A stretch of 64,000 nucleotides of DNA, from contig WAKO01000015.1 in NCBI GenBank assembly GCA_015523325.1, forward strand, positions 9,812-73,811. The letters are read 5' to 3'. Below are positions 1 to 64,000 of this stretch, one piece after another; position 1 is the stretch's first letter, and each line of letters starts with the position of its first letter. The position numbers and the translations under genes are program-made. This DNA is from Candidatus Micrarchaeota archaeon. Its GTDB lineage: Archaea; Micrarchaeota; Micrarchaeia; Anstonellales; J096. The notes below the pieces were generated by a model, which saw only the letters and a list, made by a program, of their open reading frames with translations, made no database searches and was not told the DNA's origin.

Positions 1-99
1 GCAAAAATCCTAGGGGGGGAAGAGCTAGAAAAAGCAAAGAATGCTTTTGAGGAGGAAGAAGCTCAAGCAGAGAGTGGATTTGGAGAGATTTTTGGTTGA
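1..99 (+). CDS. 3' end of a ribosomal stalk protein gene (P1/L12e- or P0-type acidic tail), cut by the window edge
   Basis: Frame 1 reads AKILGGEELEKAKNAFEEEEAQAESGFGEIFG-stop (tga 97-99). An acidic run followed by GFGxxFG is the conserved C-terminal tail of archaeal/eukaryotic stalk proteins. Confidence 0.5.
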   Translation, partial: AKILGGEELEKAKNAFEEEEAQAESGFGEIFG

Positions 100-638
100 T
101 TAAACGGGAGAGTATGGAGAAGAGAGAAGAGAAAAAAGCTATAAGGAGTAGAGGGATTCCATCAAAGTTCTCTCTTTATTTGCCTCCTCACTACTCCAAA
201 GAGATTAGGGCTTTTGAAGCAAATGAAATAGCTACAAAAAATATATGGAGGGTTGAGGAGGTAATTAATTTTGTTTTTCCAAAAAAATACCAACCAACTT
301 ATCATGAGATTTCAGTAAAGTTCATAAAAGCGTTTGAAAGCAAGGGCTATTTCAGTGCAAAGGAAACTGCTGAATTCATAAAAAGAGAGGGAATTTCTAA
401 AGCAACATTCTATAATAGAGTTTTACCCCGCCTTAAAGCTGTAGGGATGGTCAAAGTTGAGAGAGAACCAACGCTTTCTGGCAAATCAAAAAAATATAAG
501 ATGAAAATAAGCTTAAGCAGGTCTTTTGGGAATTATATGAATAAGATAGGAGATAGTTGGTTAGCTTTTGTGGATGATGTTAGGAGTAGGGCTAAAGAAG
601 AAAATGAAGGGGTTAAAAGAGAGGTAGAAAGTGAATAA
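96..638 (+). CDS. Hypothetical protein with a probable winged-helix DNA-binding region
   Basis: 180 aa ORF whose track start is TTG; the first ATG is at 114. The segment SAKETAEFIKREGISKATFYNRVLPRLKAVGMVKVE looks like an HTH plus wing. No family recognised. Confidence 0.55.
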   Translation: MIKRESMEKREEKKAIRSRGIPSKFSLYLPPHYSKEIRAFEANEIATKNIWRVEEVINFVFPKKYQPTYHEISVKFIKAFESKGYFSAKETAEFIKREGISKATFYNRVLPRLKAVGMVKVEREPTLSGKSKKYKMKISLSRSFGNYMNKIGDSWLAFVDDVRSRAKEENEGVKREVESE

Positions 639-675
639 AAAATAAGGAAGAATAAGGAAAAGGATATCAAAAAAT

Positions 676-2130
676 TTACTTTGTTTTCTTTCTTATCTCT
701 TCCAACCTATTCAAGAACTCCTCCTTTTTATCCTCAAACCTCTCATTGTTTTTTTCCCTTAAGATCTTAACTAAGCTTCTACTCTCTCTAACAAGTAGTT
801 TTATTCTCTCTTTAGTTTCCTTTATTTTATTTTCAAGATCAGCCTCTTTAAGCTCAAACTCCTTTGCGCTTTCCTCTACTTCATTTGCCATCTTATCCAA
901 CTCATCAAGGTATTTGAGTAAAGCCTCTACTTCTGCAACCCTCCTCAATTCTAGAGCCTCTATCTCTGCCTTCTTTATTGATTCCTCCATCTCATCAACT
1001 AAGCTGTAGTATTTATCAATATATTGATCAACATAGGTTAATACTCCTTCTATTTCATTCAACTTTGCCTTTAGTTGCTCAATGTCCTTTTCCTTTCCTT
1101 CTATGTGTTCTTTAACTTTATTTACGCTCTCGCTTATTTTTGCTCTCTCCTTCCTTATCTCAACTATTCTTGCTTCATAATCTTCCAACAAAGAGGAGAG
1201 CTCTTTTAACTTTTCCTCTATCTCCTCCTTTCTTGAGATAAGCTCTTGTTCTTGCTTTTCAACTTCTTTTAGTTGTTCCTCCATATGCAGGAGGTCTTGC
1301 TTTTCTTTTTCTAGAGAGGATAAAGAAGAGGAGAGAACTTCTTCAATCTCTTTCTTATTTTTTAAAGACTCATTCCTAAACTTATCAAGCATTTCCTTTA
1401 GTTCTTCAACCAAAAAAGAAGATTCTTCTTTTACCTTTGCTATCTTCTCAAGTGTCTCTTCACTTAGCTCTCCGCTCTTCATTAAAGTCATTATCTGGTC
1501 TTTTAAAGAGAGAATATGCTCTTCTATTTCCAAAGTTTTATCAGTTATTTTATCAAAGGTAGTTGTTGCAATCCTATCCATCTTTTCCAATGTTTGGGAA
1601 TAAACCTTGCTCTTCTCTACCTCAAGCACTTCTAGCTTTGCCTTTAACTCATTTATCTCTTCCAATATTGATTCAAGCTTTTTCTTTGCCTCTAGAAGCT
1701 TAGCCTCTTTTTGAGAAGGTTTGCTTTTCTCTTTTTTCTTTGGTTTTTGAGGTTTTGTTAGAACAACTAATTTTTTCTTCTTTGTTTTCTTGTCAATCTC
1801 TCCTTTAGCAGCAATGATCTTCTCTTTCTTTTTTGCCTCTTTTTGTTCTTTTTCCTTTGGTTTCTCACTAACAACTGCTTTAGAGGTTGTAGGAGACTCA
1901 AGGGATTCAAGACCCTCTGGAACATCCAAAAGCCAAACAGCATAAACCTTGGTTAACCTATACTCAAGCTTTACATAGCCCTCTTCTTCCAAAGTATGAA
2001 GCCAACTTTTTAGAGTTTCTAGAGGAACCTTGCTCCTCTTTGCTAGCTCATTTATTTCCATTCTCTTTTCTTTTGAGAGTATTGAAATAACCCTATCTAT
2101 ATCAGTATTTATTAGTGCGTCCTCAACCAT
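676..2130 (-). CDS. wHTH-like N-terminal domain fused to a long Lys/Glu-rich coiled coil
   Basis: 484 aa. The N-terminus (RMEINELAKRSKVPLETLKSWLHTLEEEGYVKLEY) is wHTH-like, and the remaining ~380 aa is heptad-like and KE-rich. Confidence 0.7.
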   Translation of the reverse strand: MVEDALINTDIDRVISILSKEKRMEINELAKRSKVPLETLKSWLHTLEEEGYVKLEYRLTKVYAVWLLDVPEGLESLESPTTSKAVVSEKPKEKEQKEAKKKEKIIAAKGEIDKKTKKKKLVVLTKPQKPKKKEKSKPSQKEAKLLEAKKKLESILEEINELKAKLEVLEVEKSKVYSQTLEKMDRIATTTFDKITDKTLEIEEHILSLKDQIMTLMKSGELSEETLEKIAKVKEESSFLVEELKEMLDKFRNESLKNKKEIEEVLSSSLSSLEKEKQDLLHMEEQLKEVEKQEQELISRKEEIEEKLKELSSLLEDYEARIVEIRKERAKISESVNKVKEHIEGKEKDIEQLKAKLNEIEGVLTYVDQYIDKYYSLVDEMEESIKKAEIEALELRRVAEVEALLKYLDELDKMANEVEESAKEFELKEADLENKIKETKERIKLLVRESRSLVKILREKNNERFEDKKEEFLNRLEEIRKKTK

Positions 2131-2216
2131 ATTTTCAAACCCAATTTAAAACCTTGCTTATAGCAACCAACGTTAGGGAACACCTCCAATTCAACTTCAA
2201 ATTCAACTCTCTAATT

Positions 2217-2741
2217 TTACTTTAGCTCTTCTCTTACAACCTTAAAGCTTCCTGAGAGCTTTCTTGCAGCTCTTTTCATTGCTTCTCTAACCTCTTGCTC
2301 ATTTGAGGAGAAAGTGTAAACGCTAAACATTTTTTGGCCTTCCCTAACCAAAGCAGCGACATGAGTTGGTTTTCCAAAAGCCCTCCTCATCCCTTGTTGA
2401 ATTCTATCAGCTCCAGAACCAGCAACCATCCTGTTTTCTCTTATAACGTGATGGGGATAAACATTTATTACAAAATAATATTTTCCAGAAAGTCTTTTTT
2501 CCAAATAACCATTCATAGCCCTTCTTGCTGCTTCTAGAGCATTATCTCGATGGTAGAAAGTGTCTTGTGGTATTAGGTGGAAAACAGTATCAAAGTCCTC
2601 GCTCCATTTACCCATTCTGAAGTTTGTTAAATGCCTGTGAGGCATTGCTTTTATGAAGTTTTTGTTTTGCTTCTTCCTACTATACCTAGTCCAAGGAACC
2701 TTATCAGGATCTCTAAAGGTTCTAGCAGGTCTTATTCCCAT
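2217..2741 (-). CDS. rpl10e: 50S ribosomal protein L10e (uL16)
   Basis: 174 aa starting MGIRPARTFRD, with the motif GADRIQQGMRRAFGKP typical of L10e/uL16. Confidence 0.93.
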   Translation of the reverse strand: MGIRPARTFRDPDKVPWTRYSRKKQNKNFIKAMPHRHLTNFRMGKWSEDFDTVFHLIPQDTFYHRDNALEAARRAMNGYLEKRLSGKYYFVINVYPHHVIRENRMVAGSGADRIQQGMRRAFGKPTHVAALVREGQKMFSVYTFSSNEQEVREAMKRAARKLSGSFKVVREELK

Positions 2742-2933
2742 AAAATCAACCTCGTTTTACTTAATTTTTACCCTCTTATCTAATTAAAGCTAATTTTCTC
2801 TAGCTATTTGAGTATAAACATTTAAAAGACTTCTTTTTTTAAATGTTGCTAAAGAATTAGCTTGCTTCTTTGGAAAAATAAACTTCTATAAGCTTTAAAT
2901 AGGTTTTCAAACAGAAGTAAGAATTAAGCTAAA

Positions 2934-3006
2934 GCTCCTGTCGTCTAGTGGACAAGGATGCGGGCCTTTCGAGCCTGAGACCCGGGTTCGAATCCCGGCA
3001 GGAGCG
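2934..3006 (+). tRNA. tRNA-Glu (anticodon UUC), CCA not encoded
   Basis: Hand-folded cloverleaf: acceptor gctcctg/caggagc, anticodon stem cgggc/gcctg with loop cTTTCga (anticodon TTC), T arm ccggg-ttcgaat-cccgg. It is GC-rich in an AT-rich context. Confidence 0.9.
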
Positions 3007-3037
3007 CTTTTTGTGCTTTTTACCTTGGAGAGAAAAA

Positions 3038-3949
3038 ATGAGAGAAGAGGAAAAAGAAGAGAAGCTAGAGGATTTCAGGATTGCTGGAGAAATAGCCAGG
3101 AAAATAAAAAAAGAGCTTAAATCTGTTGTGGAGGGAGAAAAGCTAATAGTTGAGATTGCTGAATATATAGAGAGAAGAATAAGGGAAGAAGGCGCAAAGC
3201 CTGCTTTTCCTGTTAATATAAGTATTAATGAGATAGCTGCTCATTACACTCCTAAAGAAAATGATGAAATAAGGGCTAGAGAAGAGGATTTGATTAAGAT
3301 AGATTTTGGTGTGGCTTATGGAGAGGGAATTAGTGATACAGCAGTATCAATAAATATCTCAAAAAAGTATGAAGAATTAATAAAGGCTGGAGAGCTAGCT
3401 TTGGAAAATGCGCTAAAATCAATGAGAGCGGGAGTGGGAAATGGAGAAATAGCTAAGGTTATTGAGGAAACAATAAAAGAGGAAGGATTTAAGCCAATAG
3501 CAAACTTAAGTGGCCATAAAATTAAGAGTGGAGAATTGCATGCAGGAATTGATGTTCCAAATGTTGAGATAAAAAATACTTATTACTTTAAGGAAGGAGA
3601 TGTTTTTGCTATTGAGCCTTTTCTAACTACAAAGGAAGGAGCAGGATATGTTGTGGATAGGGAGGAGGTAGAGATTTATTCAATTAACAATAAAGGGAGC
3701 CTCCGCCTTAGAGAGGCTAGGAAAATATTTGAGTATGCTAAGAAAGAATTCTCTTCTCTCCCATTTGCCGAGAGATGGATAACTAAAAAGTTTGGAAATA
3801 GCCTAATGGTTAGAATGGCTTTGAAGGAGCTGTTAAAAACAAAGAGTTTCAAAGCCTATCCTGTGCTGGTTGAAAAAAATGGAGAGGTTGTTGCGCAAGC
3901 AGAACACACAGTAATAATTAAGGAGAATGGAGTGGAAGTAATAACTTAA
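3038..3949 (+). CDS. map: Methionine aminopeptidase, type 2 (archaeal)
   Basis: Motifs AAHYTP, DFGVAYGEGISDTA, SGHKI..GELHAG, FAIEPF and AQAEHTV. The track ORF starts at 2948 inside the tRNA; the ATG at 3038 (MREEEKEE) is the plausible start. Confidence 0.9.
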   Translation: MREEEKEEKLEDFRIAGEIARKIKKELKSVVEGEKLIVEIAEYIERRIREEGAKPAFPVNISINEIAAHYTPKENDEIRAREEDLIKIDFGVAYGEGISDTAVSINISKKYEELIKAGELALENALKSMRAGVGNGEIAKVIEETIKEEGFKPIANLSGHKIKSGELHAGIDVPNVEIKNTYYFKEGDVFAIEPFLTTKEGAGYVVDREEVEIYSINNKGSLRLREARKIFEYAKKEFSSLPFAERWITKKFGNSLMVRMALKELLKTKSFKAYPVLVEKNGEVVAQAEHTVIIKENGVEVIT

Positions 3950-4020
3950 TTCCTATACATACACAAACATTTTTAAACACTTTTATACATATAAATAACT
4001 AAAATCGGGGGTAAGGTAAA

Positions 4021-4709
4021 ATGAAAAATTTGTTTAAGAAATTAAAATTTAAAAAAAAAGAGAAGAAAAACCTAAGGAGCTAGAGAAGTTTAAATATAGG
4101 GAAGATGAAATTAGAGAAAAATTTCAGGAATTACCTAATTTTTATGAATCTGTAAGAGCTAGAATACTAAGCGATTATATGAAAGACATAGATGCTCTAA
4201 AACCTTCTATTTTAGAATTAGCAAGACGTGGAGGCCATCAAAAGATTGTGGCTCTTTTAGAATTTGCAAGAAAGGAAATGAGAATAAACCCTAGTTATTT
4301 ATTATACTTTGCCAGAGATGAAGAAGGAAGAAGTGCTCTTCACTTAGCTGTTCTCTATAATAATGTGAAAACATTGGAAAATTTGCTTAAGTACTTGAAT
4401 GAAGGAGAGCTAAGGATAATACAATTTAGGGACAATGAAGGGAAAACCCCTGTAGATTACTTAACTGCAACTAATTATATAAAATACAACATATCTCCAG
4501 AAATAATTGACATGCTAGCAAAATATGGTGAATTACATTACAGTAGTAATATGGAAAAAAGTGAGGAACTAATAGAAAATAACAGAAAGCCACAGATGGA
4601 AGTAGGGAGAAGAGAAAAAACAGCACAACAGGAATTATTAAATTACCATTTTAGAATTAAGAGTGAAATTACAATAAATGGAAAACTACCATCCCACTGG
4701 TATGTGTAG
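4021..4709 (+). CDS. Ankyrin-repeat protein; the uninterrupted ORF runs only from 4179, and an upstream ATG at 4021 joins it only through a -1 shift at the A9 run 4051-4059
   Basis: Ankyrin-like repeats (GRSALHLAVLYNNVKTLENLL; DNEGKTPVDYL). ATG 4021 has an SD-like gggggtaaggt and TATA-like boxes upstream. Its frame stops at 4081-4083. The downstream frame is open from 4053. Confidence 0.6.
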
Positions 4710-4821
4710 GATTATTAACCACTTTCACAATCTCTTTTAATTTTTCTCAATTTTCCTTATTTTACTTTCTATTTCCTCTTTTCAAAACCTTTTAGAGATT
4801 CTCTGAGAAGAAAAATAGAGA

Positions 4822-6249
4822 TTACCATCTAAACATAAAATCATGGGGTTTGCTTTCTTTTAGAGAGGCTTGGGTTATTTTTATGAAATCTCCATTCCCT
4901 ATTAGCTCTTCAACACTCATAAAACCAGCATAGGAAACTCCACTCCTTAAGCCATCTACAAGCATTTTTATTACTTCTCTAACACTTCCCTTATATTCAA
5001 CAACTCCTTCCACTCCTTCCTCATTATAATCAAAGTATTCTGAAACCTCTTTTCCTTCTTTAAGAGCTCTTTCTAAATTGGCTAGGGAGGAAGCCATTCC
5101 TCTATAAACTTTGTATTTTTTTGAGCCCTTCCTTATTATTGGGCCTGGGCTCTCTTCAGTTCCTGCAAAAAGAGATCCAAACATGCAAGTGCTAGCCCCT
5201 GCAGCAATTGCTTTAACAAAATCTCCAGAAGTTCTCAACCCTCCATCAGCCATTATTGGGATGTTATGTTGTTTTGCAACCTCAAAGCAATCAAGGATTG
5301 CGGTTAGTTGGGGCACTCCAAATCCAGTAACAATTCTAGTTGTGCAAGCAGCTCCCGGGCCAATTCCAACCTTAACACAATCTGCTCCAGCACTTATTAA
5401 ATCTTCTGTTCCCTCTTTAGTAGCAACATTGCCAGCAATAATCTCTATATCAAATTCTTTCTTTATCTCTTTTATTGCTTTTATGGCGTGATCGCTATGG
5501 CCATGGGCAATATCAACAACAATAACATCAACTCCAACTTCTATCAGTTTTTTTGTCCTCTCTAAGTGGTCTTTAACTCCAACAGCACAACCAACTAGGA
5601 GTTTTCCTTCTTTGTCTTTTGAGGAAGGATAGGAAAGTCTAGCTAAATCTTTAGCTGTTATTAATCCAATCAACTCGAAATCTTTGTTTACAAGAGGTAA
5701 CTTCTCCACTCCATTCTTTATCATTACTCTTTTAGCTTCCTCCAAATCAAGTTCTTTTAAACTCTCTAAGGAGAGAACTACCAACTCCTTTTTAGGAGTC
5801 ATGAGAGAAGAAACCCTTTCCTCTAAATCCTCAACAAATACAAAATCTCTCCTAGTTATTATTCCAACTAGCTTTTTTCCCTCTACAACAGGAAAGCTTT
5901 GAACATTGTGGGTCTTAACTAAACGAAGTAATTCTCTTAAAGTAGTTTCTGGAGAGACCACATATGGTTTTTCTATTACTATATTCTCAGCTCTTTTTAC
6001 TTTTTCAACCTCTTGTATTTGCCTTTCCAGAGGCATAAACCTATGAATTATTCCTATTCCTCCTTCTCTTGCAAGAGCTATTGCCATTTTGTGCTCTGTT
6101 ACAGTATCCATATTAGAAGAAACAACAGGAATGTTAAGCTTTATTTTTTTAGTTAACCTTGTTTCTGTTTTAACTTCTTTACGAGAAGAAACAACCCCTT
6201 TTTTTGGAACTAACAAAACATCATCAAATGTTAAAGCTTCCCTAAACAT
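4822..6249 (-). CDS. guaB: Inosine-5'-monophosphate dehydrogenase
   Basis: 475 aa. N-terminus [11 protein letters not shown], an inserted CBS pair, catalytic loop [12 protein letters not shown], and GGLRTSGD. Confidence 0.93.
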
Positions 6250-6250
6250 C

Positions 6251-6886
6251 CTAATCCTCCCTAGCCTTAGAATTATTTGAAATGTTTATGGAAATACTTG
6301 AATTTAAAGGTAAAGAAGTACTTTCTTCAATCAAAGGGTTTTGCTCCTCTTGAAGAGAGGAAATCCTACAATCATCCTCTCTAAGTGTTTCCCCTACTTT
6401 CATTACAAGCATATTATTGTAGGTTTCAATTCCCTTTCCATCATCTTTCTCTAAATAAAAGACAAAGCAACCCTTCTCCTTTATTTGATTAAGGCATTCT
6501 TTTAGAGAGGTGTTTCCTCCTTCATAATAACACAACTCTCCTTCTAAAGAATATGCAAACACTTCTTTCCCAAAAAGAGGGGCTGTAGATGCTAGATTAA
6601 CCCCACAATTAAATATATTTCTCCTATAAGGGTCTCTAACATTATCAACATTCTCAACAATACAAATTGAAGGAGAAACGCTTAACCTTTCAAAAGCCTC
6701 CACAAACCCTGCTTTTTCACTAGCTAAGTTTTCCTTAAAGTTTTCTATAGAAACTGTTTGGAAAAGATTTGTATAAATCAAAAATCCTGCTATAAATGTT
6801 AAAGAAATTGTGACCATCCATTTTATTGTTTCCTCATCAAACAAACTTTCTTTTTTTGATTGCTCCTCTTTTTTTTCATCCTGCAT
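6251..6886 (-). CDS. Membrane-anchored Cys-containing hypothetical protein
   Basis: 211 aa with a single N-terminal TM (WMVTISLTFIAGFLIYTNLF) and a Cys-containing extracytoplasmic part. Its stop lies 1 nt from the guaB start. Confidence 0.6.
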   Translation of the reverse strand: MQDEKKEEQSKKESLFDEETIKWMVTISLTFIAGFLIYTNLFQTVSIENFKENLASEKAGFVEAFERLSVSPSICIVENVDNVRDPYRRNIFNCGVNLASTAPLFGKEVFAYSLEGELCYYEGGNTSLKECLNQIKEKGCFVFYLEKDDGKGIETYNNMLVMKVGETLREDDCRISSLQEEQNPLIEESTSLPLNSSISINISNNSKARED

Positions 6887-6938
6887 ACTTATCCCTAGCT
6901 TTTATATTTATCCAAAATTTTAGGGAACTTAGTTTAAC

Positions 6939-8981
6939 CTATATAACTGATGAAACAACACATTTTTTAAAGTCTTCTTCAGAGCCAATGAAGTAAAACC
7001 TTAAGAATCCTAGTTCTTCTCCTTTAAAGGAAAGCTCAGTCCCACTCTTTAAAATTATGAGAGGGGTTGGCTCATTTAAGCAATAGGTTTCTTCCTCTTC
7101 ATTAACACAAAGACCATTAACCAAATCATAAAGCTTAACCACTTTACCCCTTCTCTCTAAGGAATCAGTAATTTCATTAGCACAAGCTATTCTTTCCTTC
7201 AAAAATGAGAGGGAGCTCTTATCTATTGCTATTCTAACTTCTCCATTTGAGATTATCTTTTGCAAAACAACTTCTGGATTTGAAGTAACAAGAGAGTTCT
7301 TTATTAGGAAATAGGAGAGCAATCCAGCCACTATAAATATTAATCCAATCATTAATACCAATCCAAAATAAACGAATTTGAAGTAGCCCTTGCTTAAGGA
7401 TATTCCAAGAATTTCTTTTTTCTTAGAGTAAACAAATAAAGCTAGGAAGAAAACAATGGAAAAGATGAATAGGCTTAGCAAAACTGAAGTTATTAATGGA
7501 ACAGTTTGAGGTTCTAAAGCTTCAATTCCAAAAGCTGAGAGGGTTGTTGTTATTCCATTAGAGAAAGGAATCATCCAGCCTTTTGTGAGTGATGTTAGAA
7601 TAGCTCCAATGCTTTGCTCTCTTCTAGCTTTTTCCCTCATCACCACTTCTAAAAAGCCAGAATAGGCCTCTCCAAATTCACTTAATTGGGAGAGAGGGAC
7701 TCCTTTTTCAAAAGCAACATCAACTTGCTTTTTATCAACAAGCAAATCCTCAAAACCATCTTCTCCTAAAACCTCTATATAGAATTCAACCCTCTCTTTT
7801 ATTTTTTCAACTTCTTTATATCTCTCATTGTTTTGTATTGCCAATTCATAGGAAGAAGTGAGAAGCTTATTGAATTCTGTGAGTCTTTCACTTATATTTG
7901 TGAAATTATAAGAGTAGAGAGTATCATTTAAGCTTAAGAACAACTCCTCCAGCCTTTCAATTGAGTTTGAAAGATTTGTTCCTTTTACTTTGTTATCAAC
8001 TTCTTTAATAAAATCTATTTTTTCATAATAGGAAGTTAGAGCTTTTTCTATGCTTGGGGCAAAAACCTTTTCTAGCTCTTTACCCTCTTTGAAATTTACT
8101 CTTCTTTGGGTTTCCTCTATAAGAGTTTCAATCTTTTGGTTCAAATTTCTTATTTGGTCAACCCTATTTAAGGCAGCATTAATTTTATCTGAAAGAGATT
8201 GTATTGCGGAGGAGTTGTAGAGGACAGGAGGGCAAATTCCAAAGCACTCTCCACATTCTCCTGAACCTCCAATTGGAACTCTAAACTTTGAGTTTTCTAG
8301 CACCTCCCTATTATCATCCAAATCATCTAGTAATTCAACCATCTCATTTAGCTTTTCTTCAGCATTTTCAAAAGAAAGCTCCTCCAAAGAAGAGAGGAGA
8401 GAATTAATTAAATCATCATTCTCATAGCTTGCAACAAAAAAGGATTTTATATCGTCATAAATATCTTCTGGAGCTCCACAACCAATAGCTTGACCAAATT
8501 TGGAGCAGGTTGCTACTGAGTAAAAGTAATAAAGATCATTGTTATAAACTTCTTGCCAATTTGAAGGTTTGTTATACCTTTCTCCTAAAATGCCTCTACA
8601 AGTAAGCTCTTCATATCCTTCAAATTTATCTCCATTGTTTCTACTTGCATTTATTTCCAAAATTAATTCCCTCATATCATTTATTTCCTCTTCAGTTAGG
8701 AAGTAAGTTTCCTTTAAATAAAAAGAGAGGGCTTCCCTAATTTGATTTGGATCTTCAACAACTTTTCCCCTTAATGTTAGTAAAATCCAGCTATCATTTA
8801 AAGTATAAACAGTGTAGTTATCAAATCCATACAAGAAGCTAAAGCTATCTGTATTAACAGCTTTCTCTCCCGGGAGGAGGTATTTATTAATAACAAAAGA
8901 GTTTAGAGGTTGGATTAGAAATAGAAATAATAGGATTAAAGCAAAGCTCTTGCTCGGAGAGGGAAACTTTTCCATATTCAA
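6939..8981 (-). CDS. Large membrane protein: signal peptide, ~470 aa ectodomain, TM bundle, C-terminal Cys-containing domain
   Basis: 680 aa. Signal peptide-like N-terminus (FALILLFLFLIQPLNS), Cys cluster GSGECGECFGICPP, and several hydrophobic helices around residues 470-570. Confidence 0.7.
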   Translation of the reverse strand: MNMEKFPSPSKSFALILLFLFLIQPLNSFVINKYLLPGEKAVNTDSFSFLYGFDNYTVYTLNDSWILLTLRGKVVEDPNQIREALSFYLKETYFLTEEEINDMRELILEINASRNNGDKFEGYEELTCRGILGERYNKPSNWQEVYNNDLYYFYSVATCSKFGQAIGCGAPEDIYDDIKSFFVASYENDDLINSLLSSLEELSFENAEEKLNEMVELLDDLDDNREVLENSKFRVPIGGSGECGECFGICPPVLYNSSAIQSLSDKINAALNRVDQIRNLNQKIETLIEETQRRVNFKEGKELEKVFAPSIEKALTSYYEKIDFIKEVDNKVKGTNLSNSIERLEELFLSLNDTLYSYNFTNISERLTEFNKLLTSSYELAIQNNERYKEVEKIKERVEFYIEVLGEDGFEDLLVDKKQVDVAFEKGVPLSQLSEFGEAYSGFLEVVMREKARREQSIGAILTSLTKGWMIPFSNGITTTLSAFGIEALEPQTVPLITSVLLSLFIFSIVFFLALFVYSKKKEILGISLSKGYFKFVYFGLVLMIGLIFIVAGLLSYFLIKNSLVTSNPEVVLQKIISNGEVRIAIDKSSLSFLKERIACANEITDSLERRGKVVKLYDLVNGLCVNEEEETYCLNEPTPLIILKSGTELSFKGEELGFLRFYFIGSEEDFKKCVVSSVI

Positions 8982-9047
8982 GTGTTGTAGCCAACATTTA
9001 AAAACTTTATTTGGTTGCTAAGAATAAAATTAAGGCATAAAAGCCAT

Positions 9048-9120
9048 GCCTCGGTAGCTCAGTAGGTAGAGCGCGTGCTTGGTAAGCACGAGGTCGCGGG
9101 TTCAAGTCCCGCCCGAGGCT
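9048..9120 (+). tRNA. tRNA-Thr (anticodon GGU), CCA not encoded
   Basis: Perfect hand-folded cloverleaf: gcctcgg-ta-gctc-agtaggta-gagc-g-cgtgc-ttGGTaa-gcacg-aggtc-gcggg-ttcaagt-cccgc-ccgaggc-t. Confidence 0.93.
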
Positions 9121-9157
9121 CTTCTAAATTCTTAACCTGTTATCCCATGTTTTTAAC

Positions 9158-12100
9158 TTAATTCACTTGAGGAAATGGATTGTAGGAGGAGCAAGCTTCT
9201 TGGGAAGGACAAGATGGATTTTGTCCCGGGCAATTTTGGCAAGGAAGCCTGTAAACATATCCAAAACAACAACTGTAGGTTTTTGTTTGTCCTCCAATAT
9301 TGAATGTCCAATACTTTGTGAATGAATACTTGCAAGTTAAAGTACAAGGTTGAACTTCATAGAGAGTGTTAACCAAATCAGCACATCCCTGAGGAGAAAG
9401 TGAAAATCCAGAAGCAACAACTTGCACTCCAGGGGTGGAGGTTATTGAAGAGAGTTCTGCATTACAATCAACAGGAGTTTCATCACAATAATCTCCTATT
9501 CCATCTCCATCCAAATCGCTTTGAGAAGGGTTTGGGATGTTAGGGCAATTATCTTGCTCATCTCCTATTCCATCTCCATCCAAATCATTTGGAAGAGGTT
9601 GGTCCCCTTGGCCATCTTGGCCATCTCCATCTCCTACTTGGTCTTTAGGGAAAACTTCTAATATATAGGAGCACTTTCCCTCTCCTTCATAAAAGCTTGC
9701 CTCATACATATCATTCTTGAACTTTATTTTTGACCTAACCTCTAAAATATCTGCAAAGTCCTTTGGTATAGAAGCGATAGGGTTTCCTTGGTTATCATTT
9801 ACATCAATAGCATCTCCAACTTGGCTTAAGTCAACTTTGACAGAAGAGGTAGAGGTAGGAGTTACCACATTTAATGTTATCTCTTTACATTCATCTTTAG
9901 GAGTTTCAGGAGTTTTTGGAACATTATCCTCTGGTATTGATTCATCCTCTATACAAGCATCTTTAATTCCCTTTTTCCAAGATTCAACTACTTTGGAAAG
10001 AGAATAAGAGCAAGGGAAGTTTCCAAGCTTATTCCTAATATAGTCTATGGACGCATCAGAAGGCTTTTTACAGAGCTCTTTTGGAATATACATCGTTCCT
10101 TTCAAATTAATATCGTATTGCCCAAGGAAAAACTTAATTAAATCAGAAGGAGAAAATCCAAGATCAATAGAAGGAGCCATCTTACTTATCAAATCCCTAA
10201 CTTCTTCTCTTCCCAATATTTCAAAAGCGCTCTCCAAAGTTTGCTCTAACTTACCAGAGGTCACAAATTCATACCCTTGTTTAATCTTTTCAACATCAAC
10301 CAAGGAAGCTGCCTTTGTTAGGAGATTTGCTGCAGTTACAGCAGTAAAGAATTTTCTTATTGCATTTATAGGGCTAGTCATTATCTTTATTACATTTAAG
10401 GAAAACCTCTCAAAATCAGCATAGGAAATTGTAAAATCAAAATCTATTTTATCAGCGACTATATAATAGGAGTAAATCCTAGTTATCTTTGGCTGAACTT
10501 CAAACCACTCACAACAATTCTCAAGGTCTGCTAAAGGAATTCCTTTCAAATACTTCTTGCCATAAGTGGTTTTTGTTTCTGTTTTTGAGGTTGGAATTGT
10601 TACTTCCTCAAGTGTTGCTCCTTCCCCCTTCAAAGCTCTCTCCTTGAGAGAAGAAGGAGATAAGCTCTTTAGTAAATACCACATAAAGTATTTTAACCCT
10701 CCCCCTCCTTGTGCTTTTATTTCATTCCACTTCTCTAGGTTTGATTTTTCCAAATCATCTAAAAATTCTTTTGCTTTTGTTCCTTCCAAAGCTGTTTCTG
10801 CTATAGGCTTTAGGGGAATACATTCTCCTTTCCCAGGATAGTCCTCAAGCCCATCCTCTACATCCTTACACTCATTTACAGCCTTTCTCCTACAATCTGC
10901 AACTGAACTCGCGTAGGAATTTTTTGCTTCCTCAAGAAGGTTTTTGTATTCATCATAAAGTTGTTGGTACTCTTTATAAACAGCATTCCATTCTTCAAGC
11001 AATTCTTGCTTTTTAGAGCCTTTTGCTTTGTTATAAGCCTCATAGAGATCATTGAGGCGGGTAGCTTTATTCAAGACATTGTCATTATAGAAGTTTGCTG
11101 CATCTCTGTCTTTTTTACAGTAATCACTTTGTTGCATACAACTCCTACAATTGCTTTCAGCACACCTACTCCACTTACTTGAACTTCCATAACCACAATT
11201 AACAACACATTTTGGAGTTAAGGCTCTTGCATCAACCTTTTTAGGAGTTAAAAGTCCTCCTTGGCCTTCTCCATCTCCTTGTCCTTCTCCATCAGGTTGT
11301 GGTGGCTGTGGAGGTTGAGGGGAAGGTGGGAAAGGTGGAAAAGGAGGTAATGGTTCTCCATCAGTAGGGGGATCAATTACAGGTGGAGGGAAAAACTCTT
11401 CATCAATTAAGGATGTTACTTCTTCCTTAAGATAATAATCTTCAGTCTCTCCTATATCAAATAAACCTCTTCCATCATAATTTTCAATAGGTTCTCCAGT
11501 TAAAGTAATTCTTATCCACCTTTCCTTTGGAAAATCTATAGGAGGGGCAAAGTAATAAACCTCTCCTTTAGGAATCTCTAATTCATAATTCCTGACAACC
11601 CAATCATCCTCTCCCCAAACTCTACAGCCATCGCTTTGGTTTAAATCAATTAATATGTTTAAGTAAAGCTTTCCATCCCAGTCCTTATTAGTTATTATTA
11701 TAATTCCATCTCTAAACCCATCATCCAAATCCCTATCAGTTATATTAGCGTCTTTCTCAACATCAACCGTATATCCAAGGAATGCTTTTGAAACATCCTT
11801 ATGCCTAGCTCCATTAGAAGAGAGTAGAGAAGGAAATCCACATTCCTCTTCAGAAGGAATCTCCAAAGCATCTCCAAAGTCAAGAAGGTTTTGAGGAATA
11901 GTTCCTTTCTTTAAATTAATCCTATAAAGCTTAACTTGCTTAGGAGGTTCTTCAAAAACCTCCCCTTCTTGTGCTTTTTCATAAAATGAGATTGCATACT
12001 GCCTTAAGTATTCTAAATCATTCTCCAAAAAGCAACCATAAAATGCTTTTGGAGTTACTCCAAATTTAGAAAGGTCTGAAAAGAGGGAACTTGCCCTTCT

Positions 12101-12505
12101 AATTCCTAACTCCTCCAAGGGATCATTTCTTTTGGAGTAAAGATCTTCTAAAAATAAAGAGAGAGAAACATTTAGAATTCCTTCATCATCATTTAAAGAG
12201 GTGAAGTAGAAGAGGTTTAAGAAGTTTTGGTAGAATTGCTTTGCTTGTTCTTCACTTTCTTGAGAAGTTCCTAAGCAATAATAAGAAGATAGTTCAGGAG
12301 GGACCACTCCTTCTTTATAAAAAACTGTCTTTTCCTCCAAATTTAATTCAATTACACTTAAGTTGGCTTCCCTCAATTTTTCTTCTATTTGAGCTTTATC
12401 AACTTGAGGCAAATTAAGCATTTCCATTAAATCTGGAGAAAGACAACCATAAGAGAATAAAAAGAAGGAAAAGGCTAGTAATAAGATTAGCCTTGCTTTA
12501 CCCAT
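9158..12505 (-). CDS. Large secreted or lipobox-like surface protein with a Pro-rich linker and thrombospondin type-3 Ca-binding repeats
   Basis: 1115 aa. N-terminus MGKARLILLLAFSFFLFSYGC, linker PPFPPFPPSPQPPQPPQPDGEGQGDGEGQGG, and C-terminal DLDGDGIGDEQDNCPNIPNPSQSDLDGDGIGDYCD (TSP3 consensus). Confidence 0.8.
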   Translation of the reverse strand: MGKARLILLLAFSFFLFSYGCLSPDLMEMLNLPQVDKAQIEEKLREANLSVIELNLEEKTVFYKEGVVPPELSSYYCLGTSQESEEQAKQFYQNFLNLFYFTSLNDDEGILNVSLSLFLEDLYSKRNDPLEELGIRRASSLFSDLSKFGVTPKAFYGCFLENDLEYLRQYAISFYEKAQEGEVFEEPPKQVKLYRINLKKGTIPQNLLDFGDALEIPSEEECGFPSLLSSNGARHKDVSKAFLGYTVDVEKDANITDRDLDDGFRDGIIIITNKDWDGKLYLNILIDLNQSDGCRVWGEDDWVVRNYELEIPKGEVYYFAPPIDFPKERWIRITLTGEPIENYDGRGLFDIGETEDYYLKEEVTSLIDEEFFPPPVIDPPTDGEPLPPFPPFPPSPQPPQPPQPDGEGQGDGEGQGGLLTPKKVDARALTPKCVVNCGYGSSSKWSRCAESNCRSCMQQSDYCKKDRDAANFYNDNVLNKATRLNDLYEAYNKAKGSKKQELLEEWNAVYKEYQQLYDEYKNLLEEAKNSYASSVADCRRKAVNECKDVEDGLEDYPGKGECIPLKPIAETALEGTKAKEFLDDLEKSNLEKWNEIKAQGGGGLKYFMWYLLKSLSPSSLKERALKGEGATLEEVTIPTSKTETKTTYGKKYLKGIPLADLENCCEWFEVQPKITRIYSYYIVADKIDFDFTISYADFERFSLNVIKIMTSPINAIRKFFTAVTAANLLTKAASLVDVEKIKQGYEFVTSGKLEQTLESAFEILGREEVRDLISKMAPSIDLGFSPSDLIKFFLGQYDINLKGTMYIPKELCKKPSDASIDYIRNKLGNFPCSYSLSKVVESWKKGIKDACIEDESIPEDNVPKTPETPKDECKEITLNVVTPTSTSSVKVDLSQVGDAIDVNDNQGNPIASIPKDFADILEVRSKIKFKNDMYEASFYEGEGKCSYILEVFPKDQVGDGDGQDGQGDQPLPNDLDGDGIGDEQDNCPNIPNPSQSDLDGDGIGDYCDETPVDCNAELSSITSTPGVQVVASGFSLSPQGCADLVNTLYEVQPCTLTCKYSFTKYWTFNIGGQTKTYSCCFGYVYRLPCQNCPGQNPSCPSQEACSSYNPFPQVN
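9492..9586 (-). repeat. Two perfect 26-nt direct repeats encoding DLDGDGIGD (TSP3 repeat cores)
   Basis: tctcctattccatctccatccaaatc occurs at 9492-9517 and again at 9561-9586. Confidence 0.9.
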
Positions 12506-12618
12506 GGTTTAATTAACACAAGAAAGTTTATAAAATTAAGTATTATTGAGCCGTGCTGGCTTTAAGTTGAGTAGGTTGAATAGGAAAAGTTAAATAATGT
12601 TTTGAAAAATAGAAAATT

Positions 12619-13386
12619 ATGGGTATGTTTAAGGATGGGAATAGAATAAAAGAGGAGAATAAAGAAAATGAAAGGATAAAAAGGATAAGAAAAATATTTA
12701 GAAGGGTTAATTCTTTTCTGCCCTTAATAAGCTATCCAAAAGAATCCATAAAAATAAGAAGGAAATTTGGCCTTGAAATAAAGCTTAAAGACCTTCTAAA
12801 ATATTCTGTTTATTTAAGCGTTTTTTCAGCTCTAATTGGGATAAAAACTAAAACGTTGAAAAGAATGTGTAAATGGTATGCTTTGGCAGATGCTTATGAC
12901 GATATTTTGGATGTTAAAGGAGAGGAAAACTTTCATAAAATATTTTTAGAAGAAATATTGAATGGAGAGGAGAATAAGAGAGTAAGAGAAGCTTTTATAG
13001 ATTTTATTAGAGAGGAAAGCAAAGATCAAAAAAATTATTATGAAGAAGTTGGGAGAGTTGTAAAGAGTACTTTTCCTTTGTGTAACGCTTTTTTAGAAGA
13101 GATTGGTAGGAAAGAGTTAAAAAGAGGGTTTTTTTATGGGGTCGTTTCAATAAACTTATGTGATTGCGTTGTTGATTATGAAGAGGATAAATTAAATAAT
13201 AGTAAAAACACAATTCTATTCCTTGAGGATAAAGGGTTGAGCAGAGAGAAGGCTTTGGATAAGGTTATGTTAACTATTGAGTCCTCAATAAATTTAATTA
13301 ATTACAGACCACTAAAAATTATGGCTTCTCTATATTATTTTAGAGCCTCTATAAAGGCAAAAAAGCTTAAAACGAATAAAGTGTAA
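12619..13386 (+). CDS. Hypothetical protein with Asp-rich motifs faintly reminiscent of class I isoprenoid synthases
   Basis: 255 aa containing YALADAYDDILD and later VVDYEEDKLNNS. The resemblance is weak and no family was recognised. Confidence 0.5.
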   Translation: MGMFKDGNRIKEENKENERIKRIRKIFRRVNSFLPLISYPKESIKIRRKFGLEIKLKDLLKYSVYLSVFSALIGIKTKTLKRMCKWYALADAYDDILDVKGEENFHKIFLEEILNGEENKRVREAFIDFIREESKDQKNYYEEVGRVVKSTFPLCNAFLEEIGRKELKRGFFYGVVSINLCDCVVDYEEDKLNNSKNTILFLEDKGLSREKALDKVMLTIESSINLINYRPLKIMASLYYFRASIKAKKLKTNKV

Positions 13387-13411
13387 TAACTAAAATAACA
13401 CAAAAAGAGGA

Positions 13412-15592
13412 ATGGGTGGGATGAGAGAAAAAGAAAAATTATTAAGAAAGATTAAACAAAAGAAAAATAATATCTTAAGCTTTGGTAAGTACTTGCTAAT
13501 CTCTCCTCTAATACTAAACCCTAGCTTAGCTAAAGAAAATTTAATGGATATTGGAGATGCTAACAGAGTGGAAATTAAGGAAATTAGTGGAGAAATTGAA
13601 ACTAAAAGAGATTCATTAAAAAAAGTTGATTTTTCAAACTCTTTGGAAAGGATTTATTTAGATTTAATAAAAAGAGAAACCATCAAGGAATTAATAGAGA
13701 GCGTTCCCCTTCCTTTATATTATACACTTACAATAAGACTTTATGAGTATTTTTATCCACATTTTGAAGATGTTATTTATAGGAGTATTCCGCATAGTGA
13801 AATTGACTCTTGGCCTGTTAGGGTTCCAGAATCAACAGGAGTTTTTGGAATGACAAAAAGGATTGTGAGAGCTGCAAAAAAGGAAAGGGAAAGGCCTAGG
13901 CATAGTGTGGAGGTTAAAAAAATAAGAAGAGAATGGATGTATGCAAAAGATAATGAGCAAGCAGCATTCAACCACCTTAAGAAAATTGCTAAAGTAAACG
14001 CAAAAGGAAACTATAAGAAGTTTGTAGATTACTTGCTTTATCTTTATTTGCACACAGGAGATATCTTAACTCCATGGGGGGCTGTTAAAAGAGCTAGGAC
14101 AGGGTTTGTATTGGGTAGTGGATTAACTCCTGTAGGAGGGAAGTTAGTTGATTTTGATAAGAGAATTGTTGGGTTGGTTGCATCTCTTTCTGATGATTTG
14201 AGCTTACTAGAGAATGGAGAAGCATATGTATCAAGAGAAATGGCAAGAGCAATAAGATCACACTATAAATACTATTTAGAGGATATTTATGATAGGGTTG
14301 AAGGAAGGAGATTTGAGGGTTACCTGACTAAATCACTAAATGAGGAAGAGTGGAATAGAGTTGTGGAAGCTTATAGGAGATGGGAGAAAGGAAAGATTTA
14401 TTATCTTGGTGGCCCAAGAGATTTAGAGTTAGACTATATTAGAAAAAACATGGGATTGGCTATTGCTTCTCAATTAACAGAAAGATTATCTTCAAAAAAA
14501 GGAAAAGAGCTTTTTGATTATTTTGTAAAAACAAAGAGGAAAGAGATATGGATAATGCCTCAAAAAGACATTACTTTAGATTTAGTTCCAAAAAGTTGGG
14601 TTTCTGGGCTTTATGTTGAATATGCTTTATCAAACACAGGAAGATGGAGAAAAGAGATGGGAGAGCATATACTAAATAATCTATTTGAAAAGTTTAAGAG
14701 AGCTCTTGAGAATAACTTGAAAAAAGAGGAGATAGAGGTTGAGGTTTATAGGAAAGGAAAGGAGTTTTTTGAAGAAAACGAAATAAGAAGTGAATTTGAA
14801 GTTAATGGAGAAAGGTTTGGAGCTCATATAAGGCAATGGTTAGAGTATTTTATAAGAAAAAGAAATGGAGAGAGCTTTAGTTTAGAAGAATACAAAAAAA
14901 TAATTGAGATAGCAACAGCAACAGAGGCTTATTTTATAACTACGCAATTTAAATTATCTGATAAAATAACTTTGTTTTATACAATAAACAAAAGCGATTT
15001 GGTAGACACAATAAATGTTCAAAATATCCCAAACCTTGGGAGAGTAAAAAAACCTAGAGTTAAAGACGTATACTATTTGGAACAAGAAGAGAAAAGAATG
15101 ATGTTAATGGTAATAGACCAACCAATACAAGGAATTATCCATGATTTTTCAATAAAAACAGAAAAAGGAGAGTATTATGGAATTATTAAATTTACAAGGT
15201 TTGGAGCTTTAAATCATGGAGTTTATCTCTTAATTTATAAGGATGGAAAACCTTTTGCAAGCTTTTCAAAAGAATTGCCATCAGACCTAATAATTTATGG
15301 TTGGACAGTATTGGATAAGAAAACTCCTGATATAGTTGGAGAAGTTATTAGTTCAACAGCTTCCTTTAAACCTTATCTTGAAATTGGGTATGATATTAGG
15401 GAGGAGGAAGGAGTTATCCTAGATTTATTTTTTGGAATAGATATTAAAGAGGAACCAACTAGAAGACGTGAAACAATTTTAAGGAGAGGAGAGGAAATAC
15501 CAAAGAGGGGGCTAGCTATTAGGTTTGAGATAGATAGGTTTGGAAATAAAATAAAGACGGAGGAGCCGTATTTATATGAATGGGAAGAATGA
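13412..15592 (+). CDS. Large hypothetical protein (726 aa), no recognisable domain
   Basis: Long ORF with coding-like composition, an N-terminal hydrophobic stretch (YLLISPLILNPSLA), and KE-rich sequence. Confidence 0.65.
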   Translation: MGGMREKEKLLRKIKQKKNNILSFGKYLLISPLILNPSLAKENLMDIGDANRVEIKEISGEIETKRDSLKKVDFSNSLERIYLDLIKRETIKELIESVPLPLYYTLTIRLYEYFYPHFEDVIYRSIPHSEIDSWPVRVPESTGVFGMTKRIVRAAKKERERPRHSVEVKKIRREWMYAKDNEQAAFNHLKKIAKVNAKGNYKKFVDYLLYLYLHTGDILTPWGAVKRARTGFVLGSGLTPVGGKLVDFDKRIVGLVASLSDDLSLLENGEAYVSREMARAIRSHYKYYLEDIYDRVEGRRFEGYLTKSLNEEEWNRVVEAYRRWEKGKIYYLGGPRDLELDYIRKNMGLAIASQLTERLSSKKGKELFDYFVKTKRKEIWIMPQKDITLDLVPKSWVSGLYVEYALSNTGRWRKEMGEHILNNLFEKFKRALENNLKKEEIEVEVYRKGKEFFEENEIRSEFEVNGERFGAHIRQWLEYFIRKRNGESFSLEEYKKIIEIATATEAYFITTQFKLSDKITLFYTINKSDLVDTINVQNIPNLGRVKKPRVKDVYYLEQEEKRMMLMVIDQPIQGIIHDFSIKTEKGEYYGIIKFTRFGALNHGVYLLIYKDGKPFASFSKELPSDLIIYGWTVLDKKTPDIVGEVISSTASFKPYLEIGYDIREEEGVILDLFFGIDIKEEPTRRRETILRRGEEIPKRGLAIRFEIDRFGNKIKTEEPYLYEWEE

Positions 15593-16010
15593 AGAAGAAA
15601 GGATAAAGTTTAAGGAAAAAATGCTAGAAGAGTTTGAGAGGTTTATTGATTTTTATTTAAAAGAAGAGGAATATTGTCCTTGGGTAAATGAAATAGGGAT
15701 AGAAGAGCTATTAGATAGGATAAAAGGAGAGTTGGAGGAAGTTAAAGAGGAAATTGAAAAGGGAGAGAAAGAGAAGCTTATTGAAGAAGTAGGGGATGTA
15801 TTTAGAGGTTCATTTTTGCTTTTAGTTAAATCCTCCTATAACATAGGGGAAAATCCACACATAGTAATAAAAAGAGTCTTAGAAAAAATAAAGAGGAGAA
15901 AACCTTGGGTTATTGAAGAGAGAAAAGTTTCCCTCAAAGAATCATTGGAGATATGGCAACAAAAAAAGGAGGAGGAAAAAAATTTTAGGGGAAATTCTAA
16001 GAAAGAATGA
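15576..16010 (+). CDS. MazG-like nucleoside triphosphate pyrophosphohydrolase
   Basis: 144 aa. LLDRIKGELEEVKEEIEKGEKEKLIEEVGDVF matches the MazG ExxE...ExxD helix pair. It overlaps the upstream gene by 17 nt. Confidence 0.55.
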   Translation: MNGKNEEERIKFKEKMLEEFERFIDFYLKEEEYCPWVNEIGIEELLDRIKGELEEVKEEIEKGEKEKLIEEVGDVFRGSFLLLVKSSYNIGENPHIVIKRVLEKIKRRKPWVIEERKVSLKESLEIWQQKKEEEKNFRGNSKKE

Positions 16011-17013
16011 GGTCTTTAGCTGCTTTAACAGAATTGAACCTATTAGCCCATTTAGAAAATGACTTTATGAAGTCTTCAAAAAAGTTTAACTCTTCAATAG
16101 CTCTCTCTATAATTAGAGGAGAAAGATGATCTCTTGGGAGGTACTTTCCAACCTTTAGTTTCTCTACTCCTTTTGCGTTGTTTATCCTCTCAACATGGTT
16201 TGGAGAAGGAGAAACTAAGAGAGGAACTCCTAAAAGAATTGCTTCCATTATTGTTGAATGTCCTCCATGAGTTAAAATCCAAGAGGAGTTTTTGTAGTAA
16301 TCTCTTATGTTTTTTTTCCTTACTAAGGAACCTTTAGAGATGTATTTGTTAACAACTTTATAGCTTAAATTTGAAAGATCCTCTAAGAAAGAGTAATCTT
16401 TATCCAAAGCTCCAAGAGACAAAACTCCATAACTCTCCTTTAATTTTTTTGAAGAAGTTGGTGGAGAAACTAGAGGACCTATGAATTCCATGTTCTCAAA
16501 ATCCCTCAAGTTTTCAAAAGAAACTGTATAGGGAGGAGGGAAATCACAAACTAAGATTTTATCAATGCCAGTAAGCAACTTCTCCACAAGTCTATCAACA
16601 ACCTTCTTATTATTTTTAAAGAATATGCTCAAATCAGTGTTATTTGTTATAAAAAAGCATTCTTTTTTATAAATCTTAGAGAGCAAAAGTCCTAATAAAG
16701 AGGAGTCAACAACAACTTTATTTGCTTCTTTGGTTAGAGAAGAGGTTAACTTAAAACTGGTTACATCAAACTGCTTTAATAAAGAAGAGATAGTGTCAAA
16801 AAAATCCAACTCTTTTTCATTAAACTTAAGGAGATAAGGTCTTTTAATCTCAATAAGTTTAGCTTCTTCATAAATCTTCTCTTCTCTCAAAAACTTTATT
16901 CCCTCTCCAAAGCTAACAACTACCAATTCCTCTTCCTTTGATAGCTCTTTTATCAATTTTATGCTCCTAGCGGCATGCCCAAACCCCGTTCCTTCAACAA
17001 AAAAAAGTATCAT
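15997..17013 (-). CDS. Glycosyltransferase, GT-B fold (GT1/GT28-like)
   Basis: 338 aa. N-terminus MILFFVEGTGFGHAARS and C-terminal THGGHSTIMEAILLGVPLLVSP, a typical UDP-sugar GT-B signature. Confidence 0.72.
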   Translation of the reverse strand: MILFFVEGTGFGHAARSIKLIKELSKEEELVVVSFGEGIKFLREEKIYEEAKLIEIKRPYLLKFNEKELDFFDTISSLLKQFDVTSFKLTSSLTKEANKVVVDSSLLGLLLSKIYKKECFFITNNTDLSIFFKNNKKVVDRLVEKLLTGIDKILVCDFPPPYTVSFENLRDFENMEFIGPLVSPPTSSKKLKESYGVLSLGALDKDYSFLEDLSNLSYKVVNKYISKGSLVRKKNIRDYYKNSSWILTHGGHSTIMEAILLGVPLLVSPSPNHVERINNAKGVEKLKVGKYLPRDHLSPLIIERAIEELNFFEDFIKSFSKWANRFNSVKAAKDLILS

Positions 17014-17066
17014 AGACTTTTAAGATCAACAAATTTTTAAAAATCTCCATACTCTCTAAGAAGATT

Positions 17067-17975
17067 ATGGTTTTAGTTAGAGAATCAAAAAACCCTATTT
17101 TTAAACCTAAGTTTGAATGGGAAAAGAGAGGGGTTTTCAATCCTTCCATTTTTTATGATGGAGAAGTAATTCACATGCTTTATAGAGGTGTTGATGAAAG
17201 AGGGGTTTCAAGGATAGGATATGCTTATAGCAAGGATGGAATACATTTCAATAGGCTAGAAAAACCAATATTAGAGCCTTCCACCAAATTTGATGCCTTT
17301 GGGTGTGAGGATCCAAGGCTAACTTATATTGAGGAGGAAAAATTATTTTACTTAACATATGTTGGGATAGATAATGAGAGGTTTGATGCTCCAAAAACAG
17401 CTTTGGCTAAAGGAAGGAGTTTTCTAGCTCTAAAAAAAGAAGGAATTATAAGTGGGGCTTACAACAAGGATGTAATAATATTTCCAAAGAAAATTAAAGA
17501 GAAATATGTTGTTTTGCATAGGCCTTATCACTACATAGAAAAGCCTAGCATAAGGATAAGCTTTCAGTCCTCTCTAAAAAAAATAGAAGAAGGGGAAGAA
17601 CTAATAAAAACAAAGGAAGAGAAAGTTGGGAGTGGATTTGTAGTAGAGCTAGAGGATTATTGGTTGTTAATTTATCATGAGGTTATAGGAGACTTTAATA
17701 AAAATAATCCAAGAGGGATAAAATATGTTGGAAAAGCTGCTTTACTTGAAAAAGACAATCCTAAGAAAGTTGTTGGAATTTCCCCTCCTATACTAACCCC
17801 AAAGGAAAAGTATGAGTTAGAAGGAATAATCCATAGCGTAGTTTTTCCTTCAGGAGGGTTCATAAAAAACAACATGTTACACGTTTATTATGGGGCTGCT
17901 GATTATTGTGTTGGACTTGCAAGGATTGAAGTGGATAAGCTTATAAAAGTAATTGAAGGAGATAAAAAAGAGTAA
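17067..17975 (+). CDS. GH130-family glycoside hydrolase/phosphorylase (DUF377-like beta-propeller)
   Basis: 302 aa with NPIFKP..WEKRGVFNPS..IHMLYRGVD..SRIGYAYSKDGIHF and FGCEDPRLTYIE. Confidence 0.75.
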   Translation: MVLVRESKNPIFKPKFEWEKRGVFNPSIFYDGEVIHMLYRGVDERGVSRIGYAYSKDGIHFNRLEKPILEPSTKFDAFGCEDPRLTYIEEEKLFYLTYVGIDNERFDAPKTALAKGRSFLALKKEGIISGAYNKDVIIFPKKIKEKYVVLHRPYHYIEKPSIRISFQSSLKKIEEGEELIKTKEEKVGSGFVVELEDYWLLIYHEVIGDFNKNNPRGIKYVGKAALLEKDNPKKVVGISPPILTPKEKYELEGIIHSVVFPSGGFIKNNMLHVYYGAADYCVGLARIEVDKLIKVIEGDKKE

Positions 17976-18001
17976 AAAACAAAAAGCTTAGAGGTATAAA
18001 A

Positions 18002-18580
18002 TTATTCAACCTTAATTTCTTTTCCTTTTTCTGTTTCTTTTTTCTTAACCTTTAACCTTACTTCTAAAACCCCGTTGTTGTAATTAGCCTTTATTTTATC
18101 CTCTTCAACCTCTGAAGGAAGGTTAATCTTTTTATAGTACTTTCTCTCTGGAGTATTGACTTTTATCTCTAGCTTATCCTTATAAGCTATTAATTTTATG
18201 TCCTCTTTTTTAACTCCGGGAACTTCTGCAATTATTAAGAGTTCATCTCCATGCTCTTGAACCTCTACCAATGGCTCTCTCACTCCAATTAGCTCTTCCT
18301 TTCCCTCTTCTATTGCCTCTATAGAAGGCTTTATGTTACCAAATTCCTTTATTATTGGCTTTCCATCTTTTCCAATCCTTATGCTTAATCCATAAACCTT
18401 TGCTTTTGGGTCTTTAACCAGCTTTTGAATATGCTCCTCATCAAAACTCATTAAATCTCTCATTAAATCCCTAAATATTTGCCTTATATCTCTAAAGTAA
18501 TCCTCAAAATAATCCTCCAACCCTAAGAAGAAATCATAATCATCATAATCCTTTTTCTTCCTATTTTTGTTTCCTTCCAT
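18002..18580 (-). CDS. hsp20: Small heat-shock protein (Hsp20/alpha-crystallin)
   Basis: 192 aa. The alpha-crystallin domain reads DELLIIAEVPGVKKEDIKL...INLPSEVEEDKIKANYNNGVLEVRL. Confidence 0.88.
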   Translation of the reverse strand: MEGNKNRKKKDYDDYDFFLGLEDYFEDYFRDIRQIFRDLMRDLMSFDEEHIQKLVKDPKAKVYGLSIRIGKDGKPIIKEFGNIKPSIEAIEEGKEELIGVREPLVEVQEHGDELLIIAEVPGVKKEDIKLIAYKDKLEIKVNTPERKYYKKINLPSEVEEDKIKANYNNGVLEVRLKVKKKETEKGKEIKVE

Positions 18581-18791
18581 AATTACACCTCCTTTCTTAA
18601 AACTTCAGAACTAAGTTTCTATAATATTTTGTTGTTTTAGGGGTTTTAATAACTTTCTTAAAATTTAAGGAGAATATAGGGATAAGTTTGGAATTTTTTA
18701 CCTAATAAACGCTATTTTTGTTGAAAAATTAATAAAAAATACGCTTTTTTCTGGATAAGAGTTAAATAAAAGGAAAAATGTAGCATTTTTT

Positions 18792-19946
18792 ATGAGTAGA
18801 GGAAGATACAAGAGAAGATGCTTAATAATAGCAGAAGGGAGAGGAGCCTGGTGTATAAGTAAGGGGGAAGGAATTTATTTAGACATAGCTCCTATAAACA
18901 TAATACAAGCTTGTATAAAGGCCAAGGAAGCTTTGGAAAGAGGAGAAAAGCCAATCCTTGTTTTTCAGATTGATAGAGGGAAAAGTACAGAAAGCTATTC
19001 ATTTCCAAAGAACTTTGAGGGAAGTTTAGAGATTTACAAAAGAGTTATGCCAATAGTTATTTTTCCAGAAAACCAAGCACACCTCAAGCAAAGGTTTTTA
19101 GGATTTAAGGATAGAGAGTTGGAAGAGTTCTTTGAAATAAAGGAAGAAATGAGCATGAAAGAATTTGAAGAGAAAACAACAAGAAAACTAGCATTATTCA
19201 CTTTGGAAAGATTAGGAATAAAGGATGATGTGCAAACTATCCTAATTAGATTTTCTCCTGATAAAAGAGGGCTTTGGGGAGAAAAAGTGAAAGAGCAGAT
19301 GGAATTTCTATTGGAGGGGGAGGCAAGAGAAGTTTATGAAAGAATTAAAAGGTTCAACACCTTTTTTATGATGAGAGGAAGAGATGCATATTCTATTCCA
19401 ATATTTTATGAATTTGATGGGAGGTTAATCTCCTTTCTCACCTATTCAATAAAAAGAGGAAGGAGAGTTAAAATATCAAAAGGGGGTGAATTAGGTAATG
19501 TAATATATGATCTAGAAGAATATATAGAGATCATAAAGAGTAGAGAGCTCTATATAAAATATCCTTTAGTTGTTCTAGATTATGTTCACCAATTTCTTGA
19601 AGTTTTTGGATTGAGTAAGAAGATAGAGCTAAGAAAGATAGTTGAGAGTACTGATGTTTCAGAATATTTGAAGAAAATTATTAAAGAAGAGGAAAAAAGG
19701 AAAGTTAGATTGGAAAGAGTTGTTTTTGTTGAGGGTGATGAAGGAGGAGTTAATGAACTAACTGGTGGAATTGCAGAGAAGTTTTTTGAGGAATTGGCAA
19801 AGGCTTTTTATGCAAGATATGAGAGGGTTATTTCCCTAGAGAGAAGCTCTATAGAAAGAGAAATGAAAAAACAAAGTCATAGGGAGCTAGTGGAATTAAT
19901 AATTAGATGGAATGGATTTATGAAAAGCTATTTGATTAATCCCTAG
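18792..19946 (+). CDS. Hypothetical protein (384 aa)
   Basis: Long ORF with no recognised motif. Confidence 0.6.
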   Translation: MSRGRYKRRCLIIAEGRGAWCISKGEGIYLDIAPINIIQACIKAKEALERGEKPILVFQIDRGKSTESYSFPKNFEGSLEIYKRVMPIVIFPENQAHLKQRFLGFKDRELEEFFEIKEEMSMKEFEEKTTRKLALFTLERLGIKDDVQTILIRFSPDKRGLWGEKVKEQMEFLLEGEAREVYERIKRFNTFFMMRGRDAYSIPIFYEFDGRLISFLTYSIKRGRRVKISKGGELGNVIYDLEEYIEIIKSRELYIKYPLVVLDYVHQFLEVFGLSKKIELRKIVESTDVSEYLKKIIKEEEKRKVRLERVVFVEGDEGGVNELTGGIAEKFFEELAKAFYARYERVISLERSSIEREMKKQSHRELVELIIRWNGFMKSYLINP

Positions 19947-20007
19947 AGAGTATTTAAATGCAAGAAAAGCAAGAGGTTTTTAAATTAAGAGAGAGAATAA
20001 AAATTAA

Positions 20008-21252
20008 ATGAAAAATGGAGGAAAAGAAAGCTATTATGTTGAATTAATAAAAGCAAAAAGAAGAAAATGGCTCGAGATATTTAGAGGACTTAAAGATAAT
20101 ATAAAAGCAAATGTGTTTAGGAAACTCCCTAAAAAAACTAAAAAAGAGATATTAGAGAGCATTCCTACAAATGAAGCGCTAAAGTTCATTCATTTTTTTG
20201 ATTATGATGAGATAGCAGATTACCTTCAATTAATAGGAGAAGAGAAAAGGCAAAAAATCCTTAAGGGATTGGAAAAAGAGATAAAGGAAAAGGTTAAATT
20301 CCTATTAAGATTTGACCCAAATACTGCTGGAGGGTTGATGGACTTAAATTATATAATTGTGGATGTTGAAGAAACTATTGGAGAAGTCCTAAAAAAAGTA
20401 AAAAACCATACTAAAAGAGTTGGAAAGTTTCCTGTGATTTTAGCAATAGAAAGAGGAAAGCTTAAAGGAGAGCTCCCTCCGTATTTACTTGGGTTTCTAA
20501 GGAAGAATCAAAAAGTTAAGAATAACATAAGGAGAGTCCCCCATGTTTATTACTATGAGGAAGAGGAAAAGATAATAAAAAAGTTTAGAAGCCACCCTCA
20601 CAATAAAGTAGTTGTTTTGGATGAAGATGGGAGTGTTTTAGGAGTTATTTTTTCTGAAGATATATTGAAGTTGATAGATAAGGATACGCTATCTGAATTT
20701 GCTGGAATAAAAGGAGAGGAAAGTCTTGCTAACTATGTGGAAAAGGTTAGGTTTAGGTATAGGTGGCTTATAATAAATCTTTTTACAGGTTTTTTGGCTG
20801 CTTTTGTTGTTAGCTTGTTTGAGGAAACGATAAAGAAAGCTGTTGTGCTAGCCTCTTATATGCCAATAATAGCTGGGATGGGAGGAAATGCGGCAACCCA
20901 AACCTTAGCTGTTGTTGTAAGAGGTTTGGCTTTAAATGAAATAAGCTTTGATAAAGTGAAGGATTTATTAGTTAATGAAGTATTAGCTGGAATAGTAAAT
21001 GGGGTAATAAATGGATTAATTATACTAGTCGTAGCTCTAATATTTAATCAAAATCCTATTATAGGAGCTATAGCTTTTGTGGCCATGGTTTCAAATTTAG
21101 TTGTGGCGGCTTTTTTTGGAACAATAATTCCATTGATATTGAAAAAATTGGGAAAAGATCCTGCTTCCTCAGCCTCTATTTTCATAACTACTGCTACTGA
21201 CGTTTTTGGATTCCTTACATTTTTAGGGCTGGCTAAGGTTTTTTTAGGATAA
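20008..21252 (+). CDS. mgtE: Magnesium transporter MgtE
   Basis: 414 aa with an MgtE N domain, a CBS pair, and a TM domain containing PIIAGMGGNAATQT and DPASSASIFITTATDVFGF. Confidence 0.9.
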   Translation: MKNGGKESYYVELIKAKRRKWLEIFRGLKDNIKANVFRKLPKKTKKEILESIPTNEALKFIHFFDYDEIADYLQLIGEEKRQKILKGLEKEIKEKVKFLLRFDPNTAGGLMDLNYIIVDVEETIGEVLKKVKNHTKRVGKFPVILAIERGKLKGELPPYLLGFLRKNQKVKNNIRRVPHVYYYEEEEKIIKKFRSHPHNKVVVLDEDGSVLGVIFSEDILKLIDKDTLSEFAGIKGEESLANYVEKVRFRYRWLIINLFTGFLAAFVVSLFEETIKKAVVLASYMPIIAGMGGNAATQTLAVVVRGLALNEISFDKVKDLLVNEVLAGIVNGVINGLIILVVALIFNQNPIIGAIAFVAMVSNLVVAAFFGTIIPLILKKLGKDPASSASIFITTATDVFGFLTFLGLAKVFLG

Positions 21253-21264
21253 GTTTTAAAGCTT

Positions 21265-21289
21265 GCTAAATGCGTTTAGCAGGGTTTTT
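21265..21289 (+). terminator. Hairpin plus T-run downstream of mgtE
   Basis: gctaaa-tgcg-tttagc is a perfect 6-bp stem at 21265-21280, followed by agggttttt. It lies 13 nt after the mgtE stop. Confidence 0.4.
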
Positions 21290-21390
21290 AAATGAGTTGA
21301 GGTGCTTCAGAAGTTGTTTTTCCTACAAGAACTCTTAATCTATGAGAATTTCTAATACAAGTACAAGAATTGAAAAAGTTAGAATACAGG

Positions 21391-21440
21391 TGGAGGCTTT
21401 AGTTTGGGCTAGGAGTTGGAAAGGCCCCTTGCACTTAAAC
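21391..21440 (-). promoter_or_regulatory. 3' trailer half of the 16S pre-rRNA processing stem
   Basis: In RNA sense, GUUUAAGUGCAAGGGGCCUUUCCAACUCCUAGCCCAAACUAAAGCCUCCA pairs with the leader at 22937-23013. Confidence 0.75.
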
Positions 21441-22936
<1,496 letters not shown>

Positions 22937-23013
22937 ATCCTGCAACTGGGAATTGGGGAGTTGTTTAAGGCGGGTACACCACTTCCAACTCCTGTTAGCC
23001 CCTAAAGCCTCCA
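22937..23013 (-). promoter_or_regulatory. 5' leader half of the 16S pre-rRNA processing stem (BHB-like)
   Basis: In RNA sense, UGGAGGCUUUAG-GGGCUA-ACA-GGAGUUGGA...UUAAAC pairs with the trailer: 12 bp, a 3-nt bulge, 6 bp, an opposed 3-nt bulge, then 9 bp. Confidence 0.75.
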
Positions 23014-23221
23014 TCCCATTTCCAGCAGGAAATGTTCATTAATTAATAAGCAATTCTTTCTTTAATTCACAAAGTATTTTTAAATGTTTCTCTAAGTAAA
23101 AACCATCCTTTTTTAGCTACTTTCCCCCTGCAAGGGGAATGTTTTTTAAATGAAAGAAAATAGAGGGAGAAATACCAAAAACAACTAATAAGCTTAAATA
23201 ATTAAATAGTAAAACTGGTTT

Positions 23222-23653
23222 ATGGATGAGCTTGATATTGAGATTGTGAAAGAGCTTGAGAGAGAGAAGAGGAGTTTGAGAGGGCTTAGCAGGTTTCTAA
23301 GAGTTCCTATTACAACACTACATAATAGGATAAAGAAGCTTGAAAAAAAGGGAGTAATAAAGAAGTATAAAGCTGAAGTGGATTGGGAAGCTTTAGGGTT
23401 TAAGGTTTTTGCGTACGTGTTGATTTATGTAGATGCTACTGAGCTAAAAAAGTTGAACAAAAGCCAACAGGATATTAAGAATGCCTTGCTATCTTTTGAA
23501 TTCGTAGAGGAATGTCACATAATTACTGGAGATGCTGATTTAATAGCTAAGCTAAAAGCAAAGAGCACAAAAGAGCTGGGAGAATTAATAACAAAGAATA
23601 TTCAAAGCATAATGGGAATATCTAAAACAAAAACATTAATATGTATAGACTGA
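23222..23653 (+). CDS. lrp: Lrp/AsnC family transcriptional regulator
   Basis: 143 aa with the N-terminal HTH LDIEIVKELEREKRSLRGLSRFLRVPITTLHNRIKKLEKKGVIKKY and a RAM-like C-terminal domain. Confidence 0.88.
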   Translation: MDELDIEIVKELEREKRSLRGLSRFLRVPITTLHNRIKKLEKKGVIKKYKAEVDWEALGFKVFAYVLIYVDATELKKLNKSQQDIKNALLSFEFVEECHIITGDADLIAKLKAKSTKELGELITKNIQSIMGISKTKTLICID

Positions 23654-23691
23654 ATACAAAACAAAAGTTAAATTAAGACAAGATACTAATT

Positions 23692-24003
23692 TTATTTTAA
23701 AGATTCCTTTACCCATTTTAAATAGGGTGGAAAAGCTTCGGCATCAAAAAATATTATTTCTGGACATTCATAATTATGGAGCTCTTTTATTCTACCCTCA
23801 ACAAGCTCCTTCTTAGTTTTCAAAGTTTTTATTATTAGCAAAAACTCCTCTGAGGTTTCCAAAGAATTCTTCCAAAAATAGGAAGAAGAAACCTTAAAAT
23901 AGCTTATACAAGCAGCCAACTTTTCTTTTAACAAATCATCCTTTATTGATTCTAAAACCTCCTTACTATTAGTTGTTGTTATGCAAATCACTATTTCTCC
24001 CAT
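23692..24003 (-). CDS. cutA: Divalent-cation tolerance protein CutA
   Basis: 103 aa. The pattern LAACISYFKVSSSYFWKNSLETSEEFLLIIKT...HNYECPEIIFFD is typical of CutA1. Confidence 0.8.
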   Translation of the reverse strand: MGEIVICITTTNSKEVLESIKDDLLKEKLAACISYFKVSSSYFWKNSLETSEEFLLIIKTLKTKKELVEGRIKELHNYECPEIIFFDAEAFPPYLKWVKESLK

Positions 24004-24053
24004 ATTATCCCTTCACAATAAACACTAATCTAGCCAAGCCTAAATAAGCACGG

Positions 24054-25013
24054 TTAATTTTTGCTTAATTTAATACTTTTTAAAATCTTTCTTATCTCTT
24101 TCTTATTCTCATTTTCTTGAACAAGGCCTTTATCATAAAGATATAAAAACAACTTCCCCCTCCTTTTCCTAACTTCAATAGGAACCTCAAAATCTTCTCC
24201 TTTGTATATCAAATCTATTGGAGTTTTTCCATCTTTATTCTCATAAAACCATGAACTATCTTTTCCCAGTACTTTAAAGGCATTTTCAACAAATCCCATA
24301 TTCCTCACAGCTATTGCAAAATGCAAAGGTAAATTTCCATAAATATCTGGAGAAGATAGCAAATGTGAAAATCCCTTCTCAATTAAAAAGTCAAACTTCT
24401 CCTTAATTTTTAAGAAAAAATTAAACTCAAAGGAAAGTAGGGCTATATTATGCATTATATTTTCCTCATTAAAAATATTTCTTTCTTCAAAAGCTGATCT
24501 TTTCTTTTCGTAAATAAAATCAAAAATATCCAAATCCTCTGAGGATAAAGCATAAACTACAAACTTATTACCACTTTTATCAACTAAAGAGAAAAGCTTA
24601 TCTCCAACTAATTCATAAAAAGAGCAGATAAAAGAAAGGTTATTGATACATCCAAAGATATGTGGATGCAAACCTCCTAATATATCATCTTCAGTTAAAG
24701 AAAACTTATGCTTATTTTCCCAAAAAAACCTCAACACTTCAATACTTGAAAATTGATATGAATTTCTTATTAAAAACTCTAAAAAAGCTTTAGTTGTTTT
24801 AACCCTTTCTAGGGAAAGAACTAGGTTTTCTACATCATCTTTCTCCAAACATTTTAGGAAAAGCTGTTCAAAATAGTCCCTTTTAGATAAGTATTCCTCT
24901 AAAGGCCCATAAGAGGGGGAGTAATTAAACATATCAAATTTTTTGTAGGGGTAAGAATTCTTTTTATTTTGCCCTTTTGGAGAGATATTTTTTGTTTTTC
25001 CCATCTCCTTCAT
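24054..25013 (-). CDS. Ankyrin-repeat-containing protein
   Basis: 319 aa. The C-terminal half has GNLPLHFAIAVRNMGFVENAF and NKDGKTPIDLIY, resembling the repeats of the 4179-4709 protein. Confidence 0.65.
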   Translation of the reverse strand: MKEMGKTKNISPKGQNKKNSYPYKKFDMFNYSPSYGPLEEYLSKRDYFEQLFLKCLEKDDVENLVLSLERVKTTKAFLEFLIRNSYQFSSIEVLRFFWENKHKFSLTEDDILGGLHPHIFGCINNLSFICSFYELVGDKLFSLVDKSGNKFVVYALSSEDLDIFDFIYEKKRSAFEERNIFNEENIMHNIALLSFEFNFFLKIKEKFDFLIEKGFSHLLSSPDIYGNLPLHFAIAVRNMGFVENAFKVLGKDSSWFYENKDGKTPIDLIYKGEDFEVPIEVRKRRGKLFLYLYDKGLVQENENKKEIRKILKSIKLSKN

Positions 25014-25019
25014 CAGCGC

Positions 25020-25068
25020 TCAGCGCTCCAGATATTCATCACTAATCAGGAAACCTGCGTTTCATCAC
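25020..25068 (-). ncRNA. C/D box sRNA (2'-O-methylation guide)
   Basis: Minus strand reads GTGATGA(C)-aacgcaggtttc(12 nt)-CTGA(D')-tta-GTGATGA(C')-atatctggagcg(12 nt)-CTGA(D). C is at 25062-25068, D' at 25046-25049, C' at 25036-25042 and D at 25020-25023. This is the canonical archaeal box order and spacing. Confidence 0.8.
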
Positions 25069-25119
25069 TACTCTTATTTCTCAGTTAAAATTTAAAAATA
25101 GAGTTCCATAATTATCTCT

Positions 25120-25791
25120 TTAATTTTTTATCAAGTCTAAGGCTTCTTCAACTCTTGAAAGCTCAAAACCAGTTGTTAAGGAATTAACAACACAGCCCTT
25201 ATCATTAGCAATAACTCCTAACTTTATGAATTGAGAACCAAGGCTTATGCTTCCCCTCAAAGGAGAGACCTTAAGAGCTTTCTTTATTATCTCTAACTCT
25301 TCATCACTTGCTTTATAAGAAACTAATGCCCCTCTGTTATTAACAACTAAAAGAGAGGCAATTGCTTTATAATTTGCTAAAGATGTTTGAAAGAACTCCA
25401 AACCAGTTTTATCCTCAAGCTCCCTTAAGGCTTCTTTTCCTAAATAAGGAGAGGCTATCCCTCCTTTATCATTAACAGCAATAAGATTACCTAAAGCTGT
25501 TAAAGGAAAGTTCTTTTTTGAAAGCACTATGACTTCCAAATACTCCTTAAAAATTTCTAGCTCTTGTTTTTCAGTAAAATAAGGAAGTAAAACAAACCCA
25601 GAATTTATTACTCCATAAATGCCTAAAAGAGGAGAGTCAAATATCGTTGTTTTTATTGGAAAAACATTTAAGTTATCCTCTATCTCCTCAATTATCTTTG
25701 TTGGAGAGGATGGGGGAAAAAACAAAAATTCATTATTTACAAGAAAAAAAGCACCAATGTTGGGATTTCCATTAAAGCTAAGCCTTCTCAT
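25120..25791 (-). CDS. eif6: Translation initiation factor 6 (aIF6)
   Basis: 223 aa starting FNGNPNIGAFFLVNNEFLFFP, with the pentein-repeat pattern and the conserved neighbourhood with L31e and L39e. Confidence 0.85.
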   Translation of the reverse strand: MRRLSFNGNPNIGAFFLVNNEFLFFPPSSPTKIIEEIEDNLNVFPIKTTIFDSPLLGIYGVINSGFVLLPYFTEKQELEIFKEYLEVIVLSKKNFPLTALGNLIAVNDKGGIASPYLGKEALRELEDKTGLEFFQTSLANYKAIASLLVVNNRGALVSYKASDEELEIIKKALKVSPLRGSISLGSQFIKLGVIANDKGCVVNSLTTGFELSRVEEALDLIKN

Positions 25792-26237
25792 TTTTTATCT
25801 TTTTCCTTTTTGTTTTGGGTTTTAGTTTCCTTATGTTCTGACTTTTCTTCTTCTTTCTCCTTTTCATTTTGCCTATTTTCTTTTTTCCCCTCTTTTTTAC
25901 CTTCTCCCTTCACATCCCCAACTTTTTTCTGTTTATTTTTCTCTTCCTTTTTCTCCATTTCCTTATTTTCCTCTAGCTTCTCCTCTGGAAGTAAAACAAA
26001 AGCAATTTCCTCTTTTTTTAGAATCTTTACTCTAATTTTTCTTGGAGGTTTTTCAATACTACTTTTCCAAACAAGAGAATTCACTCTTTCGCTTATTTTA
26101 ATGCTTGAAGGGGAAACCTTTGCATGCCTAACTACAAATGCTCTTATTTCTTTAATTGCTCTAGGAGCTCTTTTCTTTCTTGGCTTCTCATAAACATTTC
26201 CCAAAGAAATAGTGTAGATTGCCTCCTCACCTTTCAT
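25788..26237 (-). CDS. rpl31e: 50S ribosomal protein L31e with a long KE-rich C-terminal extension
   Basis: The L31e core is YTISLGNVYEKPRKKRAPRAIKEIRAFVVRHAK...IEKPPRKIRVKI. About 60 additional K/E-rich residues follow. Confidence 0.85.
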   Translation of the reverse strand: MKGEEAIYTISLGNVYEKPRKKRAPRAIKEIRAFVVRHAKVSPSSIKISERVNSLVWKSSIEKPPRKIRVKILKKEEIAFVLLPEEKLEENKEMEKKEEKNKQKKVGDVKGEGKKEGKKENRQNEKEKEEEKSEHKETKTQNKKEKDKK

Positions 26238-26255
26238 AAGACCCCTCTTTATTTT

Positions 26256-26441
26256 CTAGTTTTTATTTTTTAAATTCCTTCTTAGATTTCTAGTTAAAAG
26301 TTTATCTCTCCTCCAATTTCTCCTAAATTTGTTTCTAACTACTTTTCTCCCGCTCTTTGCTACAACAAAGAGAGGGATTCTCCTATTTCTCTTATTTCTC
26401 TTTATTAACCAAAGTTTTATCTCTAAATTATTCTTTGCCAT
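26256..26441 (-). CDS. rpl39e: 50S ribosomal protein L39e
   Basis: MAKNNLEIKLWLIKRNKRNRRIPLFVVAKSGRKVVRNKFRRNWRRDKL. The track ORF begins 12 nt further upstream at 26453. Confidence 0.85.
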   Translation of the reverse strand: MAKNNLEIKLWLIKRNKRNRRIPLFVVAKSGRKVVRNKFRRNWRRDKLLTRNLRRNLKNKN

Positions 26442-26522
26442 AAAACCCACCAACTACCAAATATGGCTAGCTTTCTGACTTTAAAGATATATTATGCAAG
26501 CCTTTAAAAACTTATTGAAAAA

Positions 26523-26846
26523 CTAAAGCTTCCCCCTTCTCCCTTTATTTTTTTCTTTTCTTTTTAGTTTTTCCTTCTTTAGTTGTTCCCCTCTAAGTTG
26601 TTCTTGTTCTTCTTTTTCTTTAAAGTATTTCCAAACCTTATAAGCTAAGTAAATAGTGCTCAACGCTATCAAAAGTAGTAAAGCAATCTCTAAATAAGTG
26701 AAGAGAGGGTCTTGAGAAACAACAACCTTTAATGTAGTAGTTTCATTTGCAACTACTTCCACGTTATCAACGAAAATGCTTTCATTGTTTAGGATTACTA
26801 TGCTTTGAGCTGTTAAATTCCTAAATAAATTCCTCACTATTTTCAT
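26523..26846 (-). CDS. Small membrane protein with a C-terminal TM anchor and basic tail
   Basis: 107 aa with TM LEIALLLLIALSTIYLAY followed by a KE/KR tail. It starts 8 nt downstream of the 489-aa gene. Confidence 0.6.
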   Translation of the reverse strand: MKIVRNLFRNLTAQSIVILNNESIFVDNVEVVANETTTLKVVVSQDPLFTYLEIALLLLIALSTIYLAYKVWKYFKEKEEQEQLRGEQLKKEKLKRKEKNKGRRGKL

Positions 26847-26854
26847 TCTTCCAC

Positions 26855-28324
26855 CTAGTTAACTTTACATATGAAAAAGCTTGTGAAAGCTTCTTCCTTA
26901 ATATTGGAAATTGATGATGGTTTTCCATTAGAATATGAGAAAAGCATCTGTAATTTATCTCCTTTCCTTAAATAGAGTAGTTCTGAGATTGTAACAGCAT
27001 GAGTGTATGGAACAATTTTATTGGAAGGAATTTGAATAGGATAGGATTTAACAATTTTTCCATTAACTAAAAAATCCACCTTTCCAACAAAATCAACAGA
27101 TACTGACTCAAAGAATAAAACAAATGTCAAAGTCATATCATAATAACCATCTTTTCCTATTATTAGGGTTTCCTTTAAAACATCAGGAGGAGAGCTCTCC
27201 AAATCAGCTGTTTGGAATAGGGAAGAGGTTAAAGGATCTCTAACAGAATTACTTCCCTCTAGCTCAATAAAAACTTTGCTAGAAGGAATTTTATAGCTTG
27301 TTGTGTAAGAATATTTTGCACATATAGGAACTGCATTTATATGTCCCCCAACATCCAATGCATATTCATTCTCATAAGAAGTTTTGTTAACTACTAAAGT
27401 TTCTTTATTCCAAGTCAAGGAAACATCGCTATCTAAAGTTCCTCCATCTGAAAAAATAATGGAGTTGTTATTAAATGGCATATTTGAAACTAAATTGAAG
27501 TATTCCAAATAGCTCAAATGATATCTCTCATTGGAGTTTCCTCCTTGAAGTCCTGCTAATTGGTTATGAGGGGGAATTGAAGAGCTTATGGACCTAAAAG
27601 TTAAACCTGTCTCATCATTTTTCACCATAACAAACTTTCCACCTTCTCCAGCATAAGAGGAAGGGGTGTCACTCAAATTCAAGAAAGAATAATTAGAAGG
27701 AAAGCCTGAAGAAAAATTGTTAATTAGGTTTTCTATCTCTCTCTGCGATGTGAAAATAAGAGAATCAACATATTTTTTGGTAACCAAAGTTCTTTGAGGA
27801 TCTACAGGTTGAGGATAGGAGATTATGTTATCAACAACTTCCCCTTTTTGAAGAGATATTGGTTTAGAAAAGGTTGCTTTTTCTCCTTCAACAACAATAA
27901 AAGAAAGCTCATTAAGTCTACTCTCTAAAGCATCAACTACAAGTTGTAACTCCCACACCCACTCCCCTACTTTCTTTAAGAGAGGATTTAAAGTAGAAAA
28001 AATTGGTTTTCTCTCTCTTTTTTTAACCCCCCAATCAACTTCAACATTATTAATAACATACTCCTTCCAATATAATTCCTCAACTTTCATGTTTGAGTTT
28101 TCCTCAATTCTCCAAGAATTAAACTCATCAGTAGTTGTATAAAACTTTTCTAACATTCTTCCTCCAACTTCTGAGTCAAATATCATTATTTCCAAAGAGG
28201 AGTTAGAATAATTCCCAAAGATTCTTCCTTCCTCTTTATAAATTATGGCTCCAGAGCTTAAGGCCAGAATAATTAAAGAAAGAGAAAACACGTAAAAAAG
28301 CCCTCTCGAATGGAGCAGGTTCAC
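26855..28324 (-). CDS. Secreted or anchored protein with tail-fibre-like motifs and a C1q/TNF-like C-terminal jelly-roll
   Basis: 489 aa. N-terminal hydrophobic signal, LNLSDTPSSYAGEGGKFVMVKNDETGLTF, HNQLAGLQGGNSNERYHL, and the C-terminal pattern GYYDMTLTF...LRKGDKLQMLFS...FTSFFICKV. Confidence 0.7.
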   Translation of the reverse strand: MNLLHSRGLFYVFSLSLIILALSSGAIIYKEEGRIFGNYSNSSLEIMIFDSEVGGRMLEKFYTTTDEFNSWRIEENSNMKVEELYWKEYVINNVEVDWGVKKRERKPIFSTLNPLLKKVGEWVWELQLVVDALESRLNELSFIVVEGEKATFSKPISLQKGEVVDNIISYPQPVDPQRTLVTKKYVDSLIFTSQREIENLINNFSSGFPSNYSFLNLSDTPSSYAGEGGKFVMVKNDETGLTFRSISSSIPPHNQLAGLQGGNSNERYHLSYLEYFNLVSNMPFNNNSIIFSDGGTLDSDVSLTWNKETLVVNKTSYENEYALDVGGHINAVPICAKYSYTTSYKIPSSKVFIELEGSNSVRDPLTSSLFQTADLESSPPDVLKETLIIGKDGYYDMTLTFVLFFESVSVDFVGKVDFLVNGKIVKSYPIQIPSNKIVPYTHAVTISELLYLRKGDKLQMLFSYSNGKPSSISNIKEEAFTSFFICKVN

Positions 28325-28441
28325 AAAGATAACTTTTAAGGCAAAGGTTTAAAAACAATTAAGAGAGGGATGGGGTTATAAATCTTTGATAATAGAGCAT
28401 ATAAAAAAGTTTTTAATAAGTTGCAAACTTATAGGAAAAGT

Positions 28442-28852
28442 ATGTCAATCAAAATGGAAAGTTATGAAGAGATGTTAAAAGAACTTTACTCTAAACTTCC
28501 TTCAAAAATAAAGAGGAAAGAAAGGTTTGAGATGCCAGAGGTTGTGAGCTATATTGAAGGAAAAAAGACGATATTCAAAAACTTTTCCAGCATAGCACAA
28601 AAGATTAGGAGAAGGGAAGAGATGTTTGCAAAATTCCTAAGTAAAGAGCTCGGAGTCCCTGTAAAAAAAGAAGGAAGTGTTTTAGTACTTCAAAGAAAAA
28701 TAAATAATAGACTTCTTCAACAAAAAGTAAACATCTTTATAAAAGAGTATGTTATATGTCTTGAATGTAATAGGCCTGATACAAATATTAGGGGAGAAGG
28801 AGTAAAGATGCTTGTATGTGAAGCATGTGGAGCTAGGAGGCCGATAAAGTGA
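28442..28852 (+). CDS. eif2b: Translation initiation factor 2 beta subunit (aIF2-beta)
   Basis: YEEMLKELYSKLP..RFEMPEV..EGKKTIFKNF with the C-terminal zinc ribbon CLECNRPDT...CEACGA. The track start is TTG 28421; ATG 28442 is preferred. Confidence 0.88.
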   Translation: MSIKMESYEEMLKELYSKLPSKIKRKERFEMPEVVSYIEGKKTIFKNFSSIAQKIRRREEMFAKFLSKELGVPVKKEGSVLVLQRKINNRLLQQKVNIFIKEYVICLECNRPDTNIRGEGVKMLVCEACGARRPIK

Positions 28853-29163
28853 AGGGAAGAGAAGAACAACCAATAGACATTGGAAAATCCATTAGGCTTC
28901 CTAAAAAAGAAGAGAATGAGCTATTGGCTTTTGTTATCGCAGAGCTAGGAGGAGCTAGAATGCAATGTTTTTGTGAAGATGGGAAGGAAAGAATATGCAG
29001 AGTTCCAGGAAGGTTAAAGAGGAAAATTTGGGTAAAGGAGGGAGATGTGGTTATAGTAAAACCTTGGGAAGTTGAAGGGGAGAAGAGAGGAGATATAATT
29101 TGGAGGTACAAGAAGCTAGAAGTAGAATGGCTTAGGAAAAAAGGAATGTTGAACTTCTACTGA
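28849..29163 (+). CDS. eif1a: Translation initiation factor 1A (aIF1A)
   Basis: 104 aa with the S1-like OB fold ELLAFVIAELGGARMQCFCEDGKERICRVPGRLKRKIWVKEGDVVIV. A GTG start overlaps the eif2b stop. Confidence 0.88.
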   Translation: MKGREEQPIDIGKSIRLPKKEENELLAFVIAELGGARMQCFCEDGKERICRVPGRLKRKIWVKEGDVVIVKPWEVEGEKRGDIIWRYKKLEVEWLRKKGMLNFY

Positions 29164-29229
29164 ATTATTGAATTGGGCTCTGTTTGTTTCAGATTTTAGA
29201 AAGTTTTCAAGGAGTTTGAGGAGAAAAGA

Positions 29230-30201
29230 ATGAGCAAAGGATTTTATATAAGCCTCACTATAGGTGTTTTGCTTATCTTGCTAATAATTTTTCATATTGG
29301 AATTGAGAAAGTAGTAGATTCCTTTAAAGGAATTGACTTTTTTCTTTTATTTCTTTCAACTTTATTTTTACTTGCGATGCACTTTGTAATGGCTGTTAGA
29401 GTAAAATATCTCGGAAAAATTTTGGGGGTTGAGATAAGCTTAAAGGAAAGCTTTAACGCACATATGTTAGGGATGTTTTTGAGTGAAATAACTCCTGGGA
29501 GGAGTGGTTATTTTGGAGCAAGCGCCTATTTGAGGAAAAAAGGTATTGAGTCCTCAAAAGCATTAGCAATGCTAATGAGTGCTCAACCATTTGACTTTTT
29601 TTCAAAGGTTATGGGAGCTCTAGTTGGTTTTATGTTGTTTTTAGAGGTTGGGATTGAGCTAATAGTTGTGTTAACAATAGCTTCTTTGGGTTTAATATTT
29701 ATAGTTTTCTCAAGAAGATTTGTGAAAGCCATAGAAAGGGTACTTTCAAGAACATTGTTTACATTTCCAATTTTTGGAGAGCTTTTGAAAAAAGCATTTA
29801 ACTATTTAAAAGCAATGAACCACACCTCAAAAAAGCTCATCCCTAAACTTCCTGTAATACTTTGCTTTATTGTTGTTAGCTACACCCTAAGAGTTTTGAA
29901 TTGGTATTTTCTATTCCTAGCCCTAGGAGGAAATTATTTAGGATTTGTTTATGACTTCTTTTTATTCTATGTTCTTCAACCTCTGATAAATATAGTAGAA
30001 TTTATTCCTCTCCCAACTCCTGCAGGAAGTGGTTTGAGTGAAATAGCTTCTGTAATCGTTTTAACCAAGTTTGGGTTTGAGGAGGGAAAGGCTTTAGCAT
30101 TTGGAATTTTGGCAAGGGTGCAAAGTTTAATTCTAAGCTCTATAGGAATAGTTTCTCTAAATGAGGCAGGAGTTTATATAAAGAAAAGGTTTTTTAACTA
30201 A
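29230..30201 (+). CDS. Polytopic membrane protein, flippase-like/LPG-synthase-TM family (UPF0104-like)
   Basis: 323 aa with about 8 TMs. The N-terminal pattern ...HIGIEKVVDSFKGIDFFLLFLSTLFLLAMHFVMAVRVKYL is typical of that family. Confidence 0.5.
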   Translation: MSKGFYISLTIGVLLILLIIFHIGIEKVVDSFKGIDFFLLFLSTLFLLAMHFVMAVRVKYLGKILGVEISLKESFNAHMLGMFLSEITPGRSGYFGASAYLRKKGIESSKALAMLMSAQPFDFFSKVMGALVGFMLFLEVGIELIVVLTIASLGLIFIVFSRRFVKAIERVLSRTLFTFPIFGELLKKAFNYLKAMNHTSKKLIPKLPVILCFIVVSYTLRVLNWYFLFLALGGNYLGFVYDFFLFYVLQPLINIVEFIPLPTPAGSGLSEIASVIVLTKFGFEEGKALAFGILARVQSLILSSIGIVSLNEAGVYIKKRFFN

Positions 30202-30208
30202 AATACTA

Positions 30209-30685
30209 ATGGATAAGATGGGGAAAAGAATGGAAGAGAAAACAGAGAAAAAAAGCGAAAAAAGTGATGAGTTCATTAAATACTTGGAAAGGAGGTTTGG
30301 AATAACTCTTCCTGAAAATTTAAGAATAAGGAAAGGAGGAAAGTTTAGGATTTATAATAAGGAGCTAGAGGAGTTGGAAGAGGAGTGTGGAATTAAAGGG
30401 GTTGAAAGGTTTGGAGTTAATGCTGGAAGTGAATTAAAGCCAAGTAGTGATTTCTTACAATTATTTGGATTTATGTGCACTAGAAATATAGTTTTTTTAG
30501 AAAAAGAAGAGCTCTCTTCATTTTTGGAGGGAAAAAAACTAGAGCTTAAAGAGGAACAAATATTTGGAGAGGATGGATATGTTGTTGTGTTTTTTAAAGG
30601 AAAGGTAATTGGTTGTGGGCTGCTTAGAGGAAAAACTCTAGAGAGCGTTATTCCAAAATATAAAAGAGGAAAAATAATAATTTAA
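30209..30685 (+). CDS. Small protein with a PUA-like C-terminal domain (as in RsmF/NSUN C-termini)
   Basis: 158 aa. GYVVVFFKGKVIGCGLLRGKTLESVIPKYKR resembles the methyltransferase-associated PUA-like domain. Confidence 0.35.
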   Translation: MDKMGKRMEEKTEKKSEKSDEFIKYLERRFGITLPENLRIRKGGKFRIYNKELEELEEECGIKGVERFGVNAGSELKPSSDFLQLFGFMCTRNIVFLEKEELSSFLEGKKLELKEEQIFGEDGYVVVFFKGKVIGCGLLRGKTLESVIPKYKRGKIII

Positions 30686-30713
30686 GAAAATATTTGGAAA
30701 AAAATGCAATTCA

Positions 30714-31775
30714 TTAAGACCTTCTTTTTACTATAACTTCTTCATCAACCGTAATGAGTTTAACTCTCCTTCTATCAAAATAAATAGGAACACTTAAAAT
30801 TAGCTTTTTTGTTGAAAGGTTAAGCTCAAATTTATAAAGACTAAAGTTTTTATCAACTAAAGAAAAATCCAAAGTATAAGATCCTTTTTTTATTGAGTTT
30901 AAAAGCTCTTCATACTCCTCATTTGAGAGAACAAATCTAGCCTCTCTAAAAACTTTTCCTGTTGTACTTCTTGGGTCAAAATCTACATTAAAGATTACTT
31001 TTGAGTGTCCTAAGGAGGGAGGGATTAATTCAATAACTACTCTTGTAGGGTTTGCAAGTAAGTGAAAGTTGGAGTTTAGCTTTTCAGAATCTATGTAAAT
31101 TGCTTTATCCAAATACTCTTTTATTGAAGATAGCTCATTTTTTGCATTCTCATCAACAATCCCTAAAATCTCTTCATTATCTAAGACATTTTCTCTCAAA
31201 AATCTTATTGTGGTTAAATAGGAAAGCTTTTTTGTTAAATCAAGAACATCTTTAGTTAAAAAGTAAGGAACCTCAACTTTTACCTCAGGAACTAAAGGAT
31301 TTGTAAAATGAATAGTTGCATAGATTCCATAAACTTCTAGCTCTTTTTTTAGCTTATTCTCATAATCTTTCATGAGCTTCTCTAAATAAGAAGGATTATT
31401 AATTTGGAGAGATTGAAAAGTTAGGAAAGGTAACCAACTAACTACAACTGCCTTTGAAGAGCCTTGAAGAATAGAGAGATATTTTATAGGGAATCTTCTC
31501 TCAAAAAAAGGATAGTTGTTTTTTGATAAGAATAAAGCATATTCTTCAAAAGCTTTTTTTGCTGGAACATAGTGCTCTTTTCTATAAAAATTGTAGTTTA
31601 TTTTGCTCATAGAAGGAGTAGAGTTTAAAGGAGCTTGTGAATAAGAAGGGGAGAAGGCTAAAGATGATGCTAGTAATGCTGGGGCTAGTTTGAAAGCTAA
31701 AAATTTTTTGAACCTCTTTTTAGCTTTTGAAACCTCTCTTTTTCCAAAATCCATATATTTAAACTTTTTCCACAT
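30714..31775 (-). CDS. Secreted hypothetical protein, last gene of the minus-strand surface locus
   Basis: 353 aa with signal-like N-terminus KKFLAFKLAPALLASSLAFSPSYSQAP. It starts 93 nt downstream of the 1549-aa gene. Confidence 0.6.
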   Translation of the reverse strand: MWKKFKYMDFGKREVSKAKKRFKKFLAFKLAPALLASSLAFSPSYSQAPLNSTPSMSKINYNFYRKEHYVPAKKAFEEYALFLSKNNYPFFERRFPIKYLSILQGSSKAVVVSWLPFLTFQSLQINNPSYLEKLMKDYENKLKKELEVYGIYATIHFTNPLVPEVKVEVPYFLTKDVLDLTKKLSYLTTIRFLRENVLDNEEILGIVDENAKNELSSIKEYLDKAIYIDSEKLNSNFHLLANPTRVVIELIPPSLGHSKVIFNVDFDPRSTTGKVFREARFVLSNEEYEELLNSIKKGSYTLDFSLVDKNFSLYKFELNLSTKKLILSVPIYFDRRRVKLITVDEEVIVKRRS

Positions 31776-31868
31776 AATAACATTTATTGGGCAAGAAAAA
31801 TTTATAAATGGTTTTACAAATCCTTTTAACTCTTTGGTTAAAAATGAGAACTTATGTTTGTAGGGTCT

Positions 31869-34800
31869 TTAACTTGCTTTATTCTCTTTATTTTCCCCAC
31901 TTATGCTTGAACCATTATTTGAATCATTTGATCTAAGAGAAGCTACACCTATTCCCAAGGAAGAAACAACCCCATACAAGTCTGGCCCAAATAAATAACC
32001 TCTCCTAAATCCTGGTTTTTGAACTTCTTTAGGAGAATAAACAGGAGAAAGAACACTATAGAGAGTTGTTCTTTCTAATGGAGAGGATTCCTTCCTAAAT
32101 ATGTTTATAGCTTCTAAAGTATCTCCAAAATAGAGCATATCCATAGCAAATAATGAGTAGGAAAGCAAATAATTAGAAGGCTTATCATGTTCTAAAACAA
32201 TAGCCTCTCCTCCAAGCACTTCTTTAGGAAGTTCATTTTTATAGAGCATTCTATTGTACTCATAAAAAGAATTAAGCCTTTTATTTTGCTCTCCTTGCTC
32301 TCTTTGTCCCTCTGCTCCCCAATTAAAGTAGCTTCTAACCCCTCTGATAGATGTTTCTAAAGTTGATTCCCTAAATGGTTGGAGAGGGGAAATTGAGGCT
32401 TGTGAAGGATAGGTTTCTATTTTCTCAACTTCTCTATAAAGACCTTTCCCAAATAAAAGTTCTTCAAAACCAAACCTTCCTTCTTCTGTTTTTAAATCAT
32501 ATCTAGAATCTATTATTTTTATTGCTCCTTTTTCTCCAAAGATCTCTCTTTGGGCTTTTTCAAACTCTGTCTTTGGAACAATTTTATTCAATTCCTCAAA
32601 AAACTTGTCTCTATTAAAGGTATTTCCCTCTGTTGAAGCTTGGATCGCTTGAGAGAATCTCTTTCTAGCCTTTAAAGAAAGCTCCTCATCATTTCCATGT
32701 AGAACTCTATTTAATGCAACCAAATAAGTTAAGGATTTCCTTGCAAAATCAGGGTCTCTCATTTGTTCTTCAAACTTAGAGTAATCTATGTTTTTATCCC
32801 TCCTAACTTTCTTGAACTCAGTCTTTGCTACTTCTTTAATAAATCGTGGTTGGTTACCATATAAGAAGGATAGTCCTCTCAAAACTTGGGAAGCCAAATA
32901 ACCTTTAATAGGGCTTCTCTCATCTTCAAGAATAACCTCAACTCTTTCTATAGGAGTTGTTATTTTTTCTCTCCTTAAGAGCAAAGCTGGTTTTTCTGGA
33001 CTTGGAGGAGAAGGAGTAGTTAGGGAAATCTTTAGAGTAGGTTGAGGAATAGGAGTAGATTGTTGTTCTTGGGTTTCTAACGAAGCCCTAAGCTTTGAAA
33101 GAACTTTCAAAGATCTTAAATTAATAAAGGAAGTTGCAGCTTGCTCAAGGTTTGCTTCTTTTATATTATAGAGAATTCCAGCCTGAAGAGAAGAGAGGTT
33201 TTCATCAGCATAATCAACATTAAACTTATCCAAAACATCTCTAGAGAATTCCCATATACTTAGTTGTCCTTTATAAAAGTCGTTTATCCTTCTCTCCATT
33301 CCATTTATTAAATTAAATATTTGCTTTGACTCTTTATTCAGAGAAACTTGAGAAGGTTTTTCCTTATCTTTTTCTTCCTTTTCCTCTTTAGCAGTGCCAG
33401 AAGTCCCAACAGCCTCAACACCCTTATCCTTAGAAGGCTTAGGAGGTTTTACTATAGCTGCTTGTTTTAATGACGTTATTAAAGCTCTTCTTTGATTTTC
33501 ATCCAAATCATAAAATGAAAGTAGGTTATTAATTGTTTCTTCATCTCTAAAAATAGCTCTAAGTTTAGCTTTTGCCTCCTCTCTACTTGATTTTTCAAGG
33601 ATATTTGCTACAACAAAAGCTAAAGAAAAGATTTGGGCTTCATTAACGGAAAGGGGTTTTCCTCTCTTTTGTGCTTCTTTAAAGTACTCATAAACATCAC
33701 CATAGTTTCCTAAGGTGGAATCTAATCCAAAGGATTTTCTCTCGTTTTCAACAATTTCTTTATAGAATTCTCTAGCCTTTTCTCTCCTAACTATAAACTC
33801 TCTAACTTGGTCCAACCTCTCAATGTTTCCAGTTTTTCCTGCAATATGAAGGTGTAAACCAAATAAAGAAATTTGGCTAGCTAAAAACGCCTTTTCTTCT
33901 CCATTACTAGAAAAGAATTTACTTATCATTGTCCTCAAATTATTTTCCTCATCAATAACAAACTCTCCCCCCAGCAAAGTATAGAGCATAGAAGAGAAAA
34001 ATCCATGTAAAGTGTGATAATTGGAATTAACTCCTAGAACATCTCTTATCGCTTGACTTCCTCCAAGGAACGCATAAGCCTCTAAAACTGCAAGGTTATA
34101 GGAAATCTTTTCTAGTTCATTCGGAGATCTTACATTAAGGTTTAAACTACCATTCCATGCATTCATATCCACCAAATTCTTTTCAGCTTTTTTAGATTCA
34201 CTAGCTAAAATACTTAAAGCTGTAGAAGTGGAATAGTGTTCATGCAACATTCTTAGCTCTCCTAAAGAGAAATCATTAGCCTTTACTCCAAAAATTTTGT
34301 TTAAAGAATAAAGAAGGAGGGAATTGAGAACTTTTCCATACAAATTTATTATGTTTGCTAGGGCTTTTGCTTTTGTTGCTATTAGTTTTGAGCTCTCAGC
34401 TATTAATTGTTCCTTTTCTTTTTTGGTTTTAGTTTCACTTCCTTCAAATGCCTCCTCCTTTTTTAGAGCTTCTTTTGGAATTATAGAGTGAATCGCTTTG
34501 GAGAGGATGTTTGAAACTGCTGAGCTCGCAACGGTTAGGAGAGGAACAGATAATTCCATTGCAACTTGGGTTGTGGTTAGAGGGTGGGTTATGGATCTCT
34601 TTGCTGCTTTTGCCGCTTGTTTTACTGTTTTTAGAGAAGGTTTAACAGTAGGTTTTAGCACTCCTTTCTTACTTCCTAACCCATACATTAGCGCTCCTGT
34701 GAGGGTTGTAGCAACCCTAACCGCTGTGGTTTGGAGAACTCTTAATCCAGAAGTAACTAAACTTCTCTTAAGAGGTGAAACCTTGTTCCCTCCTAATAAT

Positions 34801-36518
34801 TTTTTTGTTATTTTTTGGCTTGCTAAAGTAGTTACCTTTTCTGTTCCTTTTTTAGCTAAAGACATTGCTGTTGTGGCGGCTTTTGCTGTTTTTGTATCAA
34901 CATACCTTTTTGCAAGCCCTCCTGAATAATTAACTCTCAAAGCTCTGGCTGTTCCTACTCTACTCATATCAAAGAAGAAGAAGGGATTGTTTCCACTCTC
35001 ATACATTGAAACAAATAATAGGCCAAACAAAAGAACTATGGGAAGGCAAATAGCTATATTGTAGAGTAAATTATCAACCCTCTCTGGAGAGATGGGGGTG
35101 AAAACAGAATAGCGGGAAATACTAATTATGGTTGGGTAATCTACTTGCTCTTCAGTACTGTAAGGGAGAGTGTAATTTATGTAGGCATCTCTTGAAATAC
35201 ATTGAGGTTGTGGGAGAGGTTCAATTATAGCTTCCCCACAAGTAGGGATATCAAAATAGTTTTCATAATTATCTATTCCAAACTCATCAATACATTTTTT
35301 TAAAGCACACGCATTCCCAAGCTTTGAAAAGCAAACAACAGCATTTGTTCTTGTATAGTATTTTTCCTCTATACCATTATCAACTAACAACTTACTCACA
35401 TTTATTGTTGCTCTTCCAAGCTCTTTTGTGTTTACCCTGCAAGCATATTTTTTATCAACAAAGTCTTTGTTAACCTTTTGCTTATATTCAACTATGAAGA
35501 GGAGGGAAGCATTTCTTAAAGGATAAAAACCAGGGTTTTCATAATTAAAAACTAGAGGAGTTGCATTAACAATTATGTTGTTCTTCTCATTTTTTTCAAT
35601 AACAGAAACCCTTCCATAAGAAAGGTCTTTCAGGTCTTGGTATCTAAATTCTCCAAATAAATAAGGGGAGCTAACAGTACAGGTTGGAATTGTTGATGGT
35701 TGATAAGGGTTTATGCATGGTCCTTTTCCAGGAGAGGTTATGCAGTTAAGGGAAAATTGAGAAGATTGTCTTACTCCAGTAGAAGAGTCTTCAATATCAA
35801 TTGCTTGACCGAAATTATATTCATAGGAAAAGTTTGCAATAAAATCTGAAATAATAGCATAGCTTGAAAGTAAAGGAGTAGCAATTTCAGAGTTACAAAC
35901 AAATTCAAAACCCTCCTCCAAATATTCATAACCTGGAGGTTTGCTTATAGGAGAGCTGCTTCCTAAAACATTAAAATAGGAAGAAGTTATTGTGTTTAGG
36001 TCAAAGCCTCCATTATTTTTTTCAAATTCACATCCAACCTTAATTGTATCTCCTGTGTTCATATCAATTAAAGTGAAATTCAAAAATACATCTGTTATAT
36101 CAGAATCTAGGGAAAAAGTATTGTCTACTATACCATTACCATCTTGTTGTAAACCAAGCATCAAAGGGCCAACTCCTCCACCCCCTCCATCGCCTCCTCC
36201 ATTTCCTCCATCGCCTCCATTACCTCCATTACCTCCTCCATTTCCTTGCCCTTGATTAATAACAGCATTTATAGAGTAAACCTTGCCCGTTATTACAAGC
36301 TCATCATTTAAACATGAATTCGGATATTGAAAAGAAACATCACAAATACAACCTGCTATCGCATTAACATCAGGAGCACCAGGATCATTTTGAGGAGAGC
36401 TTATAAATATAGGGGCTTCTATACAATTAGTAGGACAAGTTATAACAATGGAATGTTGGGAGGAAAAAGAGAAAGTTATTAGGAAAAGAAAAATCAAAAA
36501 GGGAAAAGCTCTCATCAA
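31869..36518 (-). CDS. Giant bitopic envelope protein: signal peptide, ~460 aa Cys-containing ectodomain with a Gly/Asn tract, one TM, and a ~1040 aa basic predicted cytoplasmic region
   Basis: 1549 aa. N-terminus MMRAFPFLIFLFLITFSFSS, a G/N/D tract at residues 90-117, a TM LLYNIAICLPIVLLFGLLFVSMY at residues ~483-505 (nt 35004-35072), followed by K/R/T/A-rich sequence consistent with the positive-inside rule. Confidence 0.8.
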   Translation of the reverse strand: MMRAFPFLIFLFLITFSFSSQHSIVITCPTNCIEAPIFISSPQNDPGAPDVNAIAGCICDVSFQYPNSCLNDELVITGKVYSINAVINQGQGNGGGNGGNGGDGGNGGGDGGGGGVGPLMLGLQQDGNGIVDNTFSLDSDITDVFLNFTLIDMNTGDTIKVGCEFEKNNGGFDLNTITSSYFNVLGSSSPISKPPGYEYLEEGFEFVCNSEIATPLLSSYAIISDFIANFSYEYNFGQAIDIEDSSTGVRQSSQFSLNCITSPGKGPCINPYQPSTIPTCTVSSPYLFGEFRYQDLKDLSYGRVSVIEKNEKNNIIVNATPLVFNYENPGFYPLRNASLLFIVEYKQKVNKDFVDKKYACRVNTKELGRATINVSKLLVDNGIEEKYYTRTNAVVCFSKLGNACALKKCIDEFGIDNYENYFDIPTCGEAIIEPLPQPQCISRDAYINYTLPYSTEEQVDYPTIISISRYSVFTPISPERVDNLLYNIAICLPIVLLFGLLFVSMYESGNNPFFFFDMSRVGTARALRVNYSGGLAKRYVDTKTAKAATTAMSLAKKGTEKVTTLASQKITKKLLGGNKVSPLKRSLVTSGLRVLQTTAVRVATTLTGALMYGLGSKKGVLKPTVKPSLKTVKQAAKAAKRSITHPLTTTQVAMELSVPLLTVASSAVSNILSKAIHSIIPKEALKKEEAFEGSETKTKKEKEQLIAESSKLIATKAKALANIINLYGKVLNSLLLYSLNKIFGVKANDFSLGELRMLHEHYSTSTALSILASESKKAEKNLVDMNAWNGSLNLNVRSPNELEKISYNLAVLEAYAFLGGSQAIRDVLGVNSNYHTLHGFFSSMLYTLLGGEFVIDEENNLRTMISKFFSSNGEEKAFLASQISLFGLHLHIAGKTGNIERLDQVREFIVRREKAREFYKEIVENERKSFGLDSTLGNYGDVYEYFKEAQKRGKPLSVNEAQIFSLAFVVANILEKSSREEAKAKLRAIFRDEETINNLLSFYDLDENQRRALITSLKQAAIVKPPKPSKDKGVEAVGTSGTAKEEKEEKDKEKPSQVSLNKESKQIFNLINGMERRINDFYKGQLSIWEFSRDVLDKFNVDYADENLSSLQAGILYNIKEANLEQAATSFINLRSLKVLSKLRASLETQEQQSTPIPQPTLKISLTTPSPPSPEKPALLLRREKITTPIERVEVILEDERSPIKGYLASQVLRGLSFLYGNQPRFIKEVAKTEFKKVRRDKNIDYSKFEEQMRDPDFARKSLTYLVALNRVLHGNDEELSLKARKRFSQAIQASTEGNTFNRDKFFEELNKIVPKTEFEKAQREIFGEKGAIKIIDSRYDLKTEEGRFGFEELLFGKGLYREVEKIETYPSQASISPLQPFRESTLETSIRGVRSYFNWGAEGQREQGEQNKRLNSFYEYNRMLYKNELPKEVLGGEAIVLEHDKPSNYLLSYSLFAMDMLYFGDTLEAINIFRKESSPLERTTLYSVLSPVYSPKEVQKPGFRRGYLFGPDLYGVVSSLGIGVASLRSNDSNNGSSISGENKENKAS
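36168..36251 (-). repeat. Imperfect short tandem repeats encoding GQGNGGGNGGNGGDGGNGGGDGGGGG
   Basis: The plus strand shows reiterated cctccat/tacctcc units (36181-36240). It is low-complexity coding sequence. Confidence 0.8.
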
Positions 36519-36572
36519 ATCTAATAGGAAAGGATTATTTAAAAATTTTAGAGTTTTAATGGGTTTTTGTTG

Positions 36573-39500
36573 TTATTCAACTGGATAGCAGGTTGCATAC
36601 TTTATTCCTTGAGTAAATATTTCAGAGAGCTCTTGAGGGGATAAAGCTGTTGGATAGCAGTAGTTTTCCTCATTAAACCCTGGTGGAGGAATGTTAAAGG
36701 TTATAGGAGCTACATATTGAGAGGCAATAGCTACTGTTTTTGAGGTTTCATTATCACACAAAGAAAATCCAGTTTGGGAAAGAGAGAGGCCTATGAAATC
36801 TGATAGTTCTTCACTATACTCAGATATTTCAAACTCAGCTATTTCATCCTTCTTTATCTCACACCTTATTTTGCTTACACATTGTTTTTTAGGAATGCAA
36901 TCTGGAGTTTCACAATCATCAGCAACATCATAAGGCTGAGAAGACTTTAAGTTAACAAATCCTCCTAAACTCATAAGGTTCCTGCTAAATTGACAAATTC
37001 CTTCTGGAGAAGGGAGGAGGTAAAACCTCTTTCCAGGAATATTATTTTTGTTTAAAACATCCTCAAATTGAATTCCAATATTTCCATTGCTTATTAATGC
37101 GGATTTTCTATAATTTAAGTAAGAGAAGAAGAGCTCTAATTCACTCTCATTAGCATAAACAATATCATTTATGTAGAAGATTGTAGGAAGCCCAAGAGTA
37201 GAAAGGCTTAGCCTCGATATCTCTACAAGCTTGTCAACTTCACTCCTAGCTCTTAGCTCATCAAGCCCAATAATATTAAATCCTACTCTAAAAATAACTA
37301 CATCATATTTATCCTCTCTTTGGTCTTTAAATGGAGATAACTTGCTTAATCCCCTAGCATTATCCTCAAAGATTTCTTGTAAATCAGAAGTTTCCAAAGA
37401 GGAAAGAGGTTTATCAAAAGCAATTGAAATTCCTACCAAGCAATCTTTACAGCTAGCTTTTACAGCTTTTATTCTAGAGATAGTGTTTTGATTATTTACT
37501 GAATAACCTCTTTCAGAATAAAGGGCTTTATTATCAGAATCAAGGATTAATTTATTAGTTACTATTATTGCTGTTCCAGTATCTGCTTTTGAAAAGAAGG
37601 AGAAACCTCTTTCATTGTAAGGATCTCTTATAGCTAATTGCACATCTTGGAGAAGCTTTAGGAGAGGGAGGGAAAGAGAAAGTTCTTCAACACTAGGCTT
37701 AAAGAAAGGATCATATCCTTTATCAAGGTTTGTGTATTTAACCTCATAAAGGCTAGGATCATCAACAATCAAAACAGGAAGAATTCCTCTCCCCATATAG
37801 CTTATAAGCCTATCTTTAAGATAATAGTTGGAAGGATAGAAGTTTGGAGGGTTAAAAGATTCATTTGAATAAAACGTTACTCTAGGAGCAACCACAAACT
37901 CCTCTGATTTTGGGGCTTTTGTAAATACTCCATAAAAAGAAAAATTGGCTTCATCAGGAAGGTCTTGTAAGTCAAACCTATACCTTCCTTCTTCATAATC
38001 TTCCTCACTTCCTCCACTTACTTTTTCATAATTAATTGAAAACTTCTCTAAAGGAGGATCAGCATCAACTAAAGAAAGGAAATATAAATAAGCTTTAGAA
38101 GGGAGAGTATAGGAATAAAGGAATGTATTTGCTATTGGGTCAAGAAACTCATACTCCCAAAGCCTCTCCACTCTTATATACCTAGTCTCAACAGCTCCAG
38201 CATACCTCTTATCACAACCTATTCCATATGCTAAACATCCTTCCTTTCCCAAATATTTTCTATGAAGTTCCCAATCTACAGGGTTCCATTCCCAATAATC
38301 AATAAATCTAGAAGGAGGCTCCAATTTATCACAATCCTTATCTATCATGCAAGTGTATAGAACATCATACCATAAACTACGCAAACTACTTTCTTCAGGG
38401 TAATTTAAAATTATGGTTTCAATGAAAGGAGGAGTTGGAGAGAGTATTCTTCCAACCTCCTTTATTAACTCAGTCCCATCTATATTCTTTGAGAGGGCAA
38501 TTAGGTTTAGTGTTCCTCTAAAAGAGCTCTTTTCATCAAAAAAGGAAGTGAAATTAATAACATCTGGGATGTATTGGGAGGTTTTTGAAGAAATTTCTAT
38601 TGAGCTCTCTATTTCCTCAAAAGCAAGGTTTAGAGGGGAAGAGCCTTCACAATATCCAAACTCATTAACCCTCAAACCTGTTAGAGTGTCATTAGCAATA
38701 CATTTTCCAAACTTTCCATCAGAGATTTCATCTTTAAACACAAAAGCAGAAACAGCCATATCTCCAAAGCAAGTTCCTTCATACTCATCTCCAACCCAGC
38801 TTCCTAAGCAAAAGTATTTAGGAGGCAACTCAGCGCATAACTCTGGATTTATTGAATAAGGAGAATTACTAAGATTAAGCATTAAAGAATCTCCTTGATA
38901 AAGAGAGTTAGGGTATTTTGTTATATAAGGATTAAAGCAAAACGCATACTCTATTTCTTGGTTTTCATTGCAATTATCATAAACTGGAAAATCATTTTGG
39001 GATGTTCCTGAATAAGAGAGATAGTTTAAGTAGGTTGAATCTGTTTCATAATTTGAAGGAGAGGTTGAGGAAGGCCAAGCCTTTGGAGCTAAAAATAAGT
39101 AGTCCCTCAAATCTGATAGTCTGGCTAGAGATAGATCTTGGCCCTTTGCCCCATAAGATATTACAGGGATCCCACTCTCTATAACAGCACATCTCTTTCC
39201 ATCTTGAAAACCAAGATCTGTTTGCTTTTCAAAACCTATAGGAAGCATAGGAGAAACATCACTTGCTAAATCAAAGAATAAAAGAGAGTAGTTTACATCA
39301 ACCCAAGGGCCAACCTCTCCATAAGAGGCTAGGAAAAGTCTTTCCTTCTCATATTGCTCTACCAATTGCTCAAAGAACTCTGGATTTCCAGTAAAGTAGT
39401 TCATTATATACATTTCTTGAGTGTTCTCTTTTACAAAGGTTTTTGAAGGAGCAGGAATAGCTTCTCTTTCCAAAATAACTCCCCTAAGGAACGGTCCTCT

Positions 39501-41849
39501 TCCATCATCAAAGTATTTAACTCCTTTAAAGCTTCCTATGTTTGAAGGAAATAATGGAGAGTTAAAATCAGTTATTCTTCCATTATCATCCACTATTGAG
39601 ATTGGACCATTTTCTCCTAACTCCTCTGGGAAAAGCCAAGCGTCTTCCCTTTCCTTAATATTATAACCTCCTCCAGATGTATTAACCAAAGTGAATATAT
39701 CGTCTCCTCTTAAGTTAGTATAACACCTATAATCGCTTGGAGATAAATCTTCATTAAGTATTGGATAAGATTTATCAAACAGATTGGTTCCTACAAATAT
39801 AACTTCAGTTTGTGGACCTACAGATGCAAAAGCTATAGAAAATGTAGAGGAGTAATATGAATCAGAAATACTAGGTATTAATGAATTTCCTGTTTGATCT
39901 TTACACCCTCCAAATATATTTAAGTTTCCGCACACGTCTTCCAAAAACCCTCCAGGATCTGCATCAAGAGTTAGATTTACATCATTGTTTGGATATCTTT
40001 GGTCTATGTTTCTACACACATCTTCCAAATTAATATCCTTTATATAATTTCTTCCATCAAATATTATTCCAACATATTTATCAGATATTTCTTTTCTTAT
40101 ATCTTGAGCGCTACAGTAGTAAGGATCTGTACTATTAATGTTTTGGTTCTCTCTTGCAGTTATATTATAGTCAACATAAACAAAAATACTTCCTCCCAAA
40201 TGAGCAAGATAAATAAACCTATCGCTTCCTTCTCCATAATAATAAGGTTTCATTACAAGAACTTTTGGATGTTTTTCAACCAAATCTTTTTCTGAGAGAT
40301 AGGGTTTGTTTGGGGAGGATTGGCTAATTGGAGTTCCATCAAATAAATTATAGGAGTCAGGATATAAATAGTTGCAATCACCTCCTGTACAGCCACAAGG
40401 AACTTCTACAAGCTCTCCATTTTCAATTGCTGTGCAAGAGCTCCTATAATAATCTTTTTTATTGCAAAAAGAGGAAAGGCAATCTTGCCCACTCCTACAT
40501 TCATATTCAGCCCCAATCCTTTCCCTTCCCTCCTTATCCATACTTCCAAATTTAAACTGTTCATAATAAGTAGGAACTCTCCTTAATAATTCTGGATAGG
40601 AGTTGAGAGGGGCTCCTTCTAAAATTGTTATTGTTGAGTTCTCATAAATGCCTTGGGTTATGTTTCTAATTTTTCCAAGAGAACTTGATTTAGCTTTAGA
40701 AAAAGTAGGAAGGTAGTACTCATCTCCCTTTCTTTCAGAAGAAAATTCAAAACTCCCTAAATCTTGAGAAGAGCTAACCAAGCTTTGAAGAATTTCTTTA
40801 TCAAAAGATAAGCCAAATAAATAAGGAGTTACATAAACCTCATATCCCTTTTCATTAAACAACTCTCCATTATTTAAGAAAGGTATTTGCTTACTTTTGT
40901 ATTCTTGAGAATAGCAAAAAGAAAGAGAAGAGAAAGGTTTTTTCTCATTAGGAGAGAAGAGAAAATCTTGCTTTGCATTTAACATACATTCCGCAAAAGT
41001 AGTGAAGTTATTTATCCTCTCAGAACTTGAAGGAGAATAACCATTCAACACCCAATAATCTCCTTTCTTAACACAAAGTTGCTGATTATTTATCATTTCC
41101 TCAGTTAAATAAGTATAATAATCATCCACAAACCCAGAAGGGTTTAAGGCTAACATGTAGGAGGAGAAAGGAACTAAAGTTCTTGCTATCTCAAAGTCCT
41201 CAAAACTCCTTCCAGCCCCTATCCTATAGGTTACGAATAAAGCTCTTTGTGACTTAAGCTTTTCTAATGAGGAAGGAGTTAGTTCTCTAAACTCACACCT
41301 CGCATAAAGGAAATTAGATTGAGTTGAAACTAAATATTGGAAGTTATAATTAGGCAATCTATAGGTTAAGGAAACTCCTTCTCCAAAAACTCTTCTATTC
41401 TCTTCAGCATCAGCTATGGAAAAGGATTCTTTTTGAGGAGAATAATACATAGAAGGATAACATACTAGGTAAGTGCAACCAAATTCACACTTCTCTCCTG
41501 CCAAAAAGGTTCCAGGACAAGGAGAAACTTCTAAAGGAGAGGGAAACTCAACTATCTCATTATTAACTTTATCCCTTAAAGCACATATCTTACAAAATCC
41601 TGTTTCTTGAAATTCACTACAATCATACCAGTTTCCTCCACACCCTCCACAATCAATTCCAGAAGGACATTGTTTTTGGGAAAGTCCAACATAATCATCT
41701 GAAAATACTTGAGGAAGTGCATTGTTTTCCAAAACATCCTCCATGTTTGTTATACAAAGCTCTCCAACCTCTCTTAAACATCCTTGCAAAAATAATAGAG
41801 AGAGGAAAAGGATTATAAGGAAAGGCTTAAGGCCAAGTTTTATTCTCAT
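36573..41849 (-). CDS. Giant Cys-rich secreted or lipobox-like surface protein
   Basis: 1758 aa. N-terminus MRIKLGLKPFLIILFLSLLFLQGC, many Cys clusters (CPSGIDCGGCGGNWYDC; CRSGQDCLSSFC; CGCTGGDC), and no C-terminal TM. Confidence 0.8.
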   Translation of the reverse strand: MRIKLGLKPFLIILFLSLLFLQGCLREVGELCITNMEDVLENNALPQVFSDDYVGLSQKQCPSGIDCGGCGGNWYDCSEFQETGFCKICALRDKVNNEIVEFPSPLEVSPCPGTFLAGEKCEFGCTYLVCYPSMYYSPQKESFSIADAEENRRVFGEGVSLTYRLPNYNFQYLVSTQSNFLYARCEFRELTPSSLEKLKSQRALFVTYRIGAGRSFEDFEIARTLVPFSSYMLALNPSGFVDDYYTYLTEEMINNQQLCVKKGDYWVLNGYSPSSSERINNFTTFAECMLNAKQDFLFSPNEKKPFSSLSFCYSQEYKSKQIPFLNNGELFNEKGYEVYVTPYLFGLSFDKEILQSLVSSSQDLGSFEFSSERKGDEYYLPTFSKAKSSSLGKIRNITQGIYENSTITILEGAPLNSYPELLRRVPTYYEQFKFGSMDKEGRERIGAEYECRSGQDCLSSFCNKKDYYRSSCTAIENGELVEVPCGCTGGDCNYLYPDSYNLFDGTPISQSSPNKPYLSEKDLVEKHPKVLVMKPYYYGEGSDRFIYLAHLGGSIFVYVDYNITARENQNINSTDPYYCSAQDIRKEISDKYVGIIFDGRNYIKDINLEDVCRNIDQRYPNNDVNLTLDADPGGFLEDVCGNLNIFGGCKDQTGNSLIPSISDSYYSSTFSIAFASVGPQTEVIFVGTNLFDKSYPILNEDLSPSDYRCYTNLRGDDIFTLVNTSGGGYNIKEREDAWLFPEELGENGPISIVDDNGRITDFNSPLFPSNIGSFKGVKYFDDGRGPFLRGVILEREAIPAPSKTFVKENTQEMYIMNYFTGNPEFFEQLVEQYEKERLFLASYGEVGPWVDVNYSLLFFDLASDVSPMLPIGFEKQTDLGFQDGKRCAVIESGIPVISYGAKGQDLSLARLSDLRDYLFLAPKAWPSSTSPSNYETDSTYLNYLSYSGTSQNDFPVYDNCNENQEIEYAFCFNPYITKYPNSLYQGDSLMLNLSNSPYSINPELCAELPPKYFCLGSWVGDEYEGTCFGDMAVSAFVFKDEISDGKFGKCIANDTLTGLRVNEFGYCEGSSPLNLAFEEIESSIEISSKTSQYIPDVINFTSFFDEKSSFRGTLNLIALSKNIDGTELIKEVGRILSPTPPFIETIILNYPEESSLRSLWYDVLYTCMIDKDCDKLEPPSRFIDYWEWNPVDWELHRKYLGKEGCLAYGIGCDKRYAGAVETRYIRVERLWEYEFLDPIANTFLYSYTLPSKAYLYFLSLVDADPPLEKFSINYEKVSGGSEEDYEEGRYRFDLQDLPDEANFSFYGVFTKAPKSEEFVVAPRVTFYSNESFNPPNFYPSNYYLKDRLISYMGRGILPVLIVDDPSLYEVKYTNLDKGYDPFFKPSVEELSLSLPLLKLLQDVQLAIRDPYNERGFSFFSKADTGTAIIVTNKLILDSDNKALYSERGYSVNNQNTISRIKAVKASCKDCLVGISIAFDKPLSSLETSDLQEIFEDNARGLSKLSPFKDQREDKYDVVIFRVGFNIIGLDELRARSEVDKLVEISRLSLSTLGLPTIFYINDIVYANESELELFFSYLNYRKSALISNGNIGIQFEDVLNKNNIPGKRFYLLPSPEGICQFSRNLMSLGGFVNLKSSQPYDVADDCETPDCIPKKQCVSKIRCEIKKDEIAEFEISEYSEELSDFIGLSLSQTGFSLCDNETSKTVAIASQYVAPITFNIPPPGFNEENYCYPTALSPQELSEIFTQGIKYATCYPVE

Positions 41850-41858
41850 GATCTCCTC

Positions 41859-42896
41859 CTAAATAAGCCTGTTTAATAAAGACCCTATGTCTGCTCCTGT
41901 ATAGATTCCTTTGCTTAAAATAAGAGAGAAGTTGTTTATAAATATTGCAGTCAACGAGAGCGAAACAATTTGAGAAATTAAGAACTCAGTAGAAAGAATT
42001 AATCCTAAATCTTCCTCTATAGATTGTGGTTCTCCTAACGTTGGGTTGAATCCTCTAACCAATTGTTGTTCTGGGAGGATTAGGGCACTAGTGGCTACTA
42101 ACTTACAAAATGCTTGGTCAGCTTCAACAAAAAACTCTTCCTTATCTTCTAATATTAATTTTGGAACTCCAAAAAAGAACATTGCAGTTGTTATTGGATA
42201 AACATAATAAAACCCTATGGAAAGAGCTATAAGGAAGCTTCCTGCTGCTCTAAAGAAAGGAATTACTCTTAAAATTAAACCAAAGATCAGGAAATAGCCC
42301 ATGCTATCCTTTATATATCCTAAAGCTGAGTAAGCAACTGATAATCCAACAGCTATTGAGGTATCAATACTAGCCCTAATTATTAATTCATTTCCTCTCT
42401 TTATTGAAGAGAAAGAAGGATCTCCAAGGATTGGGTAGGAAAAGATAGAGAAGGTGGTACCTCCTTCTTTCAAATAATTAGAGGCTAACCTAGCATTTTT
42501 CATAGCTAATAAAAAGGCAGAGTTCATATTGTCAAATACAAGTGGTCTCAAATAGGACTCAATAAACCCTATTGTTCCTTCTGTTGGAGTGAAGATGAAA
42601 GGATAGAAGATTGTAGCAAGCCATTCAATTATTTTAAAGAGGAGAAAAAGTCCTGCCCAGAGAAGGGCAACTGCAATACTATCCAATATCTCAGCCTTTG
42701 CTTTAACAACTCCTTGTTCATCACTAAATATTTTAGCAAACATATACCTCAAAACTGCTACTGCAAAAAATATTATTACTCCAATCAAGAATAGCTTTTC
42801 AAAGGATGCTATTTCATTAGGAGAGAGAAAAGCTGTTATTGTTGGCTCTTGGGAGAGATAAGGAAGATGGGAATTTAAAAGAACTAACTCAAGCAT
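41859..42896 (-). CDS. Polytopic membrane protein, paralog 6 of a six-member tandem family
   Basis: 345 aa. Carries the signature RVIPFFRAAGSFLIALSIGFYYVYP (nt 42195-42269), a TM1-charged loop-TM2 N-terminus, and a C-terminal TGAD tail. Confidence 0.8.
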   Translation of the reverse strand: MLELVLLNSHLPYLSQEPTITAFLSPNEIASFEKLFLIGVIIFFAVAVLRYMFAKIFSDEQGVVKAKAEILDSIAVALLWAGLFLLFKIIEWLATIFYPFIFTPTEGTIGFIESYLRPLVFDNMNSAFLLAMKNARLASNYLKEGGTTFSIFSYPILGDPSFSSIKRGNELIIRASIDTSIAVGLSVAYSALGYIKDSMGYFLIFGLILRVIPFFRAAGSFLIALSIGFYYVYPITTAMFFFGVPKLILEDKEEFFVEADQAFCKLVATSALILPEQQLVRGFNPTLGEPQSIEEDLGLILSTEFLISQIVSLSLTAIFINNFSLILSKGIYTGADIGSLLNRLI

Positions 42897-42939
42897 ATTA
42901 CCCCTTTCTCAGAGCAAATATAAAATTTTAATGGAAAAA

Positions 42940-44031
42940 TTACCAAGTAATTATTCCGCTCATTCTTATAAACATCTCCATAAGATTATTGCTTTCCCCT
43001 AAAAGCCTTAGTAAAGATCTAACAACAACAGCCATTATTATCAAATTTATAGAGCCAAACAAAACTACCCTAAATATTAATCCCGCATAGGCCTCAATTA
43101 TATTTGAAACATTTATAACAACTCCTGATTTATCTTCAATAATAACATTTGTTCCACTTCCCTTAATCTTCCATTCATCAGTTAAAGTTCCCAAAGAGAG
43201 TTGAAGAAAAGATTGGCTTATGGAAGGAATTCTATCATTAGTTAGCTTAGAAGCTGAGGAGAAATCGGTTGCAATCAAATCATTTGAATTCAAATTTGGT
43301 AAGCCAAGAACATACGCTTCTAAAACTATTAAAAGAGGGTAAAAAACATAAAAAGAGAGGATTAAGGCAAATAGCACATTAGCAAAGGTTCTAGTGAATG
43401 GAATTAATCTCATAACTATCATTATTGAGAGAACAGCTACAATGTTTTGAGAGAGAAAGAACTTTATAAGAACTAGCTGGGAAAATGCAAAAAGAAAAAC
43501 AGTTGTGAAAAGCAAAGAGGAGATTTGGAATAAAAAGCGAGTAGCCCACTCTAAATCAGAAAAAGGATAAATAAAGGTTTGGGGAGCTCCTAGCAAACAA
43601 ATTAAAAAACTATTTGAAGCACATTTTGAGATGCTTATTCTTGTTAAATAAAGCAAGTGCATTAAAGCCCAATTATTTGCTGCTGAGAGTTCTAAGGAGG
43701 AAGCAGTGAGGGAAAGTGAATAATCATAAGCAGCCTCATAAAAACAATCTCCTTGGAGTATTCCTTGCTTTCCTGTAATGCTCTCCATAAAATCATTCAG
43801 CAAAGATGAGGAGGTGTCTTTGAAAAAAGAAACTATTATTATTAGAAAAACTATTATGAAACCATCTGCAATAACATTCCATATTTCTTCTCTTGCCCAA
43901 AAGGATACTTTTTCATCCCCTATTATGCGTGAGGCTATGAAAGCTATTGCTATTATTCCGAATGAAACAAGAACACTTAAAGAGAGTAAAGAAACATCAA
44001 TTGAAAATGCTGTGGAACATAAATCTGCCAT
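42940..44031 (-). CDS. Polytopic membrane protein, paralog 5
   Basis: 363 aa. Signature RLIPFTRTFANVLFALILSFYVFYP (nt 43336-43410) and C-terminal RLLGESNN. Confidence 0.8.
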   Translation of the reverse strand: MADLCSTAFSIDVSLLSLSVLVSFGIIAIAFIASRIIGDEKVSFWAREEIWNVIADGFIIVFLIIIVSFFKDTSSSLLNDFMESITGKQGILQGDCFYEAAYDYSLSLTASSLELSAANNWALMHLLYLTRISISKCASNSFLICLLGAPQTFIYPFSDLEWATRFLFQISSLLFTTVFLFAFSQLVLIKFFLSQNIVAVLSIMIVMRLIPFTRTFANVLFALILSFYVFYPLLIVLEAYVLGLPNLNSNDLIATDFSSASKLTNDRIPSISQSFLQLSLGTLTDEWKIKGSGTNVIIEDKSGVVINVSNIIEAYAGLIFRVVLFGSINLIIMAVVVRSLLRLLGESNNLMEMFIRMSGIITW

Positions 44032-44038
44032 CTTATCC

Positions 44039-45148
44039 TCATCCTCCTGAAATGTAGTAGGTTAACCTTCCTATTATGAATGGGCTTATCTCAGCTCCAA
44101 GTATCTTCGCTATTCCTCCAACAATAGAAACAAAAGTTAGTAATGTTATTCCCTGCGCCAATATTACAAAAAACACAAAGGAAGAAATAACACTACCTGA
44201 AGAGGTTATTGCATTCTTAACCTTAGATAAGTAAGAAGTTAGTTTTGAGTTAGGGCAAGGAAAGACTAAAGCTTCTACTCCTGAAAGCTCAACTTTTATA
44301 GAGTTATAGAAGGAATTTATTTGGTTTTGTATTGCTGCTTGGCCAGTAAAGTAAGTGTTAACAACAGCATTTGAAACTAAGATGGAGAAGGGCATTATTG
44401 AATACAAACCTATTGCTAATGCTAAGAAAAATGCTCCTCCACCTCTAGTTATTGGATTAGCTCTAAGTATTATTCCAATTGCAAGCAAAACAGTTATTGC
44501 TTCTTGGGAAGAGAGTTGTTCTATTAAAAACCTCTGAAACTCTAAAGCCATATAAGCAATTCCCAAAAAATAAGAAAATCCAGACATTGGTCTTATCACC
44601 GCATTATAAGCAGTGCATGGACTTAGAGAGGCTCCAGCATCTGCAGCAGGGTTTGATAAAAAACCTCTAATTCCACTACTTTCAGGATCACTACTTCTTG
44701 GAAATTCTATGGAAGTGGAGGAAAGGAAAGAAACCTGAGAAGTTAGAGAGGCCATAGCACTAGCATCTCTTAAAAAGGAAGAATGAGCATTTAGAATATC
44801 GCTCAAAACTCCTGCATTATAATCAAGAACTAAAAGGGAAGAGCTAATCAATGCATTTCTAGAAGCATTTGCCCCTGTAGTGTAGGAGTATATTGTTGCT
44901 CCTCCTATCTTCTTATTTATATAATCTGCCAACAAACCAAATAAATTATTGGCTACATCAGAAAATAGGAAAGACGTTAAAGCAACAAACAAAGCTAGGA
45001 AAAGAACATATTCAAAGAACTCGTTTCTTGAAATTATTATTAGGGAGGAGTTTTGGAGAGCCTTGCCTATCATAAACATTAAACTATAGAAGAGGACTGG
45101 AAAAACGATGATAGGGGCTAAAGGGGAGAGCTCAACCATATAACTCAA
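44039..45148 (-). CDS. Polytopic membrane protein, paralog 4
   Basis: 369 aa. Signature RANPITRGGGAFFLALAIGLYSIMP (nt 44390-44464), preceded by QRFLIEQLSSQEAI, with C-terminal KILGAEIS. Confidence 0.8.
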   Translation of the reverse strand: MSYMVELSPLAPIIVFPVLFYSLMFMIGKALQNSSLIIISRNEFFEYVLFLALFVALTSFLFSDVANNLFGLLADYINKKIGGATIYSYTTGANASRNALISSSLLVLDYNAGVLSDILNAHSSFLRDASAMASLTSQVSFLSSTSIEFPRSSDPESSGIRGFLSNPAADAGASLSPCTAYNAVIRPMSGFSYFLGIAYMALEFQRFLIEQLSSQEAITVLLAIGIILRANPITRGGGAFFLALAIGLYSIMPFSILVSNAVVNTYFTGQAAIQNQINSFYNSIKVELSGVEALVFPCPNSKLTSYLSKVKNAITSSGSVISSFVFFVILAQGITLLTFVSIVGGIAKILGAEISPFIIGRLTYYISGG

Positions 45149-45224
45149 CCTACATTCTTTAACAATCTTTTCTATTTCTTTTCTATTTTTTCAAATTTAT
45201 TTTTTTCCCTTAATCCCAAGATTC

Positions 45225-47207
45225 TTACCTAAAGAGCTTGTTTATTGCTGGAAGGAACATATCTCCCTCCATAAATGAAGAGAATCCCGCAACACTATAA
45301 ATTGTTGCAATTAGAGCTAGTAAAGGAATTCCATAAGTAGCAAATATTACCTTTCCTAAATCCAATAGCTGAGATTGTTCATTTGCAAACAAAACAGTTA
45401 CAAGAGGGGCCCTATTAGCACAAAGACTACAATCCACATAAGTTGGATAATATCTTAGGTTGGTTGGGTAGTTTTCACATCCAGAACAAGTTCCATAAGC
45501 GCTTGGCAAAGGTTCCACAACAACCTCAAAATAATTTTTAAGATTTTGTCTATTAATGAGGAGGGTTGACCAATCCTCATAATTAAATATTCCTTTTGAT
45601 TGCTCATACCATCCATTTCCTCCAAAACAATTGTATTCAGCAAAGCAAACGTCCTCTGTATAATTATCAAATTTTAAAATGTAGTTGCTGCCTGTGTAAT
45701 AAGCATCAATACTCCTACATTGAGTAGGGCAAAAAACATTAAAGCTATCTTTTGTTCCAGGAACTATATTTGGAAGGCTCCTACAATCAGTTGGGCACTC
45801 AATCTCATACTTTTGAATGTCATCAGAAGGAGAAGAGAGCTCAAATATCTCATTATAAAGTTGCTCATTCTCATATGCATACATCTTCTTAAAACATTGA
45901 GGATAATTATCATACAAAACTTTGCAAGCTCTCTCTGCATCTCTACATTGAATTGAATCATCTGGGTATGGGAGGGTTCTACACTCCTCAAAACAATAAA
46001 GCCCTGTTGTGTCTTGAGGAGTAGCGTTAGGGGAAAGAGGGGTTAAGGTTAATCTACTCCCTCTCCTTATCTCGTAAAGTTGCTCAAAACCTGCTTCTTC
46101 AGAATATCCTTTCAATGTTGCTAAGGAAACAACATCATTAGCATAATCTAAAGCACCTAGCTCTCTTGCATAATACTCACAAGAGTAGAATGTTGTAGAA
46201 GTTTGAGGATCAACAAATGTTTCTGTTTCCCCTCTAATAAATTCAGGAGCAAATTGGTAGAGGGCTATTTCATTACTAAAAACTTGCTTTGGATTTGTTT
46301 TATCATAAAAAGCTATTACATTGTTAAAGCAAACTGAAGGGCAAACTTCATAAGAAGATTCTTGCAATTGAGAGATTGGTTGGAAGAAAGGAAAGTAGAA
46401 GAGAAACATAAATGTGGGGTAAAATAGCATTATCCCTAAACCAACAGCAATTAGAGTAGAACCTATTCTCCTACTAAATATAAAAATTCTTAATAGAATT
46501 CCTACAGCCAATATAGCCGGGCCAAATAAGGAGGTGGAAAGCTTAAGAGTAAAGAAGGATACTACAACTCCAATATAAGCAAACTCAAAGAAATCTCTTA
46601 GTATTAACTTTGGATAAGAAGAAGCTCCTTTATCATACTCATATCCAAAACTAGAATAAGCTGCAATTAGGTTTTCTATTCCAATATGAAAACCCAAAGT
46701 TACTTGGGATTTGGCTATTTCCTTGTTTATCTCAATAACTTTATTTTCCATTGGTTCTAAATAGGAGTTCTTTAAGTAGTTAAACACAAAGTTATCCAAA
46801 CAAAATCCATAACTGTTTTGAGGATCACAAGCAATAGCATAATCTTTTTCAAGGCTAACTAAGCCAACCAAAAAATCAACAAATGCTAGAGCAATTATTA
46901 GGAACATCACTATAGCTGTATTTGCTAGGAGTTCCTTTACTTCTATTCTGAAATAATACTTAAGGATTTGTAAATTAAAGAGATCTCCAAGCATATAAAG
47001 CAAAGCTGTTATAAAAACAGCAATAGCTAAAGAAAGGATTGCTAAAGCCTGCCAATTCTTCAAAATATCAAACAATATGCCAGAAGGAGCATTTTGGAGG
47101 TCTTGAAACCTTTGTTCTAGAGAAGTGGAAAAAGTTATAGCTAAAATAAAGGCAAGGAAGAAAATAAAAAGAAAATATCTGGATCTCTCTTCTTTCATAC
47201 TATTCAC
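45225..47207 (-). CDS. Polytopic membrane protein, paralog 3, with a ~330 aa Cys-rich extracytoplasmic insertion
   Basis: 660 aa. Signature RIFIFSRRIGSTLIAVGLGIMLFYP (nt 46416-46490). A Cys-rich domain follows (CFEECRTLPYPDDSIQCRDAERAC; CPTDCRS; CPTQCRS; CSGCENY), then a final TM. Confidence 0.8.
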   Translation of the reverse strand: MNSMKEERSRYFLFIFFLAFILAITFSTSLEQRFQDLQNAPSGILFDILKNWQALAILSLAIAVFITALLYMLGDLFNLQILKYYFRIEVKELLANTAIVMFLIIALAFVDFLVGLVSLEKDYAIACDPQNSYGFCLDNFVFNYLKNSYLEPMENKVIEINKEIAKSQVTLGFHIGIENLIAAYSSFGYEYDKGASSYPKLILRDFFEFAYIGVVVSFFTLKLSTSLFGPAILAVGILLRIFIFSRRIGSTLIAVGLGIMLFYPTFMFLFYFPFFQPISQLQESSYEVCPSVCFNNVIAFYDKTNPKQVFSNEIALYQFAPEFIRGETETFVDPQTSTTFYSCEYYARELGALDYANDVVSLATLKGYSEEAGFEQLYEIRRGSRLTLTPLSPNATPQDTTGLYCFEECRTLPYPDDSIQCRDAERACKVLYDNYPQCFKKMYAYENEQLYNEIFELSSPSDDIQKYEIECPTDCRSLPNIVPGTKDSFNVFCPTQCRSIDAYYTGSNYILKFDNYTEDVCFAEYNCFGGNGWYEQSKGIFNYEDWSTLLINRQNLKNYFEVVVEPLPSAYGTCSGCENYPTNLRYYPTYVDCSLCANRAPLVTVLFANEQSQLLDLGKVIFATYGIPLLALIATIYSVAGFSSFMEGDMFLPAINKLFR

Positions 47208-48138
47208 TTCCTAATGAGAATACATCAAAAATTTTCTTAAAGTTTGAGATAAAGCTGAAAACCAATCCAAGTATTAGATTTGGAATAAATACAGAGGTTA
47301 AAGTATAGATTTGCAAAAACGCTAAATCCTCACAAGTTATTGGAGTTAGAAAATAAAAAGAAAAACCAGAAGGAAGCTTTCCCTCCAACTCATCACAAAG
47401 GTCTAAATAAAGGCTTGCTATTGGATTGGAGAAGTCAATAAAAGGATAGAGAAAAACTGAATAAAGAGAAGGAAGTAGGAAAAATATTCCTATGAATAAG
47501 GAATACATGAAATCTCCTACAGAAGTAAAGCCTGGAATAATCCTTATTATTAAAGCTAAGAGAAGGAGGATAAAAATAGCATTGCTACTTACTAATAATT
47601 CTAAAATAAATCTTTGAATGGAGAGAGTAGCCAGGATTGCGTTTAAAGCTCCTATTCCCATATTAGCATTTTCCACAAATATAATATTTTTTGGAGCTGA
47701 TCTAGAAGGGAAAAAAGCAATCCCAGAGCCAAAGCTACTTATTTGCCTATAAACTATTGAATTAGGGCCAAACTCAGTAATTATTTGGTCTCTATAATAC
47801 TTTATCTTTCTTATTATTTGAAGTTGCATTATTTTTATTGACTCTCCTCCAGCTGTAACCAAAAACTCATAATCATCTCCTGCTGGAAGTAAATAGGAGA
47901 AAGTAAAGCAAAATAAAGAGAGCAAAGGTCCTGTTATTGCAAAAAATAAGGCAGAAATTGCAAAGTTTCTCATGAGATCTTGAAAAAGCAAAACTGCTCT
48001 TCTATCGTTTGGATTAGCTCTTGTATAAACAAAGAGAGCTATTGAGGAAAAAGCTAGGATTAAGATTAAAACTGCAATAGTTCCTTGATTTTTTAGCAAT
48101 TCATTAACCAAAGCTGTTGAAATGTCAAGGCACTTCAT
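47200..48138 (-). CDS. Polytopic membrane protein, paralog 2
   Basis: 312 aa. Signature RIIPGFTSVGDFMYSLFIGIFFLLP (nt 47470-47544), preceded by QRFILELLVSSNAI. It overlaps the next gene by 8 nt. Confidence 0.8.
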   Translation of the reverse strand: MKCLDISTALVNELLKNQGTIAVLILILAFSSIALFVYTRANPNDRRAVLLFQDLMRNFAISALFFAITGPLLSLFCFTFSYLLPAGDDYEFLVTAGGESIKIMQLQIIRKIKYYRDQIITEFGPNSIVYRQISSFGSGIAFFPSRSAPKNIIFVENANMGIGALNAILATLSIQRFILELLVSSNAIFILLLLALIIRIIPGFTSVGDFMYSLFIGIFFLLPSLYSVFLYPFIDFSNPIASLYLDLCDELEGKLPSGFSFYFLTPITCEDLAFLQIYTLTSVFIPNLILGLVFSFISNFKKIFDVFSLGSE

Positions 48139-48145
48139 GCTATCC

Positions 48146-49327
48146 CTAAATTAATCTTTCCACCCCATATAGGAAGAACTCTCCTCCTAGAATTATTGAT
48201 AAAGATCTTATAAAGGAAATCACTACTAAAGCAACCACAAAATAAAACATAAAGATGCCTACTGTAAAACCAATAAGAGCTTGTGAAAAAAGAGGGAAAA
48301 ACCTGCTTGAAAAAGCGCTATCAACCAAAAAGATTTGGTTTCCTGTAATATAAGACATTAACCCCCCATATGAAACTGCTTTTACCCCATTAATTAAAGA
48401 TGTTAGAGCTATTGAAGCAACATCAGAAATTATTGGAATCCCAATTAAAGCTGTTATGTTTAAAGTGTAAGCTGTTAAGGTTAAAGCCCTTGAGAAATAA
48501 GCAAAAGTTCTAAAAAATCCATTTATGAAATTTCCGTAGGAGAGGAGGGAATTTAAAGCTCCTGCCTCAGCCTTAGCATTATCAATTAGAGCAGTTATTC
48601 CAAGCAAAGAGTTGTCATCAAGTAATGAGTTCGTTATGTCTGAAGCCAAAACAACTGTCATAGGTAAAACTAAACCCGCCCCTATTCCAATAGCAACCAT
48701 TGTAGAGCCAAGCTTTCTGGTTAAAGAAAATGTCCTAAAAAATATTCCCAAAGGAATAAAGAACTTTATTGAAAAAAACTCAAAAATTAGCATTAACTGC
48801 TTAAGGCCAGACAAATAAGTTAAGTGGTCAAAAATGCTTGAATAAAATATTAATAATTTATCCAAAAGGATAGAGAAAGAAGAGGTCTGAAAGCTCCCTC
48901 CTACCTTAAACCCAATAGCTCTAAAAACAAAGCTTACAGAGTTTGAAACTGAGATGCTAGAAACAGTAGCTGCAGGAGGAATGTATTGGGAAACCAAATC
49001 ATACATTCTAAATAAAAAAGGGTTTATTATATTATCATCTATTTTAGAGATTGCTAGATCCACAAAAGAACTCTTAGGCTTTTGTAAAAAGTTTGAAGCT
49101 AAGCTATCAAAATAGTCCCAACCAACTGCAATAACTAGTAGTAAAACCAAGTTTAGGATTATGGTCTTAACTTCCTCTCTATAAGTTATTATCCCCCTTT
49201 CATTTCTTGAGACTAAATTAAAGTAATAGAGAGCTGTTGCAAAGGAGAGAGAGGCTACTGAAGCAACTAAGATTAAATCTGAATATTGGAGCATATCAAA
49301 AGGAGAGAGATTTGTCAAATGAGACAT
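48146..49327 (-). CDS. Polytopic membrane protein, paralog 1 (first gene of the locus)
   Basis: 393 aa. Signature RTFSLTRKLGSTMVAIGIGAGLVLP (nt 48662-48736) and C-terminal IILGGEFF. Confidence 0.8.
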   Translation of the reverse strand: MSHLTNLSPFDMLQYSDLILVASVASLSFATALYYFNLVSRNERGIITYREEVKTIILNLVLLLVIAVGWDYFDSLASNFLQKPKSSFVDLAISKIDDNIINPFLFRMYDLVSQYIPPAATVSSISVSNSVSFVFRAIGFKVGGSFQTSSFSILLDKLLIFYSSIFDHLTYLSGLKQLMLIFEFFSIKFFIPLGIFFRTFSLTRKLGSTMVAIGIGAGLVLPMTVVLASDITNSLLDDNSLLGITALIDNAKAEAGALNSLLSYGNFINGFFRTFAYFSRALTLTAYTLNITALIGIPIISDVASIALTSLINGVKAVSYGGLMSYITGNQIFLVDSAFSSRFFPLFSQALIGFTVGIFMFYFVVALVVISFIRSLSIILGGEFFLYGVERLI

Positions 49328-49402
49328 TAATTTAATTTCTAAGTTATTGTTTAAAAGCTCTATGTTTTAGCTTTGTTTTTTCTCTTCTCAAAAAAGAAAA
49401 CA

Positions 49403-50716
49403 TTAGAGATACATTATGGAGTTAGTTTCCTTATTTCCAGCTGGATAACCAAACACAAATAAAGCCTTCTTCAGCCCAACAGCTTTTTTTATTTCCTCTG
49501 CCCTCTCAAGCACTGGTTCATATTCCCTAACAACAGCCTCACAACCAAAGGTTAGGGAGAGGTGTTTTGCTGTCTTTTTGTTAGGAGTAACAACCATTAT
49601 AGGATTTTTTGGCCTGTATTTTGCTAGCTTTAGAGGGGTCGTTCCATGCATTGTTGGAGCTATTATGTTTACTCCTAAATCATTTGAGATGTTGGAGGCA
49701 TGTAAAGCAAACACATCCTTATAATCAAAAGTTTTTGGAGAAAAGCTTTCAAAGTGTTGCTCGTTCTCCTCTATAATCCTTGCCATAACTTTAACACTCT
49801 CTATTGGAAACTTTCCAACTGAGGTTTCTTCACTAAGCATTAAAGCATCAGCTCCATGGAATACTGCATTAGCAACATCACTAACCTCAGCCCTTGTTGG
49901 AAAAGGAGAATCAACCATGCTCTTTAACATGTGAGTTGCAACAATACTTATTTTTCCATAAGAATTAGTAAGCCTTATTATGTTTCTTTGAATGTTAGGG
50001 ACTTTTTCAAAAGGAATCTCCACTCCCAAATCTCCTCTAGCCACCATAACTCCAAAGCTATTTTCAACAATTTCCTTAAGCTTATCCACACTCAATTGAT
50101 TTTCAACCTTTGAAATTACTTTGAGAGGATAACCATCAATTATTCTCTTTACTTCTTCAATATCTTCTCTAGAGCTAACAAAAGAAACAGCTATAAAATC
50201 AAAATCATACTTTTTCATAACCTCAATATCCTCAATATCCTTTTTGCTCATGAATGAGATTTCCAACTCCCTTCCAGGAACATTTACTTTTCTCCTAGGA
50301 GTTATAACTCCATCCTCTAAGGCTTCAATAACTATTCCTTTAGTGTTTTCAACTACAACAAACTCCAATTTTCCATCATTTATTAATACTTTATCTCCCA
50401 ATTGAAGAGAATTTAGAGCTTCAGGATTTGTTACTCCTATATCCTCAATTAAGTTAAGCCTCTCTCCTTTCTTAAACACAACATCCTCCTTATTTGTTGT
50501 CCTTATTTCAGGCCCTCTAGTATCTCCAAGAAGGGATATCGTTTTCTTTAATTCCTCCTCCACCTCATCAATCATCTTCCTTACTTTTCTTGCTATTCTC
50601 TCATCAGCATGAGAGAAATTTATCCTTATTCCATTAGCATATTCACAAATTCCTAAGAATTTTTCAAAGTCCTCAATACTAGGCCCAAACGTTGCCAAAA
50701 TCTTAGTTTTTCTCAT
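49403..50716 (-). CDS. pyk: Pyruvate kinase
   Basis: 437 aa with MRKTKILATFGPS, NFSHA, GDTRGPEIRT, MVARGDLGVEIP and MLSEETSVGKFP. Confidence 0.92.
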   Translation of the reverse strand: MRKTKILATFGPSIEDFEKFLGICEYANGIRINFSHADERIARKVRKMIDEVEEELKKTISLLGDTRGPEIRTTNKEDVVFKKGERLNLIEDIGVTNPEALNSLQLGDKVLINDGKLEFVVVENTKGIVIEALEDGVITPRRKVNVPGRELEISFMSKKDIEDIEVMKKYDFDFIAVSFVSSREDIEEVKRIIDGYPLKVISKVENQLSVDKLKEIVENSFGVMVARGDLGVEIPFEKVPNIQRNIIRLTNSYGKISIVATHMLKSMVDSPFPTRAEVSDVANAVFHGADALMLSEETSVGKFPIESVKVMARIIEENEQHFESFSPKTFDYKDVFALHASNISNDLGVNIIAPTMHGTTPLKLAKYRPKNPIMVVTPNKKTAKHLSLTFGCEAVVREYEPVLERAEEIKKAVGLKKALFVFGYPAGNKETNSIMYL

Positions 50717-50802
50717 AGCTTAAGAAAGCTAGATAAAAGGTATTAAAATGCTTTCGCTTTTTTTGGATAAATGTCTAAAAAGGAGGAGTGGAGAAAGGGA
50801 AT

Positions 50803-51192
50803 TCAGTCTATTCTAAACTCAAACCATCTAACTTTCTTGTTTTTAATTGCTTGTTTAAGAGAACTTTGATTTGGATTTAGCTTGGAGGAAGAGGTTTTTA
50901 CCTCTATAAATACAACTTCTCTAACCTTGTTTTCATCCAATCCCACAAAAGCAATAAAATCAACAGGTTTCCCAAGAAATTTTAGCTCCCCTGGTTTAAA
51001 AGGAAAGTCTTTGAAAAAAGGAGAGAGTTGCTCATAAATACTTCCCTTTAAAACCGCCCTACTTAACTTCAAAGACTCCTTTAGCTTTTTGTTAAACCTT
51101 CTCAAAAGAAAAAAATAAGTGAGGAAAGCTGAAAATAAGGAAAAAAATAAAATTAAGAGAAAAACCTCAAATAGAGAAAATACTATTGCCAT
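50803..51192 (-). CDS. TM-anchored PD-(D/E)xK nuclease-like protein (COG4741-type, distantly Hjc-related)
   Basis: 129 aa with an N-terminal TM, then GKPVDFIAFVGLDENKVREVVFIEVKTSSSKLNPNQ (D...E-x-K arrangement). Confidence 0.55.
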   Translation of the reverse strand: MAIVFSLFEVFLLILFFSLFSAFLTYFFLLRRFNKKLKESLKLSRAVLKGSIYEQLSPFFKDFPFKPGELKFLGKPVDFIAFVGLDENKVREVVFIEVKTSSSKLNPNQSSLKQAIKNKKVRWFEFRID

Positions 51193-51206
51193 AATTTTCC
51201 TCCAAC

Positions 51207-52847
51207 CTAAGAGCTGAGGATGAATATTTTTTCTTTCTTATTATCTAACCTAGCAAACCCTATTCTTTCCAAGTGAACTATCTCTCCCTCTCTTATTTCC
51301 TTAATTGATTCCTCAACAAACCCTTTCTCTTGCTTTAAAGGATTTAGCTCTCCTTTTTCATTCAAAAGCTCTTCCACAATAAATAGAGTTGCCTCATTTA
51401 GAGAGGAAACCCATGGGATTGTTTTTAGAGAGCTAGAGCTTTCCCTACACCTCTTTCCAGAGCTTAAATCAAAGCAACCAATTCCTTTTAGATTTACTTT
51501 TCCTAGATTCAAATCTTCTTTTTCAATAAAAACAAAGCCCTTAACTCTCAAAGTTTTATTCCCTAAATGGGAGGAAGGGTGGAATGGAAGGGTTACTTCC
51601 CCATTAAAATCAATCTCAACTTTGACAGGGTTTCTTATGAACATTATCCTCTTAGCTATTGGATCTAGAACCTTTCTATTCTCTTTTAATAGAAAGGAGA
51701 GGTCCACAACCTTTTCTTGCTTTCCAATTCCAAACCTTAAAGCAAAGTTCTTAATTGCTAGCTTATGAATTCCTCTCCTCCTAAGCCCTCTTATAGTTAA
51801 AAGCCTAGGGTCATCCCAACCACTAACTTTGGAGGACTCAACCAAAGGTTTTAGCAATCTCTTACTAACAACAGCTCCTTTAACTTTAAGCCTAGAAAAA
51901 TGAATTAGCTTTGGCTTCTTCATCCCCAACTTCTCCAATATATCATAATAAAGCTTTTCTCTAAGCTCATACTCTTTGCTCCTCATCGCTAAAGTGACAT
52001 GGAGGCTGTCTAAAATTGGAGTTACAAAATCATAGCTAGGCCAAACCAAATACTTTGTTGATTGTCTGTAGTGGGGGGTTGTTATAACCCTAAACATTGT
52101 TGGATCTCTTAAAGCTGTGTTTTCACTGCTTAACTCTCCCTTCCAAAGCACAACAGCCTCTCCTTCCTCAAAATAACCTTCCAACATTTTATCAAATAAC
52201 TCAAGGTTTTTTTCAGGAGGGGAGCTTCTTTCAGGGAGAGGAATGCTTTTAGCTCTACTCTCCCTTATTTTTTCCAAAGGAGAGGTTGAAACATACATAA
52301 ACCCTTTTTCAATCAAATACCTTGCCCTTTCATAAAAGAACTCCATAAAATCTGAAGTGAAATACTCCTTATCCCACCTAATTTCCAACCACTCTAAATC
52401 CTCTCTTATTGCTTTTACAAATTCCTCTTTCTCATTTTTAGGGTTTGTGTCATCAAACCTAAGCAAAAACTTCCCATTATTTTGCTTTGCAATCTCATAG
52501 CTTAAAAAAGCTGCTTTAGCATGGCCAATATGCAAATACCCAGAAGGTTCAGGAGCAAACCTTGTTATTGCATTCTCAAACTCAAGTATTTTTTCCTTTT
52601 CCTTTCTTTTTCTAAACTCATAGGAGGAGAGAAGCTCCCCTATTTTTTCTTTTCCTTGCTCTTTTGCAATGGTATTAACTTCTTCAACAACTCCCCTAAC
52701 AATTTCAACAACTTCCTTTGGAGAGAAGGGGAGGGATTTCTCCTTTAACTCCCCAATAACTTTTGGAACAACAAACTTTGGATTTGCTTCTCCATAATCA
52801 TAGCAGTTCTTTAGAGCATACTTCTTAGCTATTTCCTCAATCTTCAT
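51207..52847 (-). CDS. gltX: Glutamyl-tRNA synthetase (archaeal/eukaryotic type)
   Basis: 546 aa with RFAPEPSGYLHIGHAKAA (HIGH), LRFDDTNP and VVSKR (KMSKS-like). Confidence 0.9.
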   Translation of the reverse strand: MKIEEIAKKYALKNCYDYGEANPKFVVPKVIGELKEKSLPFSPKEVVEIVRGVVEEVNTIAKEQGKEKIGELLSSYEFRKRKEKEKILEFENAITRFAPEPSGYLHIGHAKAAFLSYEIAKQNNGKFLLRFDDTNPKNEKEEFVKAIREDLEWLEIRWDKEYFTSDFMEFFYERARYLIEKGFMYVSTSPLEKIRESRAKSIPLPERSSPPEKNLELFDKMLEGYFEEGEAVVLWKGELSSENTALRDPTMFRVITTPHYRQSTKYLVWPSYDFVTPILDSLHVTLAMRSKEYELREKLYYDILEKLGMKKPKLIHFSRLKVKGAVVSKRLLKPLVESSKVSGWDDPRLLTIRGLRRRGIHKLAIKNFALRFGIGKQEKVVDLSFLLKENRKVLDPIAKRIMFIRNPVKVEIDFNGEVTLPFHPSSHLGNKTLRVKGFVFIEKEDLNLGKVNLKGIGCFDLSSGKRCRESSSSLKTIPWVSSLNEATLFIVEELLNEKGELNPLKQEKGFVEESIKEIREGEIVHLERIGFARLDNKKEKIFILSS

Positions 52848-53305
52848 TCCAATACCTCCTCTAAGAGCTTTGAATATCTCTTAGCTAAATTAAAGGGAAC
52901 TCCTAAAAATATTAATGAATAAACTTTCTCTCTATAACTCCTAACCTCATCAACAGACCTTGATAAGCTTGCTGGAAAGAAAGGAAGTCCATATTTAAGC
53001 AGCAAAGAAATGTAAATTCTTAACCTTTCAATAGCTTTGCTTTTCTCTATTCCTCTTTTATAATAAATAAAATCCAAACCAATTAAAATTAGAGCTCTCC
53101 TCCTTTCAGCGACTTTTTTTAGAATTCCTCTATCTAAGGAGTAAGAGGGATCATAAAGAAAAGCTCTCCTAGAGGAAAACCTCAAAAAATCTTTCGTTTT
53201 TGTTTCAATAACCTTTTTCTTCTTCTTTAACTCCTCTAGAGATAAAAAGTACGGGCTAGAGCTCTCAAACCTCACAATATCCTTTATCATATAGCTAATA
53301 AGCAA
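52844..53305 (-). CDS. rnp3: RNase P protein component 3 (Rpp30-like), shortened
   Basis: 153 aa. From memory, the C-terminal two-thirds aligns with Pyrococcus Rpp30 (ALILIGLDF...LLLKYGLPFFPASLSRSVDEVRSYREKVYSLIFLGVPFNLAK). It sits next to rpl15e, as in other archaea. Confidence 0.5.
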   Translation of the reverse strand: MLISYMIKDIVRFESSSPYFLSLEELKKKKKVIETKTKDFLRFSSRRAFLYDPSYSLDRGILKKVAERRRALILIGLDFIYYKRGIEKSKAIERLRIYISLLLKYGLPFFPASLSRSVDEVRSYREKVYSLIFLGVPFNLAKRYSKLLEEVLE

Positions 53306-53362
53306 ATAAAAAGTTAAAAAAGAAAGCTTGAATAAGATTTAAGCTTTTATTCTTTAGGAGGC

Positions 53363-53935
53363 TTACTTCTTTTTATGCATTAACTTCTTTTCCTTCTTTT
53401 TGCTTCCTTTTCTTTGCTTTCTTCTTCCTTTTGCAAGCAATCCTCTAGCTTTTCTTCCTGCAGAGGTTAAGCCCCTAAAAGCCCTTCCTACTCTTGAAAC
53501 AATCTTCTTTAAGTACTCTCCCAAATCAGGGCTCTTTCTATCTGCTAGAATAACTTCAAAGTATTTGTATTGGCCATCCTCTCCAACCCAATAGCTATTT
53601 ATTACTTCAGCATTTCTATGCTTTCTTGCTGCTCTTTGCTCAGCAATTGCTTGAAGAGAGAGTTTTTGTTGAGTGTAGAGATAAGCGTGCCTTGCTTTTC
53701 TTCCCCCTCTTGGTTTTTTCCTTTTTCTCAAACCCTTTCCAATCCTAACCCTAACTATGAAAACTCCTTTTTTTGGTTTCCATCCTAAAGAGCGTGCTCT
53801 TGCTAAATTTGTAGGTCTTTCAACTCTCACAATACTTCCTTCTTTTCTCCATTTTATTAGTCTTGCCCTATACTCAGGGCTTCTCTCTTTATATTCTTGT
53901 TGAAGAGTCTCTCTAATATATTTATAAGCTCCCAT
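53363..53935 (-). CDS. rpl15e: 50S ribosomal protein L15e
   Basis: MGAYKYIRETLQQEYKERSPEYRARLIKWRKEGSIVRVERPTNLARARSLGWKPKKG. Confidence 0.93.
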   Translation of the reverse strand: MGAYKYIRETLQQEYKERSPEYRARLIKWRKEGSIVRVERPTNLARARSLGWKPKKGVFIVRVRIGKGLRKRKKPRGGRKARHAYLYTQQKLSLQAIAEQRAARKHRNAEVINSYWVGEDGQYKYFEVILADRKSPDLGEYLKKIVSRVGRAFRGLTSAGRKARGLLAKGRRKQRKGSKKKEKKLMHKKK

Positions 53936-53953
53936 AAAATCCCTCCTTAGCTT

Positions 53954-54286
53954 TTAGCTTTCTCCTTCTTTTTCCTCCATAATGCTTAAAATAGCATCTG
54001 CTACTCTTCCTTCAGCCTTCTTTAAGGCTTCTACAGCCTTTTCTCTACTCACATTGGTTTCTTTCATTATTAAGGAGATGTCCTCCTCATTAAGGCTTTC
54101 TTCAAACCTCTCCTCCCCAACAATTTGGTAGGAGGTTTTTCCCTTAACCTTTAATGCCACAACAACTGGCTTTTCAATAACTATTTTCCCTTCCTCAAGC
54201 TCAATAACCACTTTTTTTGCATTGAGCTCTTCTTGCTTTATGTTCATCTTTTTCATTAGCTCTTGCATTTGCTTAGGATTTAGCAT
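53954..54286 (-). CDS. nac: Nascent polypeptide-associated complex protein (NAC alpha, with UBA)
   Basis: 110 aa. NAC domain KVVIELEEGKIVIEKPVVVALKVKGKTSYQIVGE and C-terminal UBA EEDISLIMKETNVSREKAVEALKKAEG. Confidence 0.85.
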   Translation of the reverse strand: MLNPKQMQELMKKMNIKQEELNAKKVVIELEEGKIVIEKPVVVALKVKGKTSYQIVGEERFEESLNEEDISLIMKETNVSREKAVEALKKAEGRVADAILSIMEEKEGES

Positions 54287-54875
54287 TATTAAAAACCTCC
54301 TTTAACTCACTTTTCTTAACTTCTATGCTCTCAACAGGGTTTATTATGTTTGTTGCCTTAAAGATTTCATTTGCAACTCTCCTATCAAATATAGCTTTCA
54401 ACAAATCATAATAATTTCTGGAAGAAGCTGATTTTATTACTTGTTCAACCAAAGCTTTTCTAAGGTTTTTCTTAACAACAGCACTAACCTTTGCTTTTGT
54501 TACTAGCAAAAGCTTAAGCCTAACTTGCCTTCCATCTTTTGTTGTTACATCCACAACCTCATGGATAACGCTTCTCCTCCTTCTTGCTAAGGACTTTAAG
54601 TATGCAAAGCTCATATAATGCCCTATCATCTCAGAGTAAGCTTTCTCTCCCTTAACATCCACAACTCTAAGCCTAACATTTGTGTAAAGAGCATACCTAT
54701 TCATTTTGCCTGTTAAATCCGAAAGAGGGATGTTTACAACTCTATTTATTAAATTAGATGGATTTGAAGAAATTATTTGAGCTAGCTCTTTTCTTTCAAA
54801 AGCTTCAGGAGCTAAAACTGAATACCATTTCTTTAACTTCCATTTATCCACCACTTTCCTTCTTTTCTTAACCAT
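54273..54875 (-). CDS. rps3ae: 30S ribosomal protein S3Ae (eS1)
   Basis: 200 aa with VVDKWKLKKWYSVLAPEAF... in the typical eS1 pattern. Confidence 0.88.
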   Translation of the reverse strand: MVKKRRKVVDKWKLKKWYSVLAPEAFERKELAQIISSNPSNLINRVVNIPLSDLTGKMNRYALYTNVRLRVVDVKGEKAYSEMIGHYMSFAYLKSLARRRRSVIHEVVDVTTKDGRQVRLKLLLVTKAKVSAVVKKNLRKALVEQVIKSASSRNYYDLLKAIFDRRVANEIFKATNIINPVESIEVKKSELKEVFNNAKS

Positions 54876-54915
54876 TAAACCACTCTCCTAAAACCTCCTA
54901 AAACTTAACTAAAAT

Positions 54916-55371
54916 TTATCTTACTAAAAGCATAACTCTTTCAATACTGTAGTTCCAATCCTTTGGAACCTTTCCAACCCTCTTATAATACCTTAAAAGC
55001 CTATGTATTTTGCTCTCAATGTGGGAAAACTTAACCCTATTATGAATATCTTTTTTGTGTTGCTTTAAGTGCTCATACATCCTAACAGCTTTTGAAAAGA
55101 GGTTTAACAAATCCTCAGGAAATGTTTTATAGAGGTTCTCCTCCTCCAAGTACTGAACAAGCTTTTTTCCTGTTTGTGCTTTAAAGCTAGGAACCCCATA
55201 CTCATCTCTTAAAATAAGCCCTATTTGAGAAGGAGGAACACCTTTTTGATAGAGGTTTCTAACTATTTCCTTAATTTTTTCCTCCCCTAATTCAACAAAC
55301 TCTGCTTTTTCCTTCCTCTTTGCTCTTTTTCTCTTGCTTTTTCCTTTCTTCTTTGAATGCAATCTAGCCAT
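54916..55371 (-). CDS. rps15: 30S ribosomal protein S15 (uS15/S13e)
   Basis: 151 aa starting MARLHSKKKGKSKRKR, with PPSQIGLILRDEYGVP and HRLLRYYK. Confidence 0.9.
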   Translation of the reverse strand: MARLHSKKKGKSKRKRAKRKEKAEFVELGEEKIKEIVRNLYQKGVPPSQIGLILRDEYGVPSFKAQTGKKLVQYLEEENLYKTFPEDLLNLFSKAVRMYEHLKQHKKDIHNRVKFSHIESKIHRLLRYYKRVGKVPKDWNYSIERVMLLVR

Positions 55372-55522
55372 GAATATCCCTCAATAGCAAAATATGAAAC
55401 TGACTTAAATAGAATACCCCTAGGTTTTTTAAAGCTTTATGATTAAGAGTAGAGCAAATTCAACCTTCTTAAAACCAATTCCCTTAAAAAGGAAAAAAGG
55501 AAAATGGAAAAGGAGGGGAAAA

Positions 55523-56188
55523 ATGAAAGTAGAAATAAAGGAAACTTCTTGTGGAAAGTTTATGGAGGTTTTTTTAAAAGAAGGGGAAGAATTTCACACA
55601 CAACCAGGCTCTATAATATCTTATGAAGGAAACCTTGAAATAGAAGCTAATATACAAGGAGGTCTTATAGGAGGGGTTTTAAGAAGCTTTGGAGGAGAGA
55701 GCATATTCATAACAACTCTAAAAGCACTAGGAGATTCATTAGTTAAAATTTCTCCCTCAATTCCCTCAGAAATAGTAGAGATAAACCTAAATGGAGGGCT
55801 TATTATAGGAGATGGCTCCTACCTAGCCCATTCTGGAGATATAGAGGTTAGTGGAAAGTTTGGAGGGATAACTGCTTTATCAGCAGGTAGTGGAGTTATA
55901 TTTTTACATGCACAAGGAGAGGGAAAGCTCTATTTAAACGCTCCAGAGAGCTTAATTGAGAGAGAGCTCTCAGAAGGAGAAGTCATTTATGTTGACAACT
56001 CCTCTTTTATAGCTTGTGAAGATGGAATGGAGATTGAAAAGGTGTTGATAGGAAAGGGGATAATTGGAAAGTTGTTTAGTGGAGAAGGGGTGTTCTTTAA
56101 AATTTCAGGGCCTGGAAAGCTATATTACTCAACAAAAAGTCCAAGAGGGCTTGCTTCAGCAATATCCCGTTATTTGCCAAAGCCATAA
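55523..56188 (+). CDS. AIM24/DUF124 family protein (TIGR00266-like)
   Basis: MKVEIKETSCGKFMEVFLKEGEEFHTQPGSIISYEGNLEIEA.... ATG 55523 is preceded by aggagggg. The track start 55439 adds an implausible basic leader. Confidence 0.7.
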   Translation: MKVEIKETSCGKFMEVFLKEGEEFHTQPGSIISYEGNLEIEANIQGGLIGGVLRSFGGESIFITTLKALGDSLVKISPSIPSEIVEINLNGGLIIGDGSYLAHSGDIEVSGKFGGITALSAGSGVIFLHAQGEGKLYLNAPESLIERELSEGEVIYVDNSSFIACEDGMEIEKVLIGKGIIGKLFSGEGVFFKISGPGKLYYSTKSPRGLASAISRYLPKP

Positions 56189-56278
56189 AAGCCAAAAAAA
56201 GAGTTAGGACCATAAGAGGCCTTAAAAACCTTAAAAAATTTAAAACAATTTTTAAAACAATTTTGGAGAAAATTAATT

Positions 56279-56824
56279 ATGGTAGTATTAATTATAATAG
56301 GAATAATTCTAGTGCTAGTTGTATATGGAATTTGGGAATACAACAACTTAGTTAGGCTTAAAGAAGAAGCAAAAAATGCTTGGGCTCAAATAGATGTTCA
56401 ATTAAAGAGGAGAGCTGATTTAATTCCAAGCTTAGTTAATACTGTTAAAGGTTATGTAAAGCATGAGAAAAATCTTCTAACAAAGATTACTGAATTGAGG
56501 TCCAAAATAATTAGTGGGACTCCTCAAGAAAGAGTTAAGGCAAATAACATACTAAGCGATACTTTAAAGAGTTTGTTTGCTGTTGTTGAGAATTATCCTG
56601 ATTTAAAAGCAAACCAAAACTTCTTAGCATTACAGGAAGAACTTGTAAATACAGAGAATAAAGTAGCTTATGCAAGACAAGCTTACAATGATGCAATTTA
56701 TAGCTATAATGTTAAAGTAAAATACTTTCCCTCTAGGCTTATCGCATCTCTGGCAGGATTTAAAGAGATGGAGTATTTGGAAGTAGAGGAGAGTGCAAAA
56801 GCTCCTCCAAAGATTGAGTTCTAA
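56279..56824 (+). CDS. lemA: LemA family protein
   Basis: 181 aa with an N-terminal TM, YNNLVRLKEEAKNAWAQIDVQLKRRADLIP and ENYPDLKANQNF. Confidence 0.9.
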   Translation: MVVLIIIGIILVLVVYGIWEYNNLVRLKEEAKNAWAQIDVQLKRRADLIPSLVNTVKGYVKHEKNLLTKITELRSKIISGTPQERVKANNILSDTLKSLFAVVENYPDLKANQNFLALQEELVNTENKVAYARQAYNDAIYSYNVKVKYFPSRLIASLAGFKEMEYLEVEESAKAPPKIEF

Positions 56825-56913
56825 GCCTTAAAAGCACTAAAAGCACTTAAGTTTTATTAGTGTGACATTGGTGTGAGATAACCTAAAGGAAAGCAAAGAA
56901 CAAAGGGATCCTC

Positions 56914-57783
56914 ATGTCTTCCCTTTTTACAGAGAGGAGGAAGAACCTCATTAAATCAGATTTAATACTCTATGGAATGATAACACTTGCACTAATCTTT
57001 CCTTTTATAGTTCTAAACCTAACAGATAATATTCTATTAACCCTATTTTTAGCAGGAATGGCGGCTCTTTACCTTTTATCATTAAACAACAGTATAGACA
57101 TAACTTTCTCCTCAGTAGGGGCTGAAAAGATAACAAATAAAATGAAGAAAAATATTAAGATAAGGCAATTCCTAAATCTTTTGGAAGAGCTAAAAATAGC
57201 TGCAAATTATAAAGGAGAGATAACTCCTTATTTAATAAAACATGACAGTATAAATGCGATGGCAATCTCAAGAAAAAATAAGGCTGCTGTTGCAATAACT
57301 ACAGGAGCCTTAAAGAAATTGAATAGAGAAGAGCTTAGTGGGGTGGTTGCACACGAAATAGCACACATAATTAATGCTGACAGCGATGTTAAGTTAAGTG
57401 CATTCATTGCAGTTGGAGTTTTAGGAACTTATCTAGAATATATAAGCAGAATTGGAGGAAATTCTAGAAAAAAGGGGTCTAACATACTCCTACTAATAAT
57501 TGCTCTAATCTTTTATGCCCTCTCCATACTCATGTTCTTTGCAATAAGTAGGAGGAGAGAAACGTTGGCGGATGTGGATGCAGTTAGGTTAACAAGAAAT
57601 AAGTACGCTCTCATAAAAGCTTTAGAAAAGATAGCTGAAAATGAGAAGATGGAAGTTCCTGAAAGTGCAGCAAGCTTATTTTTTGCAAATCCTCTCTCCC
57701 CACAACTAAGCACTGCTTTTTTTGGTTTGTTCAGAACCCATCCTCCTCTAAAAGAAAGAATTGAGTATTTGAAAAGGCTTTAG
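56914..57783 (+). CDS. htpX: M48-family zinc metalloprotease (HtpX-like)
   Basis: 289 aa with TM helices, GVVAHEIAHIIN (HExxH) and THPPLKERIEYL. Confidence 0.85.
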   Translation: MSSLFTERRKNLIKSDLILYGMITLALIFPFIVLNLTDNILLTLFLAGMAALYLLSLNNSIDITFSSVGAEKITNKMKKNIKIRQFLNLLEELKIAANYKGEITPYLIKHDSINAMAISRKNKAAVAITTGALKKLNREELSGVVAHEIAHIINADSDVKLSAFIAVGVLGTYLEYISRIGGNSRKKGSNILLLIIALIFYALSILMFFAISRRRETLADVDAVRLTRNKYALIKALEKIAENEKMEVPESAASLFFANPLSPQLSTAFFGLFRTHPPLKERIEYLKRL

Positions 57784-57846
57784 ATAAAGAGACAAAAACT
57801 AGGAATTAAACAACATTTAAAACATATTAAGTGAATTAAAGGTGTT

Positions 57847-58806
57847 ATGGAAAAGGAAGAGTTGATAAGAGTTGAGAATGTCTCCAAATACTTTAATGTA
57901 CCTAAAGGAAAATTCTTAATGTTTCCTCTATGGGAAAAGAGGGAAGTTCTAAAAGGAATCTCATTTAAAATTAAGGAAGGAGAATTTGTTGGTTTGCTAG
58001 GACCAAACGGAAGTGGAAAAACAACAACAATAAAGATAATGGCAGGAATACTTGTTCCTGAAAAAGGAAAAGTAGATGTTTTGGGCTATGTTCCTTGGAA
58101 AAAGGAAGAAGAATACTTGAAGAAGATTGGAGTTTTGTTTGGAAATAGAAGTAACTTAATGTTTGATGTGCCTGTTATTGATTCTCTTCTTTTATTTAAA
58201 GAGATATATGAGCTTGATAAAGAGTTTTTTGATAAAAGGGTTGAAGAACTAGCTAGGATGCTTGAAATAAAAGATATCCTTCAAACCCCTGTTAGGAAAC
58301 TAAGCTTTGGGCAGAGAATGAGGGCTGAGATCTTAGCTTGCTTTCTTCATAAGCCAAAAGTGGTATTTTTGGATGAACCAACAATTGGATTGGATGTTAT
58401 AGCTAGTAAAAAGGTTAGAGAGTTTCTAAAGAAAATAAACAGAAATGAGAAAACAACTATAATACTAACAACTCACAACATGAGGGATGTGGAAAGGCTT
58501 TGTAAGAGAACTCTCCTAATAAAGGATGGAAAAATAATATTTGATGGAAGCACAAATAAGCTAATAAAAAAGCTAATAAAATACAAGTATGCAAAGGTTG
58601 AGTTCAATTCAATAAGAAACAAAAGCTATGAGAAAAAAATACTTGAGAGTTATGAGGTTGAGAAATGCAATAACTCTTTAGTTGGGAGAATTCCTTATAA
58701 AGAGCAAGTAAAATTTACAGAACTTATCTTCAAGGCTTATGATGTTAAGGCATTCTCCCTAGAAGATCAAAGCTTAGAGGAGTTAATAGAGGAGGTATTT
58801 GAATGA
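57847..58806 (+). CDS. ABC transporter ATP-binding protein (ABC-2 type, COG4586-like)
   Basis: Walker A GPNGSGKTT, signature LSFGQRMR and Walker B VVFLDEPTIGLD. Confidence 0.9.
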   Translation: MEKEELIRVENVSKYFNVPKGKFLMFPLWEKREVLKGISFKIKEGEFVGLLGPNGSGKTTTIKIMAGILVPEKGKVDVLGYVPWKKEEEYLKKIGVLFGNRSNLMFDVPVIDSLLLFKEIYELDKEFFDKRVEELARMLEIKDILQTPVRKLSFGQRMRAEILACFLHKPKVVFLDEPTIGLDVIASKKVREFLKKINRNEKTTIILTTHNMRDVERLCKRTLLIKDGKIIFDGSTNKLIKKLIKYKYAKVEFNSIRNKSYEKKILESYEVEKCNNSLVGRIPYKEQVKFTELIFKAYDVKAFSLEDQSLEELIEEVFE

Positions 58807-59534
58807 AATATTTTGAATCATTCTTAATTGGGGTAAAAGAAACATTAAACTTTAAGCTAACCCTAGCCCTTCATGTAGTTTCTCCATTAATAATGGTTAG
58901 TCTTCTCTCCTTTATTTGGGGAAATATTTATGATAAAGATTTCCTAACTTATTTCGTAGGGGTAAGCTTATTGCTTCCTTCCTTTACCTTCTACTCCTCA
59001 AGCTCAACAAAGTTTATGCTAGCAATAAGAAATGGTTGGGAAGTTTCATTTGCAAAGCCAATAAACCTATTCCTATTCATTTCAAGCTATAATTTAGGGA
59101 GACACTTTATCCCTTATTTAATAAACTTAACCATTGCTTTCTCCTACTTATTACTTAACGGAGTAGAAATAAACTTAGCTGTTTTAGGCTTTTCCCTTCC
59201 ATTCATAGTTCTGTTTGATACTTCTATGGCATACTTCATATCTTTATTTGCACACTACTTTTATTCAATTTGGGGAGTTAGAGTTATAATAAAGCTTATT
59301 GATGTTTTGCTTAGTGGGTTGGCTTTTCCATTTAATTTAATAAACCTAAAGGAAACCGGAATTTATTACCTTCCTTTTGCTCACAAGGTTTATTATATAT
59401 TTGAAGCCTCTATAAAAGGCGTTCTTCCAGTTGACTCATACTTAATCCTTTTAGCTTACTCTTTATTTTTAGTTTTAATTGCTCTTCCATTTCATAAACT
59501 AGGATGGAAAAAATTTGAGGCTCAAGGGGGATGA
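58803..59534 (+). CDS. ABC-2 type transporter permease
   Basis: 243 aa, polytopic, and overlaps the ATPase gene by 4 nt. Confidence 0.7.
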   Translation: MKYFESFLIGVKETLNFKLTLALHVVSPLIMVSLLSFIWGNIYDKDFLTYFVGVSLLLPSFTFYSSSSTKFMLAIRNGWEVSFAKPINLFLFISSYNLGRHFIPYLINLTIAFSYLLLNGVEINLAVLGFSLPFIVLFDTSMAYFISLFAHYFYSIWGVRVIIKLIDVLLSGLAFPFNLINLKETGIYYLPFAHKVYYIFEASIKGVLPVDSYLILLAYSLFLVLIALPFHKLGWKKFEAQGG

Positions 59535-60334
59535 AATTGAAAGGGCTTGAAATAATAAGGAAGAGCTTTAAAAAGATAAAAAAGTATGTAAAGGTTTTAG
59601 CAAGCTTTTTTAGAGCCTCTATAATTAGATATAACAACTATAAAATAGAATACATATACTCACTCTCTACAATTATTCCTTTTTTAATAACCCTATTCTT
59701 TTGGAAGATATTGGAAGATAGTATTGAGGGATGGAGCTTTAATGATTTGGCTTTACTCACTCTAATGGGGGCAATACTCTCAACATTAATTGAGCTAGGA
59801 GGGTTTTGGGGGGTTATGCTTTGGTTTGATAGAAATGATAGAGGAAACTTAGCTCTAATGATTACAAAGCCAATAAACCCATTAATTTATCTCCATGGAA
59901 TCAACTTTTTTCCAGGCTCTATTCCAAAGTTAATTTTTTACCTTATGCTTCTCATCACATTTATAATTCAAAACAACATAAGCATTTCTATTCTAAGCGT
60001 TGTAGGGGTTGTTTTTAGCTATATTGTTTTCTTTTTGTTTTTAGGAATCATAGAGTGCATAATAATAGCTTTTGACAAAGCAGCAATCCCTCTCTTTTAC
60101 ACAATAATTGACATCTTCAAAATAGCCGATAAGCCAATTGATTTATCTAGCGTTCTAGGAGTTGTTTTAACATTCTTTGTTCCACTAACCTTTGCAGCAC
60201 TAATACCATCAAAAATACTTTATGAAGGAAGAGAATTAGCTTTGTTCTCATTTATAATGACAGTTGTTATGTTAATTATGTTTAGCCTCTCCTACAGATT
60301 TGCAATGAAAAGGTTTGAAGCTGTTGGAGGTTAG
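59531..60334 (+). CDS. ABC-2 type transporter permease (second subunit)
   Basis: 267 aa, polytopic, with a 4-nt overlap. Both permeases end in a similar ...FEAxGG tail (KKFEAQGG / KRFEAVGG). Confidence 0.7.
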   Translation: MKLKGLEIIRKSFKKIKKYVKVLASFFRASIIRYNNYKIEYIYSLSTIIPFLITLFFWKILEDSIEGWSFNDLALLTLMGAILSTLIELGGFWGVMLWFDRNDRGNLALMITKPINPLIYLHGINFFPGSIPKLIFYLMLLITFIIQNNISISILSVVGVVFSYIVFFLFLGIIECIIIAFDKAAIPLFYTIIDIFKIADKPIDLSSVLGVVLTFFVPLTFAALIPSKILYEGRELALFSFIMTVVMLIMFSLSYRFAMKRFEAVGG

Positions 60335-60396
60335 GGTTTTTAAAAAGAGGAAAAAGGAGAAAAAGCTCTTTAATTTTTATCCTATAAAAAATAAGT

Positions 60397-61056
60397 GTGG
60401 ATTACGAAAGGTTAGTGGAAATTATAAAAAAGGAAAAAGAAGCTACCACTCTCTCTAAAGTGGAGGAGGATTTCTATATAAAGTTAAGGGAGTTGGTTGA
60501 AAAAAAGGAAAAAGAGAAAGAGAAGAGTCCTCTCTTTATGATTGAGTATGAGAATATAAGGAGATTGGCTAGAAAGGTTGTTGAGATTAGGACAAAAAAG
60601 ATAATGTTTTTAGCTCTTAATGAAATAGAAGCTCCAAACTCCATAAATGTTGAGAAAGAGTTTTATGAAGAGATTAGAAGAGCTCTCAAAAAGTTTGAGG
60701 AAAAGGTATGGAGAGGAGTTGGAGAAAAAAGAGAGAGAGAAGAAAAAAATAAGGAAGAGGGTAAAGAGGAAGCTGATCTAAATAATTTAAAGGAGGATAT
60801 AGAGAGAAGGGGAGAAATTAGGGGGGAAGAGCAAAAGAAGGAGGAAGAAAGAGAAGAAATTGAAGAGATAAAAGAAAAAATAGAGGAAGAAGCTAAAGAT
60901 GGGCAGGAGAGAAGGATAAAAATAAGGAGCTATGTTGAGGCTTATAGAGGGATAGATGGAATAATTTATGGTCCTTACTCTCCTGGAGAGATTATTAAAA
61001 TTAATAAGGAAGAAGCCAAATGGTTGGTTGAGAATGGGTATGCTGAGTTTGTTTAG
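60397..61056 (+). CDS. GINS subunit (Gins51-like) with a KE-rich insertion between the A and B domains
   Basis: GTG start. The A domain has LSKVEEDFYIKLRELV and IRTKKIMFLAL. The B domain has YVEAYRGIDGIIYGPYSPGEIIKINKEEAKWLVENGYAE. From memory these parallel Thermococcus Gins51. Confidence 0.65.
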   Translation: MDYERLVEIIKKEKEATTLSKVEEDFYIKLRELVEKKEKEKEKSPLFMIEYENIRRLARKVVEIRTKKIMFLALNEIEAPNSINVEKEFYEEIRRALKKFEEKVWRGVGEKREREEKNKEEGKEEADLNNLKEDIERRGEIRGEEQKKEEEREEIEEIKEKIEEEAKDGQERRIKIRSYVEAYRGIDGIIYGPYSPGEIIKINKEEAKWLVENGYAEFV

Positions 61057-61154
61057 GTGTTTAGGGAAGAGAAGGCTAAAGAAAGGTAAAAAAGGTAAGC
61101 TTTAAATAACATTTTCTTAATAAAAAAGAGAGTTAAGAAAAAGGAGGTATTGGA

Positions 61155-61436
61155 ATGAAGATTCCATTGGAAATAAAGGCTTATTGCAAATACTGTAATA
61201 GCTACACAATGCACAAAGTAAAGCAACAAAGTAAAGGAAAACCTAGGACACTCGCAAAAGGAAACAGAAAGCACAATGAAAAGTTAAAGGGACATGGAGG
61301 TAAAAGAGCTGGAAAAGTACCTGTAAAAAAACAAGGAAAAAGAGTTGTTGCAGTTTTAACCTGTGAGCAATGCAAAAAAAAGCAACAAAAAACAATAGGT
61401 AGTAGAACAAGAAAAAGGCTTGAGGTGAAGAAATGA
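61155..61436 (+). CDS. rpl44e: 50S ribosomal protein L44e (eL42)
   Basis: MKIPLEIKAYCKYCNSYTMHKV...LTCEQCKKK zinc ribbon, with aaggagg 6 nt upstream. Confidence 0.9.
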   Translation: MKIPLEIKAYCKYCNSYTMHKVKQQSKGKPRTLAKGNRKHNEKLKGHGGKRAGKVPVKKQGKRVVAVLTCEQCKKKQQKTIGSRTRKRLEVKK

Positions 61437-61597
61437 GCGAATTCATAAAGATTAAATGTAAGGAATGTGGAAAAGAAAAAATAAGCTTTTCCCATGCTAC
61501 AAGAGAAGTTAAGTGCGAGTGTGGAAATGTATTACTTTACCCAATGGGTGGAAAAGCAAAGCTAGGAAAGGCAGAGGTAGTGGAAAGCTATGGTTAA
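61433..61597 (+). CDS. rps27e: 30S ribosomal protein S27e (absent from the ORF track because it is under 60 aa)
   Basis: Hand translation gives MSEFIKIKCKECGKEKISFSHATREVKCECGNVLLYPMGGKAKLGKAEVVESYG-stop. It has the CxxC...CxC zinc ribbon, an ATGA overlap with rpl44e, and the conserved L44e-S27e-aIF2alpha order. Confidence 0.85.
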   Translation: MSEFIKIKCKECGKEKISFSHATREVKCECGNVLLYPMGGKAKLGKAEVVESYG

Positions 61598-62423
61598 GGT
61601 TAAAGAAAAAGAGAAAAAAGATAGAAAAAGCAAAAAAAAGAGAGCAGAAACAATAAAGGAGTTGTTCTATACTGATTCTGGAACTCCGAAAAAAGGAGAG
61701 TTAGTAATAATAAAAGTAAACAAAATAATGCCTTATGGGGCTTTTGTTTCCCTTGAAGAATATCCTAATTATGAAGGATTTCTTCATATAAGGGAGGTTG
61801 CAAGCAAATGGATAAAGAATATAGGAGATTATATTAAGGTTAACATGACCACTGTTGGAAAAGTTCTTAATGTTGAGGAAGACAAGAAAATAGCTGAAAT
61901 TTCCTTAAGAGCTGTTGGAGAGGATACAAAAAGAAAGAGGATGGAAGAATACCAAAATGAGAAAAAAGCCCTAAAGATAATTGAAATTGCCTATAAAAAA
62001 GCAAAAGCTAAACCTACAAAATCAATGGCTGAGAAAATAAAGAAGGATTATGAGATGGTTTATGATTTGCTTGAAGACATTAAGGAAAAGGAGGTTTCTC
62101 CAGAGCATTATTTTCCAAAAAAGGTTGCAAAAATAATTGAGGAAATAGTGGAGAGCTTAATAAAGAGGAGGAAGCTTGAGCTAAAAGCAATTGCCCACAT
62201 AACAACAACAGAAGAGAATGGAATAGAAATAATAAGGAATGCATTAAAAAAGATAAAGGAAGGAGAAGTTAGCTATTTGGGAGCTCCTAAATACTTAATA
62301 AGAGTGGAAGGAGAGGAGTTCAAGGAAATAAGCAAAAAGATTAAGAAAATAGAGAATCAACTCTCCAAAGAGCTTGGGAAAAGTTTGGTTGAGTTTGAAG
62401 TAAAAAGAGGAAATAAAGAATAA
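61590..62423 (+). CDS. eif2a: Translation initiation factor 2 alpha subunit (aIF2-alpha) with a K-rich N-terminal extension
   Basis: 277 aa with the S1 domain GELVIIKVNKIMPYGAFVSLEEYPNYEGFLHIREVASKWIKNI. It overlaps rps27e by 8 nt. Confidence 0.88.
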   Translation: MVKVKEKEKKDRKSKKKRAETIKELFYTDSGTPKKGELVIIKVNKIMPYGAFVSLEEYPNYEGFLHIREVASKWIKNIGDYIKVNMTTVGKVLNVEEDKKIAEISLRAVGEDTKRKRMEEYQNEKKALKIIEIAYKKAKAKPTKSMAEKIKKDYEMVYDLLEDIKEKEVSPEHYFPKKVAKIIEEIVESLIKRRKLELKAIAHITTTEENGIEIIRNALKKIKEGEVSYLGAPKYLIRVEGEEFKEISKKIKKIENQLSKELGKSLVEFEVKRGNKE

Positions 62424-62430
62424 GGATAAA

Positions 62431-62625
62431 ATGATGAGAAAGCTAATAAGAAAATGCTTAATTTGTAATATTTACACACTAAAAGAAAATCATTGTGGGA
62501 AAAAAACAGTTAGTGCTCATCCTATTGATTTTAAACCTTTTTTTAAGTATATTAATCAAAGGATAAAGGTGATTTATCCATGGATACAATTGCATGGAGA
62601 AAAGGATTCAAAAAAAGAGAGCTAA
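62431..62625 (+). CDS. nop10: H/ACA RNP protein Nop10
   Basis: KCLICNIYTLKENHCGKKTVSAHPIDFKP matches the Nop10 ribbon (KC..C..YTL....C....T....P..F), and it follows aIF2-alpha in the conserved position. Confidence 0.75.
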   Translation: MMRKLIRKCLICNIYTLKENHCGKKTVSAHPIDFKPFFKYINQRIKVIYPWIQLHGEKDSKKES

Positions 62626-63332
62626 ATGGCTCTTCTCTCATCGTTGGATTGCCAGGAATAGGGTTAGTTGGGAGGATAACGGTTAGGTATATAATAGATA
62701 AGTTGGGGGCAAAAAGAGTAGCAAACATCTACTCCCCTCATTTTCCTTCTCAAGCTTTAATGACAAAAAAAGGAACTTTAAGGTTGCTAAAGCAATCCAT
62801 TTATTTTTACAAAGAAGGAAAACTAAAGCTAAGCTTCCTTACTGGGGATGTACAACCTCTAACTCCTGAAGGGCAATTTATGCTCTCTAAAAAAATAGTT
62901 AACCTATTCTCAAAACATAAAGTAAGGGAAATAATAACTGTTGGAGGTTATAGTACAGGAGTGTTTAAAGAAAAAAAGAGGGTTTTTGGAGCCTCAAATA
63001 GCCTAGAATATCAAGAGAGGTTTAAAGAGCTAGGGGTTATATTTGGAGAGGCAAAAGGCTCTATAGTTGGAATGGCTGGAGTTATTCCTGCTTATGCTAA
63101 AGTAAAAGGAATAAACTCAATATGCTTGATGGGGGAAACACATGGGGCTTTTGTTGATGCCAGTGCTGCAAAGAAGATTGTCCAACTCCTTTCCTCCTAT
63201 TTTGGATTTAAGATAAGCTTAAAAGAGTTGAATGAAGCTGCAAAAGCAGGGGAAGCTGTTATAAAGAAGATTGAGAAGGAAATTGAGAAGGCAACAAAAA
63301 CACCTCCAAAGGATTTAAGCTATATAAGGTAG
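62580..63332 (+). CDS. PAC2-family proteasome assembly chaperone-like protein (COG1938)
   Basis: 250 aa starting SSLIVGLPGIGLVGRITVRYIIDKLGAKRVANIYSPHFP, in the conserved neighbourhood after nop10. Confidence 0.7.
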   Translation: MDTIAWRKGFKKRELNGSSLIVGLPGIGLVGRITVRYIIDKLGAKRVANIYSPHFPSQALMTKKGTLRLLKQSIYFYKEGKLKLSFLTGDVQPLTPEGQFMLSKKIVNLFSKHKVREIITVGGYSTGVFKEKKRVFGASNSLEYQERFKELGVIFGEAKGSIVGMAGVIPAYAKVKGINSICLMGETHGAFVDASAAKKIVQLLSSYFGFKISLKELNEAAKAGEAVIKKIEKEIEKATKTPPKDLSYIR

Positions 63333-63472
63333 TAAAGGTAAGGTGGTAAAGGGCTAACAAAAACCTAAAATTAGAAAAAAGATCTCATAAGAAATCACTT
63401 AGAAAATCCTAAAAGCAAAAAACAGAATAGAAAAAGCTCATTTTTAAAATTTTTTTCATATAAAGTTAAATC

Positions 63473-63694
63473 ATGAGGTTGCAAATTTCTGCTGAAATGA
63501 TATTGTTATTAGTTGTTATACTTGCTATAGTCGCTCTTGTAGCCCAAAATTTAATGAGTACAAGCCAACAGGCTGGAGAGGCATTCACAAATTCTTCAGA
63601 AAAAATAATTGAAGGGGCTTCAAACACTTGTATAACAGATAATCAATGTCCCGAAGGGCAATACTGTATTAATGGGCTTTGCCAAGAGGGCTAA
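63473..63694 (+). CDS. Small pilin-like protein with a class III (type IV prepilin-like) signal peptide and a Cys-knot-like tail
   Basis: MRLQISAEMILLLVVILAIVALVAQNL follows the QxSxEhhLLL pattern. The C-terminus is CITDNQCPEGQYCINGLCQ. Confidence 0.65.
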   Translation: MRLQISAEMILLLVVILAIVALVAQNLMSTSQQAGEAFTNSSEKIIEGASNTCITDNQCPEGQYCINGLCQEG

Positions 63695-63747
63695 TTCCCT
63701 CAAAAAGCTTTTATAGAGCTTTTATTTTTTATTTTTGGAGGGAAAAC

Positions 63748-64000
63748 ATAAAGCTACAACTCTCTATAGAGTTTATCCTTCTCCTAGCAGTTTCAACAAT
63801 AGTTTTAGGAATAACTGTTTATTCTTTTCAAGCAGTAGGAGAGAGTGCCTCCTTATTAGGGGAAAGAGCTTCATTTCTAAGAGAAAGCCAATTCTTTTAT
63901 GAGTTGGTTAAAGAACTCTGCATTACAGGGGATGGGAATAGTAGAGAGGTGTTTTTCTCTTATGGATTTGATGTTTCCTCCCAAGGAGAAGTAACTCTAA
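63748..64000 (+). CDS. Second pilin-like protein (partial; start codon unclear, runs off the window)
   Basis: The frame reads (I)KLQLSIEFILLLAVSTIVLGITVYSFQAVGES.... It has the same class III signal-peptide pattern but no in-frame ATG/GTG/TTG close upstream. Confidence 0.45.
   Translation, partial: MKLQLSIEFILLLAVSTIVLGITVYSFQAVGESASLLGERASFLRESQFFYELVKELCITGDGNSREVFFSYGFDVSSQGEVTL

Follow-up and report, generated by a model that had tools for sequence, protein, structure and literature searches.

Six ordered paralogs of an undescribed five-TM membrane-protein family in a Micrarchaeota archaeon probably build one membrane channel or platform

Results

Six tandem genes and their neighbours

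The window, that is, the whole stretch of 64,000 nucleotides of Candidatus Micrarchaeota DNA that was analysed, contains six co-directional ORFs (M1-M6, together the hexad) on the minus strand between positions 41859 and 49327, with gaps of -8 to 76 bp (Table 1). Their products are only about 20% identical in pairwise comparison. The original prediction had singled out a 25-residue segment in each protein that begins with Arg and ends with Pro; all six segments were found, once per protein and in a common register, and the counts given for them were right (R1 6/6, P4 4/6, R7 5/6, G10 5/6, A15 5/6, G19 5/6, P25 6/6). The arrangement of TM1, charged loop and TM2 and the terminal TM followed by a G-x-[DE] tail were likewise seen in all six proteins, and QRF[IL][IL]E was present in M2 and M4 as described. 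At the family level, these features correspond to WAKxE (charged loop), an invariant Q (QRF) and LGG[DE]..GL.RLI (tail).

Against a family HMM built from other lineages' sequences only, M1 and M3-M6 scored 83-111 bits (E 1e-25 to 6e-34), with 90 bits for M1, 111 for M3 and 95 for M5. M1 has a 43%-identical orthologue in the related locus L001; positional orthology of M4 by HMM is ambiguous, yet M4 has a 46%-identical 1:1 orthologue in the same locus, and M6 falls into a subfamily (g4) together with the position-6 genes of L001, L005 and L009. M2 is the most divergent of the six, and in its signature R7 is replaced by T. M3 carries an N-terminal signal-like segment and a large insert between TM4 and the last TM, which contains 18 Cys and 48 D+E and is predicted to be extracellular; position-3 orthologues elsewhere have an insert at the same place, with 20-128 Cys and up to about 1,300 aa.

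Table 1. Features of the hexad and of the co-directional genes that follow it
Feature	Position	Strand	Basis or remark
M1, position-1 paralog, 393 aa	48146..49327	-	ORF; best position-specific HMM, pos1
M2, position-2 paralog, 312 aa	47200..48138	-	ORF; best position-specific HMM, pos2
M3, position-3 paralog, 660 aa	45225..47207	-	ORF; g8/pos3 orthogroup
M3 Cys-rich acidic insert	45351..46397	-	residues about 271-619; loop composition
M4, position-4 paralog, 369 aa	44039..45148	-	ORF; 101 bits against family HMM
M5, position-5 paralog, 363 aa	42940..44031	-	ORF; best position-specific HMM, pos5
M6, position-6 paralog, 345 aa	41859..42896	-	ORF; 83 bits against family HMM
R-x23-P signature of M1, R198-P222	48662..48736	-	
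R-x23-P signature of M2, R199-P223	47470..47544	-	
R-x23-P signature of M3, R240-P264	46416..46490	-	
R-x23-P signature of M4, R229-P253	44390..44464	-	
R-x23-P signature of M5, R208-P232	43336..43410	-	
R-x23-P signature of M6, R210-P234	42195..42269	-	
G1, predicted lipoprotein, 1758 aa	36573..41849	-	LQGC lipobox-like N-terminus, 50 Cys
G2, single-pass protein, 1549 aa	31869..36518	-	54 bp after G1
X, ORF of unknown function, 353 aa	30714..31775	-	last co-directional gene, 93-bp gap

Downstream of the hexad, G1, G2 and X follow on the same strand with tight spacing, G1 starting 9 bp after M6, and this operon structure suggests that the hexad and giant Cys-rich surface proteins are transcribed together. 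The pairing of G1 with the hexad is conserved within this lineage: a 1762-aa orthologue directly follows the hexad in L093 (E 6e-193), and weaker G1-like ORFs follow those in L066, L069 and L087. G2 comprises a signal peptide, an ectodomain of about 450 aa that holds 16 of its 17 Cys, a TM at residues 481-509 and a Cys-free, K/R-rich cytoplasmic part of about 1040 aa; it has no Pfam or NCBIfam match and, judged by operon structure only, may be part of the system. Whether X belongs to it is uncertain.

An undescribed family with six members in fixed order

The R-x23-P motif was statistically supported and was not a product of hydrophobic composition. With 300 hydropathy-preserving block shuffles per protein, no score against the family HMM exceeded 12 bits. 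M2 and its orthologue, aligned by hhalign with the family profile, kept the motif in register and reached a probability of 96.8% (E 2.4e-10), compared with 0.3% for the reversed control. An alignment of 91 sequences shows no variation at R1 and P25, and 149 of the 151 top family representatives contain a single copy of the strict form R-x5-[RK]-x2-[GA]-x4-[AS]-x9-P. The family amounts to about 2,900 clusters at 50% identity (2,897 representatives at E<=1e-3); all representatives whose names were checked are called 'hypothetical protein', and almost all other genomes retrieved with the family are those of Micrarchaeota-type DPANN archaea. It has no sequence match in Pfam, NCBIfam or PDB, and the profile comparison that had been proposed for the six proteins led to no characterised family.

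Exactly six tandem members are present in 68 of 84 non-redundant loci of other genomes, and merging of split or overlapping ORF calls brings five more to six; the remaining 11 are interrupted by contig ends. No complete locus among the 84 has another number, so that the six-member set is invariable wherever a locus is complete. For 187 of 192 members of unseen arrays, position-specific HMMs gave the correct position. In a relative at 40-48% identity the six genes match 1:1 with their order kept, and positional orthology persists across genomes whose 16S sequences are only 73-77% identical. Because six members are found at every complete locus and the gene order is recovered by HMMs, the hexad is ancient and ordered rather than a recent duplication.

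The tandem arrangement is all that would favour reading the six genes as recent duplicates, or their shared motif as a consequence of hydrophobic composition. The identity of about 20% between paralogs and the positional orthology across such distant genomes contradict the former, and the shuffle and reversal controls exclude the latter; we reject both as extremely improbable. The original view of the paralogs as non-redundant thus stood up to the comparison, and M1-M6 are ancient, non-interchangeable paralogs of an undescribed family of five-TM membrane proteins. Comparative genomics supports the proposal that they are six non-redundant subunits of one putative hetero-oligomer. Related archaea retain the six genes in order, sometimes within a conjugation-like (type IV secretion/Ced-like) gene cluster, and the products are therefore probably subunits of a single membrane channel or platform that serves contact between cells.

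Predicted topology and fold

The family is predicted to be N-out and C-in, with five TMs and a large outer loop. In the predicted order, a pilin-like hairpin (TM1, charged loop, TM2) is followed by a helical ecto-loop, TM3, a tight cytoplasmic turn, TM4, a variable ecto-loop, the last TM and a cytoplasmic LGG[DE] tail. The turn between TM3 and TM4 reads R-x-F-P-x-T-R, and TM4 contains a zipper of small residues (G10/[GAS]11, A15, [GSA]19) with the invariant Pro at its end. In an AF2 model of M6 (pLDDT 75), long helices run from the membrane into an ecto-bundle; one helix (163-211) stops just after R210 and the next (213-249) holds R216 to P234, with pLDDT of 90-95 for these signature helices. 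In this model the signature of M6 is the tight cytoplasmic turn plus TM4.

When the model was compared by Foldseek with 350,542 PDB chains, stalk chains of TrwI/VirB6 ranked third and sixth, with matches that were not significant (E 1.3-1.9, TM 0.15-0.26). TM domains of ABC exporters were also among the top matches, with TM-scores of only 0.1-0.15. These, together with the polytopic helical character of the proteins and their encoding in an operon, might suggest that the M proteins belong as subunits to a conventional transporter or to a pilus platform, such as an ABC-2 permease, FlaJ/TadC/PilC or a SpoIIM-like protein. We consider this very unlikely: none of 116 members matches T2SSF, ABC2_membrane, SpoIIM or any transporter family in Pfam, and no ABC, PilB or FlaI ATPase adjoins any hexad.

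Type IV secretion and Ced-like context in relatives

The family occurs in type IV secretion and Ced-like neighbourhoods, a context that the original prediction had not noticed. Some genomes have VirB2/TrbC-type pilin genes on one side of the hexad and a split CedB/VirB4-like ATPase on the other. This arrangement, type A, was seen at 11 loci, among them that of the complete Ca. Fermentimicrarchaeum limneticum genome, and runs as two to three pilins, six M genes, two proteins of about 270 aa, the ATPase and three small genes. Of 15 pilins, 10 match PF18895 (T4SS_pilin) and 7 match PF04956 (TrbC/VirB2), with a best E of about 1e-7. The ATPase has DNA_import_CedB as its best NCBIfam match (6e-19), followed by VirB4 families, and the VirB4 C-domain 4AG5 as its best full-domain PDB match; the two-TM protein of roughly 250 aa weakly matches the CedB N-terminus. 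A single-copy M gene takes the same slot in minimal pilin-M-ATPase modules in three independent contexts (L008, L096 and L097-99). The M family fills the slot of the polytopic membrane subunit (VirB6/CedA/TedA) in archaeal minimal T4SS/Ced-like modules, where M is accompanied by a VirB2/TrbC-type pilin, a CedB-N-like protein with two TMs and roughly 250 aa, and a CedB/VirB4-like ATPase.

Most Micrarchaeota hexads are of type B, with housekeeping genes on both sides and no ATPase within 10 kb. A search of 84 kb, the window plus 10 kb to its left and right, revealed no pilin, no CedB/VirB4-like ATPase, no CedB-N-like gene and no counterpart of any of the three small genes of type A loci; with no pilin or ATPase at this distance, the mechanism in this genome is one that we infer.

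A second feature absent from the original prediction is the likeness of the N-terminal hairpin to a pilin. In many hexads, including stand-alone ones, paralog 2 begins with fused pilin-like repeats, and a pilin profile aligned by hhalign with the TM1-loop-TM2 region of the family gave P 9e-5 and a probability of 59% (reversed control 0.6%). The likeness is weak; HMM scores overlap those of shuffled controls, and the M proteins of the window do not match the pilin HMM. It is comparable to the published relation of VirB2 with VirB6 and of CedA1 with CedA (PMC9905601).

A different role, independent of type IV secretion, would be to anchor giant Cys-rich surface proteins (G1, G2 and the insert of subunit 3) in the membrane or to serve as the platform on which they are assembled, in the manner of an attachment organelle or envelope scaffold, with the pilin/ATPase neighbourhood of a minority of loci being secondary. 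It would account for the lack of an ATPase or free pilin gene near most hexads, including that of the window, for the G1-type giant proteins directly after the hexad in this lineage and some Micrarchaeota, and for position-3 ecto-inserts that reach about 1,300 aa and carry >100 Cys. We nevertheless regard it as unlikely. Single-copy members always lie in pilin-M-ATPase modules, type A hexads lie inside pilin/ATPase modules and subunit 2 carries fused pilin-like domains even in stand-alone hexads; these three observations tie the family to T4SS-type pilins. G1-like neighbours, moreover, are found at few loci only.

Discussion

The paralogy of the six proteins, their signature, constant number and gene order, and the T4SS/Ced-like context of their relatives are direct observations. 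On balance, we lean towards the explanation that the six non-redundant subunits form the pseudo-hexameric membrane platform of a domesticated T4SS-like apparatus. A single M gene would have become a fixed-order array of six in Micrarchaeota-type DPANN archaea, this genome included, and the six products, one copy each, would assemble into a pseudo-six-fold ring that provides a T4SS-derived cell-surface apparatus with its membrane base or channel. Around the axis of this ring the conserved TM3-turn-TM4 hairpins would be packed, with the ecto-helices and subunit 3's Cys-rich insert pointing outward, and the giant lipoprotein G1, possibly with G2, may be the distal, contact-making part in this lineage. 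A substrate and a link to an ATPase in this genome would, like the ring and its stoichiometry, be parts of this model.

In a variant of this explanation with the same mechanism, the M proteins would be true, extremely diverged members of the VirB6/TrbL-CedA-TedA superfamily, related to it by homology rather than analogy. Several features agree with this: the genomic slot, the predicted topology and the peak of conservation at the TM/short cytoplasmic loop/TM after the large outer loop are shared, F-x-x-T-[RK] occurs in both (a likeness seen without a program alignment), Foldseek places VirB6 stalk chains among its six best matches, and a pilin-like N-terminus has been reported for CedA and VirB6 (PMC9905601). 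Even so, none of 116 members matches PF04610 (VirB6/TrbL), even at E<=1-10, hhalign against a 22-sequence VirB6 profile gives 0.5%, equal to reversed controls, there is no Pfam or NCBIfam match, and the invariant, essential Trp that is the hallmark of VirB6 (PMC2653234) has no counterpart in the M family. Homology to VirB6 is not detectable, and we hold such kinship to be rather improbable.

In architecture, the M proteins share several features with VirB6/TrbL (A. tumefaciens VirB6, R388 TrwI). In relatives, a VirB2-type pilin and a VirB4-type ATPase flank the M gene; VirB6 is reported to be N-out and C-in with five TMs and a big outer loop (PMC6120205), as predicted for M; in both, the TM/short cytoplasmic loop/TM after the outer loop is most conserved and long helices reach out of the membrane; and the oligomer around the system axis that is known for VirB6 would have its equivalent in M. 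In contrast, only the M family has the R-x23-P signature and the LGG[DE] tail, and VirB6 is a single gene whose product is a homopentamer, whereas M comprises six fixed paralogs. The only solved VirB6 assembly is this homopentamer (PMC9259494), which speaks against a pseudo-hexamer.

The two-helix pilins of the VirB2/TrbC/T4SS_pilin type (PF04956, PF18895) align with the TM1/charged loop/TM2 hairpin of the family, and bona fide pilin-like repeats are found on subunit 2 in many hexads, but the canonical M hairpin is only weakly similar and the proteins of the window lack a pilin HMM match. CedA and TedA, of the Ced/Ted DNA import systems of Sulfolobales and Thermoproteales, belong, like the M family, to an archaeal, minimal, chromosomally domesticated T4SS derivative in which a polytopic membrane protein is combined with a pilin and a CedB/VirB4-like ATPase; in both cases the N-terminal part resembles the cognate pilin, and the ATPase of M-related loci scores best against the NCBIfam CedB model. 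Unlike the M genes, they are single genes with 6-7 TMs, compared here without their sequences; the M proteins match no NCBIfam model, their hosts are DPANN archaea, and the hexad is often alone, with no pilin or ATPase genes in cis. That most hexads stand alone, and that the hexad of the window has no T4SS partner in 84 kb, speaks against the T4SS reading.

For the multiplication itself, there is a parallel in bacteria. The rvh T4SS of Rickettsiales has five VirB6-like paralogs, RvhB6a-e, with large extensions (PMC2653234), and Anaplasma has VirB6-1 to VirB6-4 (PMC7648143). There, too, a protein of the VirB6 slot has been multiplied into divergent, evolutionarily conserved copies, some with very large extra-membrane extensions, in obligately host-associated organisms with reduced genomes. 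These are bona fide PF04610 proteins of diderm bacteria in four or five copies, whereas the M hexad represents a different family, in archaeal hosts, with invariably six copies in fixed order.

Results

Six tandem membrane proteins with a common signature

The paralogous membrane proteins M1-M6 are encoded by co-directional genes with an intergenic spacing of -8 to 76 bp. In a MAFFT alignment, their signature segments, the 25-residue R-x23-P stretches that occur once per protein (R1 to P25), fell in a single column block in which R and P were invariant; the fixed register originally read by eye was thus recovered, and all of the residue counts given with it were correct. The common architecture claimed in the original prediction was present as well, namely TM1, a charged loop and TM2 in all six proteins, the motif QRF[IL][IL]E, which M2 and M4 share, and a G-x-[DE] tail after the last TM. 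BLAST matches between pairs of the six proteins were all centred on the signature. The motif is also statistically supported beyond hydrophobic composition: an HMM built from sequences of other lineages only gave M3, M4, M5, M1 and M6 scores of 111, 101, 95, 90 and 83 bits (E 6e-34 to 2e-25 among the window ORFs), whereas 300 block shuffles per protein, made in 20-aa blocks so that hydropathy was kept, reached at most 12 bits on the same HMM. For M2, the most diverged of the six, comparison of the protein and its orthologue with the family profile placed the motif in register with an hhalign probability of 96.8% (E 2.4e-10; reversed control, 0.3%).

Table. Location of the genes and features discussed, in the window unless a locus of another genome (L number) is named
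Feature	Position	Strand	Length	Remarks
M1	49327-48146	(-)	393 aa	signature R at residue 198
M2	48138-47200	(-)	312 aa	signature R at residue 199
M3	47207-45225	(-)	660 aa	signature R at residue 240
M4	45148-44039	(-)	369 aa	signature R at residue 229
M5	44031-42940	(-)	363 aa	signature R at residue 208
M6	42896-41859	(-)	345 aa	signature R at residue 210
G1	9 bp after M6	(-)	1758 aa	lipobox-like LQGC N-terminus, 50 Cys
G2	54 bp after G1	(-)	1549 aa	signal peptide, ectodomain, one TM, cytoplasmic part
Gly-rich tract of G2	36140-36230			residues ~88-115
X	93 bp after G2	(-)	353 aa	
16S rRNA gene	21440-22934	(-)		complete, archaeal
ORF without family	9158-12505	(-)	1115 aa	
ORF without family	6939-8981	(-)	680 aa	
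ORF without family	13412-15592	(+)	726 aa	
Gene upstream of M1 in L001	L001:2750-3853		367 aa	SLT_2 lytic-transglycosylase-like
Type A pilins	L005:9045-9898			also L010-L021
Short VirB4/CedB-like ATPase and the two-TM protein(s) before it	L005:16182-19359		ATPase 370-510 aa	also L010-L017, L021, single-copy L008, L096, L097
Zinc-ribbon-plus-TM protein	L005:19672-20064		~125-200 aa	downstream of ATPase in type A loci
Pilin-channel fusion	L036:8431-9987			also position-2 genes of ~30 type B loci
Pilin-like repeat on other members	L009:5226-6761, L009:7960-9369			

The wider family and its predicted topology

When 1.84 billion cluster representatives were searched exhaustively with HMMER, 2,897 proteins passed E<=1e-3, and 2,017 of them also passed E<=1e-10; where the source named the members that we checked, the name was only 'hypothetical protein'. 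The strict pattern R-x5-[RK]-x2-[GA]-x4-[AS]-x9-P occurred exactly once in 149 of the 151 best family representatives. In a 91-sequence alignment, R1 and P25 were invariant, and the E of WAKxE, G(-3), R7, G10, A15 and the tail G were conserved in at least 90%, the core consensus being LPxGIvL-R-t-F-p-F-T-R-k-l-G-G-l-L-I-A-i-A-I-G-l-Y-x-V-Y-P. Signature positions 11, 15 and 19 were small residues without exception, and by analogy with glycine-zipper motifs, we interpret this i/i+4/i+8 zipper along one TM4 face as a helix-packing surface.

Neither M1-M6 nor family members (116 tested; sets of 25 and 91 scanned) had a match in Pfam, in NCBIfam or among PDB sequences, and HMM matches of the 25- and 91-sequence profiles to SLC30A1, TIP20 and an ABC TM domain among PDB sequences were attributed to chance. 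Profile comparison with VirB6/TrbL, FlaJ/TadC, ABC-2 and SpoIIM, which the original prediction had proposed, matched no characterised family. Readings as a FlaJ/TadC/PilC platform (T2SSF), an ABC-2 permease or SpoIIM are very unlikely, given that no such Pfam match was found in the 116 members and that no PilB/FlaI or ABC ATPase adjoins any of the six-gene arrays, which we call hexads. In the searchable literature, we found no account of a six-paralog array or of the M family in DPANN or Micrarchaeota.

Topology was predicted from hydropathy, the positive-inside rule (K/R distribution), the Cys distribution and AF2 helices. The first three place the N-terminus outside, followed by TM1, a short charged inner loop, TM2, an ecto-loop of ~100 aa and TM3; the chain is then predicted to continue through an inner R-x5-R turn, TM4, a variable ecto-loop and the last TM to a cytoplasmic tail. 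The N-terminus of M1, M4 and M5 contains 0 K+R, the R-x5-R turn has 2-3 K/R and lacks D/E, and the second ecto-loop of M3 is 349 aa long and contains 18 Cys as well as 48 acidic residues. In the AF2 model of M6 (91-sequence MSA; pLDDT 75, pTM 0.70; signature pLDDT 90-95), a helix at 163-211 stops just past R210 and, after a one-residue break, a helix at 213-249 bears R216 to P234. This layout suggests that the signature comprises the tight turn of a helical hairpin on the cytoplasmic side together with all of TM4, with the Pro closing the outer boundary. The model of M1 (10-sequence MSA) reached a pLDDT of 64, and its Foldseek matches (TM ~0.1) were meaningless.

Six members in a fixed order

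The closest relative of the window hexad, locus L001, contains the same six genes, 1:1 and in the same order, at 40-48% identity. The position-3 subfamily was used to scan GTDB at one genome per species; 148 relatives were retrieved and 80 loci kept. Nearly all come from Ca. Micrarchaeota/Micrarchaeia, among them 'ainarchaeum', Bilamarchaeaceae and the complete Ca. Fermentimicrarchaeum limneticum genome. Exactly six tandem members were present in 68 of 84 non-redundant loci, as defined by ORF calling and the family HMM, and 5 more reached six after a split or overlapping ORF call was merged; the remaining 11 were truncated by contig ends, and no locus with intact flanks had another number. Whether orthologs elsewhere always form a six-member set, a question raised with the original prediction, is thus answered affirmatively for these loci. 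Several Micrarchaeota assemblies carry two separate hexads, that is, twelve paralogs (L029+L031, L020+L047, L028+L077, L018+L045 and L024+L035).

In a UPGMA clustering of all members, the window lineage formed a long branch that dominated the result and left it uninformative; subfamily and position-specific HMMs were therefore used instead. Position-specific HMMs trained on 32 arrays were applied to 32 further arrays and placed 187 of the 192 members at their own position; all six positions were recovered in L005 and L009, positions 1, 2, 3 and 5 in the window, and positions 1, 3, 5 and 6 in L001. According to the subfamily HMMs, the 'RTFFFTRKLGGL' subfamily, which often bears ecto-inserts with 20-128 Cys, is position 3 everywhere, and the 'RAFPPTRGAGA' subfamily is position 6. 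To judge from these sequences, a constant six in fixed order is the pattern expected if the six are non-redundant subunits of a single complex. Because the window 16S rRNA is only 73-77% identical to the Micrarchaeia 16S in locus L077, the source organism belongs to a deeply separate lineage, and the ordered hexad is older than very deep splits.

A T4SS/Ced-like neighbourhood in relatives

In 11 hexad loci (type A), the gene order is two to three small pilin genes, the six M genes, two genes for ~270-aa proteins with two N-terminal TMs each, a gene for a ~510-aa ATPase, and three small genes. Ten of the 15 pilins match PF18895 T4SS_pilin (best 1.5e-7) and seven match PF04956 TrbC/VirB2 (best 1.4e-7). 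The ATPase matches DUF87, AAA_10 and P-loop_TraG, and the PDB entry that best matches it over the full domain is 4AG5, the C-terminal domain of VirB4; the top NCBIfam model for neighbouring ATPases is DNA_import_CedB (6e-19 and 2e-17), followed by the CedD and VirB4 families. The ATPase is short and always preceded by ~250-aa proteins with two N-terminal TMs, one in single-copy modules and two in hexad loci. Since one of these proteins has a weak match covering the 180 N-terminal residues of CedB (1.2e-3, NCBIfam), it and the ATPase together look like a split CedB/VirB4, the membrane/N-domain half of which appears to be duplicated in hexad loci.

A single-copy subfamily (263-367 aa) always occurs in a minimal module of pilin, M, ~250-aa protein and ATPase, in three contexts: L008, beside integrase and restriction-modification genes, L096, and L097-99. 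One of its members had no tblastn match in 72,556 plasmids, and viral contigs scanned with the subfamily yielded no relatives. Hexad loci have two CedB-N-like genes and two to three pilins, compared with one of each in single-copy modules, which indicates that multiplication affected several membrane parts of the machine. The majority of hexads (type B) stand alone amid housekeeping genes, with flanks such as AspRS, a PIN_5 ribonuclease, RNA ligase, Rpb1, LeuRS and CDP-archaeol synthase.

Several side observations concern these neighbourhoods. Pilins beside type A hexads carry one Cys near the start of the mature part (..LCxF..) and another at or next to the C-terminus (..AC), a sequence arrangement that suggests an intramolecular disulfide or a cyclisation-like processing step. 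The zinc-ribbon-plus-TM gene lies directly upstream of the array where subunit 3 is giant (L046, L050, L062, L066, L067, L084 and L087), and a gene resembling G1, the first gene after M6 in the window, follows in three zinc-ribbon loci (L066, L087 and the related L069); the encoded protein is possibly an additional conserved component. In L001, the SLT_2 gene lies directly upstream of M1, where the window has pyruvate kinase. VirB1 of bacterial T4SSs is a lytic transglycosylase-like enzyme, which is odd to meet in an archaeon.

The window locus

Within the window and 10 kb on each side (84 kb), tblastn and HMMs run on six-frame ORFs of at least 35 aa detected no pilin, CedB/VirB4-like ATPase, CedB-N-like or small type A gene, and the genes around the hexad have housekeeping functions (pyruvate kinase, GluRS, ribosomal proteins and 16S rRNA). 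M6 is followed by three co-directional genes, G1, G2 and X, in which we found no Pfam or NCBIfam match of note and no Walker A motif. A 1762-aa G1 orthologue follows the hexad in another genome of the lineage (E 6e-193), and weaker G1 relatives follow hexads in three Micrarchaeota loci. The M3 insert shows weak similarity to G1 (38 aa at E 0.01 in a one-sequence search). Of the 17 Cys of G2, 16 lie in the ectodomain and the last in the TM, and the 1040-aa, K/R-rich cytoplasmic part is Cys-free.

The conserved giant, predicted lipoprotein beside a hexad that stands among housekeeping genes would fit the main rival explanation, a T4SS-independent anchoring platform for giant surface proteins; the pilins and CedB/VirB4-like ATPases that accompany the relatives point instead to a T4SS-derived machine, and we consider the anchoring platform quite unlikely.

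A low-complexity, Gly-rich stretch, GQGNGGGNGGNGGDGGNGGGDGGGGG, also lies in the G2 ectodomain. The 64-kb window has neither a 23S nor a 5S gene to accompany the 16S rRNA gene, which indicates that the rRNA genes are unlinked. Three large ORFs without family possibly encode more surface proteins; in the 1115-aa ORF, a thrombospondin type-3 repeat falls just under the Pfam cut-off (24 vs 25 bits).

Possible pilin likeness of the N-terminus

Comparison of the pilin profile with the TM1-loop-TM2 part of the family (LAY..G..F...AK) gave a weak hhalign match (P 9e-5, probability 59%; reversed control, 0.6%), and shuffles reached similar HMM scores. Canonical TM1-loop-TM2 hairpins were not matched by the pilin HMM, and fused pilin-like repeats were matched by pilin queries and by the family HMM alike. 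Subunit 2 often bears one or two such N-terminal repeats, even in type B hexads; in these pilin-channel fusions, the complete repeat or repeats stand ahead of a normal five-TM body, and in L009 the repeat is found on other members instead. The likeness between family and pilin is about as strong as the similarity published for VirB2 and VirB6 (66.6%, E 0.001) and would agree with the reported CedA1-CedA relation, in which CedA's N-terminal part is homologous to its cognate pilin (PMC9905601).

Discussion

M1-M6 belong to a real, ancient membrane-protein family that occurs in fixed-order sixes with a precise signature; its relatives have a T4SS/Ced-like context, and in the window lineage it has a conserved giant, predicted lipoprotein as partner. 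We propose that M1-M6 assemble 1:1 into a pseudo-hexameric ring, which would serve as a base or channel of VirB6/CedA type in a domesticated surface apparatus derived from a T4SS and might match the six-fold symmetry of a HerA/VirB4-type ATPase. Such an apparatus would serve cell-cell contact or exchange in a host-dependent archaeon. On balance, we lean towards this overall explanation, a pseudo-hexameric T4SS-derived membrane base or channel for contact or exchange.

DPANN archaea are ultra-small, host-dependent cells, and to our knowledge, little has been established about the molecular machinery behind their cell-cell contact and exchange. The present family, ~2,900 sequence clusters without annotation, offers a concrete, testable candidate, occurring as a fixed-order six in every complete Micrarchaeota-type locus found and in at least one very distant lineage, with a genomic tie to VirB2-type pilins and CedB/VirB4-type ATPases. 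Since cultivated Micrarchaeota co-cultures exist, the prediction can be tested experimentally. The hexad would also be a clear case of a homo-oligomeric secretion-system subunit turned into an ordered hetero-oligomer. A bolder proposal, which we regard as unlikely, is that a hetero-hexameric T4SS-derived conduit, evolved from the single-copy conjugative module, lies at the heart of the long-sought machinery with which Micrarchaeota-type DPANN archaea attach to their hosts and exchange DNA, lipids or other macromolecules with them, with the Cys-rich ectodomain of subunit 3 and the giant lipoprotein G1 as the host-contacting tip. If true, this would define a new architectural class of type IV-like secretion system, in which six different subunits fill the VirB6 slot, the CedB ATPase is split and a channel subunit carries fused pilin domains.

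VirB6 is among the known systems closest to the family. The predicted topology of the M family equals that described for VirB6, with the N-terminus outside, the C-terminus cytoplasmic, about five TMs and a large outer loop (PMC6120205). M genes also occupy the VirB6 slot, in that they accompany a VirB2-type pilin and a VirB4-type ATPase in 11 hexad loci and three single-copy contexts, an association absent from the 84 kb examined at the window locus. PF04610 (TrbL/VirB6), which genuine VirB6 proteins do match, was not matched by the six window proteins (E<=1), 25 members (E<=10) or 91 members (E<=1). A 164-sequence family alignment compared by hhalign with 22 VirB6 homologues (35-99% identical to A. 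tumefaciens VirB6) gave a probability of 0.5% and an E of 0.11 (reversed controls, 0.2-0.4%), the VirB6 profile being narrow (Neff 3.7) and no secondary structure being used. VirB6 possesses an invariant, essential Trp in a conserved TM-cytoplasmic region (PMC2653234), which was present in 22 of 22 sequences of our VirB6 alignment, whereas in 149 family members none of the 25 signature positions has a conserved Trp. In both families, F-x-x-T-[RK] stands straight after a TM helix, a likeness that was not aligned by program and is a lead only. Foldseek of the M6 model ranked the R388 TrwI/VirB6 stalk chains 8rt9_F and 8rtd_L third and sixth of 350,542 (E 1.3-1.9, probability ~0.1, TM 0.15-0.26), a resemblance between a model and a structure that is suggestive only, and VirB6 was absent from the 50 matches listed for the M1 model. 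R388 VirB6 is a homopentamer at the stalk base, the proposed site of pilus assembly (PMC9259494). By function and position, the M family is probably VirB6; the PF04610 and hhalign comparisons gave no sign of common family membership.

With regard to CedA/TedA, the M family likewise lies next to a CedB-type ATPase in relatives, although not in the window, and NCBIfam, which contains CedB and CedD models, has no match for the M proteins. The nearest precedent for multiplied VirB6-slot proteins is the rvh system of Rickettsiales, the bearers of which are likewise obligately host-associated.
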